Shown: positions 1-64,000 of the stretch, piece after piece | Numbering within the stretch: the stretch's first letter is position 1 | How the letters are laid out: the number at the start of each line of letters is the position of its first letter | DNA from: Desulfobaccales bacterium | GTDB taxonomy: Bacteria > Desulfobacterota > Desulfobaccia > Desulfobaccales > 0-14-0-80-60-11 | Direction of reading: 5' to 3' | DNA length: 64,000 nt | Assembly (NCBI GenBank): GCA_052326585.1 | Contig: JBKQLU010000044.1 | Span: 92,682-156,681, forward strand | Notes under the pieces: model-generated | Seen by the model: only the letters and a program-made list of their open reading frames with translations | What the model was told of the DNA's origin: nothing | Database searches by the model: none | Translations under genes and position numbers: made by a program

Positions 1-1655
1 ACCAGTTCTATAAACAGAAATACGACTTGGGTAAGTATGCCGATTCCAGCGTTTTCATCAATTTTTTCGAAAGATTTTTGCAGACCGACTCAGAACCGAA
101 ACATATACCCACCCGGTATCAGCACTATCGGGACCGGATTAAATATTTTTTCAGCAGTTCTTCGAAAAGCCGCCAGACCGACCCCTTCTTGTCTCTGATC
201 GTCACTGAAGCCATCAAGGCGCCGCAGAAATCGGCGACCAGGCCCGGACTGCAGTGGTTCCAGATACTCCATGACATCTCCACCACCATCTTGAAGCAGT
301 TTCACGAACATTTCCGCCAGGCGCTGACCGAGGTCAATATCCTCGGCTTGATTAATTCCCTGACCTCTTCCGGGATAATTTATCTGGGGTTGACTCCTTA
401 CCTGGCGGCCTTCTCCTCCTTCTCCAAGGACCGCAGCCTCGGGGCGGAAATCCTGCGCGGTTTTTCCGGGCGCGCCCCTGCGAGCCCTGAGAATGGCAAG
501 AGCCGGCTCAACCTGGCGCACTTTACCGATACCTTTTATGAGGTCAACGGGGTGGGACTCACCCTTCAGGGCCAGGTGGAGGCCGCGGTCCGGGCCGAGA
601 AGAGATACACCATTATCACCTGTGATTCCGAGGCCCGGCCGCAACTGCCCGGGATTCGCAATTTCGCGCCCATCGGGGTCTTTCATTTACCGGAATATCC
701 CGAACAGAAGCTGTTCCATCCACCCTGGTTCGAGATCCTCAACTATTGTTATGAACAGAATTTTACCCATATCAAGACCGCCACTCCGGGCCCCATGGGA
801 CTGACGGCCTTAGGGGTGGCCCGCCTGCTGCGCTTGCCGATCTGGGGCACCTACCACACCGCCCTGCCCCAATATGCGCAATATTTGACCGGTGATACCG
901 GCATGGAGGAGCTGATGTGGAAATATATCATCTGGTTTTACAATCAGATGGATCTCGTCTTCGCGCCCTCCGCCAGCACCGCCGAAGAATTGCACCAGAG
1001 AGGCATCGACCCGGTCAAGATCCGCCTCTATCCCCGGGGAGTGGACGTCGAGCGCTTCCATCCGGCCAAACGCAATGGGGTCTTGGAAAAGCGCTATCAG
1101 ATCAAAGAGGGCCTGAAGCTCCTTTATGTCGGCCGGGTATCCAAGGAGAAGAATTTGCCGCTCCTGGCCACAGTCTTCAATTCCCTGTTACCCAGACACC
1201 CGGAGCTCAAATTGATCATCGTGGGAGACGGACCCTATCTGGAAGAGATGCGCCAGGTGATGGCGGGCCCCTCTTGCGCCTTTATTGGCTATCTGGCGGG
1301 GGAGGCGCTGGCCGAGGTTTACGCCTCCTGTGACCTCTTCGTCTTCCCCAGCACCACCGATACCTTCGGCAATGTGGTCCTGGAAGCGCAGGCTTCCGGC
1401 CTGCCGGTGGTGGTCACCGATTCCGGGGGGCCGCAAGAAAACGTCATCGCTGGTGAGACCGGCGTCATAGTTCCGGGAAATGATGCGGAAGGGCTCGGCG
1501 CGGCCATCGAGCTGCTGTTGGCCAATCCGGATCGGTTAAGAAAGATGGGACTGGCGGCCCGGGATTACGTCAAGCAGCGCTCCTTTGCGGCGGCCTTCCA
1601 GGCCTCCTGGAAGATGTATGAGGACACGGCCGGCCACCAGCAAGCGGCCAATTAG
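1..1655 (+). CDS. Glycosyltransferase family 4 (GT-B, group 1), 5'-partial at window edge
   Basis: The frame of ORF 27..1655 stays open back to base 3, so the N-terminus lies outside the window. The C-terminal half has GT4 hallmarks (VGRVSKEKN, FVFPSTTDTFGNVVLEAQASGLPVVVTDSGGPQE). Confidence 0.8.
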   Translation, partial: QFYKQKYDLGKYADSSVFINFFERFLQTDSEPKHIPTRYQHYRDRIKYFFSSSSKSRQTDPFLSLIVTEAIKAPQKSATRPGLQWFQILHDISTTILKQFHEHFRQALTEVNILGLINSLTSSGIIYLGLTPYLAAFSSFSKDRSLGAEILRGFSGRAPASPENGKSRLNLAHFTDTFYEVNGVGLTLQGQVEAAVRAEKRYTIITCDSEARPQLPGIRNFAPIGVFHLPEYPEQKLFHPPWFEILNYCYEQNFTHIKTATPGPMGLTALGVARLLRLPIWGTYHTALPQYAQYLTGDTGMEELMWKYIIWFYNQMDLVFAPSASTAEELHQRGIDPVKIRLYPRGVDVERFHPAKRNGVLEKRYQIKEGLKLLYVGRVSKEKNLPLLATVFNSLLPRHPELKLIIVGDGPYLEEMRQVMAGPSCAFIGYLAGEALAEVYASCDLFVFPSTTDTFGNVVLEAQASGLPVVVTDSGGPQENVIAGETGVIVPGNDAEGLGAAIELLLANPDRLRKMGLAARDYVKQRSFAAAFQASWKMYEDTAGHQQAAN

Positions 1656-1930
1656 ATGCCCGATCTGCCTGAACCAAAGGGTCGCTGCTTCCAGCCCTGG
1701 CCGGTCTTTCCGCCCGCGCCCCCATTCAGCCCCCCGGGAAGAATTCATTAATTTCATTGATAATTAACGCGACCTTAAATCAATCCTAACCAAAGCCCTT
1801 TAATCTATGCCTGTCAGGGTCTCTGGGGGCCGGCTGCCGGGATTGGTTGATGGGCCCGGGGCGGCCTCCGGCTCACTGGCAAAACTTCAGGAGAGGGAGG
1901 GCTCTCTCCGGGAATTGAGGAGGAAAAGCC

Positions 1931-2296
1931 ATGCCTGACGGCGACATTCTCTTAATCAGTGATGGCTCCCAAATTTTTCCGCCCCTGGCCCGGTTTTTAA
2001 CGGAAGCGGGCCACCGGGTCATGACCACCTGCGAAACGCGGGAGGCCTTCCGGTCCTTGCGCGCCGGCAATTTTCGCCTGGTCATCACCTGCTTGAGCAA
2101 TGGCTGGACCGATACCCGCCCCTTCCTGAAGGCGGTCCGGGAGCTGGATCGGGAGATTGCGGTGGTCATTTTGCGCCCCGGACCCGAGGTCAGGTCCCCG
2201 GTCGGCGCCTACGTGGTCAAGGATGAGGGCTATGACTTCAAGCCTTTCGGCTGGCCGGGGCTCCGCCACCTGGTAGCCAATTGCCTGAGTAGCTGA
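1931..2296 (+). CDS. CheY-like receiver-domain protein, atypical (phospho-acceptor Asp position reads Cys)
   Basis: 121 aa with the receiver beta-alpha pattern (ILLISDGS...FRLVITCLSNGW...IAVVIL). The usual D in hhhhD is C. Confidence 0.5.
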   Translation: MPDGDILLISDGSQIFPPLARFLTEAGHRVMTTCETREAFRSLRAGNFRLVITCLSNGWTDTRPFLKAVRELDREIAVVILRPGPEVRSPVGAYVVKDEGYDFKPFGWPGLRHLVANCLSS

Positions 2297-2410
2297 GATC
2301 TCCTCCGGGATGGGGTGATGGCCGCACGCCCCAGCCGCCGGCCGCTTTCTCCTTTTTTAAATCCTCAAAATTACGAAAAAACCGAAAATGACCTCCTCTC
2401 CAGAGGCGGG

Positions 2411-2611
2411 TCACTTTAACGGCATCTCTTCCCGGGGCCGGTCCGGGGACAAATTTAGCGGCCTGGCCGGAAGGGCTGCCCCAACCTTTCGGGAAAAGCG
2501 CTGATAATGATGCTTAAGCAGCAAAAGCCGCTCCCGGGGCCGCAGATCAAAGTAGAAGGGGCTTTCCATAAACATGGCCACAAATTCTTTCCTCTCCAAG
2601 GGATTCTCCAT
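2411..2611 (-). CDS. Hypothetical small protein (start uncertain)
   Basis: Lower part of ORF 2411..2680, taken from the internal Met (MENPLERKEFVAMFMESPFYF...). It overlaps the 3' end of the FmdB-like ORF, so one of the two ends may be wrong. Confidence 0.25.
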   Translation of the reverse strand: MENPLERKEFVAMFMESPFYFDLRPRERLLLLKHHYQRFSRKVGAALPARPLNLSPDRPREEMPLK

Positions 2612-2795
2612 CTTCACACGGCCCGCTGACCTGGGCTGATTTATCCAGGGTTTCGAAATAAGGCTGAAAGAGGTCCTCATCCAGGCGCAGCATCAGGCCG
2701 CGGCAGAGAGCGCAGATGGCCGTCTGGTCATCCAGCCCCCCGATTCTCTGCTCGCGGTCCCCACAATCGACACATTGATAGGTATAAACCGGCAT
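2547..2795 (-). CDS. FmdB-family zinc-ribbon putative regulatory protein
   Basis: N-terminus MPVYTYQCVDCG...CALCRG shows the CxxC...CxxC zinc ribbon typical of the FmdB family. Confidence 0.6.
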   Translation of the reverse strand: MPVYTYQCVDCGDREQRIGGLDDQTAICALCRGLMLRLDEDLFQPYFETLDKSAQVSGPCEDGESLGEERICGHVYGKPLLL

Positions 2796-2917
2796 AAAGC
2801 ATCCCCCCCATAAAATAGCCGCCCCCCTGATGGCCGGCAGCCATATCTGTTGGCCTTGCGTAACTGGGCAGCCGGTGCGGCCGCATCCCGGATGAAGAAT
2901 TTTTTAGGCGGTGCGAT

Positions 2918-3097
2918 TCAGCCGAACAATTCTTTCAGGTTGGCCTCCGGCCCATGCTTCGCCACGAAATCTTCCGCCTCGGCCCGCACCACTTCCGGGT
3001 CGGGCTCTCTCCCCACCACGTCCCGATAGAGCTGGTGCAGTTCGCGGCGTATATTCTCCACCGCCTGCCTCTTTGACTGATCCAGAAGGCTATGCAT
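2918..3097 (-). CDS. Hypothetical small protein (59 aa)
   Basis: Internal ATG of ORF 2918..3304 (MHSLLDQSKRQAVENIRRELHQLYRDVVGREPDPEVV...). The upstream part of the ORF is low-complexity GC-rich read-through. Confidence 0.35.
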   Translation of the reverse strand: MHSLLDQSKRQAVENIRRELHQLYRDVVGREPDPEVVRAEAEDFVAKHGPEANLKELFG

Positions 3098-3637
3098 AGA
3101 TTTTGACCTTCTTCGGCAAGGATTTCCAAGGTTTGCCGGATCTGCTGCGATTAGCTGAAGCCAGCCGGCATTCCCGGCTATGGGCTTAAGAGCCGGGCCC
3201 CCCTGGGCTGCGCCTCTGGCTTCAGGCGCCTGGAACTGCGTCTTCCCCGCCGGGGCCCGATTTGGGCCGGTCCTGCGGCCGCCAGAGGGAAAACGGCTGG
3301 GCAAATTATGCCCCCCAGATTAGGGGGTCTTCATCAGCCCAGCCGTTTTTGCAGGGGAAAGGAATGTTTTGAGGTTACCCTGGGTTCGTAAAGATAGAAT
3401 TTCGGTTCGGTTAATATTTGATTAATTGCCGGAAACGGGTTCTGAGGGCAGGATTGCCGGGAAGAGAGTCGGCCGGGCGCGGCCGCGGGCGGGATGGTCC
3501 GGGGGCTTTGGGGCCGGGCAGACCTGAAAATGACCGGGAACCGGGCCCACCCGGCCCACAGAAACGGCCAGGCCCGCTAAACCCGCCCAAGGGCCTGCCG
3601 GGCAAAAGAGATGCGAAACCTTACCAATGGAAATGAC

Positions 3638-3715
3638 TGGTCGGGACGGGCGGATTCGAACCGCCGGCTTCCTGCTCCCAAAGCAGGCGCGCTAACCAGG
3701 CTGCGCCACGTCCCG
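3638..3715 (-). tRNA. tRNA-Pro (anticodon TGG), CCA encoded
   Basis: The reverse complement reads CGGGACGTGGCGCAGCCTGGTTAGCGCGCCTGCTTTGGGAGCAGGAAGCCGGCGGTTCGAATCCGCCCGTCCCGACCA. It has a 7-bp acceptor stem, a GTTCGAATC T-loop and anticodon loop TTTGGGA. Confidence 0.9.
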
Positions 3716-4354
3716 ACTCTCACTTAATGGGGCCAGGTCCTCTTTGAGGCCGGCCAATATCTGCCGCAGGGCGGCAAGGGCCCGGGCTCGGTGGCTGATG
3801 CGGTCTTTCACCTCCGGCCCCAGTTGGGCCATGGTGGCCCCGAACTCGTCCACCCAGAAGACCGGGTCGTAGCCGAAACCCTGGCTCCCCTGAGGCGTAA
3901 GGGCGATGCGGCCGGGGCACTCCCCTCTGGTCCGGAAGAGGCGGCCGTCCGGCAGGGCCAGGGCGATTTCGCAGACGAACCGGGCCTGGCGCTGCTCCCA
4001 GGGAATCTCCCGCAGCTCCTCCAAGAGTTTGCCCCAGTTGTCGGCGTCGCCGGGGCGGGCCGGTTGCGTACGGTCCTGGGCGTAGCGGGCCGAATGGACT
4101 CCGGGGCGGCCTCCCAGGGCCGCGACCTCCAGACCGGAGTCGTCGGCCAGGGCCGGAAACCCTGTGAGCCGCAGCACTTCCCGGGCCTTGGTCTCGGCAT
4201 TCGCCGCGAAGCTCGCGCCCTCCTCAGGAATCTCCGGCAGTCCCGGGAAATCGTCCAACCCCAACAGGCGCAAATTCAGGTCTGCCAGGATGTGCCTGAG
4301 CTCCCGGATCTTGCCGGCCGAGCGCGAGGCCATCACCAGGACAGGGGCAGCCAT
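3692..4354 (-). CDS. rdgB: RdgB/HAM1 non-canonical purine NTP pyrophosphatase
   Basis: VLVMASRSAGKIRE..., FGYDPVFWVDEFGATMAQL and KDRISHRARAL motifs. The 3' tail runs 24 nt into the tRNA-Pro gene. Confidence 0.88.
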   Translation of the reverse strand: MAAPVLVMASRSAGKIRELRHILADLNLRLLGLDDFPGLPEIPEEGASFAANAETKAREVLRLTGFPALADDSGLEVAALGGRPGVHSARYAQDRTQPARPGDADNWGKLLEELREIPWEQRQARFVCEIALALPDGRLFRTRGECPGRIALTPQGSQGFGYDPVFWVDEFGATMAQLGPEVKDRISHRARALAALRQILAGLKEDLAPLSESRDVAQPG

Positions 4355-5070
4355 GGGCGCAGGGCCTCCTCCTGGAGGTGGAAGAGCTCCTTAAGGCCCT
4401 CCTGAGCCAGGGCCAGCATCTGCGCCAACTGGGGGGCGGGAAAGGGCCCCGCCTCGCCGCTGAGCTGGACCTCGATGAGTTCGCCCTTGCTGGTGCCCAC
4501 GAAGTTGGCGTCCACCGCGGCCTGGGAATCCTCTTCATAGTCCAGGTCCAGCAACAGTTGCCCCCGGCAGGCGCCGGCGCTCACCGCGGCCACCTGCCCG
4601 GAAAGGGGCCGGGCGGCCAGCAGGCCCTGGCGCCGCAACCCTTCCAGGGCCAGGTTCAGGGCCACGAAGGCCCCGGTGATGCTGGCGCTGCGGGTGCCGC
4701 CGTCGGCCTGCAGGACGTCGCAGTCCAGGATGACGGTGCGGGGGCCCAGGGCCTTAAGGTCCACCGCGGCCCGGAGCGAGCGCCCGATGAGGCGGCTGAT
4801 CTCGTGGGTCCGGCCCCCCACCTGGCCCCGGCGGGACTCCCGCTCCTGGCGGCCGTGGGTCGCCCGGGGCAGCATGGCGTATTCGGCGGTGACCCAACCG
4901 CCGCCGCCGGCTTGACGAAAGGGCGGCACCGTCTCCAGCACCGTGGCGGCGCACAAGACCCGGGTGCGGCCCCAGGTAACCAGGCAGGAGCCTTCGGCAA
5001 AATCGAGGTAACCCGGGGTCAGGCTCACCGGCCGGAGCCGGTTCCGGGCCCGTCCGCTCTCGCGGCGCAT
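4333..5070 (-). CDS. rph: Ribonuclease PH
   Basis: RPVSLTPGYLDFAEGSCLVTWGRTRVLCAATV, GWVTAEYAMLPRAT, DCDVLQADGGTR. Confidence 0.93.
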   Translation of the reverse strand: MRRESGRARNRLRPVSLTPGYLDFAEGSCLVTWGRTRVLCAATVLETVPPFRQAGGGGWVTAEYAMLPRATHGRQERESRRGQVGGRTHEISRLIGRSLRAAVDLKALGPRTVILDCDVLQADGGTRSASITGAFVALNLALEGLRRQGLLAARPLSGQVAAVSAGACRGQLLLDLDYEEDSQAAVDANFVGTSKGELIEVQLSGEAGPFPAPQLAQMLALAQEGLKELFHLQEEALRPWLPLSW

Positions 5071-5073
5071 GGC

Positions 5074-5247
5074 TTAATCCTTAAGGGATTGGCGCAGGGT
5101 GTCGATTACCAGGTTAAATGTGTCGCTAAAGGAGGCGGGGGAGACCCGGCCCACCTCGATGAACTTGACCACGATCTCCTTGGCCGCCTTCAGGAGCACT
5201 TCCTCCCGGGTCGGCAGGGGGGCTCCGGCTGGTCGCTCCCGGCTCAT
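5074..5247 (-). CDS. Hypothetical 57-aa protein (below the ORF-track size cut-off)
   Basis: Hand translation gives MSRERPAGAPLPTREEVLLKAAKEIVVKFIEVGRVSPASFSDTFNLVIDTLRQSLKD. AAGGGAG lies 6 nt upstream of the ATG, and the stop is 4 nt before the rph start codon. Confidence 0.45.
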   Translation of the reverse strand: MSRERPAGAPLPTREEVLLKAAKEIVVKFIEVGRVSPASFSDTFNLVIDTLRQSLKD

Positions 5248-5315
5248 GCAAGGCTCCCTTCTGCGGCGATTTTTTGGTATATTATCAGTGAGCAGTAAGC
5301 AGTGAGCAGTGGAAT

Positions 5316-5337
5316 TGGTGGGCAGTGCCCACCCTAC
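5316..5337. repeat. Hairpin-CCCTAC repeat unit (TGGTGGGCAGTGCCCACCCTAC)
   Basis: Exact 22-mer also present at 8753-8774. GGTGGGCA/GTGCCCACC is palindromic. Confidence 0.85.
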
Positions 5338-5462
5338 ACTCTAGAAGGATTCGCAGATCTTTAATTTGCCGGTAAAACTCCAACTGGAAACTCCGGGAGA
5401 CCGCATCAGGGCCAAAGGCCCATGCCACAGTCGCCCCTACGGCCAGAAACTTCTAGAAAAGG

Positions 5463-5527
5463 TTGCCAGTTCCCAGTTCCCAGAGTAGTAGAAGTTCCCG
5501 AAAACTGGCAACTGGCAACTGGAAACT
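5463..5527. repeat. Inverted heptamer arrays (CCAGTTC x2 versus AACTGGC x3)
   Basis: ttgccagttcccagttcccag ... aaactggcaactggcaactggaaact, where the two arms are approximate reverse complements. Confidence 0.7.
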
Positions 5528-5629
5528 ATCAAAAGGCCCCGCGGGCCAGAAGAAGGCCGTCTTGATGGCCGGCGGGGCGGGTCAAGAAGAACCGGGTCAC
5601 AGCCCTCCTCAAGGGGAAATGATAAACCA

Positions 5630-7393
5630 GTGACTGGGCCAAGGCAAGAGCTAAAAAGAGAGCGGGCCATCCGGGTTCTGCCGCCCCAGGTGGCGGCCCA
5701 GATTGCCGCGGGGGAGGTCATCCTGCGCCCCGCCGCGGTGGTCAAGGAACTGGTGGAAAACTCCCTGGACGCCGGGGCCCGGAGCCTGGTGGTGGAGATC
5801 GAGGAGGGGGGCTGCCGCCGCCTACGGGTGGTGGACGACGGCTGGGGTATGACGAGGGCGGAGGCCCTCCTGAGCCTGGAGCGCCACGCCACCAGCAAGC
5901 TCAGGGATGAGGCCGACCTTCTCAACATCAGCACCCTGGGGTTTAGGGGCGAGGCCCTGCCCAGCATCGCCGCGGTGAGCCGCTTGACCCTGGTCACCTG
6001 CCCGCCGGGGACGTCCCCGGGCTTCCGGCTGGTGAGCCTGGCCGGGGAATTACAGGAATCGTCTCCCTGGGCGGCTGCCGGCGGCACCCAGGTGGAGGTG
6101 GCGGAGCTCTTTTTCAATACCCCGGCCCGGCGCAAATTTCTGAAGAGCAAAGAAGGAGAGCAGGCCTACATCGTCGAGATGTTGCGCCATCTGGCCCTGG
6201 GGTATCCGGAGGTCCAGTTCACCCTGAAGACGCCGACCCGGGTGCTGCTCAGCGCCCCGGGGCCGCATGAGCTGCCGGCCCGGGTGGCGGCCCTCTACGG
6301 CGCCGAGGCGGCGGCGCGGATGCTGCCGGTGTCCCTGGGGACCGGCTCCTTTGAGGTCAGCGGGCTCATCAGCGACCCGGATTTTTCCCTGGCCAGCTCC
6401 CGCTTCCAGGTCTTCCTGGTGAACCGCCGGGTGGTGCAGGACCGCATCCTGGGAGGGGTCCTGAAAGAGGTGTTCGCCGGCCTTCTGCCCCGGGGGCGCC
6501 ATCCGGCGGCAGTGCTCCACCTGACGCTCCCCGCCCCGGACTTGGACGTCAACGTCCACCCGGCCAAGGCCGAGGTGCGTTTTCAAGATCCGGGCCGGAT
6601 CTACGCCCTGCTGCTGGCGGCCCTGCGCCAGGCCCTGGGGCCGCTCTCCGGCGCGGCTCCCGGATACCGGGTGACCTTGCAGCCCGACTTCCCGCGGGTG
6701 GCCGAGGCTTCACTCCTGTCGCCATCCCCGCCTTCCTGGGGCGCCGCGGCCCCCTGGCCCCTGCCGCCGGCGCCGGCGCCGGGGGCGCTGCCGGCGGCCG
6801 CGCCCCGCTCCTGGCGCTTCCAGGACCTCAGGATCATCGGCCAGTTGAAGAACACCTATATCCTGACCCAGTCCCCGGAGGGCCTGGTCCTCATCGACCA
6901 GCACGCGGCCCACGAACGCGTTCTCTATGAATCCCTGCAGGCCAAAGGTCCGGGGGCCGCCAGCCAGGCGCTGCTCTTCCCCAAGGTGGTGGAGGTTCCC
7001 GCCGCCCAGGCCGATTGGGTACGGGAGCACCTGGAGGTCCTGGCCCAGGCGGGCCTGGCCCTCTCGGACTTTGGCGGGGCCAGCTTTCTGATCACCGCGG
7101 TTCCAGCCTTTCTCAGCCACGCCGACCTGGAGGCGGTGCTGGCCGAGGCGGTGGAGGTCTTGTCCCCCTTGAAGGGCGGCGCCTCGCCCCAGGCGATTAA
7201 GGAGCAGGCTTGCCAGTTCATGGCCTGCCGGGGGGCCGTCAAGGCGGGAGACCCCCTGAAGGGGGAGGCCGTTCAGGCCTTGCTGGCCCAATTGGATGAC
7301 ATCCCGGTATCCTCCCACTGCCCCCACGGCCGCCCCCTGTGGCGCCTGATCCCTTACGGCGACATCCACCAGAGCTTCCGACGCCCTAAATGA
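5630..7393 (+). CDS. mutL: DNA mismatch repair protein MutL
   Basis: GHKL ATPase N-terminus (IRVLPPQVAAQIAAGEVILRPAAVVKELVENSLDAGA), a Pro/Ala linker, and C-terminal dimerisation domain (GQLKNTYIL...DQHAAHERV...CPHGRP). GTG start. Confidence 0.93.
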   Translation: MTGPRQELKRERAIRVLPPQVAAQIAAGEVILRPAAVVKELVENSLDAGARSLVVEIEEGGCRRLRVVDDGWGMTRAEALLSLERHATSKLRDEADLLNISTLGFRGEALPSIAAVSRLTLVTCPPGTSPGFRLVSLAGELQESSPWAAAGGTQVEVAELFFNTPARRKFLKSKEGEQAYIVEMLRHLALGYPEVQFTLKTPTRVLLSAPGPHELPARVAALYGAEAAARMLPVSLGTGSFEVSGLISDPDFSLASSRFQVFLVNRRVVQDRILGGVLKEVFAGLLPRGRHPAAVLHLTLPAPDLDVNVHPAKAEVRFQDPGRIYALLLAALRQALGPLSGAAPGYRVTLQPDFPRVAEASLLSPSPPSWGAAAPWPLPPAPAPGALPAAAPRSWRFQDLRIIGQLKNTYILTQSPEGLVLIDQHAAHERVLYESLQAKGPGAASQALLFPKVVEVPAAQADWVREHLEVLAQAGLALSDFGGASFLITAVPAFLSHADLEAVLAEAVEVLSPLKGGASPQAIKEQACQFMACRGAVKAGDPLKGEAVQALLAQLDDIPVSSHCPHGRPLWRLIPYGDIHQSFRRPK

Positions 7394-7505
7394 GGCGGTT
7401 TGCGGTTGGAACCCGCTCCTGGGGGCGGACACACGGGGCCGCCCCGACATTCAGCAAATGAGGCGGTTTGCGGCGGCAACCCCGGCCGGTTGCCTGGGGA
7501 TATAA

Positions 7506-8450
7506 TTGAGGCTCATGACCAGGTCGCGCAACAATCGAGATCAGCCTCCGGTGGCGGTGTTGCTGGGCCCCACTGCGGTGGGCAAGACCGCCGTCGCCCT
7601 GGAATTGGCCCGCCGCCTTAAGGCGGAGATCGTCAACGCCGACTCCCTCCAGGTCTACCGCGAGCTCGATATCGGCACCGCCAAGCCCAGCCCGGCGGAA
7701 CGCCTCCTGGTACCCCATCACCTGGTGGACGTGGCCGACCCCCCGGAGCCTTATGACGCAGCCCGCTACTCCCGGGAGGGCCGGGCGGCGCTGGCCGCCC
7801 TGCACGCCCGCGGCACCCCGCCCCTGGTGGTGGGAGGCAGCGGCCTCTATCTCAAGGCCCTGCTCTATGGCCTCTTTGAGGAAGGCTCGCCCCGGGCGGA
7901 AATCCGGGGGCGCCTGCAGCGGGAGCTTACCGATCTGGGACCCCTGCACCTGCACCAGCGCCTGGCGGCCCTGGACCCGATCACCGCCGGCCGCCTGCAC
8001 CATAACGACCGCTACCGCATCCTCCGGGCCCTGGAGGTTATGGAGGCCAGCGGCCGGCCCCTCTCGGAACTCTTCCAGGCCCATCGCTTCCGGCACTGCC
8101 CCTACCGCCTCCTGAAGCTGGGCCTGAGAATCCCCCGGGAAGAACTCGACTCCAGGATCGCTTTGCGCATAGAGACCATGCTGGCCCAGGGATTTCTTCA
8201 GGAGGTGGCGGATCTGCTGGGGCGTTATCCTCCGGACCTGAAGCCCTTGCAGTCCCTGGGCTACCGGCACTTGCGCCAATACCTCAACGGGGAGCGCTCC
8301 TGGGAGGAGTCCCTGGCGGCGCTGCAGGTGGACACCCGGCGCTATGCCAAGCGCCAGGCCACCTGGTTCCGGGCCGACCCGGAGATCGAGTGGTTTCACC
8401 CGGAGCAAGTGGAGGAGATGGCCGCGGCGCTGGCGGGGTTCTTCGCCTAG
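7506..8450 (+). CDS. miaA: tRNA dimethylallyltransferase MiaA
   Basis: P-loop LLGPTAVGKTAVALELA, NADSLQVYRELDIGTAKPS and TRRYAKRQATWFR. The start may be the ATG at 7515. Confidence 0.92.
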   Translation: MRLMTRSRNNRDQPPVAVLLGPTAVGKTAVALELARRLKAEIVNADSLQVYRELDIGTAKPSPAERLLVPHHLVDVADPPEPYDAARYSREGRAALAALHARGTPPLVVGGSGLYLKALLYGLFEEGSPRAEIRGRLQRELTDLGPLHLHQRLAALDPITAGRLHHNDRYRILRALEVMEASGRPLSELFQAHRFRHCPYRLLKLGLRIPREELDSRIALRIETMLAQGFLQEVADLLGRYPPDLKPLQSLGYRHLRQYLNGERSWEESLAALQVDTRRYAKRQATWFRADPEIEWFHPEQVEEMAAALAGFFA

Positions 8451-8491
8451 ACAGATAACCAACCGATCCGATTAATCAGAGAAGCCACTTT

Positions 8492-8575
8492 AAACCTGAT
8501 TTCTCTGCCATCTGAACGAAGTGCAGGATCTCAAGTCAGTAAACCTACTAGATTCTTCCCTGCGCTGAGAATGAC
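8492..8575. repeat. ~84-nt intergenic repeat, copy A
   Basis: aaacctgatttctctgccatctgaacg...gatctcaagtcagtaaacctactagattcttccctgcgctgagaatgac aligns by eye at roughly 80% with 15376-15459. Confidence 0.75.
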
Positions 8576-8752
8576 ATTTTTGGGCAAGCCCTAATTTTTT
8601 GAGGTCAATCCCGGGTTAAAAAAATCGCCTTTTTTCATTTTTTCCGTAAGCATTGCATCTCTGGCCTATTCAGGCTAAATATTAACCGGGATCTGAAACT
8701 AAAAACCGGGCGGCTCGGTCAGCGGCTGGAAGCCGGTGCCACTTTAAGGAAA

Positions 8753-8832
8753 TGGTGGGCAGTGCCCACCCTACGCCAACTGGGCGACCCGGCGGGTCGC
8801 CCCTACAACTCGAAACTCAAAACTCGAAACTT
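8753..8832. repeat. Two hairpin-CCCTAC units followed by an AACTCGA/AACTCAA heptamer run
   Basis: TGGTGGGCAGTGCCCACCCTAC (8753-8774), GGGCGACCCGGCGGGTCGCCCCTAC (8782-8806), then aactcga aactcaa aactcga aactt (8807-8832), ending 5 nt before the permease ATG. Confidence 0.8.
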
Positions 8833-8837
8833 AAGAT

Positions 8838-9812
8838 ATGTGGCGCTATCTCAGCAAGAGGATACTGTTGATGATTCCCATGCTCCTGGGCATCACCCTG
8901 GTCTCCTTCCTGGTGATCCACCTGGCCCCGGGCACCCCCACCGAGCTGCAGACCACCATGAATCCCAAGGCGTCCTTAGAGGCCCAGAAGCGCCTGCAGG
9001 AGCTCTACGGTCTGAATAAGCCTTTGCAGGTGCAGTACTGGGATTGGCTCAAACGCATCAGCCGTCTGGACTTCGGCCGCTCCTTCTCCCCGGATCGGCG
9101 TCCGGTGTGGGACAAGATCCGGGAGCGTATCGGCGTCACCCTGGGTCTCAATCTCCTGAGCCTGCTGATCATCTTGGCGGTAGCCCTGCCTTTGGGGGTG
9201 CTGGCCGCCCAGCGGGCCCATTCCTGGTTCGACAAAGGCACCACCCTGCTGGTCTTTTTCGGCTTCGCCATGCCTTCCTTCTGGCTGGCCTTGCTGTTGA
9301 TGCTCTTCTTCGGGGTCTACCTGGACTGGCTGCCCATCTCCGGCCTCACTTCCCTGGGCTCCTCCCATCTTTCCCTCTGGGGGAAGCTTAGCGACCTGGG
9401 GGCCCACGTCACCCTGCCGGTGCTGGGGTCCGCCTTCATGGGCCTGGCCGGCGTCTCCCGTTACATGCGGGGCAGCATGCTGGAGGTGATCGGCCAGGAC
9501 TACATCACCACCGCCCGGGCCAAAGGGCTGCCGGAGCGGGTGGTTATCTTCAAGCACGCCTTGCGCAACGCCTTGCTGCCGGTGATCACCATACTGGGGT
9601 TCAGCCTGCCGGGCCTCATTGGCGGCAGCGTCATCTTCGAGACCATCTTCGCCATTCCCGGCATGGGGCAGTTGTTGTGGTGGGCGGTGATGGCCCGGGA
9701 TTATCCGGTGGTGATGGGGGAGTTGGTCATCGTGGCCCTCCTCACCCTGCTGGGCAACCTGCTGGCGGACCTGGCCTACGGGCTGGCGGACCCCCGCATC
9801 AGGATGGGATGA
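8838..9812 (+). CDS. Peptide/nickel-type ABC transporter permease (DppB/OppB/YejB-like)
   Basis: [33 protein letters not shown]-terminus, multiple TM segments, EAA-like loop ([21 protein letters not shown]). Confidence 0.88.
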
Positions 9813-10651
9813 GCATGAGAGTCAGCGAATCCTGGGTTCGTCTCTGGCGCAACCGCCTGGCCATAAGCGGCCTGGCCCTGGTCCTGGGCCTCTTTGCCGT
9901 GGCCCTGCTGGCCCACTGGCTGGCCCCCTACAACCCCGACTTTATTGACTTAAAGCAGGTGCTCATGCCTCCCAGCCCGGCCCATCTGCTGGGCACCGAC
10001 ACCTTGGGCCGGGATGTCTTGAGCCGCATCATCTATGGGGCCCGGGTGTCGCTGCTGGTGGGCTTCGTGGCGGTGGGCATCGCCACCCTGATCGGCCTGC
10101 TGGTGGGGGCCCTGGCGGGTTACTACGGCGGGGTGCTGGATCAGGTCCTCATGCGCCTGGTGGACCTGATGCTCTGTTTCCCGACCATCTTCCTGATCCT
10201 GGCGGTGATCGCGGTGCTGGGGCCCAATATCTGGAACATCATGGCGGTCATCGGGCTGACCAGTTGGATGGGGGTGGCGCGCCTGGTGCGGGCGGAGTTT
10301 CTGTCGCTTCGGGAGCGGGAATTCGTGGTGGCGGCCCGGGCCCTGGGGGCCTCGGACGCCCGCCTCATCTGGCGGCACCTGCTGCCCAACGCCCTGACCC
10401 CGGTGATGGTCTCCGCCACCCTGGGGGTGGCCGGGGCCATCCTGGTGGAGAGCTCCCTGAGCTTCCTGGGCCTGGGGGTGCAGCCCCCCACCCCCAGTTG
10501 GGGGAACATGCTCACCATGGGCAAGGACAACATCGAGATCGCCTGGTGGCTCTCGGTCTTTCCCGGCCTGGCGATCCTGGTGACGGTGATGAGCTACAAC
10601 CTCCTGGGCGAAGGCATCCGGGAGGCCATTGACCCCCGCCTCAGGGACTGA
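9809..10651 (+). CDS. Peptide/nickel-type ABC transporter permease (DppC/OppC/YejE-like)
   Basis: An ATGA overlap with the upstream stop sets the start at 9809 ([21 protein letters not shown]...). [21 protein letters not shown] and [22 protein letters not shown] motifs. Confidence 0.88.
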
Positions 10652-10789
10652 TCCCCACCGACTTTGTTTACAACCCCATAGATAATCGCCCTCTCCGGCT
10701 TACCCCGGCGCTGGGCCGGAGGGTTTCGGGCCGCCAGACGCGAAGCGCCAAAACTCCGCCCTCGGCCCCGAGATATCCGAGGATATTAT

Positions 10790-10818
10790 TTGACAAGCGG
10801 AGAACAGTAAACTATCTT
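10790..10818 (+). promoter_or_regulatory. Sigma70-like promoter (TTGACA-17-TATCTT)
   Basis: ttgaca at 10790-10795, a 17-nt spacer, tatctt at 10813-10818, about 60 nt upstream of the 10880 ATG. Confidence 0.4.
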
Positions 10819-10879
10819 GCAGCCTAAGGGCGGCTTACGCTTATTAGATTCAGCACCTTAACCTTAAAGGGAGAGATAG

Positions 10880-11332
10880 ATGAGACGAACCCAGATGAGA
10901 ATCATTTGCCTGGCGCTGGTCCTGGCCCTGTGCGGGGCGGGGCTAGCCCTGGCCGCCGATGCAAACAAGGCCTTGAGTAACAGCTATAACCTGATATCCC
11001 AGGGAAAATACGCCCGGGCCCAGAAAGTGTTGGATCAGGTCCTGGCCAAGGACCCGGGCAACCCCCTGGCCCTGAATAATCTGGCCGCGGCGATGGTCGG
11101 CATGAAGAAATTCGATAAGGCCGATACCTATTTGAATCAGGCCCTCCCCAAGGCCCAGGGTTACATGGTTCAAGTCAACCGGGTATGCACCGTAGGCAAC
11201 ATTTGCGTGGCCCTCAATCCAGTCTCCGGAGAAACGGGCAATCAGGATCTGGCGCCTTTAATCAAGATGAACATCGAGATGGTCAAAGGTATGATGAACG
11301 CAAGTCCCATCCCCGGCAAGGGCCTGAGATAA
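10880..11332 (+). CDS. Secreted small TPR-like protein
   Basis: Signal peptide MRIICLALVLALCGAGLALAADA. TPR-like helix pairs (YNLISQGKYARAQKVLDQVLAKDPGNPLALNNLA). GGGAGAG SD. Confidence 0.6.
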   Translation: MRRTQMRIICLALVLALCGAGLALAADANKALSNSYNLISQGKYARAQKVLDQVLAKDPGNPLALNNLAAAMVGMKKFDKADTYLNQALPKAQGYMVQVNRVCTVGNICVALNPVSGETGNQDLAPLIKMNIEMVKGMMNASPIPGKGLR

Positions 11333-11359
11333 GGGATCCTTAAAGCGCCGCCCCCTTTT

Positions 11360-11385
11360 GGCCCCTTCCCGGGGCCTTTTTTTTT
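11360..11385 (+). terminator. Rho-independent terminator
   Basis: GGCCCC-ttccc-GGGGCC followed by T9, nested inside an outer CCGCCCCC/GGGGGCGG pairing. Confidence 0.7.
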
Positions 11386-11440
11386 GGGGGAGGGGGCGGT
11401 CTCCGGTAAAGGCTGGAAGCCTCAGAGAGACGAAGCAGGG

Positions 11441-12121
11441 CTATTTCTTCACCCGGGCCTCATCGGCCCGCAGCTTTTCCTGCAGGTAGGGAACCAGTTG
11501 GGGCGAGCCGGGTTGATCCAGGAGCCTTTTCCAGTAAACCGCGGCCCCCGGATAGTCGCCGGCCTGCTCCAGGAGTAAGGCCAGGCGCTGCTCCATCTCG
11601 CCGTCCAAGGGTCCGGGGAGCTGCTCCTGGGCGGCCTTCAAGGCTGCCGCCGCCTTTTTAGAGTCGCCCATCCCCTCGTAGCAGTAACTGAGGCTTTCGT
11701 TAAGAAGCGCATCCCAGGCCGGGTCGCCGCTGGGGAGCAGGGAGGCGTAAGCCCTGGCGGCCTCGGGGTAATTTTTGAGGTGGTAGAGGAGATTGGCCCG
11801 CAGCAACTGGGCCTGCCGGGCCCCGCGGGTCCCGGGGTAGTCCCGGACCACCCGCTCCAGGGCCTGGGCGGTGCCGGACCCGGCCTCTCCGGCCAGGCTG
11901 GGACTTAGCTGGGCCAGGGCGGCAGCCGCCTGCCTTTCCTGGCGCGCCTCAAGGCCGGCGTAGATGGCCCAGGCGGCCAGGACCAGGGCAACCAGCACCA
12001 GACCAGAAGCCAGCCACTTCCAGTGGAGTTTCCCTTGCTCCAACAGGCGTTGGGCCAGGTTTAAGACCTCTTCAGGATTTTCCAACAGCGAGCGCTGCCG
12101 GGGGCTGATTTTGGCCATCAA
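11441..12121 (-). CDS. Membrane-anchored TPR protein (YfgM-like architecture)
   Basis: Single N-terminal TM (WLASGLVLVALVLAAWAIYAGL) followed by TPR-like repeats. Confidence 0.6.
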   Translation of the reverse strand: MMAKISPRQRSLLENPEEVLNLAQRLLEQGKLHWKWLASGLVLVALVLAAWAIYAGLEARQERQAAAALAQLSPSLAGEAGSGTAQALERVVRDYPGTRGARQAQLLRANLLYHLKNYPEAARAYASLLPSGDPAWDALLNESLSYCYEGMGDSKKAAAALKAAQEQLPGPLDGEMEQRLALLLEQAGDYPGAAVYWKRLLDQPGSPQLVPYLQEKLRADEARVKK

Positions 12122-12249
12122 GTTCTCCTAGGCTAGTGCCCCATATGGGCTATGAAATTTCAAACTATGGTTTTTTAACCACCCATGGAAAACAGGGGAA
12201 GGAGAGATTTAAAATACCGTCCTGAAATCCCCCTAAATCCCAGTAGTGT

Positions 12250-12549
12250 CCGGCAGATATTTTACATAAGGGCGGTCGAATGGAAAATGAAAAATGTAGC
12301 CGCAAACCTTTAGCTCCTTTAGCCAGAGATGACGGCGGCAGTACCGACGCGCCAAAACTCCCTCTCCCCTGCGAGGGGAGAGGGTGGGGGTGAGGGGTGG
12401 CTTCGAGTACTGACCACTTCCCCCTCACCCTGCCCTCTCCCCCATTGGGGGAGAGGGGATAAATCAATAGAACTCCATAAGTTAGCGAGAGGAGATTTGG
12501 CGGCCTTATATTAACGCCAGATTAGCAAAAAGCTTGCCGGACACTACTG
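12250..12549. mobile_element. MITE-like non-autonomous element (~300 bp)
   Basis: Perfect 15-bp terminal inverted repeats CAGTAGTGTCCGGCA (12250-12264) and TGCCGGACACTACTG (12535-12549). The flanking 9-mers cctaaatcc and cctgaatcc match 8/9. The interior holds CCCTCTCCCC...GGGGAGAGGG hairpins and has no credible ORF. Confidence 0.6.
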
Positions 12550-12634
12550 CCTGAATCCCCTTTCCCAAAGCGGGACTTTAATACCCTTGGAACTTAGGTT
12601 TCGACTCGATTTAATGCCAGATGGCAGCTCAACC

Positions 12635-13147
12635 TTAAGGGGCGGTTTTCCGTTTTTTGCTTCCGGTTTTCTCTTTGAGATTCTCCACCAATTCCCGCCC
12701 CCGGCGGCCGTGGCCCAGGAAGCTGAGTTGCCGCTGGCTCCGGGTGAGGATGGCCAGCCGCACTTCCAGGTAGTCCTGCGGCAGCAGCCCGGCCAGGCGC
12801 TGGGCCCATTCCACCGCCAGCACCGAGTCGCCTTCGAGATACTCCTCCAAATCCGGCAGCAGCTCGGCAGGGAGGTCCTCCAGGCGGTACAGGTCCAGGT
12901 GTATCAGGGGCGTCCGGCCGGGGTACTCATGGACCAGGGTGAAGCTGGGAGAGGCCACCGCCGCCGCGGCCGGCACCCCCAGGCCCCGGGCCAGGCCATG
13001 GACGAACTCGGTCTTGCCGCTGCCCAGTTCGCCGTTCAGGGCGATGATATCCCCCGGAGCCAGCCGGGCTGCCAGGCGGGCCGCCAGGTCCCTGGTCTCC
13101 CGGGCTGAGTCGGTCACATACTCAAGGGGCCTCACCAGCCCCCGCAT
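12635..13147 (-). CDS. tsaE: tRNA t6A37 biosynthesis ATPase TsaE (YjeE)
   Basis: ALNGELGSGKTEFVHGLARGLG P-loop, SPSFTLVHEY, HLDLYRL. Confidence 0.9.
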   Translation of the reverse strand: MRGLVRPLEYVTDSARETRDLAARLAARLAPGDIIALNGELGSGKTEFVHGLARGLGVPAAAAVASPSFTLVHEYPGRTPLIHLDLYRLEDLPAELLPDLEEYLEGDSVLAVEWAQRLAGLLPQDYLEVRLAILTRSQRQLSFLGHGRRGRELVENLKEKTGSKKRKTAP

Positions 13148-13604
13148 CGGCCCACTCCCGGGCCAGGCCCCGGACCAGGTCCATCTTGCCGATAATGCCC
13201 ACGATCTTTCCCGCCTCCACGACCGGCAGGGTGTGCACCCCCTGCTTGGCCATCAGGGCGGCGAGCCGGGGCACCGGGGTGTCCGGGGAGACGGTCACCG
13301 GTTTGGGACTCATAATGTCGCCCACGGTGGCGCCCAGCATCTTCTCCACCTTGCGGAAGAGGTGGGACGGGACCTGCAGATAGAGGTGGAAGTCCAGGAT
13401 ATTGAGGGCCGGAGGCAACTCCAGTTCCTGGGCCCGCTCCACCAAGTCACTCTGGGTGACGATGCCCACCAGGCGGCCGTCGGCGTCCACCACCGGCACG
13501 CCGCTGATATTTTTACCCACCAGGGTTTTGGCCAGATCGCTCACCAGGGTCTCCGGGGAGACGGTGAACACCGCTTGCGTCATGATATCACGCGCTTGTA
13601 GCAT
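13122..13604 (-). CDS. CBS-pair domain protein
   Basis: Two CBS motifs (DIMTQAVFTVSPE...GVPVVDADGRLVGIVTQSDL, and GDIMSPKPVTVSPD...LPVVEAGKIVGIIGKMDL). Confidence 0.85.
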   Translation of the reverse strand: MLQARDIMTQAVFTVSPETLVSDLAKTLVGKNISGVPVVDADGRLVGIVTQSDLVERAQELELPPALNILDFHLYLQVPSHLFRKVEKMLGATVGDIMSPKPVTVSPDTPVPRLAALMAKQGVHTLPVVEAGKIVGIIGKMDLVRGLAREWADAGAGEAP

Positions 13605-15205
13605 ATGCCTTCCTCGACGAGGGGGATAGAGCCCCGGGTGAATTGGCCCAACACCTCGGGGAACAGCGACAGCAGATCTCCGGCCACCAGGCCCCGGGTA
13701 CCGTGTTGGGCGGCAAACCAGTCGGCGCTGAGGCCGTGGAGGTAGACCCCCAGGCGGGCGGCATCCCAGGCAGAGAGCCCCTGGGCCAGGAAGCCGCCGA
13801 TGAGGCCGGTGAGGACGTCGCCGGTACCGCCGGTAGCCAGGGCCGGGTTGCCGGTGGGATTGAGGCTGACCCGGCCGTCCGGGGCGGCCACCAGGGTCTG
13901 GGCCCCTTTGAGGACCAGCACCACGCCGTAGCGGCCGGCGGTCTCCCGGGCCAGCGCCAGCCGCCGGGATTGCACCTCTTTAGTGGAGCAGCCCAACAGG
14001 CGGGCCAACTCCCCGGGATGGGGGGTGAGAATCCGAGGGCCGGCGGCCCCCAGAGAGAGATTTTTCCCGGCTCCTTTTCCCTTCTGACCTTCCTGGTCTC
14101 CGGCTAGGGCGTTGATGGCGTCGGCGTCCACCACCATGGGGCGCTCCAGGCGCTGCACCAGGGTCCGCACCAATTCCCGGGTCTCCGGGTGGGTCCCCAG
14201 GCCCGGTCCCAGGGCCAGGGCGGCGCAACCTTCGGCAAAGGCCGAAATAGGCTCCAGGGCCTGGCGCCCCAGGGCCCTGGCCCCTGCAGCCTGGGGCAGG
14301 GGCAGGGTCATGGCCGCCGTGATCTTCACCGCCATAATGTCGCTGAGGCCTTCTGCGACGCCCAAGGTCACCAGGCCGGCGCCAGCCCGGAGCGCACCCC
14401 GGGAGGCCAGGGCCGCCGCCCCGGTCTTGCCCTCGGAGCCGGCCAGCACCAGGAGGTGGCCAAAGGTCCCCTTGTGGCTGTCCCGGGGGCGGGGGGGCAG
14501 CAGTTCCCGCAGTTCCCGGGCCTCGGCCAGCGACACCGGCACCTCCCGGGCCAGGTCGGGCGGCATGCCGAGGTCCGCCTGCCACAGGCGGCCCACGTAG
14601 TCCCGTCCCGGGGACATGACCAGGCCGATTTTCGGCCAGCCGCAGGTCACGGTGACGTCCGCCCGGACCGCCACCCCCAGCGCCTCCCCGGTGTCGGCAG
14701 ACAGGCCGCTGGGGAGATCCAGCGCCAGGACCTGGCGCTTGAGCTGATTGACCGCCTGGATGAGGCTGGCCAGGAGGCCGGTCACCGGGGAGTTGAGCCC
14801 GGTGCCCAGGAGGGCGTCGACGATCAGGCCGGCCCGGGCCAGGCGGTCCAGAGCCTTCTCAAGATGGGATTCCTCCAGGACCTCCAGCACCTCCAGTCCC
14901 TGGTGGGCCAGGATCTCCAGGTTCACCCGGGCGTCGCCCCCCACCTGGTCCCGCCGCCCCACCAAGAAAACGGCCACCGGGATCCCGGCGTTGGCCAGGC
15001 AGCGGGCCACCACGAAGCCGTCGCCGCCGTTGTTGCCCCGGCCGGCCAAGACCGCCACCTCCCCGGAGAGCTCGGGAAATTCCCGCCGGAGCACCTGGTA
15101 GGCGGCGCGCCCGGCATTCTCCATCAAAACCAGGGAAGGGAGCCCCACCTCGGCAATGGCTCGCCGATCCAACTCCCGCATCTCGGCGGCGGTGAGCAGT
15201 TTCAT
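13580..15205 (-). CDS. nnr: Bifunctional NAD(P)H-hydrate repair enzyme Nnr (epimerase/ADP-dependent dehydratase, YjeF)
   Basis: N-terminal YjeF_N (AGRGNNGGDGFVVARCL) and C-terminal carbohydrate-kinase-like domain (KGTFGHLLVLAGS..., ATGGTGDVLTGLIGGFLAQG). Confidence 0.92.
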   Translation of the reverse strand: MKLLTAAEMRELDRRAIAEVGLPSLVLMENAGRAAYQVLRREFPELSGEVAVLAGRGNNGGDGFVVARCLANAGIPVAVFLVGRRDQVGGDARVNLEILAHQGLEVLEVLEESHLEKALDRLARAGLIVDALLGTGLNSPVTGLLASLIQAVNQLKRQVLALDLPSGLSADTGEALGVAVRADVTVTCGWPKIGLVMSPGRDYVGRLWQADLGMPPDLAREVPVSLAEARELRELLPPRPRDSHKGTFGHLLVLAGSEGKTGAAALASRGALRAGAGLVTLGVAEGLSDIMAVKITAAMTLPLPQAAGARALGRQALEPISAFAEGCAALALGPGLGTHPETRELVRTLVQRLERPMVVDADAINALAGDQEGQKGKGAGKNLSLGAAGPRILTPHPGELARLLGCSTKEVQSRRLALARETAGRYGVVLVLKGAQTLVAAPDGRVSLNPTGNPALATGGTGDVLTGLIGGFLAQGLSAWDAARLGVYLHGLSADWFAAQHGTRGLVAGDLLSLFPEVLGQFTRGSIPLVEEGICYKRVIS

Positions 15206-15375
15206 GGCTCTGGCCTCAGCAAAGAAATTTTACCGGCTAAGATAACACACCTGCGGGGGGATTGCCAGGGCGAGGCGGAAAGGACCTGGGAACCCCCGCC
15301 CGCCGTGGGGCGCGGCTGGCAAAATTGTCTGGAAGGGGGTCCACCAGCGGGCGTTTAAATGCTAGGGCTATTGCA

Positions 15376-15459
15376 AAACCTGTTTCACTGCCATCCGGAA
15401 CGGCGTGAATGATCTCAAGTCATTAAAAATACTAGATTCTTCGTTTCGCTCAGAATGAC
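15376..15459. repeat. ~84-nt intergenic repeat, copy B
   Basis: aaacctgtttcactgccatccggaacg...gatctcaagtcattaaaaatactagattcttcgtttcgctcagaatgac, the homologue of 8492-8575. Confidence 0.75.
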
Positions 15460-15692
15460 CTTGGTTAGCTGCTGAGTTCAAACCGCTCTCCGTTTCCTGC
15501 CGCGCCGCAAAAACCTTGCCTGACACATACTGCGGCCTGGATGAATTTGGTCCAGGGCCATGACAAATCAGGCTGAAGATGTTAAGCTAACTGGTGCAGT
15601 AATATTGGCTGGCCGGATTAAGTTTATTGACTCCGGGCATTGGAATGGTTAAATTTTTAAATTGTCCCTAAGATAAGGCAACGGATCATTTT

Positions 15693-16310
15693 TTGGTTAT
15701 CATCGACTATAAGGCGGGCAATCTCACCAGCGTGGTCAACTCCTTCCAGGCCCTGGGGGTGGAGAGCCGGGTGACCCAGGATGCCGCCGCGGTGGCAGCC
15801 GCGGACCGGGTGGTCTTCCCCGGGGTGGGAGCGGCCGGGAAGGCCATGGCGACCTTGCGGGAGCTGGGCCTGGACCGGGCCTTAGAGGAGAGCTTCCGGA
15901 AGGGCACCCCCATTTTGGGCATCTGCCTGGGGGCCCAGATCATCCTGGAATACAGCCAGGAAAACGAAACCCCCTGTCTAGGGTTGCTGCCGGGCCGCAC
16001 CCAGGCGCTGCCCCGGCAGCCAGGGTTGAAGATTCCCCACATGGGCTGGAACCGCGTCCGCTTCCTGAAGCCGCATCCGGTGTTTCAGGGTTTGCCGGAA
16101 GAGGCCGAATACTACTTTGTCCACAGTTACTATCCGGAGCCGGCCGAGCAGGCCATGGTCCTGGGGGTTACCGAGTACGCCCTCCCCTTTCCCAGCGTCC
16201 TGGGATGGCGCTCGCTGGTGGCTACCCAGTTCCACCCGGAAAAGAGCGGTCGTTTCGGGCTGAAAATCCTGGAAAATTTCCTGGCCTGGGACGGCGCCGA
16301 TGCTGAGTAA
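15693..16310 (+). CDS. hisH: Imidazole glycerol phosphate synthase, glutamine amidotransferase subunit HisH
   Basis: TTG start. [26 protein letters not shown] (catalytic Cys), HSYY, QFHPEKS. Confidence 0.93.
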
Positions 16311-17079
16311 AAGGATCATCCCCTGCCTGGATGTCAGGGATGGGCGCACCACCAAAGGCATCAAGTTCCGCAACAACGTGGACGTCGGCGATCCGGTGGC
16401 CATGGCCCGGTTCTATTACGAAGCCGGAGCCGACGAGCTGGTCTTTTATGATATTACCGCCTCCAGCGACCGCCGGGGGATTATGATCGAGGTGGTGCGC
16501 CGGGTGGCCGCCGAGATTTTCATCCCCTTCTCGGTAGGCGGCGGCATCGGGAGCCTCAACGACATGCGGGCCGTGCTTTTGGCCGGGGCGGAAAAGGTGA
16601 GCATCAACACTGCCGCCATAGAGAATCCCCAGCTCATCAGCCAGGGGGCCCGGGCCTTCGGCAGCCAGTGCGTCGTTCTGGGAATGGATGTGAAAAAGGT
16701 GGGGGTCTCGGAGGCCACCCCTTCGGGCTACGAGATGGTGATCCATGGGGGCCGCACTCCCACGGGCCGCGACGCCCTGTGGTGGGCCAAGGAAGGCGAA
16801 CGCCTGGGCGCCGGGGAGATTTGCCTCAATTCCATCGATGCCGACGGGACCCAGGCCGGATATGAGCTGACCCTGACCCGGATGATTTCCCAAGCCGTGT
16901 CCATCCCGGTCATCGCCTCCGGCGGGGCCGGCACCCCGGAGCATCTCCAGGCAGTCTTGACCCAGGGCCGGGCCGACGCGGCCCTCATTGCCTCCATGGT
17001 CCATTACGAGAATTATACCATCACGGAAATCAAACAATATCTCCAGAAGCATGGGATCCCCGTAAGGCTGGCCTGGTAA
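16300..17079 (+). CDS. hisF: Imidazole glycerol phosphate synthase, cyclase subunit HisF
   Basis: [56 protein letters not shown]. Confidence 0.95.
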
Positions 17080-17116
17080 CGCAACGGCCGGTCTTCCTCG
17101 ATCCGGGAAGCCAACA

Positions 17117-18091
17117 GTGAGCGATCAGTACGAACTGGAGTCTCCGGAAGAACTGACCGAGATCCTGGAACCGGAGGTCGCCCCGGAAATAGCGGAGAAG
17201 GAAGAGCTGGAGGCAGCCCTGCCCATCCCCGCGGATCTTGACCTGGTGCAGCGTTACATCCGGGAGGCGAACCGCTTTGCCCTCCTGACCCCGGTGGAGG
17301 AGAAGGCCTTGAGCAGCCGGTTCCGCGAGACCGGGGACCCGGAGGCCGGCTCCAACCTAATCACCAGCAACCTCCGCCTGGTGATCAAGATTGCCCTGGA
17401 GTTTCAGCAATATTGGATGAAGAACCTCCTGGACCTGATTCAGGAGGGCAACATCGGCCTGATGCACGCCATCAAGAAGTTCGATCCCTACCGGGGCATT
17501 AAGCTCTCTTATTATGCCTCCTTCTGGATCAAGGCCTACATCCTTAAATTCATCATGGACAACTGGAAGCTGGTGAAGATCGGCACCACCCAGTCGCAGC
17601 GCAAGCTCTTTTACAACCTGAAACGGGAGAAGGAGAAGCTCCGGGCCCTGGGCTTCGAGCCCGGTCCCAAGCTGCTGGCCGACGCCCTCAAGGTCCGGGA
17701 GGAAGAGGTCATCGAAATGGACCAACGCCTGGGAGGCTGGGAGCTCTCTCTGGACGCCCCCTTGAAGGAAGGCTCGGACGAATACCACAAGAACTTCCTC
17801 CCGGCTTCAGATCCACAGGTGGAGGATATCCTGGCCAAGGCGGAGCTCAAAGACCTGTTCCGCCAGAAGCTCTCCCAGTTCCGTCTGGAACTCAACGGCA
17901 AAGAGCTGGATATCCTGGACTTGCGCCTGCTGGCGGAGAAGCCTTTGACCTTGCAGGAGATCGGCGCCCGGCATCGGATCTCCCGGGAACGGGTGCGCCA
18001 GATCGAAGACCGGTTGATTAAAAGACTGCGGCAATTCCTCAAGTCAGAAATCTCCGATTGGGAAGATTACCGCAATCCCCTGGGCGATTAA
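17117..18091 (+). CDS. rpoH: RNA polymerase sigma-32-type factor (RpoH-like) with acidic N-terminal extension
   Basis: Region 2 (LIQEGNIGLMHAIKKFDPYRGIKLSYYASFWIKAYI), RpoH-box-like QSQRKLFYNLKREK, region 4 (LQEIGARHRISRERVRQIEDRLIKRL). GTG start. Confidence 0.75.
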   Translation: MSDQYELESPEELTEILEPEVAPEIAEKEELEAALPIPADLDLVQRYIREANRFALLTPVEEKALSSRFRETGDPEAGSNLITSNLRLVIKIALEFQQYWMKNLLDLIQEGNIGLMHAIKKFDPYRGIKLSYYASFWIKAYILKFIMDNWKLVKIGTTQSQRKLFYNLKREKEKLRALGFEPGPKLLADALKVREEEVIEMDQRLGGWELSLDAPLKEGSDEYHKNFLPASDPQVEDILAKAELKDLFRQKLSQFRLELNGKELDILDLRLLAEKPLTLQEIGARHRISRERVRQIEDRLIKRLRQFLKSEISDWEDYRNPLGD

Positions 18092-18112
18092 CCAGGGGTC
18101 TGGGGAGATAGT

Positions 18113-19891
18113 TTGGCGATATCGATAGCCATTGATCAAACCTTTAGGGCCCAACGCCGGCCGACTTTTTGGGCCAGAGCCGGGCTGGCGATCCTGAGTC
18201 TCGGGCTGGCCTTGAGCTTGAGCAGCTGCGCCAGCCTGGGCCGGGGCCCGGGGGCAGCCTCCCCGGCGGACCAGGAAACCTCCAAGACCCTGGCCTATTA
18301 CCACTATCTCCAGGCCCAGGAAATGCTGCTGGAGGAAAATGAATCCGGGGCCATCCGGGAATACGAGGAAGCCCTTAAAGAAGACCCCGAATCGGCCCGG
18401 ATGGAACTGGAACTGGCTTCCCTTTATCAACGCCAGGGGGACGTCAAAAAGGCGCTGGCTCATGTAGAAAAGGCCCTGAAGCTGGATCCTAAACAACAGG
18501 AGGCCTACTTTCTGCTGGCCGGCCTGCATGTGGGCCTCAACCAATTGGATGACGCCATCCGGGAGTACGAGCATATCCTGGTATTGGACCCGGAAAACCG
18601 GGAAGCCCGCCTCTTCCTGGCCACCCTCTATGCCCAGCAGGGCCGCTTCCCCCAGGCCATCCGCACCATCCAGGAGATCCTGCGCCTGGAGCCGGATTCG
18701 GTGGTGGGCCACTATTACCTGGGGCGCTTCTTCCTGGCGACCGACCACCTGGATGAGGCGAAACAGGAACTCAACAAGACCCTGAACCTGGACCCCGAGT
18801 TTGTGCCGGCTATCTTCGACCTGGCGTCGATCCTGGAAAAGGAGAAACAGTTTAGCCGGGCCCTGGCCATGTACCGCCGGGTCTTGCGCTCCCAGCCCAG
18901 CAATCCCCGGGCCTGGGCCAACATCGGCCGCCTGCTTCTGATCCTCAATCGTTACGGTGAGGCCCAGAAGGCCTTCACCATGGTCAAGGGATTCGAGAAA
19001 AACGACCCCGCGGCCCGTTTCAGTGTCGGGGTCATCTTCCTGGAACAGAGACTCCCGGACGACGCCATCAAGGAATTTCGGCCCCTGCTGGTCAATCCTC
19101 GTTTCCAGGATCGGGCCCACTATTATATTGCCCTGGCCCTGGAGGAAAAGGGCGACAACCCGGGAGCCCTCCGGGAATATCAATTGGTGGGCCGTGAGTC
19201 GGAGCAATTCCTCCTGGCCCGCCTGCGCGTGGCTTACCTGGAGTATCACCAGGGGGACAAGCAGCGGGCCCGCCAAACCCTGGAAGATCTCCAGAAACTG
19301 GCCCCGAACCGGGAAGAGGTCTATCTCACCAGTTCCTACTTTTATGAAGAGGAAGGCCTTTGGGACCGGGCCATCGAGGTCCTGAAACAAGGGATCGGCA
19401 AGGCGGAGCACCCCGAGGAAATCTATTTCCGGCTGGCGATGATCTACGCCAAGAAGCAGGAGCCGAACGACAGCATCATCTATATTAAAAAGGTCCTGGA
19501 GATTAACCCGAATAACCCCGACGCCCAGAATTTTCTGGGCTACACTTATGCCGAGCAGGGAGTCAACCTGGATGAGGCGGAACGGTTAATCCAGGCTGCC
19601 TTGCAGGCCAAGCCCGACAGCGGCCAGATCATCGACAGCCTGGGATGGGTCTATTTCAAGAAGGGACAATTGGACAAGGCCCTGGTGGCACTGGAGCGGG
19701 CCCATCGTCTCATGCCCCAGGATGGCACTGTGACTGAACATCTGGCCGACGTTTACTCCAGCCTGCAACGCCAACGGGAGGCGCTGCGACTCTATCGCCG
19801 GGCCCTGGGACAGGAGGATGCCAATACCGGGGAGCTGCGCAAGAAAATCGACAAGCTGGAACATTTGCTGCAGCAAGGATCGGTCCTGTGA
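18113..19891 (+). CDS. Multi-TPR lipoprotein
   Basis: Lipobox LSLSSC, then more than 12 TPR-like repeats along the length. Confidence 0.75.
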   Translation: MAISIAIDQTFRAQRRPTFWARAGLAILSLGLALSLSSCASLGRGPGAASPADQETSKTLAYYHYLQAQEMLLEENESGAIREYEEALKEDPESARMELELASLYQRQGDVKKALAHVEKALKLDPKQQEAYFLLAGLHVGLNQLDDAIREYEHILVLDPENREARLFLATLYAQQGRFPQAIRTIQEILRLEPDSVVGHYYLGRFFLATDHLDEAKQELNKTLNLDPEFVPAIFDLASILEKEKQFSRALAMYRRVLRSQPSNPRAWANIGRLLLILNRYGEAQKAFTMVKGFEKNDPAARFSVGVIFLEQRLPDDAIKEFRPLLVNPRFQDRAHYYIALALEEKGDNPGALREYQLVGRESEQFLLARLRVAYLEYHQGDKQRARQTLEDLQKLAPNREEVYLTSSYFYEEEGLWDRAIEVLKQGIGKAEHPEEIYFRLAMIYAKKQEPNDSIIYIKKVLEINPNNPDAQNFLGYTYAEQGVNLDEAERLIQAALQAKPDSGQIIDSLGWVYFKKGQLDKALVALERAHRLMPQDGTVTEHLADVYSSLQRQREALRLYRRALGQEDANTGELRKKIDKLEHLLQQGSVL

Positions 19892-20679
19892 AACCCGGCA
19901 GGATGGCCCGCCTGGCAGTGCTGGCGCTCCTGGCCGGGCTGGGGCTGGCCGGCTGCCGCGCCCTGCCCCCGGCCCCGCCGCCCGCGGTCCTGTCCCCCGA
20001 GGAAGTCCTGGCCCGGCTCCATAACCGGCAGCAGGCCCTGGAATCTTTACAGGCCCGGGGCCGCGTCACCTTCCTGAGCCCGGAGCGCAACTACTCCGGC
20101 ACCATCCTGATCAAGGCCCGCCGCCCGGAGAGCCTCCGGGTGGACATCCTGGATCTTCTGGGACGCACCCTCCTCAGCTTTGCCACCGACGGCAGCCAGG
20201 TCCAGGTATTGTCCCCCCACGAGGGGAAGCTTTTCGTCGGCCCGGCCACTCCCCGAAATCTGGCGGTCTTTATCCCCCCGGCGGTGCCCCTGTCCCAGGT
20301 CGTGCCACTGCTGGCGGGGGCCCTGCCCCTGAGCCCGGGCCCGCCGGCGCGCTTTGATTACGACGCCGCCAGCGGCCGTTATCTACTGGAATGGCGCCAG
20401 GGCGGCAGCCTACAGGAGCGCCTGTGGGTGGCGGCCCAGGGTCTCTACCCGGTGCAGGAGGAATACTTCCAGGGCCAAAGCGAACCGCGTTTCACCCTGA
20501 AGCTCTCGCAGTTCGGCGTGGTGGGACCGGATTTGCCCGGCGAGATCATTATCCAAACCACTTCCCCCAAGATGGAACTGCGCCTGGCCTATAAGGAACT
20601 ACGCCTCAACCCGCCCTTGAGTCCGGCTGATCTGGCCCTGACGCCGCCTCCCGGGGTGGCGGTGGTGCAACTCCCTTAA
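19888..20679 (+). CDS. Lipoprotein, LolB-like/DUF4292-type (tentative)
   Basis: Lipobox LGLAGC. ATGA-type overlap with the upstream TPR gene. The family assignment comes from size, context and sequence feel only. Confidence 0.45.
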   Translation: MKPGRMARLAVLALLAGLGLAGCRALPPAPPPAVLSPEEVLARLHNRQQALESLQARGRVTFLSPERNYSGTILIKARRPESLRVDILDLLGRTLLSFATDGSQVQVLSPHEGKLFVGPATPRNLAVFIPPAVPLSQVVPLLAGALPLSPGPPARFDYDAASGRYLLEWRQGGSLQERLWVAAQGLYPVQEEYFQGQSEPRFTLKLSQFGVVGPDLPGEIIIQTTSPKMELRLAYKELRLNPPLSPADLALTPPPGVAVVQLP

Positions 20680-20720
20680 GAGACCCAAAAACCGGCATTG
20701 CCAGGAGGATTCGCGCGGCC

Positions 20721-21176
20721 ATGAAATTCCTGGTGGACCAGCCCCTGGGCGGTCTGGCCAAATGGCTGCGGTTTTGCGGCTTCGACGCCGACTGCCGCCG
20801 CCTGGCGCCCCATGGCCCCGGCTCCCTGCCGCCGCCGGACCCCGGCACCTTTATCCTGACCCGCCAGGAGTCCTTAAGACAACTGGCCCGCCCGGACCTC
20901 AAGTTCATCAAGGCCGGCTCCCCCGAGGCCCAACTTCAGGAAGCGCTGTCCCTTCTTAAGATCGCGCCCCGGCAGCTCAAGCCCTTGAGCCGCTGCAGCC
21001 GCTGCAACCAGAGACTCCGCCCCATCCCCCGGGAGCAGGCCCAGGGGCGGGTGCCGGAGCACGTCTTCCACTATCATGACCAGTTCTTCGAGTGCGGCCA
21101 TTGCCGGCGCCTTTTCTGGCCCGGGAGCCACCTGCCCGCCATCCTCAAGACCCTGAAGACCACCCGGGAAGATTAG
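20721..21176 (+). CDS. Mut7-C RNase domain protein (PIN-like plus C-terminal zinc ribbon)
   Basis: MKFLVDQPLGGLAKWLRFCGFDA N-terminus and CSRCNQ...CGHCRRLFWPGSH zinc ribbon, the typical PF01927 layout. Confidence 0.75.
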   Translation: MKFLVDQPLGGLAKWLRFCGFDADCRRLAPHGPGSLPPPDPGTFILTRQESLRQLARPDLKFIKAGSPEAQLQEALSLLKIAPRQLKPLSRCSRCNQRLRPIPREQAQGRVPEHVFHYHDQFFECGHCRRLFWPGSHLPAILKTLKTTRED

Positions 21177-21409
21177 CTTAAGCTATCCGCCTGCGGCTTA
21201 GGGGCACGGGCCGGCGGGCGCCGGCCGCCGATCCGCCCGCTCCGCCGCCACCTCATGGGGTCTGCATTTTGCCTTTTGCCGGGTTGCAATCTCTGCGGCC
21301 GATCCTATATTGATATTTAGGTGAATGACCTGGGGCGCGGCGCAAGCTGGCCCCTGCACCCCTGACTCAGTCCAAAAATCTGGCCCCGGGTATCATCAAG
21401 GAGGAACCG

Positions 21410-21790
21410 ATGGACGCTAAATCTAAAGATAATCCGCCCCAGGCCCTGTGCAGCGGTTGCTGGTGCAACCTCTGGACCTTCACGGCGAACACCGCCAGGC
21501 GGGCCCAGATCCTGGGCCGCTATACCCTGGCCTGCTGGCAGCAGCAAAAGATCAGGAAAGCCACCCGCCTCCTGGGCGAAAAGACCTTTCAGGCCCTGGA
21601 GCGGGGGGAGGCTAATCCCCTGGTGGCCCCTGAAGTGAGTGAGGCGGTGCAAAAGGCCAAGGACTTGAAGGAACTCAAAGAGGAGAATTACCAGGCCATC
21701 GCCGCCATCCGGGAAAAGATTCGCTCCTCCTGCAGCACTCTGGCCCCGGAGGAACCGCAGGGCGGGGAGGATAATCCGCCGCTGCCGTAA
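21410..21790 (+). CDS. Hypothetical protein (Cys-containing N-terminus, coiled-coil C-terminus)
   Basis: AAGGAGG SD 6 nt upstream. No recognisable family. Confidence 0.5.
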   Translation: MDAKSKDNPPQALCSGCWCNLWTFTANTARRAQILGRYTLACWQQQKIRKATRLLGEKTFQALERGEANPLVAPEVSEAVQKAKDLKELKEENYQAIAAIREKIRSSCSTLAPEEPQGGEDNPPLP

Positions 21791-21909
21791 ACCCGGCCAG
21801 CGGTCTGCTGCCGCCCCGGCAATACCCCCGGGGGCCCCCCCGCCTTTGCCTTTGAGCGTCGCGAGGGCCGGTTTGCGGTTCCCGGAAGCACCGGAAAGGG
21901 GACTGGTTT

Positions 21910-22089
21910 ATGCAATGCGAGAAGTGTAAATTCTGGAAATACCTGGAAGGATTTGAGGGAGGATTTGGGGAATGCCACCGCCATGCCCCCGCGCCGATAT
22001 GGGGGAGAAAGCCGCCGGATGTCGCCTCCTGGCCCATAACCCACCAAGAAGATTTTTGTGGAGATTTTAGCGCCCGGATAGATACCTGA
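21910..22089 (+). CDS. Hypothetical 59-aa Cys-rich protein (below ORF-track cut-off)
   Basis: Hand translation gives MQCEKCKFWKYLEGFEGGFGECHRHAPAPIWGRKPPDVASWPITHQEDFCGDFSARIDT, with the pattern CxxC...C...WP...CG. Confidence 0.4.
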   Translation: MQCEKCKFWKYLEGFEGGFGECHRHAPAPIWGRKPPDVASWPITHQEDFCGDFSARIDT

Positions 22090-22114
22090 AATCGTCGGGG
22101 CCGCCTAAAAATCC

Positions 22115-22606
22115 TTAAGGGGCGCCGCACTCCGCCGGGCTGCCGCCCAGTTTCTCCAGGGCGTGGGGCAGGGCGGGCAGGATGGCGGCCAGGTTTTCCC
22201 GGGCCCCCTTGGGGCTGCCGGGGAGGTTGACGATCAGGGTGCAGCCCCGGAGCACCGCCACTCCCCGGGAGAGCATGGCATGGGGGGTCTTGGCCAGGCC
22301 GGCGGCCCGCATGGCCTCGGGCAGGCCCGGCACCTGCCGTTGGGCCACCGCCAGGGTGGCCTCCGGGGTGAGGTCCCGGGGGCTGAGGCCGGTGCCGCCG
22401 GTGGTGAGGATCAGGTCCAGCCGTTCCCGGTCGCACCAGGCCAGCAGTTGGGCGCTGATGGCCTCCAGCTCGTCAGGGACCACGGCGGTGGCGGCCACCT
22501 GGAAAGCTGCGGCCGGCAGCAACCGGGCCAGTTCCGGCCCGGAGGCGTCGTGGCGCTCCCCGGCGTGCCCCTTATCGCTCACCGTCAGAATCCCTACCCG
22601 GAACAT
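22115..22606 (-). CDS. mogA: Molybdopterin adenylyltransferase MogA/MoaB-family protein
   Basis: GILTVSDKG, DLILTTGGTGLSPRDLTPEAT, NLPGSPKG. Confidence 0.88.
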   Translation of the reverse strand: MFRVGILTVSDKGHAGERHDASGPELARLLPAAAFQVAATAVVPDELEAISAQLLAWCDRERLDLILTTGGTGLSPRDLTPEATLAVAQRQVPGLPEAMRAAGLAKTPHAMLSRGVAVLRGCTLIVNLPGSPKGARENLAAILPALPHALEKLGGSPAECGAP

Positions 22607-23061
22607 CTGTTCAAGACCTCGATGGCGTCGCCCACCTGCACCAGCCCTTCCTTAAGCACCCGGGCGAAGACTCCTTCCCGGGGCATGACGCAGTCCCCCA
22701 CCAGCTCCCGGATGGCGCAGCCTTTATGGCAGGTCTTGCCGATCTGGGTGATCTCCAGCAGCGCCTGCGGACCCACCTTAAGAAGGGTCCCCACCGGCAG
22801 GGACATCACTTCCAGGCCGGCCACCGTCAGGTTTTCGGCAAAATCCCCCGGGGCCACCGCGGCGCCCCGGGCCACCATCTTGTCAATGCTGGCCAGCGAC
22901 AGCAGGCTCACCTGGCGGCAGCCGCCTTCGGCGTGGGCGTCGCCTTCCAGGCCGTGCTCCGCCAACAGGCGGGCCGCCGGCACGTTGTGTTTTACCACGC
23001 CCTTGCGGTCGCTGAGGGAGACGGCGACAATCCGGCCTGGGGCGATGCGGGGGAATATCAT
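22594..23061 (-). CDS. MOSC domain protein
   Basis: GLEGDAHAEGGCRQVSLL and CHKGCAIRE motifs. 13-nt overlap with mogA. Confidence 0.8.
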   Translation of the reverse strand: MIFPRIAPGRIVAVSLSDRKGVVKHNVPAARLLAEHGLEGDAHAEGGCRQVSLLSLASIDKMVARGAAVAPGDFAENLTVAGLEVMSLPVGTLLKVGPQALLEITQIGKTCHKGCAIRELVGDCVMPREGVFARVLKEGLVQVGDAIEVLNRCSG

Positions 23062-23175
23062 GGTTTTATCTCAGGGAAAGACGCCAAGACGCCGGGGATG
23101 CTCTCCCCCTGGCTTCCAGGCTAAGCACTTCATTTCTTAAATATGGTAGGTCTCTTTTGGCCCCCCTGACCCCAG

Positions 23176-23202
23176 CCCTCTCCCCCCGCCGGGGGGAGAG
23201 GG
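23176..23202. repeat. CCCTCTCCCCCC-GCC-GGGGGGAGAGGG hairpin repeat
   Basis: 12-bp perfect stem. Related hairpins occur at 12360-12384 and 12433-12457, with a degenerate copy at 23228-23262. Confidence 0.75.
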
Positions 23203-23353
23203 AGTATTGCAGGAGTTCCTTCTTTATCCCCTCTCCCCCAATGGGGAACGACACCGGGTGAGGGGGAATTAATCACTTACCCCCTGCCGATAATAACTAC
23301 GTTATCGGATTTATGAAATTGGGTACTAGGCTCGGGAACCGGGGGGAAAATTC

Positions 23354-25432
23354 CTACTCCTTCTCCCTGGCGGCCCTGGCCTCGGCGATGACCTTTTCCG
23401 CCAGGTGCGGCGGCACCTCCTCATAGTGGTCGAACTCCATGGTATAGCTGCCGCGGCCGCCGGTTTTGGAGACCAGATCCGGGGCGTAGAGGAGCACCTC
23501 GGCCATGGGGACGTGGGCCATGATCACCTGCATCCGGCCCTGGGCCTCGACCCCCAGAACCCGCCCCCGGCGGCCGTTGAGGTCGCCGATGATGTCCCCC
23601 ATATTATCTTCCGGCACGGTGACGCTCAGCTTCATTATGGGCTCCAGCAGGGTGGGCTGGGCCTGCTCGCAGCCCTTCTTAAAGCCCATGGAGCCGGCGA
23701 TCTTGAAGGCCATGTCGGAGGAGTCCACATCGTGGAAGGAGCCGTCATAGAGGGTGACCCGGAAGTCCACCACCGGGAAGCCGGCCAGGATGCCTTCCTG
23801 CTTGGCCTCGGTGATGCCCTTTTCCACCGAGGGAATGTACTGCCTGGGTATGGCGCCTCCCACGATCTTGTCCACGAATTCGAAGCCGGAGCTCCGGGGG
23901 AGAGGATGCAGCTCGATCCAGGTGTCGCCGTATTGGCCCCGGCCCCCGGACTGGCGTTTGTATTTGCCCTGGACGCGGACGGTGCCCTTGATGGTCTCCC
24001 GGTAGGGGATCTTGGGGGCCTTGAGGTTGACCTCGACCCCGAATTTACGCTTCAGCTTTTCGGCAGTGGCCTCGATGTGCACCGCGCCCACCCCGGAGAG
24101 GAGGATCTCTTTGGTTTCGGCGTTGCGGCTGAGGGACAGGGAGGGATCCTCTTCGATGAGCTTGAAAAAAGAGGAGAAGACCTTGTCCTCCTCCCCCTGC
24201 TTCTTGGGCTCCACCGCAAAGGTGACCATGGTCTGGGAAGGCCTCAGGGGCGGCAGCAGGATGGGGTGGGCTTCGCTAGCCAGGGTGTCGCCGGTCACCG
24301 TCTCCTTGAGCTTGGCCACCGCGGCGAAGGCCCCGGGGCCGAGGCTGCTCACGGCCTTCTGGCCCTTGCCTTCCAGCAGGAAGAGCTGGCCGTACCTTTC
24401 CGGGACGGCCCGGTTGACGTTGAACACGGTGGCATCGGCCCTCATGGTGCCGCAGAAGATCCTGAAGATGGAGAGGCGGCCGGCGTAGGGGTCGGCCACC
24501 GTCTTGAAGACCTGGGCCGCCAGGGGGCCGTCCGGGTCCGGCTCCAGCTCCACCCTGGCATCGGTGCCGGGTTTGCTGCCGGTGATCTTGCCTCTCTCCT
24601 CCGGGGCAGGCAGGAAGAGGTTAATGGCGTCCAACAGCAGGCTGGGGCCCAGGTTGGCGGCCGCCGAGCCGCACAGTACCGGGACGAAGGCCCCCTTGAG
24701 GACCCCCTGCTTCAGGCCACGGTAAATCTCCTCCGGAGTGAGCTCCCCTTCTTCCAGGAATTTTTCGATCAAGGCGTCGTCGCTTTCGGCAGCGTAATTC
24801 ATCAGATCGCTCCGGAGCTGCGCGGCTTCGTCCTGCAACTCATCGGGGATGGGCCCGCCCGCCTGGGAGCCGCCCGGCCCCCCGGTGTAGGCCTTCAGAT
24901 TGATGAGGTCCACCACCCCCTTAAAGCCGGCCTCCTTGCCGATGGGAAGCTGGAGGGGCACGGCCTGCACTTCCAGGATATCCCTGATACTCTTGAGGGC
25001 CGTGGCCAGGTCGGCCCGTTCCCGGTCCAGTTTATTGATAAAGAGCAAGCGGGGCAATTGATAGTGGTTGGCGGTCTGCCAGACCTTTTCAGTGCCCACC
25101 TTGACGCCGTCCACCGCGTCGACCACCACCACCGCCGCGTCCCCCACGTGGAGGACGGCTCGGGCATCCGCCAGAAAGTTGTCGTCCCCGGGGGTGTCGG
25201 CCAGATAGACGGTATGTTTTTTCCACTGGTAATGATGGAAGGCGCTGGAAATGGTAATCTTGCGTTTAATTTCCTCAGGTTCGTAGTCGAGGACGGAGGA
25301 GCCGTCATCCACCCGCCCCAGCCGGGAAGTGGCCCCGGCGGTGAACAGCAGGGCCTCTGCCAGCGAGGTCTTGCCGCAGCCGCCGTGCCCGATGAGGACC
25401 AGATTGCGGATATTTGCCGTTTTGCCGGACAT
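23354..25432 (-). CDS. Elongation factor G paralogue (EF-G-like GTPase)
   Basis: Start at MSGKTANIRNLVLIGHGGCGKTSLAEALLF (ATG at 25432). G-domain DTPGDDNF and NKLDRE motifs, and domains II-V recognisable. It is not in an rpsL-rpsG-fusA context. Confidence 0.88.
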   Translation of the reverse strand: MSGKTANIRNLVLIGHGGCGKTSLAEALLFTAGATSRLGRVDDGSSVLDYEPEEIKRKITISSAFHHYQWKKHTVYLADTPGDDNFLADARAVLHVGDAAVVVVDAVDGVKVGTEKVWQTANHYQLPRLLFINKLDRERADLATALKSIRDILEVQAVPLQLPIGKEAGFKGVVDLINLKAYTGGPGGSQAGGPIPDELQDEAAQLRSDLMNYAAESDDALIEKFLEEGELTPEEIYRGLKQGVLKGAFVPVLCGSAAANLGPSLLLDAINLFLPAPEERGKITGSKPGTDARVELEPDPDGPLAAQVFKTVADPYAGRLSIFRIFCGTMRADATVFNVNRAVPERYGQLFLLEGKGQKAVSSLGPGAFAAVAKLKETVTGDTLASEAHPILLPPLRPSQTMVTFAVEPKKQGEEDKVFSSFFKLIEEDPSLSLSRNAETKEILLSGVGAVHIEATAEKLKRKFGVEVNLKAPKIPYRETIKGTVRVQGKYKRQSGGRGQYGDTWIELHPLPRSSGFEFVDKIVGGAIPRQYIPSVEKGITEAKQEGILAGFPVVDFRVTLYDGSFHDVDSSDMAFKIAGSMGFKKGCEQAQPTLLEPIMKLSVTVPEDNMGDIIGDLNGRRGRVLGVEAQGRMQVIMAHVPMAEVLLYAPDLVSKTGGRGSYTMEFDHYEEVPPHLAEKVIAEARAAREKE

Positions 25433-25741
25433 TAAACTCTCCTTCCCATTCAGGTGGCCCTCCCAGCCAGGAAAAGCTCTCCCTGCCCAGGGCAATCTTT
25501 TTTAGTTATCAGATTTTTGCGCCAATCTCAAGATACTTTCGGCTCACGGTTTCCGGTTAAAAATAATCCCCGGCCGCAGGGCTTCTGAGCAGGGGCTTAG
25601 TCAGTCGCGGCCGGCTCTGGTTCCTCCCCTGCACCCAACTCTCTCACACCGGGGTCTTGGGACCGGGGAGAGGCAAGGTGCGGGGGATATTGACTCTCTT
25701 TAAGGGACGCCCCGCACGAGTGGACCCACCTGCGGGCAGCA

Positions 25742-25793
25742 GGGCGGGTTTTAAACCCGCCCCTACCAGGCGGACACCTGGGTCCGTCCCTAC
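25742..25793. repeat. Two hairpin-CCCTAC units
   Basis: GGGCGGGTTTTAAACCCGCCCCTAC (25742-25766) and CGGACACCTGGGTCCGTCCCTAC (25771-25793). Confidence 0.7.
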
Positions 25794-25898
25794 CGCAAAG
25801 CGGGATAGGTTTTTAAGGGGGCGGGGCGCGGGGGCCTGCCACGGCAACCGGGTTAGGGGCGCGGCCGGGAACCAAAGTCCTCCCTGGCGCCCCAATGG

Positions 25899-25928
25899 TT
25901 GACAGATTCCGGGCCGGTTTGCTATATT
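25899..25928 (+). promoter_or_regulatory. Sigma70-like promoter upstream of tRNA-Pro(GGG)
   Basis: TTGACA at 25899-25904, TATATT at 25923-25928 (18-nt spacer, or CTATAT at 17 nt), about 124 nt before the tRNA. Confidence 0.4.
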
Positions 25929-26051
25929 AAAATTTCTGCGGACCTGCCCATGGGAGTTTTTTTGGTTTCGGTTTAGGGCCCCGCGGCGGTCAGCCGCCGG
26001 GATCAGGGGAATTGGCCGGAGGTTCGCGAAGGCTCGCGGATTAGCAAGCGT

Positions 26052-26128
26052 CGGGACGTGGCGCAGACTGGTAGCGCACCTGAATGGGGTTCAGGGGGTC
26101 GGAGGTTCAAATCCTCTCGTCCCGACCA
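26052..26128 (+). tRNA. tRNA-Pro (anticodon GGG), CCA encoded
   Basis: CGGGACGTGGCGCAGACTGGTAGCGCACCTGAATGGGGTTCAGGGGGTCGGAGGTTCAAATCCTCTCGTCCCGACCA, with acceptor stem CGGGACG/CGTCCCG and anticodon loop ATGGGGT. Confidence 0.9.
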
Positions 26129-26145
26129 ATAAATGGCAATAATAT

Positions 26146-26178
26146 AGGCAAGCTATCTAAGGTTGGCTGGGCTTGCCT
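26146..26178 (+). terminator. Hairpin downstream of the tRNA (possible terminator)
   Basis: AGGCAAGC-17 nt-GCTTGCCT, a perfect 8-bp stem followed by tt..attttt (weak U tract). Confidence 0.35.
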
Positions 26179-26601
26179 TTAATCATTTTTGGCGGTGTGC
26201 ACATAGTGTGCATGGTTCCCCTTTCAAGACCAAAAATTAACCGGGGGAGACAACTTCACCCGGCCACAAAATCAGTTTTGATGATTACACCCTGCAAAAG
26301 CTGCGAAACTTCTCCAGTTAGCCTTGCCGCCCCCCTAGAGTGTGAAGGTGATAGACAGGCGGGGCACCTTAGTCACCCTTCATGACGCTTCTCGTGCGGC
26401 GCTTTTTCCTGGCCGGGTCATAATCCTACATCCATGCCGGCGATGAAGTTCAAGAATACTTTCAAAAAATCTAGGGGGTGCCTGTTAGGCAGAATCACCC
26501 GAAAAATATTTAATCAGGCATGATCCTCGTCACTTAGCCCATCAAGCCTGGGCAGAACTTTTATAATGAGCAATTTTTTAAAAAAATTTCTTCAAAAGAG
26601 C

Positions 26602-26630
26602 TTGACAGATTCTAAAATTATGACTAATCT
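26602..26630 (+). promoter_or_regulatory. Sigma70-like promoter (TTGACA-17-TAATCT)
   Basis: ttgaca at 26602-26607, a 17-nt spacer, taatct at 26625-26630, placing the TSS just before the riboswitch aptamer. Confidence 0.55.
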
Positions 26631-26635
26631 ACTAC

Positions 26636-26720
26636 CACAGTGAAAAGCCAAACCTGCCGCAAGGTAGGGACGGAAAGCCACGGGTCTTTTAATTCGAGAG
26701 AGATAGCCGGGCTGCCCGGT
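26636..26720 (+). promoter_or_regulatory. GEMM-I class cyclic-dinucleotide riboswitch (c-di-GMP-I type)
   Basis: AAAAGCCAAACC-[CCTGCC GCAA GGTAGG hairpin with GNRA tetraloop]-GGGACGGAAAGCC-ACGGGTC...GCCGGGCTGCC matches the GEMM-I core (GGCAAACC...GGGACGCAAAGCC...CGGG). The two deviations are reciprocal G/C swaps. Confidence 0.6.
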
Positions 26721-26743
26721 TGGAGGGGGCAGGCCGGTTTTTT
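26707..26743 (+). terminator. Intrinsic terminator (riboswitch expression platform)
   Basis: CCGGgCTGCCC-ggttggagg-GGGCAGgCCGG followed by TTTTTT. The 5' arm overlaps the 3' conserved strand of the aptamer. Confidence 0.6.
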
Positions 26744-26868
26744 ATTGCCCCTGAATAAAAAGGAATAAGGGAGTGACCGGCTGAAGGGATTTATAAAAAG
26801 CGAGTTCCCGGATTTTAAGGGAAGGAAAGCGAACAGAGAAGACCAAGCAAGATGAGAAGGAGCACGCC

Positions 26869-27546
26869 ATGAAGAAAGCGGGAATATTGCTAGCGGTCTT
26901 GCTGGTGGTGGTAGGGTTCGCGGCTCAGGCGAATGCAGCTATCATCATCAACCCTGCGAGCGGAGGCGAGCCGAATCTTTGGGACATCTCCACGGGTTGG
27001 GGCTTTACGGTTACCCAAACCCAATTGGAGAACGCCACCACCTCGGAAACCCTGCCCGCAGGCAGTTACACGGTCATTGATCTTGCCAGGTATGCGGGCA
27101 ACGACAACGACGGAGGCTTCTACACCGGAATCGGCAGTGTCCCGGCACACACCGCCACCTTGGCCTCCATCTCGGCCACGGCAGAGGTTGACCCGGACCC
27201 CAACGGCTATAATTCGGCGGTAAGCATTACGTTTAACCCAACCTCCACCTTCGGCTTTTATAACAAAGACATGAGCAACCTTATCCTGGGCACTACCCAG
27301 AACCAAAACGCGGGAAGCCAGTCCAATGGATATATCTTCAATCTAGCATCGATCAATCCCGCCTATGCCGGTGACTACCTGGTTGCCTTTGAGGATGGCG
27401 ATGGGCACCCGCCTTTAAACGACATGGACTACAACGACCTCGTGTTCGCGGTGCAGGTCAATGCCGTCCCGGTCCCTCCCTCTCTGCTCCTCTTCGGCTC
27501 CGGCCTCCTGGGGCTGACTGGCTGGAGGTGGTTCCGGAAAAGTTAA
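26869..27546 (+). CDS. PEP-CTERM-anchored secreted protein with DUF4114-like domain
   Basis: Signal peptide MKKAGILLAVLLVVVGFAAQANA, a DUF4114-like YLVAFEDGDGHPPLNDMDYNDLVFAV, and C-terminal VPVPPSLLLFGSGLLGLTGWRWFRKS (PEP-CTERM layout of motif, TM helix, basic tail). AGGAG SD. Confidence 0.8.
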   Translation: MKKAGILLAVLLVVVGFAAQANAAIIINPASGGEPNLWDISTGWGFTVTQTQLENATTSETLPAGSYTVIDLARYAGNDNDGGFYTGIGSVPAHTATLASISATAEVDPDPNGYNSAVSITFNPTSTFGFYNKDMSNLILGTTQNQNAGSQSNGYIFNLASINPAYAGDYLVAFEDGDGHPPLNDMDYNDLVFAVQVNAVPVPPSLLLFGSGLLGLTGWRWFRKS

Positions 27547-27572
27547 CCAGCCATCGTCTTCAGCAAACTCTA

Positions 27573-27602
27573 AGGCAGGGTCGGAAGGCTCTGCCTTTTT
27601 GG
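27573..27602 (+). terminator. Rho-independent terminator
   Basis: GGCAG-ggtcggaaggct-CTGCC followed by a T-run at 27596-27600 (ctgccttttt then gg). Confidence 0.6.
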
Positions 27603-27781
27603 TAGGCAACCTATAAAGCAAGATAGAGGAGCACTGGTCTGGACCAACTCTTTTTGCCGTGGCGGTAAAAATGCCAGGTAAAGTCTGAATATGGGTGGTT
27701 TTTGACTCTCTGCTAAGTCTCGAATCATAGCAGTACACTGCTGCTTATCAATTTCCTGATTAGACCAGTTGCCAAAGGTTA

Positions 27782-27967
27782 GAGGGCAACCGGGGCAGGT
27801 TACAGATGGGGGTTCTGGCCTATAACCTCCTGTCTAGGTTCAGGCAGTTCTCGGTTTGGGGTGAAAAAGTGGAACGGTCCATCGCCTGGCGTCTGATCAA
27901 ATTGAGGCCAGAGTTCTTACCAGGCCCGAAGATGATAGGTGCATGTGCCTCAGCCTTTCCCCTGTAG
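27782..27967 (+). pseudogene. DDE transposase C-terminal fragment (IS4/IS1380-like)
   Basis: Translation ...LQMGVLAYNLLSRFRQFSVWGEKVERSIAWRLIKLRPEF... resembles the conserved (L)AYNL...LR.KLIK C-terminus of IS4/IS1380-type transposases. There is no upstream catalytic region. Confidence 0.4.
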
Positions 27968-28298
27968 CGCCACCACCGAGCGCTGCTGGCCAAAGGATTC
28001 TTAGGTTTATGAACCATATGGCATCTGGTCGGCGAAGGATTTTTATGCTCTAAACTCTGGAGAAGATTGACTTTTCACCCAAATGTGCACTATCATCCAT
28101 TCCGCGAGAAAATTTGGCTTCGAGAAGGGGACTTTTAGGAAGATTTTACTTGCACAAAGAGGCTCCAAAACCTTGTTGGGACAGAAATGACTGGAGATGG
28201 GGCATAATCTCGCCTTAATAAACCTAAGGCCTTCGGCCTCAAGGAGGAGAACTTAACCTTGAATAAAAATAATTTAATTTTAATAATAACCATTACTT

Positions 28299-28904
28299 AT
28301 GAGAGATGGGGGTAAAATGAGCGAGGGAGGCGCCGGACAACCCATTATCATCGTCTCTGGGTTGCCGCGCTCAGGTACTTCTTTGATGATGCAGATGTTA
28401 AGCGCTGGCGGTGTGGAGATTTTATCCGATGGCAACCGCGAGGCTGATCCGGACAATCCTAAAGGATACTTTGAATACGAGCCAGTTAAATCGTTGCGGA
28501 GAGATAACTCATGGCTGAAGGCGGCGGGAGGGAAGGCATGTAAAGTCATCTCTGCCTTGCTTCCTTATCTCCATCCGGAATTGAACTATAAGATTATCTT
28601 GATGAAGCGTCCCATGGCAGAGGTGTTAGCCTCTCAGCGCCAGATGAGGCAGCGACAGGGAACAGGCAGAAGCACTGCCAGCGATGGGACCCTGGGAGAA
28701 CTGTTCTCCAGGCAGCTAGTGCAAACGGAACATTGGTTACAGAACCAACGGAATATGGCGATTCTGGTGATCCGGTATCGGGACGCGGTTTGGAAACCGG
28801 AGGTCACTGCCATTACTGTTGCTCGATTTATCGGTATTCCCTTGGATATTGACGCAATGGGTAAGGTGGTTGACCCTGCTTTATACCGTAATGTCGACCC
28901 TTGA
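28299..28904 (+). CDS. PAPS-dependent sulfotransferase family protein
   Basis: 5'-PSB loop IIIVSGLPRSGTSLMMQML. About 200 aa. The start may be the ATG at 28317 (MSEGG...). Confidence 0.7.
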   Translation: MRDGGKMSEGGAGQPIIIVSGLPRSGTSLMMQMLSAGGVEILSDGNREADPDNPKGYFEYEPVKSLRRDNSWLKAAGGKACKVISALLPYLHPELNYKIILMKRPMAEVLASQRQMRQRQGTGRSTASDGTLGELFSRQLVQTEHWLQNQRNMAILVIRYRDAVWKPEVTAITVARFIGIPLDIDAMGKVVDPALYRNVDP

Positions 28905-29057
28905 TTGGCCCGAGCGGCGATATTTGTGAAATTTTTTAAACAAGTATTGACTTTGCCCTGACAGAGCTAAGGACATAATCATATTTTTAAATATGGCATG
29001 AAAATTGGTCAATATAATTCGCAGGCGAAGTAACTGGTGCCAAAGGGGTAAGAGACA

Positions 29058-29651
29058 ATGAACAGCGGTTTTTGTATATGGCTGACTGGGCTGAGTGCCT
29101 CGGGAAAAACCACCATTGCTAAGCTGGTGAAAAATGCTCTTCTATCCAGAGGGTTAAAGGTAGAGGTCTTGGATGGAGATGTGATCCGAAGGAACCTTAG
29201 CGAAGGCTTGGGATTTAGCCGTGCTGACCGGGAAATCAATTTACGGCGGATAGCTTTTGTGGCAGAGCTTTTGGTGCGCCACGGAATAGTAGTGGTGGTT
29301 GCGGCGATCACGCCTTATCAATCTATCCGTGAAGAAGTGCGGAGTACCATCGGTGAATTCTTTGAGGTTTATCTCAATTGCCCTTTGGAAATTTGCATTC
29401 AACGTGATCCTAAGGGCCTTTACAAGAAGGCGCTATCAGGCGAAATTCGGAATTTTAGCGGGATAGGTGACGTATATGAAACGCCGAGGCATGCGGATAT
29501 TGAATTGAAGACGCATTTGGAAAGCGCGGAAAATTGTATGCATAAAATTATTAAAACCATAGAAATCCTTAATAAAATCCCTCCAAAGGAGGATGGTTTT
29601 TTGGAAAAAGACAGCGATTTTTTCGAAAAACGCCAAATCATTTTAGATTGA
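29058..29651 (+). CDS. cysC: Adenylyl-sulfate (APS) kinase
   Basis: IWLTGLSASGKTTIA P-loop, LDGDVIRRNLSEGLGFSRADREINLRRIAFVAELL, GLYKKALSGEIRNFSGI. Confidence 0.92.
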   Translation: MNSGFCIWLTGLSASGKTTIAKLVKNALLSRGLKVEVLDGDVIRRNLSEGLGFSRADREINLRRIAFVAELLVRHGIVVVVAAITPYQSIREEVRSTIGEFFEVYLNCPLEICIQRDPKGLYKKALSGEIRNFSGIGDVYETPRHADIELKTHLESAENCMHKIIKTIEILNKIPPKEDGFLEKDSDFFEKRQIILD

Positions 29652-29769
29652 GCATAAACGTTATTGATGTACGAATCACCTTGACCAACAGTTTCCCAGA
29701 TATGCTGCTCTTGCGGAGTTAGTTTGCAAATCACCCATTTTTAAAAAGGGTGGTTTAATTAGGTAAAGA

Positions 29770-31800
29770 ATGGACAAATTTCAGATCATCACCTTAACCC
29801 CGTCAGGCTTCCCCAATGCTACGATAGCCATTGCCGGCTGTCGAGCTGACGGATTGGGGGTGTTAGATTTGGAGTATTGCCCGCACGCCCAGGCAGCTAA
29901 TGAAGCCATCAAGTCCCTCGCCGGTAACACCAGGAGTTCCTTCGGCGTTAAGTTCGCTGGGAATGATGTGGAACTCATAGAAGAGATCACTTCTAGCCCC
30001 CCAGAAAATCTGGACGTTGTCATCATAGGACGCATCGACCTGGACCAATTAAAGCGGCTCGTAGAAACGCAAAGCTTTAAGGGCTTCAGAGTTTTGCTTG
30101 AATGCACGTCATTGTCCGAGGCTCGCCTTGGAGAAGAGGCAGGGGTTGCGGGAGTTATTGCCAAGGGGCATGAAGCAGGCGGGTGGGTAGCTCAGGAAAC
30201 CACCTTCATTTTACTCCAGCAATTTCTCCATAGCCTCTCCATTCCGGTTTGGGCCCAGGGAGGTATAGGTCAACATACGGCCAGTGCCTGTTTTGCTGCG
30301 GGAGCGGCCGGGGTGATTTTGGACAGCCAATTGACCCTCACCCGGGAGTCTCCCCTTCCCGAAGCTATTAAATCGAGAATTGCGAACTTTGATGGCAGTG
30401 AAACCATTTGTCTTGGAGAGACATTGGGAGTACCCTTCCGGGTCTGCTCACGCTTGGGAACTCCGTTGATCAAGGAGTTGCAAGAATTTGAAAAACAACT
30501 AACCCGCGAGGGAACCGCTACGAGCGAGGGCTTGGCCCAATTCCGCCGCGCCATCGCTTCCCAGGTAGATTGGCAATCTCCGGAAAATAACCTCGTTCTT
30601 TTCGGGCAGGATATTGGGTTCGCAGCTCCTTTGGCCCACAAGTTTGAGACCGTTGGAGGGATTTTAGCAGCCATTCGGCAAACCATCAAAGGCAACTGTC
30701 AGGCGGCGGCGACTAACCAGCCATTGGCCCAAGATTCTCCTTTGGCCCGGTCCCATGGTACCAGCTATCCAATCGTTCAGGGGCCCATGGCCCGGGTAAG
30801 TGATAATCCAGCCTTCGTGGCTGCGGTGGCCAAGGGAGGAGCTTTGCCGTTTGCGGCGGCGGCCTGGATGCAAGCCCCTGAATTAAAGACCTTGCTTCAT
30901 CAGACCAAAACTCTCTTAAAAGACCAGGCCTGGGGGGTTGGCTTGTTGGGATTTCTGCCCCAAGAGGTATATTCCGAGCAAATCAAGGTAATCCTCGAGT
31001 TTCGGCCTCGTTTTGCTTTGATCGCCGGCGGACAGACCTATCAAGTTAAGCAATTGGAACAGGCGGATATTGCAACCTACGTTCATATCCCTACGCCAGG
31101 ATTACTTCGGATGTTCTTGGCCGAAGGGTTGAGCAGATTTGTCTTTGAAGGTCGCGAGTCCGGCGGGCATGTGGGACCTTTCTGTAGCTTTGTGCTTTTT
31201 GAAACAGCGATTAATGTGCTCTTGGAATCACCCGCGGTTAACAAGGCACCGGAGAATTATCATATCTTGTTCGCCGGCGGCATCCATGATGACTTGTCTG
31301 CCGCAATGATCGGAGTCTTGGCTGGCCAATTGATTGAGCGGGGCATCAAGGTAGGCCTCCAAATGGGTACCGCGTATCTTTTCACCGAGGAAGCGGTGTC
31401 CAGTGGAGCCATCGTCCGGACTTTCCAGCAAGAAGCCCTGCAATGCAACTCCACCACCTTGCTAGTTTCAAGTCCTGGCCATGCTGATCGTGTCATCGAG
31501 ACCCCATTCGTCCAGGTTTTCAACCAGGAAAGATGCTTGCAATCTGCATCAGGTGCCACGGTGGAGGCAATGCGCAACTCCCTGGACCGCATCAAAATAG
31601 GGCGATTGCGAATTGCCACCAAGGGTATCGCCAGAAATCCTAACCATAAAGATAATCCGCAAACGCCGAAGTTTATCAACCTGAGCGAGAACAAACAGCG
31701 GGCGCAGGGGATCTACCTGATTGGACAACTGGCTGCCATGCGGAGCCAGGTTGGCACCATTGCTTCCTTGCATCATGACATTTCCACCCTTGGAACAGCT
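29770..31800 (+). other. Domain: two tandem nitronate-monooxygenase/PfaD-like TIM-barrel (enoyl reductase) modules
   Basis: The first module (aa ~1-300) is divergent, with GGW in place of GGH. The second (aa ~330-680) is canonical trans-ER/PfaD-like. Confidence 0.65.
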
Positions 31801-34800
31801 CGAATCGACCAAAGTTGGCAAGAATGCTCCGAAGCTTATGCGCCTAGCGAGGAATCAGAGCCAGCGGATGTCGCCATTATCGGCATGGCCTGTCTGCTGC
31901 CCCGGGCTTCCAACCTTCAGGCCTACTGGGAAAACATTCTTAATAAGGTTAATGCCATCAAGGAAATTCCTGCCGAGCGTTGGGATTGGCGCCCTTACTA
32001 TGACCAGGATCGGGCCACCCGAGACAAAATCTGTTCAAGGTGGGGCGCGTTCATAGATGATATTCCTTTTGATCCAACGGCCTATGGCATGCCCCCCAAT
32101 TCTCTTTCTTCCATTGAGCCTTTGCAGCTTCTGACCCTTGAAGTCACCAAATGGGCCTTGGCAGATGCGGGGTATGCAAAACGGCCATTCCGTCGTGACC
32201 GCACCTCCGTTGTCCTTGGGATTAGCGGGTCCGGGGAACTCGCCCAGCTTTACAGCCTCAGGACCGCATTGCCCCAATTCTTCGGGGACCGATCCCGGGA
32301 TATACTGACCCATTTCGATGGGGTCCTGCCAGAATGGACAGAGGACACCTTCCCGGGCATTTTGATGAATGTCGCGGCGGGGCGTATCGCCAATCGGTTC
32401 AATCTGGGGGGAGCCAATTGTACGGTAGATGCAGCCTGCGCATCATCCCTGGCCGCGGCTTACTGGGCGGTGAGGGAGCTGGAAGCCCGGGCCTGTGATA
32501 TGGCCATTGTGGGTGGTGCAGATTGCATGCAAAATCCCTTCACCTATATGTGTTTTTCAAAGACCCAGGCCCTGTCGCTTCAGGGAACCTGTAACTCGCT
32601 GGATGAAGGCGCAGATGGCATCGTGCTTGGTGAGGGAATCACCGTAATGATTTTCAAGCGTCTTGCTGATGCTGAGCGGGACGGCGATCGTATTTATGCG
32701 GTCATTAAGGGGGTGGGAGCTGCCAGCGACGGGAGGGAAAAGAGCCTTACCGCGCCCAATCGGGAAGGGCAGGTCCGGGCCCTTGAGCGGGCTTATGCCA
32801 AGGCTCGCGTATCTCCGGCCGCGGTGGGACTAATTGAAGCCCATGCAACCGGGACCACGGTGGGCGACCGCATTGAGATTGAGTCCCTCAGTAAAGTTTT
32901 CAAAGATGCCGGAGCCGGGAGCCGGGGTTGCGCCATTGGTTCAATCAAGTCGATGATCGGGCACACCAAATCTTCCGCCGGATTGGCGAGCCTCATCAAG
33001 ACCACCCTGGCATTGCATCATAAAGTTTTGCCGCCGACGCTGGGAGTGGCAAGGCCTAACTCCGTCCTCCTTCTCCCTGATACCCCCTTCTATGTCAATA
33101 CCGAGTCACGCCCCTGGCTGAATGCTACGGAGAATCAGCCTCGCAGGGCGGGAGTCAGCGCTTTCGGCTTTGGGGGTACCAATTTCCATGTGGTCCTGGA
33201 AGAATATACGAGGAATTATCTCGACCAGCAGGGCTGTGCATCATTCCAGGATTGGCCGGTTGAGCTGTTTTTCTGGGAAAGAGGCTCTCGTCAGGAATTG
33301 GTGGAAGCCCTCGCTGCTTTTGAAGAATCATTGCGCAGCGGAGTCAACTCATCCCTTGGCGATCTGGCTTTTATGCATTTTACGGATCAGAGAAGAGCGC
33401 CTGCCGGAACGGAAGCACCTTTACGCCTGGCTGTGGTTGCCTCTTGTCGCAAAGATTTGCAAGGCAAATTAGCCAAGGCCAAGGAATCTTTGTCGAATTT
33501 TGATTCAACCTTATGCGATCCAACGGGAATTTATTTTAATGAACGCCCGCTGGCGCCGGCAGGCAAGGTAGCCTTTCTTTTCCCCGGCCAGGGGTCTCAG
33601 TATATCAACATGTTGGCGGACCTTGCTATTCAATTCCCCGAAATCCGAGCCAGGTTCGAGCAAAGCGATCGTCTTCTGGCGGGAAGGTTTCCCAGGCCAA
33701 TGACCAGCTATGTATTCCCGCCTTCAGCTTTTACTGAGGAGGAAATTTCTTCCCAGAAAGAAGCCCTGGCAGATACCCTGGTATCCCAACCTGCGGTAGG
33801 AACCGCCGGCCTCGCCTTATTTCATTTCTTGCAATCCTTGGGAATCAAGCCGGAAATGGTGGCTGGTCATAGTTACGGGGAATATGTGGCCTTGAGTGCG
33901 GCCGGGGTACTGGACCCCGATGACCTGATCCTCCTTTCGGAGGCCAGGGCGCGTTTCATTGTCGATAGCGCCGGGCCGCATCCCGGGGCCATGGCGGCGA
34001 TCAACGCCAAGGTTGACACCGTTAGCGCTCACATAAAAGGACTGGAGGGAGTCTGGGTCGCCAATGTAAATGCGCCGGAGCAGACCGTTATTTCCGGAAC
34101 CCGACCAGGTGTAGATGCCGCCGTAGATATTTTTCGCAAGGAGAATATCCGGGCCCGGATTATTCCGGTGAGTTGCGCCTTTCATTCCCCGATCGTTTCC
34201 CCTGCCTGCCAGGCTCTTGAGGCGTACCTCTCTACCCTTAAGTTGGGCTCGCCCAGGTTAAGGATCTTTTCCAACAGCACGGCCGCCCCTTACCCGGTGG
34301 AGCCTGAAGCCATTGCCCATCAACTCGTGAAACACTTGGAAAGTCGGGTGGAGTTTGTCCAGGAAATTGCCGCCATGTACGAAGATGGAGCCCGCATCTT
34401 CTTGGAAGTCGGGCCGGGCCGGGTATTAACAGACCTTGTGGGGCAGATTTTAAACCACCGTCCCCATCTGGCAGTGGCTAGCAACCCGGCCGGGCGATCA
34501 GGACTGGTGAGTCTGCTGCACGCTGCAGCTCAATTGCTGGCACATGGTGTTTCCGTCAACTTGGAGAAGATTTTCCAAGGCAGATTTTTTAAAAAGGTTG
34601 AGGCCACAGCGCCTGACCAGGATCAGATGCGAACTTCCTCAACCTGGATGGTGAATGGCGCCAAGGCCAGGCCTTTCAAGGAATCCGCCGCCTCAAGTGG
34701 CGGGATCAGGATTACCCCATTTCATTTTGTAGATACTAAAGGAACGAGAGCAACAGCGGCAATCTCAACCTCGGGATCTTTAAGAGGGGAAGGTGGCCGT

Positions 34801-37800
34801 AAACCCGTAAGCCTGTCTGGTTCAGGCTGCGATGCCTTGCCGGCTTCATCGCAGGATGAGCCTCCAAATAATCAGCCGGATCAGGTCATGCTCCAGTATC
34901 AACGTCTTATGCAGCGTTTCCTGGAAGCCCAGAAGGCCGTAATGCTGAAGTATCTCGAGGTTGCTGGTCAGACGCCGGTTCATTTCCAGGAGGGCAACAC
35001 ATCCGTCGCTTCGGTTGCGTTTAAAGAGGCGGCGGTGCCGCCGCTCTTGGGGGGGGAATCTGATACCCGCGGGTTAAGCCAGCCAAAATCATCTGACGTG
35101 AAGCAGGCGCCAGTTCCGGGGGGGATAGAGATAACCGCGCCTATCCTGTCTTACAACCAGCCCACTGCCAATCAGGAAGAGTTGAGCTCGACTCTTCTTA
35201 AAATCGTGAGCGAGCGAACCGGTTATCCCCCGGAAATGCTGGGCCTGGATTTGAGCCTGGAAGCGGATTTGGGCATCGATTCCATAAAAAGGACGGAGAT
35301 CATAGGCCATTTTCTGCAGTGCATCTTCCCGCTGGAGGACGGTGGACCTCCCGAAGAATTGACGGAGTTGAGCCGGGTAAATAGTTTGGGCGAGATTATC
35401 GAGCAGGTTGCGGCCTGTCGCATAAATTCTAGCCTGAGCGCCGCCATAATCCCATCTCCAGCGCCGCCCGCTATTTCTTTAATATCTCCCACTTCCTCTC
35501 AGGCTCAGGAACTTTTGCCGCGCTTCACTTTGACGGCGGTGCCCGCACCGGTCCCCACCGGTTCCGTACGCCTGGCTCCCGGGCGACTGGTGCTGATTAC
35601 CGATGATGGCCGGGGTATTGCCGCAGCCCTGGGGGAAAAATTACGGCAATACGGCTTAAAGACTGCTTTAGTGCGATTGGCTGGTGGCAGAACCACTGAC
35701 ACGGAATACTGTCTTGCGGATATTTCATCAGCAAGTTTGGCAAGCCTCTTGGAGACTATGCGGCGAGAGCAGGGACCAATTGGCGCCTTGGTTCATCTGC
35801 TGCCCTTGAGACCTTGGACCTCTTATGATGAACTTGATCTGGCAGGCTGGCGGAGTCGCTTGCAAGAAGACATTGTCGCACTTTATCAGCTCCTGAAATT
35901 GACAGCCCCGGATCTCAAGGAGGCGGCAGGGGCGGGCGGCGCCTGGGTGGTGTCTGCTTCCGGCATGGGAGGATATTTCGCCAGCGATCCTCTGCAGCAA
36001 ACAGATTTTTTCCCTGGACAAGGCGGTGTCGCCGGTTTGTTGAAGACGGTGGCGATAGAATTACCTGAAGTCCGAGTGAGGTGTGTGGATCTAAGTTTGG
36101 ACGAAGGGAATGCCGTGCTGGCGGAGTGTCTTCTCTCGGAGATCGAGGCTGGAGACGAAATGCTGGAGATAGGGTATCGTCATGGACAACGCCTGACTTT
36201 AGGTCTGCAGGAGATGCCCCTCTCAGCTCGCCAGGGAAATGGACTTCAGGTTGATTCCTCTTCAATCATCCTGGCTACCGGCGGCGCCCGGGGAATAACC
36301 GCCGCAGTGACCCTGGAAATGGTACGCAAGTACCAACCAATTCTGTTATTAGCGGGGCGGGCGCCCTTACCCCCAGAAAATGAAGGGGCCGAGACTGCGG
36401 GCTTGACCCAGCCCCAAGAATTGAAAGCTAGTCTGGTTGAGAGCAGAAGGCGCCAGGGGCAATCCATCAACCTCCCGGAGGTGGAAGCAGCTTACCGCAA
36501 TCTTCTCAAGGAAAGGGAAATTCGAGGCAACCTTGCCGCCTTACGCGCCGCAGGCTCCCAGGTGGCGTATTTTCAAGTGGATGTCCGAGATCCAGTCGCC
36601 TTCGGAGACCTCCTGGATCACATTTATAGCCATTACAGCCGGCTGGATGGCGTTATCCATGGGGCTGGCATCATTGAAGACAAAATGCTCCAGGATAAAT
36701 CCCGGGACTCTTTTGACCGAGTCTTTGGAACCAAGACAGAGAGCGCCTTTATCCTCAGTCGAAAGCTAAACCCTGAAACCCTCAAATTTCTAGTGCTCTT
36801 CTCCTCTGTGGCTGGGCGCTTTGGGAGCCGCGGCCAGAGTGATTATACTGCTGCCAACGAAGTGTACAACAAACTGGCTGTATACCTGGACCGGAAGTGG
36901 CCCGGGAGGGTGCTGGCCATCAACTGGGGCCCCTGGAAAACCGCTGGCATGGCATCGGCTGAAGTGCAGCGGCAGTTTCAAGAACGGGGAGTGCAGTTGA
37001 TAGAACCGGCTGCCGGGGCCAGGTCTTTCGACCTGGAGCTGCATCGGGGCTGCAAAGGTGAAGGAGAAGTAGTGATCGGTGACGGTCCTTGGCGGCAGCA
37101 AGCCTTTTCGCACCCAATTGACGTTGGTATCGCCGCCTCCCTACCACTGTTGGAGCAGTTCACTACATACCAGAAGCTCAATGGGCAGCTTGAGATCGTC
37201 AGACGTTTAGATCCGGATCATGATCTTTACTTGATGGATCATCGCCTGGACTCCAAGCCGGTGTTACCCGCAGCCATGGCCATAGAATTGATGGCTGAGT
37301 CGGCCCAAAAAAACTTTCCTGAGTGGCAAGTGGTCGGTCTCAAAGATGTGCGAGTATATAAAGGGATCGTCTTGGTTGATGGCTTTTGCGATATCCATAT
37401 TCTCATAGGCACGCCTGGGGCCTGCCCCCAGTCGTCAGCAAAAATGGAACTCGAGGTTACTATTAAGGGGACCTCCCGGCCAGAGCCGATATTTTACCAG
37501 GGAACGGTGATAATGAGTCCGGGGCCTATTTCCCCGGAAGCACATCATTTACCATCGGCGGAAGAATTCCAGGATTTCGGGATAGCCGCGGCTGAAGCTT
37601 ACCGCAGATTTACATTCCACGGCCCGCGTTTCCAAGGTATCCGAAGCATCTTGGGGATCAGCGAGAAAGGGATGCTCGCCACGGTGGCGCCTTCTTCGCC
37701 CCAATCCTGCCTGGCCGGTAACCCCTCTGGTCCGTGGCTTATCGACCCGGTGGCGATTGATTGCGGCCTCCAGATGGCCCTGCTCTGGGGGCGGACTTAT

Positions 37801-38061
37801 CTCGATATCACCCCTCTTCCTTCCAGTTTCAAGGAGATCTGGCTTTACGAACACTTCCACACCGCCGACACGCTAACCTGTTATTACGAGGTGCTGAAGA
37901 AATTCGGGGGACAGACCGTTTATGCCAACATCTATTATTTTGACCAGGAAGGCAGCCTCCGGGGAATCATTAAAGAGTTTGAATCCACCGGGAGCAAGGA
38001 GTTAAATCGGTTAGCCGGTTCTCATCTCCGAGAAGGAGATTTATCTCTTCGTAATAAATAG
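29770..38061 (+). CDS. Iterative-type PKS/PUFA-synthase-like megasynthase: tandem NMO/PfaD-like ER - KS - AT - ACP - KR - DH (2763 aa)
   Basis: ER region: KGHEAGGWV...AQGGIG, then YPIVQGPMARVSD...FEGRESGGHVG...FAGGIHD. KS: DAAC(890)ASS, EAHATGT, IGHTKSSAG. AT: GQGSQ, GHS(1368)YGE, CAFHSP. ACP: DLGIDS(1838)IK. KR: ATGGARGIT, SDY(2359)TAAN. DH: MDH(2491)RLDSKPVLP. Confidence 0.9.
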   Translation: MDKFQIITLTPSGFPNATIAIAGCRADGLGVLDLEYCPHAQAANEAIKSLAGNTRSSFGVKFAGNDVELIEEITSSPPENLDVVIIGRIDLDQLKRLVETQSFKGFRVLLECTSLSEARLGEEAGVAGVIAKGHEAGGWVAQETTFILLQQFLHSLSIPVWAQGGIGQHTASACFAAGAAGVILDSQLTLTRESPLPEAIKSRIANFDGSETICLGETLGVPFRVCSRLGTPLIKELQEFEKQLTREGTATSEGLAQFRRAIASQVDWQSPENNLVLFGQDIGFAAPLAHKFETVGGILAAIRQTIKGNCQAAATNQPLAQDSPLARSHGTSYPIVQGPMARVSDNPAFVAAVAKGGALPFAAAAWMQAPELKTLLHQTKTLLKDQAWGVGLLGFLPQEVYSEQIKVILEFRPRFALIAGGQTYQVKQLEQADIATYVHIPTPGLLRMFLAEGLSRFVFEGRESGGHVGPFCSFVLFETAINVLLESPAVNKAPENYHILFAGGIHDDLSAAMIGVLAGQLIERGIKVGLQMGTAYLFTEEAVSSGAIVRTFQQEALQCNSTTLLVSSPGHADRVIETPFVQVFNQERCLQSASGATVEAMRNSLDRIKIGRLRIATKGIARNPNHKDNPQTPKFINLSENKQRAQGIYLIGQLAAMRSQVGTIASLHHDISTLGTARIDQSWQECSEAYAPSEESEPADVAIIGMACLLPRASNLQAYWENILNKVNAIKEIPAERWDWRPYYDQDRATRDKICSRWGAFIDDIPFDPTAYGMPPNSLSSIEPLQLLTLEVTKWALADAGYAKRPFRRDRTSVVLGISGSGELAQLYSLRTALPQFFGDRSRDILTHFDGVLPEWTEDTFPGILMNVAAGRIANRFNLGGANCTVDAACASSLAAAYWAVRELEARACDMAIVGGADCMQNPFTYMCFSKTQALSLQGTCNSLDEGADGIVLGEGITVMIFKRLADAERDGDRIYAVIKGVGAASDGREKSLTAPNREGQVRALERAYAKARVSPAAVGLIEAHATGTTVGDRIEIESLSKVFKDAGAGSRGCAIGSIKSMIGHTKSSAGLASLIKTTLALHHKVLPPTLGVARPNSVLLLPDTPFYVNTESRPWLNATENQPRRAGVSAFGFGGTNFHVVLEEYTRNYLDQQGCASFQDWPVELFFWERGSRQELVEALAAFEESLRSGVNSSLGDLAFMHFTDQRRAPAGTEAPLRLAVVASCRKDLQGKLAKAKESLSNFDSTLCDPTGIYFNERPLAPAGKVAFLFPGQGSQYINMLADLAIQFPEIRARFEQSDRLLAGRFPRPMTSYVFPPSAFTEEEISSQKEALADTLVSQPAVGTAGLALFHFLQSLGIKPEMVAGHSYGEYVALSAAGVLDPDDLILLSEARARFIVDSAGPHPGAMAAINAKVDTVSAHIKGLEGVWVANVNAPEQTVISGTRPGVDAAVDIFRKENIRARIIPVSCAFHSPIVSPACQALEAYLSTLKLGSPRLRIFSNSTAAPYPVEPEAIAHQLVKHLESRVEFVQEIAAMYEDGARIFLEVGPGRVLTDLVGQILNHRPHLAVASNPAGRSGLVSLLHAAAQLLAHGVSVNLEKIFQGRFFKKVEATAPDQDQMRTSSTWMVNGAKARPFKESAASSGGIRITPFHFVDTKGTRATAAISTSGSLRGEGGRKPVSLSGSGCDALPASSQDEPPNNQPDQVMLQYQRLMQRFLEAQKAVMLKYLEVAGQTPVHFQEGNTSVASVAFKEAAVPPLLGGESDTRGLSQPKSSDVKQAPVPGGIEITAPILSYNQPTANQEELSSTLLKIVSERTGYPPEMLGLDLSLEADLGIDSIKRTEIIGHFLQCIFPLEDGGPPEELTELSRVNSLGEIIEQVAACRINSSLSAAIIPSPAPPAISLISPTSSQAQELLPRFTLTAVPAPVPTGSVRLAPGRLVLITDDGRGIAAALGEKLRQYGLKTALVRLAGGRTTDTEYCLADISSASLASLLETMRREQGPIGALVHLLPLRPWTSYDELDLAGWRSRLQEDIVALYQLLKLTAPDLKEAAGAGGAWVVSASGMGGYFASDPLQQTDFFPGQGGVAGLLKTVAIELPEVRVRCVDLSLDEGNAVLAECLLSEIEAGDEMLEIGYRHGQRLTLGLQEMPLSARQGNGLQVDSSSIILATGGARGITAAVTLEMVRKYQPILLLAGRAPLPPENEGAETAGLTQPQELKASLVESRRRQGQSINLPEVEAAYRNLLKEREIRGNLAALRAAGSQVAYFQVDVRDPVAFGDLLDHIYSHYSRLDGVIHGAGIIEDKMLQDKSRDSFDRVFGTKTESAFILSRKLNPETLKFLVLFSSVAGRFGSRGQSDYTAANEVYNKLAVYLDRKWPGRVLAINWGPWKTAGMASAEVQRQFQERGVQLIEPAAGARSFDLELHRGCKGEGEVVIGDGPWRQQAFSHPIDVGIAASLPLLEQFTTYQKLNGQLEIVRRLDPDHDLYLMDHRLDSKPVLPAAMAIELMAESAQKNFPEWQVVGLKDVRVYKGIVLVDGFCDIHILIGTPGACPQSSAKMELEVTIKGTSRPEPIFYQGTVIMSPGPISPEAHHLPSAEEFQDFGIAAAEAYRRFTFHGPRFQGIRSILGISEKGMLATVAPSSPQSCLAGNPSGPWLIDPVAIDCGLQMALLWGRTYLDITPLPSSFKEIWLYEHFHTADTLTCYYEVLKKFGGQTVYANIYYFDQEGSLRGIIKEFESTGSKELNRLAGSHLREGDLSLRNK

Positions 38062-38065
38062 CAGG

Positions 38066-41000
38066 TTGAGTTTAATGGCAGGCAAGGACTTTAAAGGAAA
38101 CAAGGTTTCCGCGCCAGGTGAGGTAGCCATCATCGGGATGGCCTGTATCTTCCCCAAGGCTCCCAATTTGCAGACCTTCTGGCAAAACATCGTCTCGAAG
38201 GTAGATGCCATTGATGATCCGGCTGAAGCAAGCCTGACCAGTCAGGTATATGACCCAACCTCCACGGCGAATAACCGCATTTACTGTAAGCGCGGCGGTT
38301 ACTTGAAAGAATTACCCCCTTTCAATCCCGCCGATTTCGGGATTATGCCGGTGGCGTTGGACGGGTCGGAACCGGAACATTTTATGGCCCTTAAGATAGC
38401 TTACGATGCCCTGGCGGACGCCGGCTATCCTGATAAGCCATTTAACCGCGAACTTACCGAAGTCATCCTGGGCCGAGGCACCTTCGTCAACCGGGCCTAT
38501 ATCAGCATGTTGCAGCATGTCCTGGTGGTGGATCAAACCATCAAAATTCTCAAAGAGTTGCATCCAGAGCACACCACGGCAGAACTGGAATCTATCCGGG
38601 AAAGGCTCAAAGCTAGCCTGCCGCCCTTTACTCCTGATACCGCCCCCGGTTTACCCCATAGTGTGATGGCCGGCATCATCGCCAACCGACTGGACTTGAA
38701 AGGCCCCAGTTTGGTGATAGACGCCGCTTGTGCCTCCTGCTTGCTGGCTTTAGAGATTGGCATGCGAGACCTGCTGACTGGGCGATGCGATGCCTGTCTG
38801 ATCGGCGGCGTCCAGATCTCTACTCCGGCCCCTATCCACATGCTCTTCACGCAACTGGGGGCCCTCTCCCATCTACCCCAGTTGAGGCCGTTCGACCAGA
38901 GGGCTGACGGCACTATGCTGGGCGAAGGGATCGGGATGATGGTTCTCAAGCGTAAGGAAGATGCAGTCAGAGACGGCCATCGGATTTATGCTCTGGTAAA
39001 AGGGGTGGGAGCATCCAGCGACGGCAAGGGTAAAGGCCTGCTGGCGCCTCAAGTGGAAGGGGAAGAACTGGCCCTGCGGCGAGCCTATGAGGCAGCAGGG
39101 GTGACCCCGGACACCATCGGCTTGATTGAGGCACACGGGACCGCCTTGCCCCTGGGCGATATTACCGAAATCGAGGCCCTGCGGCGGGTCTTTGGTGGTC
39201 GGAATAGCGGCTTCCCCCGCGTGGCCTTAGGAACGGTGAAATCCATGATCGGCCACCTCATCCCGGCGGCGGGCATCGCGGGGTTAATCAAGGCGGCCTT
39301 GTCCTTATATCACAAAATTTTGCCTCCCACCCTCCATGCAGAGGAGCCCAATCCCGCGCTGGAGATGGAGCGAACCCCTTTTTATCTGAATACGGAAACC
39401 CGACCTTGGATTCACGGTTCCTCCCGGCTGCCGCGTCGCGCCGGGGTTAATTCCTTTGGATTCGGCGGCATCAACACGCATGCGGTGCTGGAGGAATATT
39501 CCGGTGAAGCGGCTCCTGCGGAACTCTATCACCGGATCTGGGAAACAGAGCTCATCCTCATTGAAGGCGCGACCCGCCAGGAACTCATTGACCAGTGCGA
39601 TCTTACCCTGGAATTTTTGGCTCACCAGGCTGAAGCAGACCTGGTAGATATCGCCTCCAGCCTGAACCGACGTCTGAAAGGTAAGCCATACCGGCTGGCC
39701 ATTGTCGCGGAGTCATTGGAAAATCTGGTCAAAAAGTTGAGCCACGGCAGCCAAAAGCTGAGAGATCCAAACCGGGGTCAGATTAAAGATAGAAGCGGTA
39801 TCTACTTTTTTGAAAATCCATTGAGTGGACCGGGAAAACTGGCCTTTCTCTTCCCGGGGGAGGGTTCCCAATATGTGCATATGCTCCAGGATCTTTGTCA
39901 GCATTTCCCTGAAGTAAGAAATTGCTTCGACCTCCTGGATCAAGCGTTTAGCGACCATCCCCGGAACTACCTACCCAGTCAGATCATATTCCCGCCGACG
40001 GAAAAAGATGTTGCCGAAGCGGGGACCAGAATCTGGCAGATTGATGGCGCGGTGGATGCGGTGATCACGGCAGATCGGGCCCTTTTTCGGTTGCTCACTC
40101 TCTTGGGTGTCACTCCCGATGGCATCGCGGGGCATAGCAGCGGTGAACTGATGGCCCTGGAGGCGGCAGGCGCCGTCGCCCTGCGGGGCGACGAAGAACT
40201 GGTCCGGCTTATCAAGGCCGGCAACCAGATGCTCGAAGCCTTGATGGCGGCCCAGGATATCCCGACGGGGGTTCTGCTGGCGGTAGGCGGAGTGGATCGA
40301 CCGGCCATTACCGCAGTCATTGAAAAAAGCTCTGAATTTTTGGTGCTCGCCATGGATAACTGCCCCCATCAATTTGTGCTTTGCGGGACAGAAACCTCCA
40401 TCGCGGCCGCCAAAGCAAAGTTTCTCGAGCTGGGGGGCATCTGTCAATCTTTGCCGTTTACGCGGGCCTACCATACGGAACGCTTTGAACCTATTCTGGG
40501 GCCACTGCGTAACTATTTTCAGAAAGCGACTATTGTATCACCTGCTATTCCTCTCTATTCGTGCATGACCGCAGGGCCTTTCCCTCAGGAGCCAAAAGAA
40601 ATTCGGCGTTACGCGGTGCAACAGTGGGCCAAGCCAGTGCGCTTCCGGGAAACGATTGAGGCAATGTATCAGGATGGTTTCCGGATCTTCCTGGAGGTGG
40701 GCCCTCGGAGCAATCTGACCAGTTTCGTCAATGATATTTTAAAAGGCCAATCGTTTCTGGCAGTGGCCGCTAATGTGCACCAGCGGTCCGGGATCACGCA
40801 ATTGAACCATGCTTTGGGTGTTCTCGCGGCCCATGGTGTGGCCATGAAACTGGATGTCTTGTATAAGTATCGAGCCCCCCGGCAGTTGGATATAGAATCT
40901 GGTGTCGCCGCGCCTCCCGGGAAGCACACCCCAGGCGTCATCCTATCACGAGAATTGCCACTGTTGACCCTGGGAAAGGATGATACTCCCCACGACCAGG

Positions 41001-43570
41001 TTAGGCCCGGGACGCAGTTGGAAGCACAACCGGATAGGCCTCAGCACTGCCAGGTAGGTAATCGAGACATTTGTTCCACTATTCCGAAGAGGACAGATAC
41101 TATTTTTCCGGAAAAACTAGGGGCAGCGCCCGGAACGGAGCTAAGCGCAGCAGAGAATTCTTTTTCAACGGAGAAAATGGCTAAACTGGGCCAAAGGCTA
41201 GGGACCCAGGCAGTCATGCAAGAGTATCTGGCCACCATGGAAGGGTTCCTGGAAACCCAGGAGCAAATTATGCTGGCCTATATTCAGGAAGGCTCTCTCT
41301 CCCTGGGCGAGATTGAGCCTCGGAGCGGAGTGCGGCACCGTGAGACCGACATTCAGGGTGGTTCTGAGATTGCATTTGGGAAAGAATTGACTGCGGTTTC
41401 TCCTCCTGCCCCCAGACAGGTCGAACCGCAAACCCTAAACCTCAACAAGGAATCGACCGTTGCCGCCTCTACGAGGGCTCAGGCCCCGGAGAAGAACCTG
41501 GCCTCGCTACTCTTGTCCATTATCAGTGACAAAACCGGTTACCCGCTTGATATGCTGAATGAGCATCAAAACCTGGAGGCAGACTTGGGGATCGATTCCA
41601 TTAAGCGGATCGAGATCCTGGGAATGCTGTTCCAGCAGCGTGAAGCGCTTACAGTACCCCCCGAGGATCTCGGGTCGTTGCGGACGGTGGCGGAGATCGT
41701 AGCGTTCCTGTCAGCATCGCCGGACACCAAGAGCATTGCGCCGGGAAAGCGCCCAGTTATCCTGGTACAGAAGAGTGGTGGAGCGCCTGGCGATGACGAC
41801 AACCCTGAACTGCCCTTGGTTCTGCGGCCGGGAGGTAGAATAGTCTACTTGGTGCCCCATCAGGAAGTCAGGGTGAATAGAATTCTGGATGTGGAGGAAG
41901 ACCTATTTCTCCGGCATCATACGCTGGGGGGACAGGTGTCCCAAATTACCCCAGAATTGCTGGCGCTGCCGGTTGTTCCCCTCAGCATGAGCTTGGAAAT
42001 GATGGCTGCGGCGGCTGTCCTTCTGAACCCGCAAAAACACCTCGTGGGTATGAAAAATATCCAGGTACACGATTGGCTAGCGATGACTGAGGGAAGCCTT
42101 GAGCTGGAAATAACGGCTCAAGTCCAGTCGGCAACTGCCATCGAGGTGCAGTTGCGCAAGCAGGATTCTACGTCCAAGCAAGCCAAAAAGCCTCGCCTGG
42201 CACTGGAAGGTACCATGATCTTTGGGGGAGAATATCCCGCCGCTCCTGATGCCGGACCCTTTGATCCTGGGGTTGAACTCCCATCAATTCCCCCACCGGA
42301 GGATTTCTATCCCCAAGCTCTTTTCCACGGTCCGTTGTTCCGCTCTGTCAAGGAGATCAGGTATTCCGGCAAAAATGGCGTAGAGGCGGTCTTGGAGAAT
42401 ACGCTCACCCAGCCTTTCTTCCGGAACCAGCCCTCTGACCTTTTTTTGACCAACCCGATTCTTTTGGACGGGGCCGGGCAAGTGGTAGGTCTCTGGGCCA
42501 TTGCCTCCTTGGAATCGACTTTTGTAATCTTTCCTACGATGATAGATGAAATCACCTTTTACGCTTCCCTCGGGGGTCGGACAGGAGAGGTTATTTGTCG
42601 CATTAACCCTCACCTCGAAGGCAATACCAGGATAACTTCAGATATCCGGCTAGTTGCAGAAGACGGGACCTTGTTGGTCCATCTCCAGGGGATGCACCAC
42701 AACCGGCTTAAGCTGCCAAAGATTCTTCATCTCTTTAGGGGTTCGCGGGAGATCATGCTCAGCAGTCCCTGGCGGCTGCCCCTTGCCTCCCTGCCTGAGT
42801 CTAAAAAGATGACCTGTAATCGGCTTGACCCCTTGCCGGTGGAATTCAGTGGCGCTGAAGGCCAGATTTGGCTGAATGTGATAGCTCATATAGTGCTTAG
42901 TAATGAAGAGCGCCAGACTTGGGTTCAACTTTCTGACCTTGATAAACGGCGTATCGAATGGTTAATGGCGCGCCTGACGGGCAAGGAAGCAGTCCGGCGC
43001 CTATTGCAAGAGAATTACAGCCTTGATGTGTGGCTGGCGGATATTGACATTTATCAAGACAACCGGGGGAAACCCTTGGTCCGGGGAGAATGGCTCAACA
43101 AGATCGAAGCGGCGCCAGCGCTGTCTCTGACGCATTCTAACGGAGTCGCTGTGGCCTTGGCTGCGGATAGCTCATCTGGCATCAGCGTCGGGGTCGATAT
43201 CGAATCAGTTCATCGTCCGGGGAAAGGCTTTCCCGAGGTAGCCTTTGCTCCCGAAGAACGGGATCTTCTGCCGCCCCCGCAAACGCCGGAATTCCACGAG
43301 TGGTGCTTACGCCTCTGGTGTGCCAAAGAAGCTGTGGGGAAGGCCTTGGGCCGGGGATTGCCAAACCTGCTGCGAGATTTGAAAGTGGTAGCGGTAAATA
43401 GTCAGACAGGAATAATCAGCGTGGAGGTGACGAATAAATTGGCCCAGGATTATCGACACCTGGCCGGTAAACCTCTCCAAGCTTACACGGCAGGCTCCGA
43501 AGAATTTATTGTGGCAAGCGCATTCATTAAGGAAGTCTCCGGAAACCGCGCGACATCCAAGAACGCTTAA
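38066..43570 (+). CDS. PKS megasynthase: KS - AT-like - ACP - DH - Sfp-type PPTase (1834 aa)
   Basis: KS: DAAC(222)AS, EAHGTA, IGHLIPAAG. AT: GEGSQ, GHS(691)SGE, RAYHT. ACP: DLGIDS(1178)IK. DH: LRHH(1285)TLGG. PPTase: GVDIESV, FAPEER, WCAKEAVGKALG. The start lies 4 nt after the upstream stop (TTG at 38066 or ATG at 38075). Confidence 0.9.
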   Translation: MSLMAGKDFKGNKVSAPGEVAIIGMACIFPKAPNLQTFWQNIVSKVDAIDDPAEASLTSQVYDPTSTANNRIYCKRGGYLKELPPFNPADFGIMPVALDGSEPEHFMALKIAYDALADAGYPDKPFNRELTEVILGRGTFVNRAYISMLQHVLVVDQTIKILKELHPEHTTAELESIRERLKASLPPFTPDTAPGLPHSVMAGIIANRLDLKGPSLVIDAACASCLLALEIGMRDLLTGRCDACLIGGVQISTPAPIHMLFTQLGALSHLPQLRPFDQRADGTMLGEGIGMMVLKRKEDAVRDGHRIYALVKGVGASSDGKGKGLLAPQVEGEELALRRAYEAAGVTPDTIGLIEAHGTALPLGDITEIEALRRVFGGRNSGFPRVALGTVKSMIGHLIPAAGIAGLIKAALSLYHKILPPTLHAEEPNPALEMERTPFYLNTETRPWIHGSSRLPRRAGVNSFGFGGINTHAVLEEYSGEAAPAELYHRIWETELILIEGATRQELIDQCDLTLEFLAHQAEADLVDIASSLNRRLKGKPYRLAIVAESLENLVKKLSHGSQKLRDPNRGQIKDRSGIYFFENPLSGPGKLAFLFPGEGSQYVHMLQDLCQHFPEVRNCFDLLDQAFSDHPRNYLPSQIIFPPTEKDVAEAGTRIWQIDGAVDAVITADRALFRLLTLLGVTPDGIAGHSSGELMALEAAGAVALRGDEELVRLIKAGNQMLEALMAAQDIPTGVLLAVGGVDRPAITAVIEKSSEFLVLAMDNCPHQFVLCGTETSIAAAKAKFLELGGICQSLPFTRAYHTERFEPILGPLRNYFQKATIVSPAIPLYSCMTAGPFPQEPKEIRRYAVQQWAKPVRFRETIEAMYQDGFRIFLEVGPRSNLTSFVNDILKGQSFLAVAANVHQRSGITQLNHALGVLAAHGVAMKLDVLYKYRAPRQLDIESGVAAPPGKHTPGVILSRELPLLTLGKDDTPHDQVRPGTQLEAQPDRPQHCQVGNRDICSTIPKRTDTIFPEKLGAAPGTELSAAENSFSTEKMAKLGQRLGTQAVMQEYLATMEGFLETQEQIMLAYIQEGSLSLGEIEPRSGVRHRETDIQGGSEIAFGKELTAVSPPAPRQVEPQTLNLNKESTVAASTRAQAPEKNLASLLLSIISDKTGYPLDMLNEHQNLEADLGIDSIKRIEILGMLFQQREALTVPPEDLGSLRTVAEIVAFLSASPDTKSIAPGKRPVILVQKSGGAPGDDDNPELPLVLRPGGRIVYLVPHQEVRVNRILDVEEDLFLRHHTLGGQVSQITPELLALPVVPLSMSLEMMAAAAVLLNPQKHLVGMKNIQVHDWLAMTEGSLELEITAQVQSATAIEVQLRKQDSTSKQAKKPRLALEGTMIFGGEYPAAPDAGPFDPGVELPSIPPPEDFYPQALFHGPLFRSVKEIRYSGKNGVEAVLENTLTQPFFRNQPSDLFLTNPILLDGAGQVVGLWAIASLESTFVIFPTMIDEITFYASLGGRTGEVICRINPHLEGNTRITSDIRLVAEDGTLLVHLQGMHHNRLKLPKILHLFRGSREIMLSSPWRLPLASLPESKKMTCNRLDPLPVEFSGAEGQIWLNVIAHIVLSNEERQTWVQLSDLDKRRIEWLMARLTGKEAVRRLLQENYSLDVWLADIDIYQDNRGKPLVRGEWLNKIEAAPALSLTHSNGVAVALAADSSSGISVGVDIESVHRPGKGFPEVAFAPEERDLLPPPQTPEFHEWCLRLWCAKEAVGKALGRGLPNLLRDLKVVAVNSQTGIISVEVTNKLAQDYRHLAGKPLQAYTAGSEEFIVASAFIKEVSGNRATSKNA
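42860..43567 (+). other. Domain: in-cis 4'-phosphopantetheinyl transferase
   Basis: RRIEWLMARLTGKEAVRRLL, LSLTHSNGVAVALA, GVDIESV, WCAKEAVGKALGRG. Confidence 0.8.
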
Positions 43571-43630
43571 ATTCATGATCGGGGATTTTTTAAAAAATTT
43601 TGATTGTTAGTTCGAAACGGAGGTTAAACG

Positions 43631-43945
43631 ATGTGCCCACAAAAAACTGACAACGAATCCAAAGGACGCCTTTCCAAGGAGACTATTTTTGAAGAGGTTT
43701 CCAAGATCTTGGCAGATATGACCAGTGATTGGGACATTGATTTTTCGGGGGGGATTACACCTGATACTCAGATAATATCGGACCTGCAGTTCGAATCTAT
43801 CGATGTCGTCCAGTTCATTGTGCAACTTGAGGGTAAATTTCAACGCAAAGACCTGCCCTTCGAAAAACTCTTGATGGTGGATGAACGCTATCGGGATGAT
43901 TTTACGGTGCAAGAAGCGGTTGACTTTCTCCAGAAAAATCTCTAA
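43631..43945 (+). CDS. Stand-alone acyl carrier protein-like protein
   Basis: 104 aa. A four-helix-type sequence with ISDLQFESIDVVQFIVQLE (Ser in the ESID attachment context). GGAGG SD. Confidence 0.65.
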   Translation: MCPQKTDNESKGRLSKETIFEEVSKILADMTSDWDIDFSGGITPDTQIISDLQFESIDVVQFIVQLEGKFQRKDLPFEKLLMVDERYRDDFTVQEAVDFLQKNL

Positions 43946-43971
43946 TTATTGGGGCTACGCGGAGTACTATC

Positions 43972-45552
43972 ATGCATAAGACCGTGTTAATAGGTCTGGA
44001 CGGCGCAACTTTTTCAATCCTCGACCCTCTGATGGCCGAAGGATATATGCCGTTTCTGAAGAATTTCCTTACCAGGGCTTTCCGGGCCAATTTATTGTCG
44101 ACCCCTAATCCGCTGACTCCTCCGGCCTGGGTTTCCATGATCACAGGCCGGAGTCCAGGCAATCACGGGGTTTATGACTTCATCCGCTCAGAAGATCGAA
44201 ACGGCACAATTTACTTCACCCTTTATAATTCTAGTGATATCCGCTGTGAAACCATCTGGTCAATGGCCAGCCGCCAGGGGCGCAAGGTAATACATCTGAA
44301 TTTTCCCATGATGGCCCCTCCCCAACCCGTCAACGGGTTCGTTATTCCCAGCATGGTGCAATGGCGTCATATTAGGAAGAATATTTATCCTAAAAATTTA
44401 TATGACACGCTCGCCTCAATCCCCGATTTCCAGGCGGACCAATGGGCCTTGACCTATTGTGAGGCCAACGAAGCCATGCGGCACAGGGCCTTATTTCCCA
44501 GCGAAGAAGAGGGCAAGGAATGGGTGGCGAAAAATCTCAACCGGGATAAACAGTGGTTCATTATTCTCAAATATTTGATGGAAAATGACTCAGCCGATTT
44601 AACCGCCATCGTCTTCGATGGCGTGGACAAGCTGCTGCATCCTTATTGGCGGTTACTCGATCCGAATACGCCGGAAAAGCTGCTCGATTGGGAACTACGC
44701 TTGCGGGATCAAGTCCTGGAATATTTCCGCCAGCTTGACTTGTATATCCGGGATATTATCGAATTGGCCGGAGATGAGGCGCATATTTTGATTGCCTCTG
44801 ATCATGGGTTCGGTCCGGCGCGCTATGTCTTTCATATCAATGTCCTGCTGGAGCAATTAGGGTATCTCGGCTGGAGAGAGGTGCACCATTCAAAGGTAAA
44901 AAAACATAATCATGAATGGTCCTTTGCCAGCCTGGACTGGTCAAAAACTACCGCTTATGTCGGAACTCCCAGCAGCAATGGGATTAAAATCAGGGTTCCG
45001 GAGGCTAATGCAAACCCCGAGGACTACCTGGCTTTCAGGGAAAGATTGACGCAGCAATTGCTGGACTACCGGGATCCCGCCACCGGGGAGCAAATTGTCA
45101 CCCGGGTAACTCCCCGGGAGCAGGCTTTCCCAGGTGCGGCGCTGGAACATGCTCCCGATCTGCTGGTAACGCTAAGTGATCACAGTTTTGTTTCCATTAT
45201 CAATGAGGAGCCTATCGTGCTCCACAGACCGGAGATCAACGGAACGCACCGGCCAGAGGGTATCTTTATCCTGGCGGGCCCGGGGGTCAAGGGCGGAGAA
45301 AACCCTGAACCATGTTCCATCCTGGATATTGCCCCCACCATTCTCTATTGCCTGGGGTTACCCATACCTCAGGAATTCGAAGGCAGGTTAACCGTGGGGG
45401 CCTGGGAGGAGGGATATTTGCAGGAGCATAAAATATTGGCCGGGATAGAAACCGCAAACTTTCCGGATCCGACCAGGGTTGAGTCTCCTTTTTCTATCGA
45501 GGAAGAGGAGGCTATCTGGTCTCAATTGCGAGCTTTGGGATATGTTGACTAG
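43972..45552 (+). CDS. Alkaline-phosphatase-superfamily enzyme (type I phosphodiesterase/nucleotide pyrophosphatase family)
   Basis: VLIGLDGATFSILDPLM..., TPNPLTPPAWVSMITGRSPGNHGV (nucleophile Thr context), ASDHGFGP, NGTHRPEG. Confidence 0.75.
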   Translation: MHKTVLIGLDGATFSILDPLMAEGYMPFLKNFLTRAFRANLLSTPNPLTPPAWVSMITGRSPGNHGVYDFIRSEDRNGTIYFTLYNSSDIRCETIWSMASRQGRKVIHLNFPMMAPPQPVNGFVIPSMVQWRHIRKNIYPKNLYDTLASIPDFQADQWALTYCEANEAMRHRALFPSEEEGKEWVAKNLNRDKQWFIILKYLMENDSADLTAIVFDGVDKLLHPYWRLLDPNTPEKLLDWELRLRDQVLEYFRQLDLYIRDIIELAGDEAHILIASDHGFGPARYVFHINVLLEQLGYLGWREVHHSKVKKHNHEWSFASLDWSKTTAYVGTPSSNGIKIRVPEANANPEDYLAFRERLTQQLLDYRDPATGEQIVTRVTPREQAFPGAALEHAPDLLVTLSDHSFVSIINEEPIVLHRPEINGTHRPEGIFILAGPGVKGGENPEPCSILDIAPTILYCLGLPIPQEFEGRLTVGAWEEGYLQEHKILAGIETANFPDPTRVESPFSIEEEEAIWSQLRALGYVD

Positions 45553-45569
45553 AGGGTAATGCCAATATT

Positions 45570-46754
45570 ATGCCGATGTTAGCCAGCAATGGTGTCAAGT
45601 TGAACTATATCCAAACGGGTGCAGGCGCTGATGTCGTCTTGGTCCATGGGCTGGCCTCCAGTTTGGCCTTCTGGTACTGCGGCACGGTTCTGCCGTTGCG
45701 GCGCCATTATCGAGTAACTGCCTATGATCTGCGCGGCCACGGCTACAGCGGTATGCCCACTTCCGGTTATACCCATATGAACATGGCCGAAGATCTGGCC
45801 GGTTTGGTAGATCGCCTGGGCCTGGAAAAATTCCATCTGGTTGGCCACAGCTTCGGAGGCCTCATAGCTATTTCTTATGGCCGGCGTTATCCCCATCGCT
45901 TGAGATCAATGGTGCTGGCAGATGTACCGCTGAATGAAATCAATCCTACTCCGGAGTGGCCCTTTTGGTGGCCAAGCCTGATGAAATTTGAAAACTTGGG
46001 GATCGTTATCCCCCGCGATGAGCCCTATCCGGAATTAAAAGTGCTTGAGGAACTGGCCCGGCCCCAAATTCGCCAACAACTAGGAAACCTTTTATGTGAA
46101 AGCGTGCGCTTGCCCTATGGGTGGGGAAAAGGAGCTGAGCGCGCTGCTAAACGCTGGTTAAATCTATTGAATACCACCACCGCCCCGGATGATATTCGCT
46201 ACCGGCAAGTTTCGGCCGTCGACCTCAGCCAGATTGCCGTGAAAACTTTAGCTGTCTATGGCGTGGAGTCGAAATGGCGCTCTTCAGGTGAGATTTTGAG
46301 AGGCTGCCTGCCTAATGTCGAGGTGGTCTATGTCGAGAAAGCTGGCCATGCTCATCCCTGGGAGCGCCCGGAAGTTTTTTCCGAGCTTTTGCATCGTTTC
46401 CTGGCAGACAGAGACCGCCTCGCCCACCTCTCCCCTGAGGACCGGCGAAAATATCAGCGATTTCCTGTGGAAATGCCGGTAGAAGTGCGAAATCCCGCGG
46501 GAATTTATGCCTCAGCGAAAACCATGAATATCTCGATGAATGGCCTCCGCCTGCACTGTTCTGAAATTATCGGGCGCGGAGACGTCGAAGTTATTATCCC
46601 CGTGAATCAGAACGGTTTAACCCTTATCATACCCGGAAGAATTGTCCGAGAAGAAAATGATGAAGTTGGGGCGGTTTGCCGTTTGGGCGTCGAACTTCTC
46701 TGGCCCGCTGGAGGCAATAAGACGTGGGAAGAGCTTCTGGCCAAGCATCAATAA
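45570..46754 (+). CDS. Alpha/beta-hydrolase fused to a C-terminal PilZ domain
   Basis: ABH: VVLVHGLASS, nucleophile elbow VGHSFGG, GHAHPWERP. PilZ: RRKYQRF (RxxxR, aa 293-297) and NISMNG ((D/N)xSxxG, aa 320-325). Confidence 0.85.
   Translation: MPMLASNGVKLNYIQTGAGADVVLVHGLASSLAFWYCGTVLPLRRHYRVTAYDLRGHGYSGMPTSGYTHMNMAEDLAGLVDRLGLEKFHLVGHSFGGLIAISYGRRYPHRLRSMVLADVPLNEINPTPEWPFWWPSLMKFENLGIVIPRDEPYPELKVLEELARPQIRQQLGNLLCESVRLPYGWGKGAERAAKRWLNLLNTTTAPDDIRYRQVSAVDLSQIAVKTLAVYGVESKWRSSGEILRGCLPNVEVVYVEKAGHAHPWERPEVFSELLHRFLADRDRLAHLSPEDRRKYQRFPVEMPVEVRNPAGIYASAKTMNISMNGLRLHCSEIIGRGDVEVIIPVNQNGLTLIIPGRIVREENDEVGAVCRLGVELLWPAGGNKTWEELLAKHQ
46437..46720 (+). other. Domain: PilZ (c-di-GMP receptor signature intact)
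   Basis: RRKYQRFPVEMPVEV...TMNISMNGLRLH...GRIVREE...CRLGVEL. Confidence 0.75.
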
Positions 46755-46779
46755 CCCTTTTGGGGTGTGAGCTAAGACC

Positions 46780-49092
46780 ATGAATTCCGGATTTCTGCAA
46801 GTCGTAAGACCTGGAGTCAAGCCTGTTGAAAGAGGAGAAACCCCCAGTCAACCGGTGGGGCTAAGGGCGCAAAACTTCCGAAAGGTCTCTCCGAATGGGT
46901 TCGGAGATCCTTTCAATGCCTATCCCCATACCATGGTTTGGTTCAAGGACCACCTTTATGTGGGTACGACGCGGGCCAACCTCCACCTACTGTGGTTTAC
47001 CATGGGAGAAAATGTCAACCGCTTCTCCATCTGGCCCGTGGAGCAGCCAGCTAACCCCTATGATCTCGATCTTAGGGGTCAAATCTGGAGATTCAATCAT
47101 CGCAATGGGGAATGGCAACAGGTTTATATCTCCCCTATGCTGATGGGGAGCGAAGGTTTTGAAGTGCCGCTTTCCATAGGGTTTCGAGGGATTACGGTCT
47201 ATCAGGGCAAGAACGACCCGGAACCTGTGCTTTATTGCACCACCTGGGCCTCTTCCAAGGGGCCTGGGCCCGTCTTGCTGCGTTCCAGTGACGGCCTCAA
47301 TTTTGAAGTGGTCGGTCAACCGGGCCTGGGCGATCCCACGGTGGCAACGGTCCGGTCTGTCGTGCCCTTCCAAGGGAAATTATTCCTTTCTCCTACGGGC
47401 ACCACCAAAGGAAAATACTTAGCGAATATTCCCGACAGAATGGTGATCCTGGTAAACCAGGATCCAGAAAAAGGCGATTGGCAGTTGGCCTGTGAACCTT
47501 TTTTTGGCGACACGACCAACATGGGTGTCTTTGACATGGCCCCTTTTAATGGCTATCTCTATGCCGCCACCACGAATTCTGCGACCGGTTTCCAAATTTG
47601 GAAGACGGATGCCAGTGGCACGCCGCCATACAGGTGGAAAAAAGTACTTTCCCATGGTGGCTACCGGGGCAAGGAAAATCAGAGTGTCGGCCACTTGTTC
47701 GAGTTCAAGGGATGCCTTTACATCGGCACGGGCATTTTGGGTGGCCATGACCGGGAACGCAAGATCGGCCCGGCTGCTCCAGAACTTTTCCGTCTTTTCC
47801 CTGATGATTCCTGGGAATTAATCGTCGGAGAACCACGCCTCACACCGGAGGGGTTAAAAGTTCCTCTCAGTGGTTTAGGAGCTGGTTATAACAGCCCTAC
47901 CGTGGGATATTTCTGGCGCATGTGCGAATACGAAGGTTGGCTTTATCTGGGGACCTACGATTGGTCTGTCTGGATGCCCTATATACGCCCGGAAACCATG
48001 CCGGATAAGCTGCGCCAACGGATCGAACGGGTCGGGGTGGACAACATCGTCAGAGCCCAGGCGGGCTTTGACCTCTGGCGTAGCCGCGATGGGGTGGAAT
48101 GGGTCCCGGTTTCCCGCAACGGTTTCGGCAATCCTTGCAATTACGGGATACGCACCATGGTCTCCTCACCTTATGGCCTCTTTCTGGGGGTAGCGAATCC
48201 CTTCGGGCCGACCCTGGCTGTCCGGAGACTGGCAGGTTGGCGGTATGAGCCCAATGAAGGGGGATGCGAGATTTGGCTGGGCTCCAGAGATTTTCCTGAC
48301 CCCGCGGCTCAACCGGAAGAGGACCTCGTCCCCTACGAAATAGTGGCTGGGAGTGGAAAGCACCCCCTGTCCGACCTCGCTGAGGAAATGATCAGCGATT
48401 TTTACGAGGGTAGCGGTTTCCGCCACTGCGGTTTCTGGCGCCACCCAATCAAGACCCCGCTTAAAGCCTGCGAAAATCTCGTCGAGGAGCTGCTAGCCTT
48501 CCTTTCGAATGAGCCGGGTTCTTTGCTGGAAATCGGCTGTGGCACGGGCGCTACCACCCGGATGATCGCTAAACATTTGCCAGCCACCGCCTTAACCGGG
48601 GTGGTTAGCACTGCTGCGGATCTGGCAGCATGCCAGGAAACCATCCCTACGGGGTTATTCCACCTTGAAAAACGGCCCAAGTTAAAGTTCGCTCCTGGAA
48701 CTTTCGACGCAGCTATCTGTGTCGAAGGCCCCAGTGCCTTTTTGCCAACGGCCCAAAAGTTCTTCCGGATCGTCCACCAGGTGGTGAAGCTGGGGGGGGT
48801 GGTGGTATTTGCGGATTTAGTGACGGCCGGTTCACGCGGTGCACCCAGCAGCCTCCCGGAGTATGAAGCTATCTTAACTCAAGGTGGTTTCAAAGATGTT
48901 CAGCTTTGGGACGTCACGCACTTATGCTGGAGCCCCTTTAAAGGCCACGCCATGAAATACTTCGGGGCTAAATTACTGGGAGGGAAAATAACCCAAAACC
49001 TCTATCAGGAAATTATCAGCCGATTACCGGGCTGGAATCAGCCGGTAAAACTCTACGTCATTGGTCTGGCCAAGAAGACTGAGAATCATTAA
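46780..49092 (+). CDS. Beta-propeller-like domain fused to a class I SAM-dependent methyltransferase
   Basis: The N-terminal ~540 aa have recurring blade-like (L/F)Y(V/A/I/L)GT motifs (HLYVGTT, YLYAATT, CLYIGTG, WLYLGTY). The C-terminus has MTase motif I LLEIGCGTGATT and VVKLGGVVVFADL. Confidence 0.7.
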   Translation: MNSGFLQVVRPGVKPVERGETPSQPVGLRAQNFRKVSPNGFGDPFNAYPHTMVWFKDHLYVGTTRANLHLLWFTMGENVNRFSIWPVEQPANPYDLDLRGQIWRFNHRNGEWQQVYISPMLMGSEGFEVPLSIGFRGITVYQGKNDPEPVLYCTTWASSKGPGPVLLRSSDGLNFEVVGQPGLGDPTVATVRSVVPFQGKLFLSPTGTTKGKYLANIPDRMVILVNQDPEKGDWQLACEPFFGDTTNMGVFDMAPFNGYLYAATTNSATGFQIWKTDASGTPPYRWKKVLSHGGYRGKENQSVGHLFEFKGCLYIGTGILGGHDRERKIGPAAPELFRLFPDDSWELIVGEPRLTPEGLKVPLSGLGAGYNSPTVGYFWRMCEYEGWLYLGTYDWSVWMPYIRPETMPDKLRQRIERVGVDNIVRAQAGFDLWRSRDGVEWVPVSRNGFGNPCNYGIRTMVSSPYGLFLGVANPFGPTLAVRRLAGWRYEPNEGGCEIWLGSRDFPDPAAQPEEDLVPYEIVAGSGKHPLSDLAEEMISDFYEGSGFRHCGFWRHPIKTPLKACENLVEELLAFLSNEPGSLLEIGCGTGATTRMIAKHLPATALTGVVSTAADLAACQETIPTGLFHLEKRPKLKFAPGTFDAAICVEGPSAFLPTAQKFFRIVHQVVKLGGVVVFADLVTAGSRGAPSSLPEYEAILTQGGFKDVQLWDVTHLCWSPFKGHAMKYFGAKLLGGKITQNLYQEIISRLPGWNQPVKLYVIGLAKKTENH

Positions 49093-49099
49093 GGCTTAA

Positions 49100-49996
49100 A
49101 TGGTGGCCGCAGACATGATTAACACATCCTACGAGCCTTTTTCCCGACAACCCGAGTATATTGAAGTTAACCTGGGCTTTATTCAAAGTCTCCATTTACA
49201 GCAATGCCATCAAGTGTTGGACCTGGCCTGTGGCACGGGGACGCTCACCGATCTTCTAGTGGCGCAATACCCTGTTCTGGGAATTATCGGTTTAGATCTG
49301 GACAGAGGATCCCTGCGGTTGGCTTGGGAGCATTTCCAGGCCAGGGGACTTCTAGGAAACAACGGGAGTAAGATCGTCGCCACAGGACAGACCGGCAAGC
49401 CAGCGATACTTTTCCTGCAAGGCACAGCCGACTCCTTACCTGTCAAGAGCCAGAGCTTCGACGCCGTGGTCATGGGCAATGCTATCCATAACCTTCCTGA
49501 TCAGGACCTATTGTTACAAGAAATTCACCGCGCCTTGAAACCGGGCGGCCTCTTTGCCTTTAACACCTCTTTTTTCGCTGGCACCTTTCCCCCCGGTACC
49601 GAAAATCTCTACCATGGCTGGCTGAAGTTCTCCCTGGGCTATATCCAGGCCAAAAATGAAGAATTGCAGCGCCAGGGCCTGGAAGGAATCAAGAGGACGA
49701 GAGGCACCTCGCATCAGGCTTTTTCCAAGCAGTGGCCCACTCCAGAGGAATTTACCCGACTCCTATTACGGAATAACTTTGAGGTAAAATGGTTCTGCCA
49801 CCGCACCATAATGATGAACCAGAACAGCCTCGAAACCGTAGGGGCATATGCTGGTTTAGCCTGTGTCCTTCTCAGCGGGTATCCCATCGAGCTGGCCTGT
49901 AAGGCGCTGGAAGCCTCTGCCGGCCCTGCTTTTGAAGCCATGGGACTAACGGAAGTACGTCGCCTCTGGCTGGAGGTAGTCGCGGTGAAAAAATGA
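49100..49996 (+). CDS. Class I SAM-dependent methyltransferase
   Basis: VLDLACGTGTLTDLL, FDAVVMGNAIHNL, LKPGGLFAFNT. Confidence 0.85.
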   Translation: MVAADMINTSYEPFSRQPEYIEVNLGFIQSLHLQQCHQVLDLACGTGTLTDLLVAQYPVLGIIGLDLDRGSLRLAWEHFQARGLLGNNGSKIVATGQTGKPAILFLQGTADSLPVKSQSFDAVVMGNAIHNLPDQDLLLQEIHRALKPGGLFAFNTSFFAGTFPPGTENLYHGWLKFSLGYIQAKNEELQRQGLEGIKRTRGTSHQAFSKQWPTPEEFTRLLLRNNFEVKWFCHRTIMMNQNSLETVGAYAGLACVLLSGYPIELACKALEASAGPAFEAMGLTEVRRLWLEVVAVKK

Positions 49997-50820
49997 GACC
50001 GGCATCATTAGAATGCAGAGATAACCGGAACCGGCTACCGGGGAGACTGAAAGGCCAGGTCGCCATAGTTACGGGCGGCACCAGCGGTATCGGCCACCAC
50101 GCCTGTCTGGCCTTAGCGCAAGAGGGGGCGGCCGTAATCGTTGTGGGGAGGAATAGTGCACGTCTGACTGCCGTGGTAGCGGAGTTAGAGTCCAAGAGTG
50201 CGGCCTATGGCTTACCCCGGGCCGCCCTGGGTCTGCAACTCGATGTCTGCCTGGAAGCAGATATGTTGCATATGGTTTGCCAGACGCTGAAACACTTCGG
50301 CAGGATAGATATTTTAATCGCCGCTGCCGGGATTTTACGCGGGGAAGACTCCCGGCCGACCAGACTGTTCGAATTGACTAGCCAGGAATGGGATCGAGTT
50401 ATTAATACTAATTTGAAAGGGGTCTTCCTGAGCAACCGAGCCGTGTTGCGAACCATGATGGAGCAAGGCGCCGGCCAGGTCATTAACATTTCCTCTTTAA
50501 GTGGCCGGCGGGCTGTGGCTTTTGATACGCCGTATTCCGCCTCCAAATTTGGCGTGGTTGGCCTCACGGAAAGTCTGGCACAGGAGATGCGGCCCTACGG
50601 AGTCCGGGTGCAGCTATTGTTGCCGGGCAATACCGACACCCCGATCTGGTCTCAAAATGCACCACTCCCTGCGGCGGCGCACACAATTCCGGCCGCCCGG
50701 GTGGCGGAACTCATCGTCCTCATGCTCACCTGGCCTCACGATGCGACCCTGGGGGAACTGGCTATCGCTCCTTTGGGTGCCAAAACGAAAGGGGTAGCTC
50801 ATTGGGGATACTCGCACTGA
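49993..50820 (+). CDS. SDR-family oxidoreductase (FabG-like)
   Basis: ATGA overlap with the upstream gene. VAIVTGGTSGIG, NISSLSG, YSASKFGVVGL. Confidence 0.88.
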   Translation: MRPASLECRDNRNRLPGRLKGQVAIVTGGTSGIGHHACLALAQEGAAVIVVGRNSARLTAVVAELESKSAAYGLPRAALGLQLDVCLEADMLHMVCQTLKHFGRIDILIAAAGILRGEDSRPTRLFELTSQEWDRVINTNLKGVFLSNRAVLRTMMEQGAGQVINISSLSGRRAVAFDTPYSASKFGVVGLTESLAQEMRPYGVRVQLLLPGNTDTPIWSQNAPLPAAAHTIPAARVAELIVLMLTWPHDATLGELAIAPLGAKTKGVAHWGYSH

Positions 50821-50886
50821 CCGAGATCGTGATAGCCGGGAAGGGGTTATGGAGGGACGCGAGCGGGAGCGGACGGAGATGAACTG

Positions 50887-51672
50887 ATGGAATCCATTGA
50901 TCAACGATCGCTATCCGGACAGACAGCCATCGTCACGGGGGGGGCCAGTGGCATAGGACGGGCCGTCTCCCTTGGTCTAGCCCGGCTAGGGATAGAGGTG
51001 GCCATCGTAGACCTGAACGAGCGATTACTAAAAGAAACCGCCCAGGAAGTAAAAAGATTAACAGGCTCCCCCGAGCCCTTAATATTGAATAAGGACATCC
51101 GGCGTGAAACCGACATGGAGGACATGGCCCGGGTTACTCTGGAAAAGTTCGGCAGTATCGATATTCTGGTGCATAGTGCCGCCATCTTGCGTGGCAAGGG
51201 CAGCGGACCCAAAATGATGGTAGATGTCGAAGCGGCGGAATGGGACGAAGTTGTGGGCACGAATCTGAAAGGAACCTTCCTCTGTAACCGGGCCGTCTTG
51301 CCGGCCATGATCAAGCAGAGGCGAGGGCAGATCATTAATATCTCGTCTACCTCGGGATTGAGGGGGCGTGCCCTCGATTCGGTCTATTGCGCCTCAAAGT
51401 TCGGGGTTATGGGTCTATCCCAGGCCTTGGCGGAGGAGGTTCGGCCATATGGTATCAGGGTTCAGGTAGTTGCGCCCGATGCTATTGATACTCCTATGTG
51501 GGACCAGAACGGTCCAATTCGTCCTCCCGGCGATTCCTTACCGCCGTCCCGGGTGGCGGATCTGATCGCCTACATGGTAGCCTTGCCTCTGGATGCTGTG
51601 CTCGGTGACGTGGTAATCGCCCCGTTTCGTTTCCGTCGCCGCAAGAGACAGGATGCCACTGATAAGATTTAA
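50887..51672 (+). CDS. SDR-family oxidoreductase (FabG-like)
   Basis: TAIVTGGASGIG, NISSTSG, YCASKFGVMGL. Confidence 0.88.
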   Translation: MESIDQRSLSGQTAIVTGGASGIGRAVSLGLARLGIEVAIVDLNERLLKETAQEVKRLTGSPEPLILNKDIRRETDMEDMARVTLEKFGSIDILVHSAAILRGKGSGPKMMVDVEAAEWDEVVGTNLKGTFLCNRAVLPAMIKQRRGQIINISSTSGLRGRALDSVYCASKFGVMGLSQALAEEVRPYGIRVQVVAPDAIDTPMWDQNGPIRPPGDSLPPSRVADLIAYMVALPLDAVLGDVVIAPFRFRRRKRQDATDKI

Positions 51673-51715
51673 TCGAACCCCTATTATGAAGATTAATAAA
51701 AAGGAGAGCTACCCG

Positions 51716-52687
51716 ATGAATTTAAATCACACTCCATTTAATTCTTCGTTTTTTGTTGTCTTGGTCATCGGCGTGGTGCTGCTGTTACAGACCTCGGCCT
51801 CGGCCCAGGGAGGGTCGTTTGCCCTGGGGCCAGGCAATTATGACCGTACCATCAACTTTGGAGGCATGGAGCGTTCCTATGTAGTGCATGTTCCCGGGAG
51901 TTATACTGCAAGCAGGGCGACCCCGGTAATCCTCAACTTTCACGGTGGCGGCGGCAATCCTAATAGTGAGAGAACGATCTCCATGATGGATCAGGCCTCT
52001 GAGCGTTACGGTTTTATTGTCGTATATCCACAGGGCACCGGTGCCAAAGGGCGCCTCATCAATCCACATGGATATACCTGGAATGCCGGCACCTGTTGTG
52101 GGTGGGCGATGGAAAATGGTATTGACGATGTTGGCTTTACCAATGCGATGCTCGACGCCCTGGAGCAACAGTTCAATATTGATAAGAGACGAGTTTTTGC
52201 TACTGGTATATCCAACGGCGCCATGATGTGCTACCGTCTGGCTTGTGAACTCTCTAACCGCATTGCCGCCATCGCCCCTATCTCCGGTACCATGGGTGTA
52301 ACTAGCTGTAATCCGGTCCGACCGGTTTCGGTGATACATTTCCATGGCACCGCTGATATGTTTGCTCCATACGCCGGCGGCAGAGGGCCGCGTTCTCTCC
52401 CGGGAGAGTCTTTTCAGTCAGTCGATCAAACGATCGCTTTTTGGCTCAAAAGGGATAAGATCAGCGGCCCACCCAGGACCGTCACACGGGGCCAGGCCAG
52501 CGGTTCTTATTATGGCCCCGGAGCGCAGGGCACGGAGGTGGCTCTGTGGACAATTCAGGGAGGAGGCCATACCTGGCCTGGTGGCAGATTCGGTATTTTG
52601 GGGAAGAGATTCCTTGGTGAGTTAACTCAAGACATTTCCGCCAATGACCTCATGTGGGAATTTTTTCAACGGCACCCACTGAAATAG
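51716..52687 (+). CDS. Secreted PHB-depolymerase-family esterase (LpqC-like)
   Basis: Start chosen at the ATG with an AAGGAG SD (MNLNHTPFNSSFFVVLVIGVVLLLQTSASAQG signal). HGGGGN, NAGTCCGWA, GISNGAMM nucleophile elbow, HFHGTAD. Confidence 0.8.
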   Translation: MNLNHTPFNSSFFVVLVIGVVLLLQTSASAQGGSFALGPGNYDRTINFGGMERSYVVHVPGSYTASRATPVILNFHGGGGNPNSERTISMMDQASERYGFIVVYPQGTGAKGRLINPHGYTWNAGTCCGWAMENGIDDVGFTNAMLDALEQQFNIDKRRVFATGISNGAMMCYRLACELSNRIAAIAPISGTMGVTSCNPVRPVSVIHFHGTADMFAPYAGGRGPRSLPGESFQSVDQTIAFWLKRDKISGPPRTVTRGQASGSYYGPGAQGTEVALWTIQGGGHTWPGGRFGILGKRFLGELTQDISANDLMWEFFQRHPLK

Positions 52688-52769
52688 TGGCGGAGCATGA
52701 AAAAATACTATATTTCCGTGGCATGCGGGAAGACCGGCAAAATCTGAGGAACCGACTGGTTCGGTATAG

Positions 52770-53567
52770 GTGAGAACCGTGAATAGGAGGATGGCGGACA
52801 GGATCATCAGGTATTATGACGACAGCATGTATCATGAAAGGTTGCACGAGTACTTTGGCTTTAGCGACTTCTTTAACTATGGTTATTGGGACGACAACAC
52901 CTTGGACCAAAAGGGGGCTTGCGAAAACTTGGTCGACAAGCTTCTCTCCTTTATTCCGACCAAGGACGGAAACATTCTTGATGTCGCCTGCGGCAAAGGG
53001 GAAGTTGCTCATTATCTGCTGAAATATTTTGAACCGCAGAACATTACGGGAATCAATCTGTCTCAGAAGCAACTGGCGACCTGTCGGCAAAAGGTACCGG
53101 GGGGAACTTTTCTTTGTCTGGATGCCGCAAATATTGATTTTGAAAATGAATTATATAATAATATCATCTGTATAGAGGCAGTCTTTCATTTTCGTACGAG
53201 AGAAAAGTTCCTGCAACAGGCCTACCGGGTGTTAAAGCCCCAGGGATACCTGGTTCTGACCGATATTCTTTTGACTGATTGGGGAAAGAAGCACCGCTTA
53301 TGGTGGTTTGACCAAGAAAACGCGCTATTGAATGATCTCAAGGCATACTCAGAGCTATATCAGCGTATCGGCTATCAGGGGGTTGAGATCCTGGATGCCA
53401 CTAAGGAATGTTGGGAGGGTTATTATTCCAATCTTGCCCGCTATTGCTTTGAGAAACTGGACAAGAAGGAATTCGATCTAGGAGCTTTGAACAAGATCGC
53501 CGTTAATATATTCAGGAGAATTCCGGCAACCCGCTATTACTTGCTGGTTGTGGCCAGGAAGGCCTAA
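52770..53567 (+). CDS. Class I SAM-dependent methyltransferase
   Basis: ILDVACGKGEVAHYL, IICIEAVFHF, LKPQGYLVLTD. The start may be the Met at 52791. Confidence 0.82.
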   Translation: MRTVNRRMADRIIRYYDDSMYHERLHEYFGFSDFFNYGYWDDNTLDQKGACENLVDKLLSFIPTKDGNILDVACGKGEVAHYLLKYFEPQNITGINLSQKQLATCRQKVPGGTFLCLDAANIDFENELYNNIICIEAVFHFRTREKFLQQAYRVLKPQGYLVLTDILLTDWGKKHRLWWFDQENALLNDLKAYSELYQRIGYQGVEILDATKECWEGYYSNLARYCFEKLDKKEFDLGALNKIAVNIFRRIPATRYYLLVVARKA

Positions 53568-53646
53568 GGATGCTGGATGCAGCTTTTTGGCTGGGTTTCT
53601 CATTTGACCTGGAGGAGCCACACCTAATCTCTGATCTTCGAGTTCT

Positions 53647-55089
53647 ATGGAGGAGCGACTGGCCATGAAGCAACCACAATGGGTGCCAAGAATCCATGCC
53701 CTGGGAACCAGCCCGCAGGCCAGACTGGCCCTCGCTGTAACGCACATCAAAAATAGTGAATATCAAGAGGCCTTGAGTGAACTCCGGGCCGCCTTGAAAA
53801 CCAACCCATACCATGCCGATATCCATCTAACTCTCGCCTGGGTCTATACCGCGTTGGACCGGGGAGAGGAAGCCATTGAAGCCGGCCGATCTGCCCTCAA
53901 ATACAACCCCAAGCTGGAACAGGCCCATCTAATCTTGGCACATAACTATAAAAAGCTGGACTATGCCCCTGAGGCCTTGGAGGAGTGTCGCCAAGCCGTA
54001 GAGATCGACCCGAAAAATTTTTATAGCTATCTTCTGTTAGGCGAATTGACTTTTTCGGAAAGGCTCTATGAGGAATCCATCTATGCCTTCAATTCCGCCC
54101 TTAAATACAACCCCCAATTAGAAATGGCACATTATAAACTGGCTAATATCTACCAGCAGAAAAATCAAGAAAATGAAGCCATCGCCGAAATAGAAGCCGC
54201 CCTGCAAATCAATCCAGCCTTGGCTCGTAACCAAATACTGCTGGGCGATATGCTTTTAGCTCGGCATGATTATGAGGCCGCACTGGGCCAGTATAAGGAG
54301 GCGGTGCTGGTTAGTCCGTACATGGCGGAAGCCCATGCCAAAGTCGGCCAATCCTATCTCCATTTGGGATTCAGTCATGAAGCTTTGCAAGCCTTTCGGG
54401 TAGCGCTGCGATTGAACCCGAAACTCGCTGAAGCTCACCTGGGATTGGGGAAAATCTATCTTTCCTTCCGGAAAAGCTCGCCGGCACTGCAAGAATACCA
54501 AGCAGCGTTGGCCCTAAATTCCCAATTGCTGGAGGCACGCGCCGGCTTAGGAGATGTGTTTACTCTGGGAGGACGCTATCAGGAGGCCATCACGGAGTAT
54601 CGGATGGCTCTGCGGCTTATCCAGAAGGGAAGTCTTCGGGGAGAACACTACGCGGCGCAAGGCGAGTATCTCCAGGCAATCGTGGAATTTCGCCACGCTT
54701 TGGATCTTGGGGCCGAGATAATTCTGCCGGACTCGGAATCCGGCAAGCTCATAAAAATGCCCTACCCGGTAGCAGACGAGCGGCGGCGGTACGAACGGTT
54801 CCTCCTCAGGATGCCGGTGGATGTCCGGGAAGGTCCGGGAGCCTATTCTTCCGCCATCATTTTAAATGTCTCCAAGCGGGGTCTGGCGCTCGAAACTACC
54901 TGGGAAATGCCAATGGGCTTCCAAGTGGAAATAATTACCCCCTGGATTCAAAATGATCGAAAAATAGCAGTCCCCGCACGGGTTGTCAGGCTGGAAAGAA
55001 AGGATTCAGGGGAGCATTACCGGTTGGGGTTGGAATTGTCATCCGAAGAGGCAGATAGTAGAGATTGGCAAGACTTTCTTGTTGCCTGA
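53647..55089 (+). CDS. TPR-repeat protein with C-terminal PilZ domain
   Basis: About 9 TPR repeats (aa ~30-340), then RRRYERF (RxxxR, aa 380-384) and NVSKRG ((D/N)xSxxG, aa 407-412). Confidence 0.82.
   Translation: MEERLAMKQPQWVPRIHALGTSPQARLALAVTHIKNSEYQEALSELRAALKTNPYHADIHLTLAWVYTALDRGEEAIEAGRSALKYNPKLEQAHLILAHNYKKLDYAPEALEECRQAVEIDPKNFYSYLLLGELTFSERLYEESIYAFNSALKYNPQLEMAHYKLANIYQQKNQENEAIAEIEAALQINPALARNQILLGDMLLARHDYEAALGQYKEAVLVSPYMAEAHAKVGQSYLHLGFSHEALQAFRVALRLNPKLAEAHLGLGKIYLSFRKSSPALQEYQAALALNSQLLEARAGLGDVFTLGGRYQEAITEYRMALRLIQKGSLRGEHYAAQGEYLQAIVEFRHALDLGAEIILPDSESGKLIKMPYPVADERRRYERFLLRMPVDVREGPGAYSSAIILNVSKRGLALETTWEMPMGFQVEIITPWIQNDRKIAVPARVVRLERKDSGEHYRLGLELSSEEADSRDWQDFLVA
54775..55086 (+). 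other. Domain: PilZ (c-di-GMP receptor signature intact)
   Basis: ERRRYERFLLRMPVDV...ILNVSKRGLALE...ARVVRLE...YRLGLEL. Confidence 0.75.
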
Positions 55090-55236
55090 TAATGGTTAGG
55101 TTGCATGACTCGAAGGCTCAGGGGAATCAGTTTCCCTTGAATACTGGGAGCGATGGCCTGGCGCACGAATTTGGAGGTCGGCCTATTAGCTATAAGGAAG
55201 TAGAAGAAGGAATTTCGACTACTAAGGGACAAACTT

Positions 55237-57525
55237 TTGGCGACTCAACTACCTAAATTTCGAAATGATTTTGAGGTTGTCCCGCGACTTGTCGAAGGAG
55301 AAGGCCTCCGGTATATTCTTAAAGATGTTCACAACGACAGAATTTTTGCTTTTGGAGAAGAAGAGTATTTTATCTGCCGGCAATTTGATGGGAAGACATC
55401 ACTTCCTGTCATTCAGGAGTCATTCTATCAGCAATTCCATACTCCCCTAGAACTTGAGCAACTTGAAGCTTTCGTCAGGCAACTTGCCAGTATGGAGTTG
55501 TTGGAATACGCCCTGGCGCCCGAAGAAATTCCCTGGCACTTTCCGATCTATTATAAGAAGCATATTCTCGGCAACCCCGACCGTTGGCTGCATCGACTGG
55601 CCCCCGTGTTCTCCTGGTGTTTCACCCGGACTTTTATGGTTGGGGTCGCCTTCTTCATGCTCATGTTGTCGATGCTCCTGAGCAATTATTTTTCCTTCTT
55701 TCACCATGAAGTGAAACATACCTTGTGGAACCCGGGTCCCTTTGTATTGGAAACGCTGTTGGGGCTTTTTGTCGTCAATCCAATAGGGGAGTTCGGCAAG
55801 GCCTTCGCTTTAAAGCATTGGGGAGGTAATATCCCCGAGGTCTGTGTGGGCTTATCCTACCGCTTGGTACCCACCTTTCATTTTGACCTCATGGATCTCT
55901 GGATGAAAAAAAGGGCGGTGCAACTGAAAGTTTTGTCGGCGGGCTTGATTGCGCAGCTTTTGCTCGTGGCCATCGGCATGCTGGGCTGGAGGATCACCGC
56001 TCCCTGGACCGGTATGCATACCTTTTGGGTAATCTTCTCGGTGGCGGCCCAATTTTTTTTCCTCATCAACTTTCTTCCTCTTTTACCCAGGGACGGCTAT
56101 TATCTGCTGGGAGCCTGGTTAGAAGTTCCGGACCTATTTTTACGCTCCCGTTCTTTGGTGGAAGCCTGGTTTTTCCGCAGGCCCCTGCCGGAGCCGGTAA
56201 CCTCCAGGCAAAGACTGTGGTACAAGGTCTTTGGAGGTTTATCAATCGCCTTTCTTTTTTCGTTCTGGCTGTTGGTGCTTGGAATCATCGGTTACTGCCT
56301 GATCTGGTATTGGAATTTGAAGGGATTAGGCGCATGTTTATTTTTAATGATACTAGGACTACGATATGGTGATGCTATGAAACAGCTAGGTTCAAGACTT
56401 GTTTCTCCCCAAGGGCCTTTTTCCCATCAAAAACGCTTTTTTACCAAGAAGCGCCTAATCTGGCTGGGAGTGCTGGTCCTTTTGCTCATCCTCTTTTTTA
56501 TTCCCTATCCCTATGATGCCGGTGGCGATTTCTGGATTTTGCCGACTCATCAGCTATCCCTCCGGGCGGTAGTGTCGGGGGAAATTGAAGAGGTAATGGT
56601 ACATGAAGGCGACTGGGTTCAAAAAGGGCAGCTCCTGGCCCTCCTCCTGGACAAGGACCAAAAGGCCAAGATGGAAAGCGCCAAGGAAAACCTGACTGCG
56701 GCTCAGGAAAAGCTCAACATGATGAGGATAGGGGCCAAACCGGAGGAGATTGCCAAGGCTGAGCAAGAAGTCAAGTTGGCCCGAACGGCTCTGGCGTATA
56801 GTACCGTTGAAGCCAACCGCTACACGAAAATGTATCAAGAAAAAGCGGTTTCGGAAAAAGATTATCTAGATTACTTGAAGACCCGGGATGAAGACCGGGA
56901 GAAAGTCATCCTGGCCCAGAAGAATTTGGAATTGGTGAAGGTTCCTTTCCGGCCGGAAGAAATCAGGGCCCAAGAGGCCGAAGTGCGCCGCCTGGAAGCG
57001 GAGTTGACCCTGGCCGAAAAGAATCTCCATCTTACTAAAATCTGCGCCCCCGCTGAAGGCAGGCTCATAACTGCCCGTCCTTTAGAAAAGGTCGGCCAGT
57101 ATCTAGATGTGGGCGACATGCTGGGCGTAATAGAAGACGCCCGCATTATCGAAGCTGAAATTGAGATTCTCGAAAATGATATCACTCTGGTCAGGTTGGG
57201 GGCCCGGGTGAAGATCAAGACCTGGGCCAGGCCCACCAAAACTTATATCGGGACAGTAACGGCCATTGCTCCCGCGGCTTATAATGAGCCGCGGCATCGG
57301 GTGGAGCGGGTCCTGACCGAAAAGGAATATCGGGGTATGCAGGTCCTGCCGCAACAAGGAGGGGTAATTCGGGTTATCTCCGAATTTCCTAAGACCGACG
57401 GCTTGCTCCACACCGACATGACCGGCTATGCCAAGATTCACACCAGATATATGCCGTTCGGCGTGGCTTGGACCCGCTGGCTGATGCGCTTAATCTTGGT
57501 TGAAATTTGGTCGTGGATACCGTAG
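55237..57525 (+). CDS. Fusion protein: soluble N-domain + M50/S2P-like polytopic membrane domain with degenerate active site + HlyD-type periplasmic adaptor
   Basis: TTG start. The membrane core reads NPIGEFGKAFALKHWGG where M50 proteases have HExxH, yet it keeps the NFLPLLPRDGYY (NxxPxxxxDG-like) motif. The C-terminal ~330 aa are HlyD/MFP (lipoyl-like VSGEIEEVMVHEGDWVQKGQLLALL, long coiled coil, APAEGRL). Confidence 0.75.
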   Translation: MATQLPKFRNDFEVVPRLVEGEGLRYILKDVHNDRIFAFGEEEYFICRQFDGKTSLPVIQESFYQQFHTPLELEQLEAFVRQLASMELLEYALAPEEIPWHFPIYYKKHILGNPDRWLHRLAPVFSWCFTRTFMVGVAFFMLMLSMLLSNYFSFFHHEVKHTLWNPGPFVLETLLGLFVVNPIGEFGKAFALKHWGGNIPEVCVGLSYRLVPTFHFDLMDLWMKKRAVQLKVLSAGLIAQLLLVAIGMLGWRITAPWTGMHTFWVIFSVAAQFFFLINFLPLLPRDGYYLLGAWLEVPDLFLRSRSLVEAWFFRRPLPEPVTSRQRLWYKVFGGLSIAFLFSFWLLVLGIIGYCLIWYWNLKGLGACLFLMILGLRYGDAMKQLGSRLVSPQGPFSHQKRFFTKKRLIWLGVLVLLLILFFIPYPYDAGGDFWILPTHQLSLRAVVSGEIEEVMVHEGDWVQKGQLLALLLDKDQKAKMESAKENLTAAQEKLNMMRIGAKPEEIAKAEQEVKLARTALAYSTVEANRYTKMYQEKAVSEKDYLDYLKTRDEDREKVILAQKNLELVKVPFRPEEIRAQEAEVRRLEAELTLAEKNLHLTKICAPAEGRLITARPLEKVGQYLDVGDMLGVIEDARIIEAEIEILENDITLVRLGARVKIKTWARPTKTYIGTVTAIAPAAYNEPRHRVERVLTEKEYRGMQVLPQQGGVIRVISEFPKTDGLLHTDMTGYAKIHTRYMPFGVAWTRWLMRLILVEIWSWIP

Positions 57526-57583
57526 AAAGGTGTAGCTGGCCCACCCTGATTTTAAGGGATTGTGCCTGAAAGGAGGGGGACCC

Positions 57584-59005
57584 TTGACTGATACCCGCAC
57601 GGCAAACTTCCGGGGAACAGAATACCGACCGGGAAGATCTCTGCAGCCCGGCATCGTCTCTGCGGCGCTTCTGCTGGCAATCATTCTGGCACTGGCGGTC
57701 ACCGCCTCCAGGGCTCAGGAGCGTACCCAGGTAATTTCCATTGAAGATGCTTACCGTATGGCTCTTCAAAGCCATGAACTGATTCTCATTTCCGAGAAAG
57801 AAATTGATAAAAGCAAGCTGGGTACGAAGAAAGCCCTGGCCATGATGTTGCCTCACGCCGATTTATCAGGCACTTATCAGACGGTCGATAAGGCCATCAC
57901 CCAGTCTAATATACTTAACGTCATCAATATCTTGCCCAAAGACCAGACCATGGGAGATATCAAGGTCACGAACTCGATCTATAATCCTAATTATTTCCCG
58001 GCCCGGCGCCAGGCTAATGAGACGATCGATAAAACCACCAATAATTGCTACCAGGTCATCCAGGATGTCCTCCTCCAGGTGGGTAAGGAATATTATCTGG
58101 TCTTGCGCGCCAATGAATTGGTGCAGAATTCCAAAGGACTGATCCAGACAGCCCAGGAAGCAGTCCGGGAAAGTAAAGTAAAATTTGCCGCCGGCGCCGT
58201 CACCGAAGATGTGCTGCTCGGGTCCTTAATGGACTTGGCCACCATGGAAAATAAACTCATTAGTGACTCCAACCGGTTGAGACTGGCCAAGGATGACCTC
58301 AGGAATCTTATCAGTCTGAAAACCGCGAACTTCGAGGTCGCCAAGCCGGCGCATTTGACGGAACCGAATCAAAGCTACGAGACCTTACTCGGTTCCGCCT
58401 ATGATCACCGGTTTGACCATAAGATGTCGATATCAGATGTGGAGCTCGCTAAAAGCGGGGTGGAAGTGGTGAAAGCCCATTTTCAGCCGTCGCTGGATGT
58501 CAGTTGGGAGTACTATTCCGTCCACCATCCGAGATACGACCAGGACGCCAACAACTGGGCAGCAGTTGCCTCTGTAACGTTCCCGTTTTTGGAAGGAGGT
58601 CTGCGGGTCTGGGAACTCAGGGAGGCCAAGGAGACTTTGGAACAAGCCAAATTGTCCCTGGCAGACAAGAGGCGCAGTATCAGAATGGAAGTCGACAGCG
58701 CCATGCTTACGGTCTACAACAATAAAAGCCTGTTGCTAAAAATGCAGAGCCAGATAGATTTGGCCCAAAAGAATTATGAGATTGTTTTTTCCAAGTTCAA
58801 GCATGGAGCTGCGACCATTGTGGATTTGAGTCAAGCTTTGTCCGCCTTGGGGAGCGCTAAAACCGATCTTATCAACAAGACCTATGACTACCAAACTTCG
58901 CTTTTGGATTTGCAAAAGGCCACCGGCATTTTCGTTTTAGATTTTATCACAGGGTTGCGTCTTCAGGGGAATTCTATTGCTCCTGCCATTAATAATAAGA
59001 GGTAG
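57584..59005 (+). CDS. TolC-family outer-membrane efflux protein
   Basis: TTG start with an AGGAGG SD (the ORF track starts at 57560). Signal-like AALLLAIILALAVTASRAQE, and two OEP repeats with long helical segments. Confidence 0.82.
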   Translation: MTDTRTANFRGTEYRPGRSLQPGIVSAALLLAIILALAVTASRAQERTQVISIEDAYRMALQSHELILISEKEIDKSKLGTKKALAMMLPHADLSGTYQTVDKAITQSNILNVINILPKDQTMGDIKVTNSIYNPNYFPARRQANETIDKTTNNCYQVIQDVLLQVGKEYYLVLRANELVQNSKGLIQTAQEAVRESKVKFAAGAVTEDVLLGSLMDLATMENKLISDSNRLRLAKDDLRNLISLKTANFEVAKPAHLTEPNQSYETLLGSAYDHRFDHKMSISDVELAKSGVEVVKAHFQPSLDVSWEYYSVHHPRYDQDANNWAAVASVTFPFLEGGLRVWELREAKETLEQAKLSLADKRRSIRMEVDSAMLTVYNNKSLLLKMQSQIDLAQKNYEIVFSKFKHGAATIVDLSQALSALGSAKTDLINKTYDYQTSLLDLQKATGIFVLDFITGLRLQGNSIAPAINNKR

Positions 59006-59098
59006 CCCAGCCCTAACATGACCTTGCGGTTCGTTTATGAAGAGCAGGCAGACCCTGCGGGGTTTCTTTAAGTCATAATTCTTACCCACTTCACAGGA

Positions 59099-59659
59099 GT
59101 GATGCATAAGAAAATGGACAGGCAAAAATTGATCGTTATCGTCACCCTGGGTTTTTTCTGGATTTGCGCCCAAACTCTGGGTGGCTGTGTGGTTTTTCCA
59201 GCGGTGGCCATCCGCGGCGCCGCTCCCTATGAGGGAAACCTGGCTCAGACCGATCTCCCCGAACTGGCTCACCGGGAGGATGTTATCGATCTTGCCTGCC
59301 GCCTTGGAGAATGCCTCGGTTACGCGGTTTCCTTGAAAACCGATGACACCATTATCTTGTTATACGAGACGTCTGAGATTAAAGAGCCAGTTACCGGCGA
59401 TTATCAATCGACTAAAATATTCGTTTATAAAGTGAAACCATTTACGTTAAATTCTGCTCAATCCAAGGATAAAGACTTTGAAAGAATATATCGGAAAATC
59501 ATGCCGACCCAACACACAGAGACAACGGTGCATCTTGCTGTTTATGATGGTGGTGTTTATCCTGCCGGTGTCCAAGAAAGTGTCAATAACATAATGGAAG
59601 ATTTTAAAACAAGATTGCTCTTTTTGGCCTCGCGCTCGCCGTCTGACAAGGGCCTTTAG
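59099..59659 (+). CDS. Hypothetical lipoprotein
   Basis: Lipobox TLGGC after a hydrophobic h-region. No recognisable family. Confidence 0.55.
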   Translation: MMHKKMDRQKLIVIVTLGFFWICAQTLGGCVVFPAVAIRGAAPYEGNLAQTDLPELAHREDVIDLACRLGECLGYAVSLKTDDTIILLYETSEIKEPVTGDYQSTKIFVYKVKPFTLNSAQSKDKDFERIYRKIMPTQHTETTVHLAVYDGGVYPAGVQESVNNIMEDFKTRLLFLASRSPSDKGL

Positions 59660-60068
59660 GAATAAGGAGAAATATCTAACCTGGCACTTGGGGGCATCTA
59701 CGGTCGATGGATTCCAGGAGATGGGAAAAAAGACCTCCCGAACATTCTTCAAGGTTCATAGGGCTGTCCGGGACAATCGCATCTGGCCCTCATTAGGGAA
59801 GAGTATAATTATATTATATTAGGAGGACCGAACCAGAGTTAGGGGTTTGGTTTCGTCATTTTCGAAGAGTAAAGGATGAGATTTACTTTGCAGACTATAA
59901 TACTAACGCTAACTCATGGTATAAGTACATTATGACAGATGTCATCTCAATTTTGAGGGATACAAATTCAAAATCGTCTAGGCTAATTGAAGAGATGACC
60001 AGGGAAAGATAACAAACAACCTGCCCCTCGGAACCCTAATACCTTCACTACTGCCTAATATTAATAAC

Positions 60069-60179
60069 TTAGTGCCAGTAAATTTTAATATGATAAATTG
60101 CAACCAGTATGGCCACAGCCAGGATCACGAACGGCAGAAAGGGGATGAGTCTGCGTCCGACTTTTTTGAAGTTTCTCAT
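60069..60179 (-). CDS. Hypothetical 36-aa single-TM peptide
   Basis: MRNFKKVGRRLIPFLPFVILAVAILVAIYHIKIYWH. The AGGAG SD overlaps the TauE stop codon. Confidence 0.3.
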   Translation of the reverse strand: MRNFKKVGRRLIPFLPFVILAVAILVAIYHIKIYWH

Positions 60180-60192
60180 GTTCAGGCCACTC

Positions 60193-61317
60193 CTAAATAC
60201 TGAAAGGCAACCTCCAGAAATAATTAATAACATAAAGAATCCCAACCGTTCCCGTGACCGCTCCCAGCATGGGTTTGAGATATTCCTCCGGAATAAACTT
60301 CTGAGTCTTCGAGGCCAGCCAGGCGCCAAAGATGGCCCCGCTGGAAGCAAATAATGCGAAGCTCCAATCCGGGGGAGTTGAGATTCCGGTGAGCAACGGC
60401 AGAGTCACCGTAAAAGAAAGCAGCCCCGTGATGGAGAGAATGATGACATAGGGTATGGTTGCAGCCACTAGAACGTACATGGGCATACCGAAGAACGATA
60501 CCAGAATCGGTACCAGCAAGAAGCCTCCCCCCGCTCCCAAGGCTGAGGAGACCACCCCCACGATAAAGCCAATGAACACCATGAGAGGTATATTAAAGGT
60601 TTGCCTTTCCCCCCAATAGCCTATCGTAAAATGCTTCCATGACCTCGCCAGAGTGACGATGCGGAAATCCTCCGGCAGCCCAGATGGGGCCTTGCCAGCT
60701 TTGAAGGATTCGTTCATCAGGTTATCAAACTTTTCTTTAAAAGATCTTTGGCGTGCATTTTTACTTAAGTACCAGGGAGTAAGTTGCATACACAGATCAA
60801 TCGCCATGAGCAATAAGGCAATGCCGGTGACACATTTAAAAGGAACAGGATCGCTCAAGAAGAAAACGCGGATAAAAGGACCGATGGGAGAACCGAAAAA
60901 AGCGCCCAGGGACAGCCATAGCGCCAAATCAATGTTCCATTGTTTCTCCCGCCAGAATCCGAGGAGGGCGCCAAGAGGGTTTAGAAAGGTGACGATTAAG
61001 GTCGTTGAACTAACACTGACGCTGGAAAATTGTAAAACCGACATAGTATAAGGCAGAAGAAAGATCCCCGCAGCCTGCCCCACGATTCCCATAGTGTACC
61101 CGGTCCAGAATCCCATCCAAAGAAGATGCCATATGGGTACCCGTATGCCGGCAATGGGGAAGGGACGGTCTGCTCCCGGTAGGTAACCATATTCAAGGTA
61201 GCTGACAAGGATGCCAACTACAAATACCCCGACAACCAATGGGATTTGCTCGCAGATAAATTCCTTCAGGACCGGGTGTTGTCTCCAAAAACTCTCTGAG
61301 GCTTGATCTGCATTCAC
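60193..61317 (-). CDS. TauE/SafE-family sulfite/organosulfonate exporter-type permease
   Basis: Duplicated 4-TM halves. LGAGGGFLLVPILVSFFGMP and GAFFGSPIGPFI motifs. Confidence 0.75.
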   Translation of the reverse strand: MNADQASESFWRQHPVLKEFICEQIPLVVGVFVVGILVSYLEYGYLPGADRPFPIAGIRVPIWHLLWMGFWTGYTMGIVGQAAGIFLLPYTMSVLQFSSVSVSSTTLIVTFLNPLGALLGFWREKQWNIDLALWLSLGAFFGSPIGPFIRVFFLSDPVPFKCVTGIALLLMAIDLCMQLTPWYLSKNARQRSFKEKFDNLMNESFKAGKAPSGLPEDFRIVTLARSWKHFTIGYWGERQTFNIPLMVFIGFIVGVVSSALGAGGGFLLVPILVSFFGMPMYVLVAATIPYVIILSITGLLSFTVTLPLLTGISTPPDWSFALFASSGAIFGAWLASKTQKFIPEEYLKPMLGAVTGTVGILYVINYFWRLPFSI

Positions 61318-61404
61318 GGCTAGTTCTTTTCACTCTGGTAACTTGGGCATAGTCTTCAAGAGCCCATCCCAAACTCAGTTGAAAGTTTGCGGATGGGGTT
61401 AAAG

Positions 61405-61650
61405 TTAACAAAGATTAGGCTGCCTTTGGTTTGGAGTCAAGGGCAACCTCCTTAAAGAAACCGCCAGGGCCAAGAGGCTCACACCCGGGGAAAAACCGCT
61501 GAGGGCCCAAGGAATTGGGTTGCCGCCGTGACTTTTCTTGTAGGGCTGGCATCCCGCCAGTAGCGTAAGCCTTTTTGATAGCAAAGAAATGCTGCCGGGA
61601 CACGCCCAGCACCCTGGAAAATCAAACAATGACCACCAAGACCTCAAAGA
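61405..61650 (-). pseudogene. IS481/IS3-style transposase N-terminal HTH fragment (in-frame stop, truncated)
   Basis: Translation ...LFEVLVVIV*FSRVLGVSRQHFFAIKKAYATGGMPALQEKSRRQPN matches the HTH...SRRP N-terminus pattern of IS481-type transposases. No catalytic domain follows. Confidence 0.45.
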
Positions 61651-62798
61651 GTTGTTTTGCCGACGTACCGGCGCTTGACGCAAAAATATTCTTTCCAGCG
61701 GCGCCAGGCCCGCTGCCCCATAATCAGTTCTTCATGAAGGTCGCCGCTGGGAAAGGGTAATGGCTTGGGGGCTTCTTTCCAGATGCCCTTTTCTCTTCTC
61801 GCCTCCCGCTGGTCTATGAGCCAGTCATTATAGCTCTCATAGACAATGTGCCCCTCTGGGGCATCCAGGGTGGCAGCCCGGATACGGCCATCCAGTTCGC
61901 GGAACCGCGCAGCCTCTTCCTCGCTTATCTGCAAAGGCTCAACGTCTAGGCGGTATCCCGCCTCGGCCAATTCTTTTCCAGCGACTCCGGCAAAGATGCG
62001 CTGTTCCCGGAGACTCAGGTATTCCCGGTAAATTCCCATATATTTATCGCTCACCGCGTGTCCCAATGGCTTATGGTCCCGGGTGGCCCCGCGGGCCTTG
62101 CAGATATCAGTCTGGTAAAATTCCAGCATGGCTGGATGATAATCTTCCTCCAGAAAATCACAGATCTGGCGTAGGACTTTCTCCGGCTCTTTGACCAGGG
62201 TTTCGTATTGAACATCCAGCCAATCGTGGGGATGAAGCCTGGCGCGCCAGGGCTTAACCGCGTTCTGGCACATCTTCCAGGTTTCGGCGGCAGAGAAGAT
62301 ATTGGTAGGGCCAAACGCCGATTGCAGGTAATCCGTGCAGGCGTCCCGTCCATCACGGGTTATATAAATAAATTGCGTATTGGGAAAATCCTCCTTGATC
62401 TCCTTTACGAAAAAAAGATTGTGGGGCGTCTTTTCGCCCCATCTGGGCTTGTTGCCGGCCTCTCGCGCATAGCGCGCCTGCATGGCGCAGTATATTCCGG
62501 CAAAGCTCCGCTCTTTAAGTTCGGCCAGGATCTCATCCAGGATCGTTCTGGGGTTTACCTTCATTCCCCAGAAAGGCGTCTTGAGACCAAAGACCATCTC
62601 CTCGGCGAGCGTCCTGAGATTATCGTTATTGCTCAGATCTCCATAAGTGTAGAGATAAGGTCTGAATCGCGGATAATACCAGACTACTTCCGGGACGGCG
62701 ATCCTGGGGTGACATCCCAGCATGGCCATGACCAGCGTTGTGCCGGACCTTTCGTGGCCGATCATCATGATCGGCTTTTCCAGCAACGTTATGGCCAT
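61644..62798 (-). CDS. Sulfotransferase family protein (Sulfotransfer_3-like)
   Basis: 5'-PSB loop MMIGHERSGTTLVMAML, 3'-PB-like ITRDGRDA. 384 aa. Confidence 0.75.
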   Translation of the reverse strand: MAITLLEKPIMMIGHERSGTTLVMAMLGCHPRIAVPEVVWYYPRFRPYLYTYGDLSNNDNLRTLAEEMVFGLKTPFWGMKVNPRTILDEILAELKERSFAGIYCAMQARYAREAGNKPRWGEKTPHNLFFVKEIKEDFPNTQFIYITRDGRDACTDYLQSAFGPTNIFSAAETWKMCQNAVKPWRARLHPHDWLDVQYETLVKEPEKVLRQICDFLEEDYHPAMLEFYQTDICKARGATRDHKPLGHAVSDKYMGIYREYLSLREQRIFAGVAGKELAEAGYRLDVEPLQISEEEAARFRELDGRIRAATLDAPEGHIVYESYNDWLIDQREARREKGIWKEAPKPLPFPSGDLHEELIMGQRAWRRWKEYFCVKRRYVGKTTL

Positions 62799-62817
62799 GA
62801 AAATTCTCCTTTGTCTG

Positions 62818-64000
62818 TCAGGTTAGGATCCATCTAAGCCAGGGATATCCGATAAAAAAGAGGGCAGCCAGGTATATCGCTCCGAATATCAGTCCAAGCC
62901 GCCAATAATCCGTTCCAGGCAGATAACCGCTGCCGTAGTACAGGGGTGAGGCGCCGGTACCGTAAGGGGTGAGGATTCCCATAATGCCTAGAGAATAGCA
63001 TAACATCATGGTGAACAGCTTTACCGGCATACCCGGGACGGCTATGGCGGCCGCGAGAAATACCGGCATCAAGGCCACCGTATGCGCGGTGACGCTGGCG
63101 AACATGTAATGTGCGGCGTAGAAGATCAAAATGAGCAGGAAAATCATGAGCGTCACGGGCAATTCCTTTATGGATCCGGAAGCGAGCCTGGCAAACCAGT
63201 CCAGGAATTTTACTATGCTCAATCCGTCAGCCAGCGCTACCAGCGTGGCAAACCAGACGAGCACGCTCCAGGCCTGTTTATTGCCGATCACATCATCCCA
63301 GGTAAGCACCCCGGAAAGCAGCATGGCGCATAAAATAATGAGCCCTGTCATGGTCTCATTTATCTTCAAGGCATTGGCGAGTATCCAGAGGGCGAGCGCG
63401 GCAACGACCAGCAGCACCATTATCACTTCCCTTCGCGTTATACCGCCCATTTTCGACAACTCGCGGGCAGCCCACGCCGGCACTTCTTCACTGTCCTTTA
63501 TGCGCGGCGGGTATATCTTGTAAATCAGATACGGAGTCGCGGCAAAAAGAAAGAGGCCCGCCGGCAGCATGCCTATGAACCAGCCAGCCCAGGATATGCT
63601 CAGCCCGGATATTTTTGCGGCAATGGCGATGGCCAGCAGATTCGGCGCATGCGCAGTGAGGAACAGCGAACTGTTGATGCAGGTGGCGGCGGGGGCCGTC
63701 CACATGATATATGAACCGATTTGACGCGCGGTTTCGCCCGGCTGCGACCCATAAATGGGGGGAATGTTCCGGACTATCGGAAAGATTATCCCGCCGCTGC
63801 GTGCCGTGCTCGACGGGGTAAAGGGCGCAACTATCAAGTCTGCAATTGCTACGGCGTAACCGAGGCCGAGGGTTTTTTTCCCGAGGGCTTTCACCAGGAC
63901 TAAAGAAATCCGGCGCCCCAGACCGGTTTTCTCGTACGCCTTGCCGAACATGAAGGCTACGAAGATAAGCCAGACTATCGCATTGGAAAAACCGGAAAGG
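62818..64000 (-). CDS. DASS-family (SLC13-like) anion:sodium symporter, N-terminus beyond window
   Basis: GLGRRISLVLVKALGKKTLGLGYAV, APFTPSSTARSGGIIFPI hairpin motif, and many TM segments. The frame stays open to base 64000. Confidence 0.8.
   Translation of the reverse strand, partial: LSGFSNAIVWLIFVAFMFGKAYEKTGLGRRISLVLVKALGKKTLGLGYAVAIADLIVAPFTPSSTARSGGIIFPIVRNIPPIYGSQPGETARQIGSYIMWTAPAATCINSSLFLTAHAPNLLAIAIAAKISGLSISWAGWFIGMLPAGLFLFAATPYLIYKIYPPRIKDSEEVPAWAARELSKMGGITRREVIMVLLVVAALALWILANALKINETMTGLIILCAMLLSGVLTWDDVIGNKQAWSVLVWFATLVALADGLSIVKFLDWFARLASGSIKELPVTLMIFLLILIFYAAHYMFASVTAHTVALMPVFLAAAIAVPGMPVKLFTMMLCYSLGIMGILTPYGTGASPLYYGSGYLPGTDYWRLGLIFGAIYLAALFFIGYPWLRWILT

Follow-up and report, generated by a model that had tools for sequence, protein, structure and literature searches.

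Two adjacent genes in a 64,000-nucleotide stretch of a Desulfobaccales genome (contig JBKQLU010000044.1; this whole stretch is referred to below as the window) encode proteins, designated here P1 and P2, which we interpret, with a probability of about 0.6, as an iterative "secondary lipid" synthase that resembles type I fatty acid synthases, belongs to the Pfa/Ars lineage, and has a product that would be tailored to a sulfated and exported lipid. The iterative and fatty acid-like character of this synthase, proposed in the original prediction, is supported by the domains of both proteins and by their homology to Ars and PfaA proteins. In our searches of the literature, we found neither a characterised product of such a system nor a sulfated lipid of the Pfa type.

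Domain organisation and active sites of P1 and P2

The genes of P1 and P2 follow each other on the plus strand, as do all their domains listed below, and both are intact. The open reading frame of P1 (29770..38061) encodes 2763 aa with the domain order ERa-ERb-KS-AT-ACP-KR-DH, where ERa and ERb denote two FabK-like barrels at the N-terminus. The open reading frame of P2 extends from a TTG codon at 38066 to 43570 (1834 aa). Since the database copy of this protein has 1831 aa, translation probably begins with the ATG at 38075, and P2 (38075..43570) has the order KS-AT-ACP-DH-PPTase. Pfam matches with E-values of 1e-63 to 1e-5, well past chance, assign in P1 the NMO family (in three stretches of residues 1 to about 650), KS (700-1093), AT (1269-1562), ACP (about 1808-1847), KR (2167-2390), and PS-DH (2459-2737), and in P2 KS (19-425), AT (594-894), ACP (1148-1215), PS-DH (1411-1548), and PPTase (1707-1782). 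The predicted two-protein architecture, in which a full reductive set is accompanied by a second KS-AT-ACP-DH-PPTase unit, is thus borne out by the Pfam domains and by the intactness of both reading frames.

The catalytic residues of nearly all these domains could be read directly. The KS domains, taken together with their KS-AT linkers, keep the Cys-His-His triad both in P1 (31867..33234; C890, H1025, H1065) and in P2 (38120..39673; C222, H357, H397), and neither domain searches nor sequence reading revealed a second KS-like (CLF) stretch in either protein, in agreement with what had been claimed. The AT domains contain the motifs GHSYG and CAFHS in P1 (33574..34455) and GHSSG and RAYHT, the latter invariant in the family, in P2 (39845..40747). 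Each protein has one LGIDSI carrier motif and one PP-binding match, with the carrier serine at S1838 in the ACP of P1 (35191..35379), where this motif is the only one, and at S1178 in the ACP of P2 (41507..41710); tandem ACPs are present in neither. The prediction of single ACPs is therefore accurate for P1 and P2 themselves, although it has to be extended by a free-standing ACP gene (43631..43945, plus strand), which lies directly downstream of P2, encodes a protein of 104 aa with the motif LQFES56ID, and is recognised by NCBIfam ACP models (E 3e-8) and by a weak Pfam PP-binding match. This brings the carrier proteins of the system to three, none of them tandem. The KR of P1 (36268..36984) contains the motifs GGARG and YTAAN. 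P2 has no KR, and only about 50 residues separate its ACP from its DH. The catalytic His and the Asp of the DxxxQ motif are kept in the DH of P1 (37144..37980) as well as in that of P2 (41855..42709), and all dehydratase matches in both proteins are of the PS-DH/PKS_DH_N kind, with no FabA-type DH. The PPTase of P2 (42953..43465) contains the motifs GVDIE, WCAKE, RGKP (at 1667), and LSLTH (at 1686). The domain is thus intact and able to activate the carrier domains.

The two N-terminal NMO-like barrels of P1, ERa (29770..30744) and ERb (30745..31839), had been recognised in the original prediction, which did not distinguish between them. Results of our analysis indicate that both are FabK-like and that only the second has the catalytic histidine. 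Each of the two halves covers almost the whole FabK model (positions 24-282 and 11-264 of 307), and the confident AlphaFold model of P1 residues 1-690 (pLDDT 92, pTM 0.93) is nearest in structure comparison to FabK structures (TM 0.87), as compared with only about 0.5 for PfaD. Barrel 2 alone contains QGPM (residues 337-340) and the sequence E-G-R-E-x-G-G-His467, which occur in 109 of 109 homologues, and is likely the active enoyl reductase. At the corresponding position of barrel 1 (GHEAGGW139 in P1), the homologues have R, W, or L, and His in only one of the 109, which points to a degenerate paralogue devoid of the catalytic His. Almost no direct similarity between ERa and ERb was detected by BLASTP; their kinship follows from the match of each half to FabK and not from direct alignment, and the duplication is ancient. 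Taken as a whole, P1 contains all activities required for fully reducing elongation from malonyl units, namely, KS, malonyl-type AT, ACP, KR, DH, and an FMN-type ER.

Relationship to Ars, PUFA, and enediyne synthases

The nearest characterised relative of the P1/P2 system appears, by sequence, to be ArsA/ArsD, the type I fatty acid synthase that provides long alkyl chains for the phenolic cyst lipids (alkylresorcinols) of Azotobacter, the comparison being made through the ars-type cluster of Beijerinckia indica pBIND02. ArsA serves as fatty acid synthase for C22-C26 chains, ArsD carries a PPTase, and ArsA together with the DH-PPTase of ArsD yields saturated C22-C26 acyl-ACP (PMC4824345, PMC3098273, PMC13291983). 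The P1-like protein of Beijerinckia has the Pfam architecture tandem-NMO-KS-AT-ACP-ACP-KR with no C-terminal DH and shares 44% identity with P1 across 1656 aa, collinear from residue 6 and with both barrels included (32% for ERa, 46% for ERb, 48% for KS-AT, and 46% for KR). The 629 aa DH-PPTase of the same cluster aligns with P2 residues 1254-1785 (27% over 571 positions, E 2e-42; 28% for DH and 31% for PPTase). The system of Azotobacter vinelandii ("Type P" of Shulse & Allen) and that of the window thus share tandem FabK-like barrels followed by KS-AT-ACP-KR, a degenerate first barrel (GGQ in Beijerinckia, GGW in P1) and an active-type second one (GGH), the absence of PUFA-style carrier arrays and of CLF, and a DH-PPTase partner, which in P2 forms the C-terminal third. 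They differ in that there is one KS in the Ars system, ArsA contains two ACPs and no DH, the DH-PPTase is stand-alone, and two type III PKS genes lie between the synthase genes, whereas in the window an extra active KS-AT-ACP is fused ahead of the DH-PPTase, P1 has an additional DH, each protein has one ACP accompanied by the free one, type III PKS genes are absent, and sulfation genes are present. The KS-AT of P2 shares only 35% identity with that of the ArsA-type protein, for which reason we regard it as a divergent paralogue.

The claim that this architecture fits no known family therefore does not hold, as it overlooked the ArsA/ArsD relative. The description of the system as an uncharacterised subtype may be retained insofar as the two-KS form has no known product, but has to be qualified by its relation to the known Ars type. 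On the basis of its domains, the two-KS form would be best regarded as a variant of the known Ars-like synthase, distinct in its second KS-AT-ACP, its second DH, and the lack of a type III PKS. The opposite possibility, namely, that P1 and P2 act as a plain ArsA/ArsD-type fatty acid synthase which passes acyl-ACP to a head-group enzyme encoded elsewhere, e.g., a type III PKS, to give phenolic lipids that are then sulfated, could invoke the same homology, and sulfated alkylresorcinols (panosialins) occur in nature. We consider it highly improbable: no Chal_sti_synt protein was detected by Pfam within the window, a crude active-site motif screen found no type III PKS in 80 related loci, and nothing in the ars system corresponds to the additional KS-AT-ACP and DH.

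The KS domains were placed here by family-model scores and pairwise identities. The PfaA subfamily model (TIGR02813) scores P1 at 1183 bits, above its cut-off of 1010, and P2 at 702 bits, under it, and is the best NCBIfam model for the KS-AT didomains of both proteins. Besides the KS-AT...KR core of P1, which passes this model, the system shares with PfaA-E the predicted iterative, malonyl-fed mode of synthesis, an FMN-type (NMO-fold) ER, and a PS-type DH after KR. The tandem array of 4-9 ACPs, KS-CLF, FabA-type DH pair, and PfaB of PfaA-E have no counterpart in P1 and P2, the ER is duplicated and joined to P1, with a fold closer to that of FabK than to that of PfaD, and the PPTase forms part of the second protein. 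Domain searches found no discrete PfaB or PfaD among the genes of the window, and the original prediction was thus right in separating the system from canonical PfaA-E. It could be argued that the two proteins nevertheless form a joint machine like that of PUFA synthases, with both KS domains extending one chain in turn and sharing the single KR and ER, and with two DHs setting which cycles keep a double bond, so that a mono- or polyunsaturated long chain is made. The ratio of two KS and two DH domains to one KR and one ER and the top score of the PfaA model are in line with this, and the two KS domains of PUFA synthases are known to divide labour by chain length. Such a machine is, however, unlikely here, given that both DHs are of PS type with no FabA-type dehydratase/isomerase, that CLF and carrier arrays are missing along with PfaB and PfaD, and that the Ars relative yields saturated chains.

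The order of domains in P2 resembles that of the enediyne PKSE (KS-AT-ACP-KR-DH-PPTase), including the integrated C-terminal PPTase, but P2 has no KR and is paired with the fully reducing P1; that the system is not a PKSE had been correctly anticipated. A reading as a PKSE-like polyene or enediyne synthase, in which P2 iterates with a KR in trans and with no enoyl reduction to produce a conjugated polyene, could draw on the FabG-like SDRs of the cluster and on loci with a P2-type gene alone, such as that of Microcystis (L068). It seems to us very hard to reconcile with the short stretch between ACP and DH of P2, with the presence of P1 and its active-type ER beside P2 in 85% of loci, and with the absence of any enediyne PKS from the top 60 PDB matches listed for each protein. 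Domain searches of the neighbouring genes also showed nothing like enediyne tailoring enzymes, the hot-dog thioesterase and UNBL/UNBV/UNBU being outside the scope of these searches.

Within published classifications, the P1/P2 system very probably belongs to "Types M-T", the single-ACP group of Shulse & Allen 2011 (PMC3098273). The PPTases of these types have the motifs P1a x(G/D)xP and P1b' hShxH, to which RGKP and LSLTH of P2 correspond. "Type O" of these authors (Dinoroseobacter, Parvularcula, Gloeobacter), a likewise uncharacterised secondary lipid synthase, resembles the system in its taxa, the related loci coming from Parvularculaceae, Paracoccaceae, and Gloeobacterales among others. Type M, also uncharacterised, is described as a fused pfaDA and a pfaBC-PPTase, with the ER fused to the PfaA-like protein (PMC13291983) as in P1, but its second protein is described as pfaBC-like (KS-CLF), unlike P2.

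Gene neighbourhood and a proposed route to a sulfated lipid

The synthase genes lie in an island of low GC content, at the left edge of which, marked by tRNA-Pro(GGG) (26052..26128, plus strand; ARAGORN and Rfam), the GC content falls from about 0.63 to about 0.52. The window was searched for a further copy of the tRNA-Pro 3' end as a sign of the island's other border, and none was found. A series of plus-strand genes with short gaps and overlaps extends from 28299 to 59659; a promoter and terminator scan of 26.1-30 kb was of no help in fixing the start of the operon. Upstream of this series are a c-di-GMP-I-GGC variant riboswitch aptamer (26638..26720, plus strand; RF03167, 71.5 bits vs. a gathering score of 59, E 6e-15) and, preceded by it, a gene for a DUF4114/PEP-CTERM protein (26869..27546, plus strand; Pfam), whose membership in the cluster is uncertain.

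Several genes could serve sulfation. The small sulfotransferase ST1 (28299..28904, plus strand; Pfam Sulfotransfer_3/_1), homologues of which are present in four related loci (L019, L054, L059, and L080), and an APS kinase for PAPS supply (29058..29651, plus strand; Pfam APS_kinase, E 1e-59) precede P1. On the minus strand are a protein of the TauE/SafE sulfite/sulfonate exporter family (60193..61317), the 384 aa sulfotransferase ST2 (61644..62798; Pfam Sulfotransfer_3, E 3e-36), and a Na+/sulfate symporter (62818..63951; Pfam Na_sulph_symp, E 1e-126), the reading frame of which begins at profile position 94.

Downstream of the free ACP, the plus strand encodes an alkaline-phosphatase-superfamily phosphodiesterase, predicted to be cytoplasmic (43972..45552; Pfam Phosphodiest, E 2e-37), with metal and nucleophile motifs that look intact and with no PDB relative in sequence searches, and an alpha/beta hydrolase (GHSFG) fused to PilZ (45570..46754; Pfam), a candidate chain-releasing thioesterase. 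The next protein (46780..49092) joins a beta-propeller (residues about 20-510) to a class I methyltransferase. Its propeller part belongs to no Pfam family, and sequence searches of PDB with the whole protein gave methyltransferase matches only. The AlphaFold model of the propeller (pLDDT 87) yielded only generic Foldseek matches (lectins, Kelch domains, prolyl-oligopeptidase propellers, and Diels-Alderases), from which no function can be derived. The propeller has 957 homologues and is fused to the hydrolase in Aquipseudomonas alcaligenes. Further genes of the series encode a UbiE/BioC-like methyltransferase (49100..49996; Pfam, NCBIfam), two FabG-like SDRs (49993..50820, with 3-ketoacyl-ACP reductases as the best NCBIfam models, and 50887..51672; Pfam, NCBIfam), a PHA-depolymerase-like esterase (51653..52687; NF050058, 171.7 bits vs. 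a cut-off of 150), likely secreted as it has an N-terminal hydrophobic segment, a lipid O-methyltransferase-like protein nearest to the models of phthiotriol dimycocerosate methyltransferase and fatty-acid O-methyltransferase Mtf2 (52770..53567), a TPR-PilZ protein (53647..55089), an HExxH intramembrane-protease-like domain fused to an HlyD/DevB-type membrane fusion protein (55237..57525), and a TolC-type outer membrane efflux protein (57560..59005).

From these genes we infer the following pathway, with its chain length, the sharing of work by the two KS domains, and all tailoring steps. P1 would build a long saturated chain. P2, a second KS-AT-ACP-DH unit with no KR or ER of its own, may then take over the chain for the last extension or extensions, leaving oxygen or unsaturation near the carboxyl end; as P2 lacks a KR, its DH is predicted to need a KR in trans, either that of P1 or the SDRs. 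The occurrence of a P2-type gene with no P1 in four related loci suggests that P2 may not depend on P1 in the way proposed. The alpha/beta hydrolase, probably assisted by the free ACP and the beta-propeller protein, would free the chain, the SDRs and O-methyltransferases would tailor it, and the sulfotransferases would sulfate it, drawing on PAPS made available by APS kinase and sulfate uptake. The resulting amphiphile could be exported to the cell surface by the HlyD-TolC pair. The phosphodiesterase might, as a guess, edit or remove phosphopantetheine-bound species. Two PilZ fusions and the nearby riboswitch suggest that c-di-GMP probably controls the output in this organism.

The same neighbourhood could be read as a terminal-olefin pathway of the CurM/OLS kind, in which a sulfotransferase activates the last beta-hydroxyl and the hydrolase releases and decarboxylates the chain to a long-chain 1-alkene, the sulfate being recycled. 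In the ST-TE pair of CurM, activation by the sulfotransferase is followed by release and decarboxylation, and in the window discrete sulfotransferases, the APS kinase, and the hydrolase adjoin a final module with neither ER nor KR. Nevertheless, we find this reading very unlikely. Neither the sulfotransferases nor the hydrolase are fused to the synthase, in most loci the hydrolase is kept with no sulfotransferase beside it, also where a glycosyltransferase takes its place, and the dedicated sulfate importer, TauE exporter, and HlyD-TolC pump are more in keeping with a sulfated amphiphile that is secreted than with a hydrocarbon.

A parallel in logic to the proposed sulfated lipid is offered by the heterocyst glycolipid island (HglE/D/C, DevBCA-HgdD), where a Pfa-like synthase also provides a long oxygenated chain that receives a polar group, and where export to the envelope also involves a membrane fusion protein and TolC; the HlyD part of the 55237..57525 protein matches the DevB family model weakly. 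The island differs in the tandem ACPs of HglE and the KS-CLF of HglC, while the polar group proposed for the window is sulfate and not sugar, and no thioester reductase was seen at this locus.

Occurrence of the family and its significance

The pair of P1 and P2 recurs in 53 of the 62 related loci with enough flanking sequence, in at least eight phyla, and is the dominant form; it is thus not unusual in the sense of rare, contrary to how it had been described. At least 597 related stretches occur among species-representative genomes. The DH-PPTase didomain alone forms 687 clusters at 50% identity, and this search of protein representatives, which took in both short (ArsD-like) and long (P2-like) forms, included many truncated metagenome proteins. 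Among 80 related loci, the families of the phosphodiesterase (49 loci), hydrolase (43), propeller, and free ACP (28) each recur in 28-49. The median length of the hydrolase is only 294 aa, which indicates that its fusion to PilZ is uncommon in the family. A sulfotransferase is found in 19 of the 80 loci and a glycosyltransferase in eight, never both in one locus, a pattern in line with a hydroxylated lipid that receives different polar groups as alternatives; MacB/ABC genes also accompany related loci. As a sulfotransferase is present in only about a quarter of the loci, sulfation is not a trait of the family.

Put together, these observations allow a broader, still tentative reading. The conserved cassette of ArsA-like reducing synthase, second KS-AT-ACP-DH-PPTase, free ACP, alkaline-phosphatase-type phosphodiesterase, alpha/beta hydrolase, and Pfam-less beta-propeller might make an undescribed class of very-long-chain envelope lipids, bearing sulfate or, in other lineages, sugar, in roughly ten phyla, with the phosphodiesterase acting on phosphopantetheine-bound intermediates and with production in this Desulfobaccales genome gated by c-di-GMP via the hydrolase-fused PilZ. 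If true, the action of the phosphodiesterase would represent a new editing or offloading step.

According to a paper of 2026 (PMC13291983), the "secondary lipids" of Pfa-like synthases known so far are a handful, comprising PUFAs, heterocyst glycolipids, the phenolic lipids of Azotobacter, and a small number of hybrid metabolites such as zeamines. The P1/P2 family is among the most widespread uncharacterised forms of Pfa-like synthase. Its cultured carriers include Aquipseudomonas alcaligenes, Rubrivivax gelatinosus, Fischerella, Singulisphaera, and Stagnimonas, and gene knockout combined with lipidomics is therefore directly feasible. Identification of the product would reveal what the second KS-AT-ACP-DH adds to an ArsA-type synthase, and studies of the family could assign functions to the phosphodiesterase, propeller, and free ACP, three conserved proteins, and could reveal a c-di-GMP-controlled surface sulfolipid in relatives of sulfate reducers.

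Domain organization of P1 and P2

Two intact, adjacent open reading frames of the + strand, filling 29770-43570 as had been predicted, encode the synthase proteins P1 (29770-38061; 2763 aa) and P2 (38066-43570; 1834 aa when counted from a TTG codon). Since the public copy of P2 has 1831 aa, its likely start is the ATG at 38075, 13 nt past the P1 stop codon. Pfam searches indicate the domain order NMO (three stretches)-KS-AT-ACP-KR-DH in P1 and KS-AT-ACP-DH-PPTase in P2. The sequences show an intact Cys-His-His triad in the KS of both P1 (C890/H1025/H1065) and P2 (C222/H357/H397), GHSxG in both ATs, one LGIDSI carrier motif per protein, the Rossmann and YxxxN motifs in the P1 KR, PS-type DHs with His and Asp kept in both proteins, and the PPTase motifs in P2. 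The original prediction was thus correct as to the domain content, the two KS triads with no CLF, and the single ACP of each protein.

Every activity that iterative, fully reducing elongation requires is encoded, and the motifs of each are intact; the fused PPTase could plausibly self-activate the system. P1 and P2 are not a canonical PUFA synthase: four of the five features that define one were tested and are not found in them, and neither Pfam nor sequence inspection revealed a CLF, a FabA-type DH or a tandem ACP in these proteins. A joint machine of the PUFA synthase type is unlikely. P2 is not a PKSE because it does not contain KR, and a PKSE-like synthase of polyenes is highly improbable.

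The predicted fusion of the enoyl reductase to the N-terminus of P1 as two NMO-like barrels (ERa or barrel 1, and ERb or barrel 2) agrees with the Pfam NMO matches, with the nearly full-length alignment of both halves to the FabK family model, and with their similar alignment to FabK/NMO structures. The AlphaFold model of P1 residues 1-690, built from 26 sequences (pLDDT 92, pTM 0.93), has FabK enzymes as its top structural matches (TM 0.86-0.89), while PfaD and the reductases of trans-AT PKSs reach only ~0.5. In the alignment of 109 full-length homologues, QGPM and E-G-R-E-x-G-G-His467 are invariant in barrel 2. Barrel 1 lacks QGPM, has Arg, Trp or Leu at the position of the barrel 2 His (His occurs in 1 of 109 homologues), and retains the glycine-rich motifs K-G-x-E-A-G-G and G-G-I-G. 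From these motifs, we read barrel 2 as the working enoyl reductase, and barrel 1 looks like its degenerate paralogue, which perhaps takes the place that a second subunit has in FabK-type dimers.

Relation to the ArsA/ArsD synthase

A search of plasmids with tblastn identified pBIND02 of Beijerinckia indica ATCC 9039. This strain and Azotobacter vinelandii are listed as carriers of the 'Type P' phenolic-lipid (ars) cluster by Shulse & Allen (PMC3098273). The pBIND02 region is annotated as encoding a 2674-aa type I PKS, two 406-aa type III PKSs (Chal_sti_synt_C) and a 629-aa '4'-phosphopantetheinyl transferase superfamily protein', followed by glycosyltransferase and ABC/adaptor export genes. 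According to Pfam, the 2674-aa protein is NMO(x2)-KS-AT-ACP-ACP-KR with no terminal DH, and the 629-aa protein is DH-PPTase. P1 is collinear with the former from residue 6 (44% identity over 1656 aa; 32% for ERa, 46% for ERb, 48% for KS-AT and 46% for KR), and the ars-type ERa likewise lacks the His (GGQ) that is present in the ars-type ERb (GGH). Residues 1254-1785 of P2 match the pBIND02 DH-PPTase (27%, E 2e-42), and the KS-AT of P2 shares only 35% identity with its ars-type counterpart.

These alignments and domain contents indicate that P1 corresponds to an ArsA-like protein that gained a DH, and P2 to an ArsD-like DH-PPTase extended N-terminally by an active KS-AT-ACP. In the formation of C22-C26 chains, ArsA is the fatty acid synthase and ArsD its PPTase-bearing partner (PMC4824345; PMC13291983). 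Judged by its sequence, P1 is the orthologue-like counterpart to a synthase that is known for producing long saturated chains. Hence, while the system fits neither PUFA synthases nor PKSE, as predicted, it does have a known relative with the same defining proteins, from which it differs with regard to the single KS and type III PKS partners of the latter. Type III PKS genes were found neither in the window by domain searches nor in 80 related loci by a crude motif screen, and despite the ArsA likeness it would be very surprising if P1 and P2 were an Ars-type synthase supplying a distant type III PKS. The PPTase motifs of P2 group with Types M-T of Shulse & Allen, and the taxa of the related loci hint that the system may be their 'Type O'.

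Genomic context

To the left of ~26 kb, the window contains housekeeping genes (MutL, Opp permeases, NAD(P)HX repair, sigma-70, EF-G) at ~63% GC. A 676-aa ORF with no family match (23405-25435, +), antisense to the EF-G gene (23354-25495, -), is a shadow ORF typical of this high-GC part; many similar antisense ORFs within the PKS genes owe their conservation across loci solely to that of the PKS. The tRNA-Pro(GGG) gene (26052-26128) lies exactly where GC drops from ~0.63 to ~0.52, and GC of ~52% extends to the window end over the whole lipid, sulfation and export region, which suggests a genomic island at a tRNA gene; a second copy of the tRNA 3' end was not found within the window. A c-di-GMP-I-GGC variant riboswitch (26638-26720, +; RF03167, 71.5 bits), with a GC-rich hairpin and T run after it, precedes a DUF4114/PEP-CTERM protein gene (26869-27546).

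In 28299-59659 every gene has + orientation, and neighbours are separated by short gaps or overlap. The series begins with a small sulfotransferase and an APS kinase, and P1 and P2 are followed by a free-standing 104-aa ACP, an alkaline-phosphatase-superfamily phosphodiesterase, and an alpha/beta hydrolase fused to PilZ (45570-46754). Next are a 770-aa protein whose N-terminal domain (46780-48390) is unassigned and whose C-terminal part is a methyltransferase, then another methyltransferase and a pair of FabG-like SDRs. A PHA-depolymerase-like esterase (51653-52687), likely secreted given its N-terminal hydrophobic segment, matches the NCBIfam catalytic domain of extracellular short-chain PHA depolymerases (171.7 vs. 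cut-off of 150 bits) and has homologues in 10 related loci. The series continues with a lipid O-methyltransferase-like protein (nearest models: phthiotriol and fatty-acid O-methyltransferases), a TPR-PilZ protein (53647-55089), an HlyD-type membrane fusion protein (55237-57525) and a TolC-type protein. At its N-terminus, the HlyD fusion has a multi-pass membrane domain similar to the HExxH intramembrane metalloproteases found in RiPP systems (daptide HExxH model, E 2e-27); such fusions occur also in related loci, e.g., L068 (6840-9437). Beyond the series, on the - strand, are a TauE family exporter, a second sulfotransferase and a Na+/sulfate symporter (62818-63951), whose ORF matches the Pfam profile (472 positions) only from position 94 on; the gene may have lost its 5' end, carry a frameshift or have a misassigned start. 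The two PilZ fusions, together with the riboswitch, point to control by c-di-GMP.

Distribution, recurrent neighbours and proposed product

The architecture had been regarded as unusual, which does not hold in the sense of rare. P1 has a 100% identical match in a protein from a Desulfobaccales MAG, and public data contain P2-type proteins in abundance. At least 597 related stretches were found in a scan of species-representative genomes, and both the P2-type architecture (in some cases with no internal ACP) and the fused NMO region of P1 are common to 120 of the 120 relatives listed for each protein (full-length ones for P2). The 80 loci kept for neighbourhood counts come from Chloroflexota, Acidobacteriota (Bryobacteraceae), Actinomycetota (Solirubrobacteraceae), Planctomycetota (Brocadia, Singulisphaera, Pirellulales, Gemmataceae), Cyanobacteria (Fischerella, Microcystis, Gloeobacterales), Alpha-, Beta- and Gammaproteobacteria (Aquipseudomonas alcaligenes, Rubrivivax gelatinosus, Stagnimonas, Nevskia), Desulfobulbaceae and others. 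In 62 of the loci the sequence reaches 8.5 kb or more upstream of the P2 KS; of these, 53 have ERa, ERb and KR upstream of the P2-type gene, four have a P1-like protein without ER, one has ER matches without a KR match, and four have the P2-type gene alone. A reduced synthase, KS-AT-ACP-KR then KS-AT-PPTase with neither ER nor DH, is encoded in a Beijerinckiaceae MAG (L073, 9704-18775), with a calcineurin-like phosphoesterase gene nearby in place of the AP-type phosphodiesterase. The P2-only variant of Microcystis wesenbergii (L068, 5736-22094; KS-AT-...-PPTase without internal ACP) has no P1 within 10 kb and retains the free ACP, phosphodiesterase, hydrolase, two SDRs, propeller, sulfotransferase, esterase and HlyD fusion.

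Clustering of all ORFs of the 80 loci revealed as recurrent neighbours the phosphodiesterase (49 loci), alpha/beta hydrolase (43), the unassigned domain (35), small ACP (28), SDRs (23), HlyD (17), a Sulfotransfer_3 family (14) and a sulfatase-like protein (12), along with MacB/FtsX and ABC ATPase genes. The median hydrolase length of 294 aa indicates that the PilZ fusion is uncommon in the family; in most related loci, the hydrolase is of about this size and without PilZ. The unassigned domain of ~500 aa, which has no Pfam family, has 957 homologues, stand-alone or fused to methyltransferase, and is highly conserved, with ~50% identity across the 120 best-scoring ones listed. A third form, as in A. 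alcaligenes, is a fusion to the hydrolase (e.g., L040, 19300-21882). The AlphaFold model of the domain (pLDDT 87) is a beta-propeller with generic structural neighbours only.

A later tblastn pass detected a sulfotransferase of any kind in 19 of the 80 loci, a sulfotransferase, APS kinase or sulfatase-like gene in 28, and an EryCIII/UDPGT-type glycosyltransferase in eight. Sulfotransferase and glycosyltransferase never co-occur, which supports a hydroxylated lipid to which one or another polar head group is attached, in a manner resembling heterocyst glycolipids. In the most likely mode of action, P1 would build a long saturated acyl chain, and P2, without KR and ER, would carry out the terminal extension(s) and leave behind a beta-keto, beta-hydroxy or enoyl group; the KR of P1 or the FabG-like SDRs might assist it in trans. 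The chain may be offloaded by the hydrolase, perhaps gated by the propeller and shuttled by the free ACP. SDRs and O-methyltransferases would act on oxygen functions, sulfotransferases would attach sulfate from PAPS, and the HlyD-TolC system would move the amphiphile out. CurM-type olefin formation is a further alternative, although quite an improbable one.

The P1 and P2 synthase is a genuine, intact and widespread system that has been catalogued in outline, and its enzyme class is no surprise to a specialist. Targeted literature searches found no product of the family, in line with the prediction of an uncharacterised subtype, and characterised secondary lipids are still only a handful (PMC13291983, a paper of 2026). 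With its conserved partners, its link to c-di-GMP, a sulfation context and cultured carriers at hand, the system is a tractable subject.

Follow-up and report, generated by a model that had tools for sequence, protein, structure and literature searches.

The window, that is, the whole 64-kb stretch of DNA that was analysed, carries a biosynthetic gene cluster in which two megasynthases, a discrete acyl carrier protein (ACP) and an AlkP-superfamily protein precede a gene for an alpha/beta-hydrolase fused to a PilZ domain, with a second PilZ protein and exporter genes further downstream. The genes considered here are as follows.

28299-28904 and, on the opposite strand, 61644-62798: sulfotransferase genes, about 15 kb from the hydrolase gene
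29770-38061, + strand: megasynthase 1, ER(NMO)-KS-AT-ACP-KR-DH, no TE (profile search)
38066-43570, + strand: megasynthase 2, KS-AT-ACP-DH-PPTase, no TE (profile search)
43631-43945, + strand: discrete ACP, 104 aa, Ser56 in FESID (ACP models at 30-34 bits, below threshold)
43972-45552, + strand: AlkP-superfamily (PF01663) protein between ACP and hydrolase (Pfam, synteny)
45570-46754, + strand: hydrolase-PilZ gene, ATG start, 394 aa plus stop codon (ORF call, Pfam, family alignment)
46780, 49100 and 52770: methyltransferase genes (profile search)
51716-52687, + strand: second hydrolase, PHA-depolymerase-like, with signal peptide (NF050058, 171.7 bits against a cutoff of 150)
53647-55089, + strand: TPR-PilZ protein, RRRYER at 54781-54798 and NVSKRG at 54865-54882 (Pfam, alignment)
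55237-57525, + strand: export component, an intramembrane-metalloprotease-like domain fused to an HlyD-type adaptor (profile search)
57560-59005, + strand: outer-membrane efflux protein, OEP/TolC family (profile search)

The hydrolase-PilZ gene starts 17 nt after the end of the preceding gene. In a scan of positions 43400-49200, promoter- and terminator-like sites were no more numerous than in shuffled sequence, which fits an operon and is not informative on its own. The short gap together with this lack of excess sites supports the assignment of the gene to the synthase operon, as the earlier note had placed it, and its linkage to the synthase pair and the ACP is found across phyla. The encoded protein scores 101.4 bits against Abhydrolase_1 (PF00561, cutoff 25.8), 73.4 bits against Abhydrolase_6 (PF12697, cutoff 26.3, residues 22-272) and 43.2 bits against PilZ (PF07238, cutoff 22.5, residues 291-376). 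The architecture first read from the translation, an N-terminal alpha/beta-hydrolase followed by a C-terminal PilZ domain, is thus borne out by profile search. Specifically, the protein is divided as follows.

45570-46424, + strand: alpha/beta-hydrolase domain, residues 1-285 (Pfam, alignment, AF2 model, translation)
46425-46442, + strand: interdomain linker (AF2 model, alignment)
46440-46751, + strand: PilZ domain (Pfam, AF2 model)
46443-46460, + strand: RRKYQR, the RRxxxR motif, residues 292-297 (alignment, translation)
46527-46544, + strand: NISMNG, the [D/N]hSxxG c-di-GMP-binding motif, residues 320-325 (alignment, translation)

The catalytic elements named in the earlier note were all located by translation: HG at residues 26-27 (45645-45650), the nucleophile elbow GHSFGG with Ser94 at residues 92-97 (45843-45860), and a C-terminal GH with His260 at residues 259-260 (46344-46349). 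The G-x-S-x-G elbow, HG and GH are invariant in 23 fusion proteins and kept in 113 of 115 homologues, and the residues Ser94, Asp118 and His260 are likewise found in 113 of the 115, fused and unfused. In the alignment, the canonical acid position after strand beta-7 is occupied by an invariant Ser234, beside which the residue is variable, and Asp118, which follows strand beta-6, is invariant. An acid after beta-6 is the position used by some dehalogenases. The probable catalytic triad, as judged from this alignment, is Ser94, His260 and Asp118. A helical lid spans approximately residues 125-220, where the AF2 model has lower confidence.

The family placement of the hydrolase domain does not back its designation as a thioesterase. 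The thioesterase profile PF00975 reached 20.6 bits against a cutoff of 26.4 and matched only residues 47-110, around the nucleophile elbow; membership in the type II TEs was rejected on this below-threshold score. All 39 NCBIfam matches lay far under their cutoffs, and PDB searches with the hydrolase gave no thioesterase among the top 60 sequence matches or the top 50 fold matches. The nearest solved structures are the phospholipase A PlaF (6i8w), the AHL-lactonase Est816 (5egn), the enol-lactonase PcaD (2xua) and the intracellular PhaZ (8ynv), with Foldseek E values of about 1e-18, profile E values of 2e-35 to 1e-25 and identities of 19-26%. With PF00975 below its cutoff and generic esterases, lipases and lactonases as the nearest structures, family membership lends the name thioesterase no support. 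Other specific assignments were rejected as well. BioH (TIGR01738) scored 46.4 bits against a cutoff of 206.95, and the JGI name "pimeloyl-ACP methyl ester carboxylesterase" borne by many homologues looks like a generic orthologous-group label rather than a specific assignment. Haloalkane dehalogenase or OleB membership was excluded by the nucleophile, which is Ser94 and not Asp in all homologues, and by the PRK03592 score (72.4 bits against a cutoff of 241).

In the AF2 model (pLDDT 80.6), the C-terminal part forms strands at residues 303-307, 313-321, 325-330, 337-344, 351-363 and 370-376, followed by a helix at 384-393, with block-averaged pLDDT over the PilZ region of 68-90; as modelled, these six strands and the C-terminal helix match a canonical PilZ domain. 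Only residues 286-294, covering the linker and the start of RRKYQR, have a pLDDT below 50. The two PilZ signatures, the second as refined in bioRxiv 10.1101/814665, are intact, conserved and canonically spaced, in agreement with the initial reading: 22 residues separate R297 from N320, so that N320 lies 23 positions past R297. Among the 55 homologues of at least 360 aa, on which all fusion-family motif counts are based, R293, R297 and the whole [D/N]hSxxG are kept in every one (identity 35-98%), and in 52 of them the Ser of [D/N]hSxxG lies 24 residues past the final Arg of RxxxR. Residues H26, G27, H93, S94, G96, D118, G259, H260, R293, R297, S322 and G325 are invariant in the 23 diverse fusion proteins. 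Since both motifs are kept in 55 of 55 homologues down to 35% identity, the alignment argues that hydrolase and PilZ are no chance juxtaposition.

From these motifs, the PilZ domain of the hydrolase would very likely bind c-di-GMP. It could instead have become a degenerate structural appendage, or bind another ligand or a protein, as binding has been lost in some PilZ-family domains; at the first position of RRxxxR, 12 of 55 members lack an Arg (nine carry H, Q, N or K and three have an alignment gap), and conservation is lowest in the PilZ part, where the mean pairwise identity is 31% against 65% for the N-terminal hydrolase core. We regard such a loss of c-di-GMP binding as very unlikely, because the residues that define binding, namely the Args of RxxxR, the D/N, the hydrophobic residue, the Ser and the Gly, are invariant in 55 proteins despite this divergence, and the fixed motif spacing is a signature of selection on ligand binding.

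A second predicted c-di-GMP receptor of the cluster is the TPR-PilZ protein, whose PilZ domain shares 38% identity with that of the hydrolase (E=1e-23) and is, by this similarity, its paralogue. In 4 of 4 long fusion loci, a TPR-PilZ gene with intact motifs lies upstream of the exporter genes. When the PilZ part by itself was searched exhaustively with HMMER against 1.8 billion representative proteins, nearly all of its closest relatives were TPR-PilZ proteins or pieces of the fusion family; the search yielded 27 matches, many of them fragments, and is no basis for a family count. In Halioglobus japonicus, both the hydrolase orthologue and the TPR orthologue are devoid of PilZ, and in the cases examined a cluster has either both PilZ domains or neither. 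The 64-kb window holds no gene for a diguanylate cyclase or phosphodiesterase, an observation that counts against the gated-release explanation proposed below.

PilZ-less orthologues of the hydrolase fill the same slot, directly downstream of both synthase homologues, in 32 of the 40 best loci. Their hosts include Gammaproteobacteria, Desulfobulbaceae, Acidobacteriota, Planctomycetota, Poribacteria, Paracoccaceae and Myxococcales, and none of the PilZ-less loci was found to have a PilZ closer than 10 kb to the hydrolase. A scan of one genome per species returned only PilZ-less relatives of at most 41% identity, the fusion clade being essentially absent from species representatives; the contexts of the fusion loci were obtained via exact-protein look-ups. 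Since PilZ-less orthologues occupy the same slot in these 32 loci across phyla, the hydrolase is core to the pathway and PilZ a lineage-specific add-on. The junction between the domains agrees with this view. RxxxR begins 9-19 residues past the conserved F277 and stand-alone enzymes usually end 6-12 residues past it; across the family RxxxR lies 26-36 residues past the catalytic His. In the present protein, RRxxxR starts about 15 residues past the last conserved hydrolase residue and about 32 past the catalytic His. In the alignment, RRxxxR thus begins exactly at the point where the stand-alone enzyme ends. Additionally, one natural PilZ-less member of 285 aa is nested in the fusion clade with its gene context unchanged. 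The best explanation of these comparisons is that the hydrolase gained a canonical PilZ domain in a clade centred on Desulfobaccales/Thermodesulfobacteriota. We consider the PilZ-less orthologues and the second PilZ protein of the cluster, neither of which figures in the earlier note, the most informative evidence obtained. A literature search on PilZ with hydrolase, thioesterase or polyketide, whose coverage was incomplete, found no description of the hydrolase-PilZ architecture, consistent with the initial remark that such a fusion in a PKS operon had not been described.

The synthases belong, by domain content and profile scores, to the ArsA/ArsD-like, Pfa-related iterative type I lipid synthases. 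Megasynthase 1, with an N-terminal NMO/FabK-like ER, scores 1183 bits against TIGR02813 (PfaA subfamily, cutoff 1010), and megasynthase 2 ends in a PPTase (PF01648, 63 bits). We take the pair to match ArsA/ArsD domain by domain. The sponge-symbiont swf cluster type was rejected, since it has another architecture (SwfA is KS-AT-DH-ER-KR-ACP, accompanied by an R-ST protein and a radical-SAM enzyme). Neither megasynthase has a PF00975 or thioester-reductase match at E<=0.001, so the claim that both are without a TE stands. All fusion clusters examined are syntenic, with ER-KS-AT-ACP-KR-DH, KS-AT-ACP-DH-PPTase, a small discrete ACP, an AlkP-family protein and then the hydrolase, and the gene order is identical in fusion loci at 98%, 58%, 44%, 43% and 39% identity. 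The discrete ACP is kept upstream of the hydrolase in 20 PilZ-less and 8 fusion loci. In Planctomycetota, the clusters consist of synthase 1, synthase 2, ACP and hydrolase, with or without an SDR, and the ACP directly abuts the hydrolase, with neither AlkP nor methyltransferase genes present. Thus the ACP, the hydrolase and, outside Planctomycetota, the AlkP-family protein form a conserved set that is likely the off-loading machinery, and from this linkage the hydrolase probably receives its substrate on the discrete ACP. The AlkP-family neighbour is without a PDB sequence relative at E<=0.01 and without an NCBIfam match. Its co-conservation between ACP and hydrolase weighs against a release role for the hydrolase, as do four loci (L012, L013, L025 and L033) in which the AlkP and hydrolase genes are kept but the surrounding 8-10 kb hold no synthase.

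The most economical role for the hydrolase is chain release from the discrete ACP, because the synthases contain neither a TE nor a reductase domain and the second hydrolase of the cluster, which carries a signal peptide, is predicted to be secreted and is for that reason no cytoplasmic release candidate. To this extent the earlier proposal of the hydrolase as the best release candidate stands; the thioesterase family membership that it implied fails. The step from a missing TE to a release role holds only in part as well: the TE is indeed absent, but its absence is normal in this synthase class and other off-loading routes exist. A TE-less synthase is off-loaded by direct transfer from ArsA to ArsB/ArsC (PMC6274091), and a TE-less PUFA synthase is finished by the terminal acyltransferase PfaB (PMC12895367). 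In the present cluster, the AlkP-family enzyme and the second AT domain, that of megasynthase 2, are alternative release candidates that the earlier note did not consider.

As a whole, the data are best explained by a PilZ-gated hydrolase that takes the acyl chain off a carrier protein, a reading that we hold tentatively and rate at a little under even. According to this model, a cytoplasmic serine hydrolase would be the dedicated component of a pathway whose synthases possess neither TE nor reductase, and would take the finished acyl chain off its carrier, for which the discrete ACP two genes upstream is the best candidate, either by hydrolysis or by transfer to an acceptor. Before its export, the freed product would undergo methylation, reduction and possibly sulfation. 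Binding of c-di-GMP to RRxxxR and [D/N]hSxxG may order the linker and dock the PilZ barrel against the hydrolase, which would switch either catalysis or the access of substrate. To judge by the analogous BcsA and Alg44, high c-di-GMP would probably activate the enzyme. Beside the HlyD/TolC-type exporter, the TPR protein with its paralogous PilZ would then act as a second checkpoint, at export, under the same messenger. The fuller proposal, in which c-di-GMP directly switches acyl off-loading through PilZ and the TPR-PilZ protein gates export of the same product, is possible and more doubtful.

The hydrolase may instead be a tailoring or editing enzyme, for example an esterase acting on a methyl-ester or other ester protecting group in the manner of BioC/BioH, an acyltransferase, or a type II TE-like proofreader. 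PilZ would then control a later step, and release would fall to the AT of megasynthase 2, working as a terminal acyltransferase in the way of PfaB, or be aided by the AlkP-family enzyme. The likeness of the hydrolase to esterases, lactonases and PhaZ rather than thioesterases points in this direction, as do the three to four methyltransferases of the cluster (two with weak BioC, Mtf2 or CMAS-type similarity), the co-conserved AlkP protein and the four loci in which AlkP and hydrolase genes have no adjacent synthase. However, Planctomycetota dispense with methyltransferases and AlkP and yet retain the hydrolase beside the ACP, the linkage of methyltransferases to the hydrolase is far less consistent than that of the ACP, and the BioH score is far below its cutoff (46 against 207 bits); we judge a tailoring or editing role somewhat unlikely. 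A more specific proposal makes the hydrolase the TE half of a split CurM/olefin-synthase-type off-loading system giving a terminal alkene. As summarised for CurM in PMC3908369, a sulfotransferase would sulfonate a beta-hydroxyacyl-ACP, with PAPS supplied via the APS kinase of the cluster, and the hydrolase would cleave the thioester with decarboxylative loss of sulfate. The cluster does hold two sulfotransferases, an APS kinase, a sulfate symporter and a TauE exporter, and among solved structures the sulfotransferase at 61644-62798 is closest to the ST domains of CurM (4gbm, E=1.2e-10) and olefin synthase (4gox). Nevertheless, this ST similarity is weak (44 bits) and near that for tyrosylprotein sulfotransferases, a sulfotransferase homologue is nearby in one PilZ-less locus only (L001), the hydrolase falls outside PF00975, the family of the CurM TE, and sulfation of the final product would account equally for the sulfur genes. 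The sulfotransferase genes lie far off on either side and are neither adjacent nor fused to the hydrolase and ACP, on which ground a CurM/OLS-type ST-TE module was rejected; the split route is highly improbable.

For the PilZ domain, the alternative to an allosteric gate is a c-di-GMP-dependent module for assembly or localisation that leaves the catalytic rate unchanged. The ligand-bound PilZ would gather the hydrolase and the TPR-PilZ protein at the membrane-proximal HlyD/TolC-type exporter complex and so couple release to export in space. The cluster's pair of paralogous PilZ domains, one of which belongs to a TPR scaffold protein beside exporter genes, their joint presence or absence in the cases examined, and the union of PilZ with an HlyD-like adaptor domain in Alg44 are consistent with such a module. 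The linker is very short and length-constrained, as seen from the narrow range of RxxxR positions past the His, which favours intramolecular coupling, and pure localisation is in our assessment unlikely; it is also compatible with a PilZ-gated release enzyme and not exclusive of it.

Known PilZ-gated output enzymes serve polysaccharide synthesis and export, as in BcsA and Alg44, or motility control, and to our knowledge reports of c-di-GMP control over secondary-metabolite and lipid pathways have so far concerned transcription. If the gated-release reading is true, the biofilm second messenger c-di-GMP would directly switch a lipid-assembly step, and direct second-messenger control would, through the PilZ of a pathway hydrolase, reach assembly lines of the fatty-acid/polyketide type. 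Were off-loading and export both PilZ-gated, a nucleotide second messenger would for the first time be seen to act post-translationally on a megasynthase pathway, and the two checkpoints would have arisen by duplication of one sensor domain inside a biosynthetic gene cluster. Because PilZ sits on a pathway hydrolase, the product is suggested to be a biofilm or cell-surface lipid. The system also offers a handle on the large and widespread class of TE-less "secondary lipid" synthases, and a ligand-switchable release enzyme would be a useful part for pathway engineering. Furthermore, orthologous clusters that either have both PilZ domains or lack both provide natural matched controls, and some of them occur in strains in culture (Halioglobus japonicus, Singulisphaera acidiphila), which makes the hypothesis cheap to test.

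Several known systems resemble the cluster in part. ArsA/ArsD of Azotobacter vinelandii and the "Type M-T" synthases, a Pfa-related secondary-lipid synthase class (Shulse and Allen 2011, PMC3098273), likewise comprise two Pfa-related megasynthases with no TE. Both also share with the cluster a PPTase associated with or fused to the synthase and a product that would stay on the ACP until another enzyme takes over; unlike them, the window holds no type III PKS acceptor and has a discrete ACP, an AlkP-family protein and the hydrolase instead. PfaB (PMC12895367) is similarly a serine enzyme that takes a long acyl chain from the ACP of a TE-less Pfa-type synthase, but with a malonyl-acyltransferase fold in contrast to the alpha/beta-hydrolase fold; its analogue in the window is the AT of megasynthase 2, a competitor of the hydrolase for the release role. 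The type I/II PKS/NRPS thioesterases of PF00975 share with the hydrolase the alpha/beta-hydrolase fold, a Ser in a GxSxG elbow, a gene beside the megasynthase and the proposed role of cleaving acyl-S-carrier thioesters, whereas the large helical lid and putative acid after beta-6 of the hydrolase resemble the Abhydrolase_1/6 esterase, lactonase and dehalogenase classes. PlaF, Est816, PcaD and PhaZ, which match the hydrolase domain best in structure and sequence, neither carry PilZ nor are linked to a megasynthase. On the regulatory side, the cellulose synthase BcsA, like the hydrolase-PilZ protein, has a canonical PilZ C-terminal on the output enzyme of a secreted-product pathway, with RxxxR on the interdomain linker, and the expected logic is direct post-translational activation by c-di-GMP; the catalytic partner is a membrane glycosyltransferase in BcsA and an alpha/beta-hydrolase in a fatty-acid/polyketide pathway here. 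Alg44 of alginate export, like the cluster, couples a PilZ receptor to an HlyD-type export adaptor, the TPR-PilZ gene here directly preceding the HlyD and OEP genes; unlike in Alg44, PilZ and adaptor are separate proteins in the cluster, with the PilZ carried by a TPR protein, and the export product is in all probability a lipid where that of Alg44 is a polysaccharide.

The gene at 45570-46754 encodes a two-domain protein, in which the alpha/beta-hydrolase and the PilZ domain claimed by the earlier note are both confirmed by Pfam. The hydrolase spans residues 22-272 (Abhydrolase_1, 101.4 bits; Abhydrolase_6, 73.4 bits), and the PilZ domain, a predicted c-di-GMP receptor, spans residues 291-376 (43.2 bits; gathering score 22.5). 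All the motifs that the note had claimed were found where it placed them.

Translated motifs of the hydrolase-PilZ protein (gene 45570-46754, + strand, ATG start, 394 aa)
Residues 26-27: HG
Residues 92-97: GHSFGG, with Ser94 as nucleophile
Residues 259-260: GH
Residues 292-297: RRKYQR
Residues 320-325: NISMNG

An AlphaFold2 model from a 23-sequence alignment has a mean pLDDT of 80.6 and a pTM of 0.68, with pLDDT below 50 in the linker 286-294 only; its PilZ part has the topology that Galperin and Chou give as canonical for PilZ (bioRxiv 10.1101/814665). Since the position after β7, the canonical acid site, is an invariant Ser in the homologue alignments, while Asp118 after β6 is invariant, we propose a putative Ser94-His260-Asp118 triad. 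On the sequence and fold features tested, the protein belongs to both the alpha/beta-hydrolase and the PilZ families, with its catalytic acid as a candidate only.

The hydrolase-PilZ protein represents a conserved family, not a chance product. Among 5.8 billion proteins searched, about 60 clusters are recorded by Pfam with both domains, at identities from 98% down to 35%. The closest named fusion member comes from a Desulfobaccales MAG and others from MAGs labelled Thermodesulfobacteriota or 'Proteobacteria'; public annotations name the protein only 'alpha/beta fold hydrolase'. In 23 diverse aligned fusion members, H26, G27, H93, S94, G96, D118, G259, and H260 of the hydrolase and R293, R297, S322, and G325 of the PilZ domain are invariant. 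Every one of the 55 homologues with 360 aa or more has intact RxxxR and [D/N]hSxxG motifs, and the last Arg of the former precedes the Ser of the latter by 24 residues in 52 of them. Within RRxxxR the first Arg alone varies, being H, Q, N, or K in 9/55 and an alignment gap in 3/55. Because these binding residues are invariant although PilZ is the most divergent region (31% mean pairwise identity versus 65% in the N-terminal hydrolase core), the pattern indicates that selection maintains c-di-GMP binding.

The hydrolase-PilZ gene lies within a long block of co-directional genes, preceded by housekeeping genes upstream of the cluster.

Genes around the hydrolase-PilZ gene
From 28299, + strand: short sulfotransferase
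From 29058, +: APS kinase
29770-38061, +: megasynthase 1, ER(NMO/FabK-like)-KS-AT-ACP-KR-DH
38066-43570, +: megasynthase 2, KS-AT-ACP-DH-PPTase
43631-43945, +: discrete ACP, 104 aa, FESID with Ser56 at 43796-43798; ACP models below threshold
43972-45552, +: AlkP-superfamily protein (PF01663, 130 bits)
46780-49092, +: 770-aa protein, about 540 N-terminal residues without a Pfam family, then a class I methyltransferase
From 49100 and from 52770, +: two further methyltransferases
From 49993 and from 50887, +: two SDRs
51716-52687, +: PHA-depolymerase-like esterase with signal peptide (ORF 51653-52687, likely true start 51716)
53647-55089, +: TPR-PilZ protein
55237-57525, +: metalloprotease-like/HlyD fusion
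57560-59005, +: OEP/TolC outer-membrane efflux protein (OEP)
60193-63951, -: TauE, second sulfotransferase (61644-62798), Na/sulfate symporter

The hydrolase-PilZ start follows the AlkP stop codon by 17 nt, and promoter-like or terminator-like sites in 43400-49200 are not commoner than in shuffled sequence, both consistent with an operon. No GGDEF, EAL, or HD-GYP gene occurs within the 64-kb window. The apparent start of megasynthase 2 is a TTG four bases past the megasynthase 1 stop (38061-38066), and this start is called slightly differently in relatives (1831 aa versus 1834 aa). The N-terminal ~360 residues of the HlyD fusion resemble daptide/RiPP HExxH intramembrane metalloproteases (NF041824, 96 bits, under cutoff). 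A PEP-CTERM-tagged protein that weakly matches DUF4114 is encoded immediately before the cluster (26869-27546, +) and may point to an exosortase-type setting at the cell surface or in a biofilm. The sulfur-activation and transport genes flanking the cluster (28299-29651, +; 60193-63951, -) suggest a sulfated product or sulfate leaving-group chemistry.

The claim that neither megasynthase has a thioesterase (TE) domain is upheld, as domain searches found neither a TE nor a thioester-reductase (R) domain in the two proteins. Megasynthase 1 scores 1183 bits on the PfaA subfamily model (cutoff 1010) and a PPTase is fused to megasynthase 2; by these two features the pair counts as a Pfa-related 'secondary lipid' synthase. 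It groups with the associated-PPTase types, which include the phenolic-lipid synthase ArsA/ArsD of Azotobacter and whose products are mostly uncharacterised (PMC3098273).

Exact-protein lookups showed that fusion members at 98%, 58%, 44%, 43%, and 39% identity share one gene order: megasynthase 1, megasynthase 2, an ORF of ~100 aa, the AlkP protein, and hydrolase-PilZ. The longer contigs continue with the 770-aa protein, methyltransferases, SDRs, esterase, TPR protein, HlyD fusion, and OEP. A scan of one genome per species gave no close fusion member and many PilZ-less relatives (285-320 aa, 30-41% identity), carried among others by Gammaproteobacteria (including Halioglobus japonicus), Desulfobulbaceae, Acidobacteriota, Poribacteria, Paracoccaceae, Myxococcales, and Planctomycetota (including Singulisphaera acidiphila DSM 18658). 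When the cluster proteins of the window were compared with these loci by tblastn, both megasynthase homologues lay directly 5' of the hydrolase in 32 of the 40 best loci; four were interrupted by contig ends, and the remaining four (L012, L013, L025, L033) carry AlkP and hydrolase genes without a synthase homologue within 8-10 kb upstream, so the AlkP/hydrolase module is not always physically linked to a synthase. The 770-aa protein, whose orthologues occur at 38-53% identity in clusters from several phyla, accompanies this module in L012, L013, and L033, not in L025. In 28 related loci a small discrete ACP is conserved between the megasynthase 2 and hydrolase genes; 20 of these are PilZ-less loci, where it is detectable just 5' of the hydrolase. 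The AlkP gene usually lies between the megasynthases and the PilZ-less hydrolase, its product being co-conserved between ACP and hydrolase in most clusters outside Planctomycetota, where it is absent and the ACP adjoins the hydrolase directly. Because PilZ-less hydrolases share this synthase/ACP context across phyla, the hydrolase belongs to the ancient core of this pathway, as a partner of such synthases and of a discrete carrier protein, and the PilZ domain is a later addition.

The junction itself is tight. RxxxR begins 9-19 residues past the conserved F277 (15 in 37/55 homologues), stand-alone hydrolases typically terminate 6-12 residues past that position, and only 26-36 residues separate the catalytic His from RxxxR in the fusions; PilZ is thus joined to the helix after the His loop with almost no spacer. 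In a neighbour-joining tree of the hydrolase domain, nearly all fusion proteins fall in one clade. Short members (P0042, P0043) are nested within it, and another small set of fusions (P0059, P0061, P0065) sits amid PilZ-less sequences; P0043 is a genuine 285-aa gene and P0059 a genuine fusion, each in the usual gene context. These placements imply either several gains of PilZ or a gain followed by loss, and the distance tree is compatible with both.

A second PilZ domain (42.3 bits, with RRRYER and NVSKRG) forms the C-terminus of the TPR protein and shares 38% identity with the hydrolase PilZ over 102 residues (E=1e-23). With the hydrolase PilZ alone as query, an exhaustive search of 1.84 billion representative proteins gave fusion-family fragments and TPR-PilZ proteins as best matches, so the two domains are, judged by sequence, each other's closest relatives, which fits a duplication within this cluster type. 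Each of the four long fusion loci encodes a TPR-PilZ protein with intact motifs directly 5' of the genes for the HlyD fusion and OEP. In the PilZ-less loci, no PilZ could be detected up to 10 kb from the hydrolase. In the cultured gammaproteobacterium Halioglobus japonicus (L004), both the hydrolase (9962-10921, 319 aa) and the TPR orthologue (15907-16833, 308 aa, 34% identity) are without PilZ, the latter ending right after its repeats, beside the metalloprotease-like/HlyD gene (13398-15722, minus strand). The rest of the module, namely synthases, ACP, AlkP protein, HlyD fusion, and 770-aa protein, is kept. This single example suggests that the two sensors are gained or lost together.

In the functional assignments for the hydrolase-PilZ protein, all of which we infer, membership of the pathway is very probable. 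The thioesterase activity that the earlier note raised as a possibility did not find backing at the family level, since PF00975 scored 20.6 bits versus 26.4 and matched the nucleophile elbow only. All 39 NCBIfam matches, including PcaD, RutD, MenH, BioH, haloalkane dehalogenase, and intracellular PHA depolymerase, fell far under their cutoffs; membership in the BioH or dehalogenase families likewise failed. Many homologues bear the JGI name 'pimeloyl-ACP methyl ester carboxylesterase', which seems to be a generic label for an orthologous group. The best solved relatives (19-26% identity) are generic esterases, AHL-lactonase Est816, phospholipase PlaF, PcaD, and PhaZ, with no PKS thioesterase among them. 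The release part of the claim survives as the most economical reading, with roughly even chances: because the synthases carry no TE or R domain, the other cluster hydrolase is secreted, and the most constant neighbours are the synthase pair and the discrete ACP, the enzyme may unload acyl-S-ACP through hydrolysis or transfer. That other hydrolase, an odd occupant of a lipid-synthase cluster, passes the NCBIfam model of the catalytic domain of extracellular type-1 short-chain PHA depolymerases (171.7 bits versus 150), and its clear signal peptide (...LLLQTSASA/QGG) indicates action outside the cytoplasm. Conceivably, the second AT domain might pass the chain to the discrete ACP, with unloading next.

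Alternatively, the hydrolase could be a tailoring, editing, or acyl-transfer enzyme, with release by the second AT, by direct hand-off, or with help from the AlkP enzyme. PfaB, the terminal acyltransferase of Pfa synthases (PMC12895367), is a precedent for AT-mediated release, and ArsA to ArsB/ArsC for direct hand-off (PMC6274091). The AlkP protein, a phosphodiesterase-type enzyme unexplained beside a carrier protein, has neither a PDB relative by sequence nor a match in NCBIfam; it could assist release, and a role on the phosphopantetheine arm of the carrier protein is speculative. A split CurM-like off-loading by sulfotransferase and hydrolase, yielding a terminal alkene, finds some backing in the sulfotransferase at 61644-62798, whose best solved relatives are the CurM ST (4gbm, E=1.2e-10) and olefin-synthase ST domains; however, the CurM match reaches 44 bits only and the gene lies ~15 kb from the hydrolase.

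For the preferred unloading role, PilZ would make the reaction respond to c-di-GMP. The hydrolase PilZ is predicted, with good likelihood, to bind the ligand through RRxxxR in the linker and [D/N]hSxxG in the barrel; a PilZ without ligand binding is the rival view, and motif conservation speaks against it. Binding would order the linker and shift the barrel against the lid or His-loop region, and activation at high c-di-GMP is expected by analogy with BcsA and Alg44. Whether the ligand alters catalysis, beyond localisation alone, we regard as evenly balanced, the competing view being a c-di-GMP-dependent assembly or localisation module that joins hydrolase, TPR-PilZ protein, and exporter. This activation would be coordinated with the second PilZ, which the TPR protein carries at the exporter.

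Full-text searches turned up no account of a hydrolase joined to PilZ, nor of a PilZ domain within a PKS/FAS cluster. A survey of PilZ fusion partners lists glycosyltransferase, HlyD, REC, GGDEF, EAL, HD-GYP, MCP, and CheC, and does not mention a hydrolase (bioRxiv 10.1101/814665). If true, the proposal would provide the first direct c-di-GMP link to a megasynthase pathway; a duplicated sensor acting at two pathway steps is a second source of interest, and clusters that naturally carry or lack PilZ allow the hypothesis to be tested directly. The hydrolase-PilZ protein is akin in its proposed working principle to BcsA and Alg44, both PilZ-gated output enzymes, while its gene context belongs with the TE-less, Pfa-related lipid synthases. 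We rate it as familiar sensor logic in a new pathway class and with a new partner enzyme.
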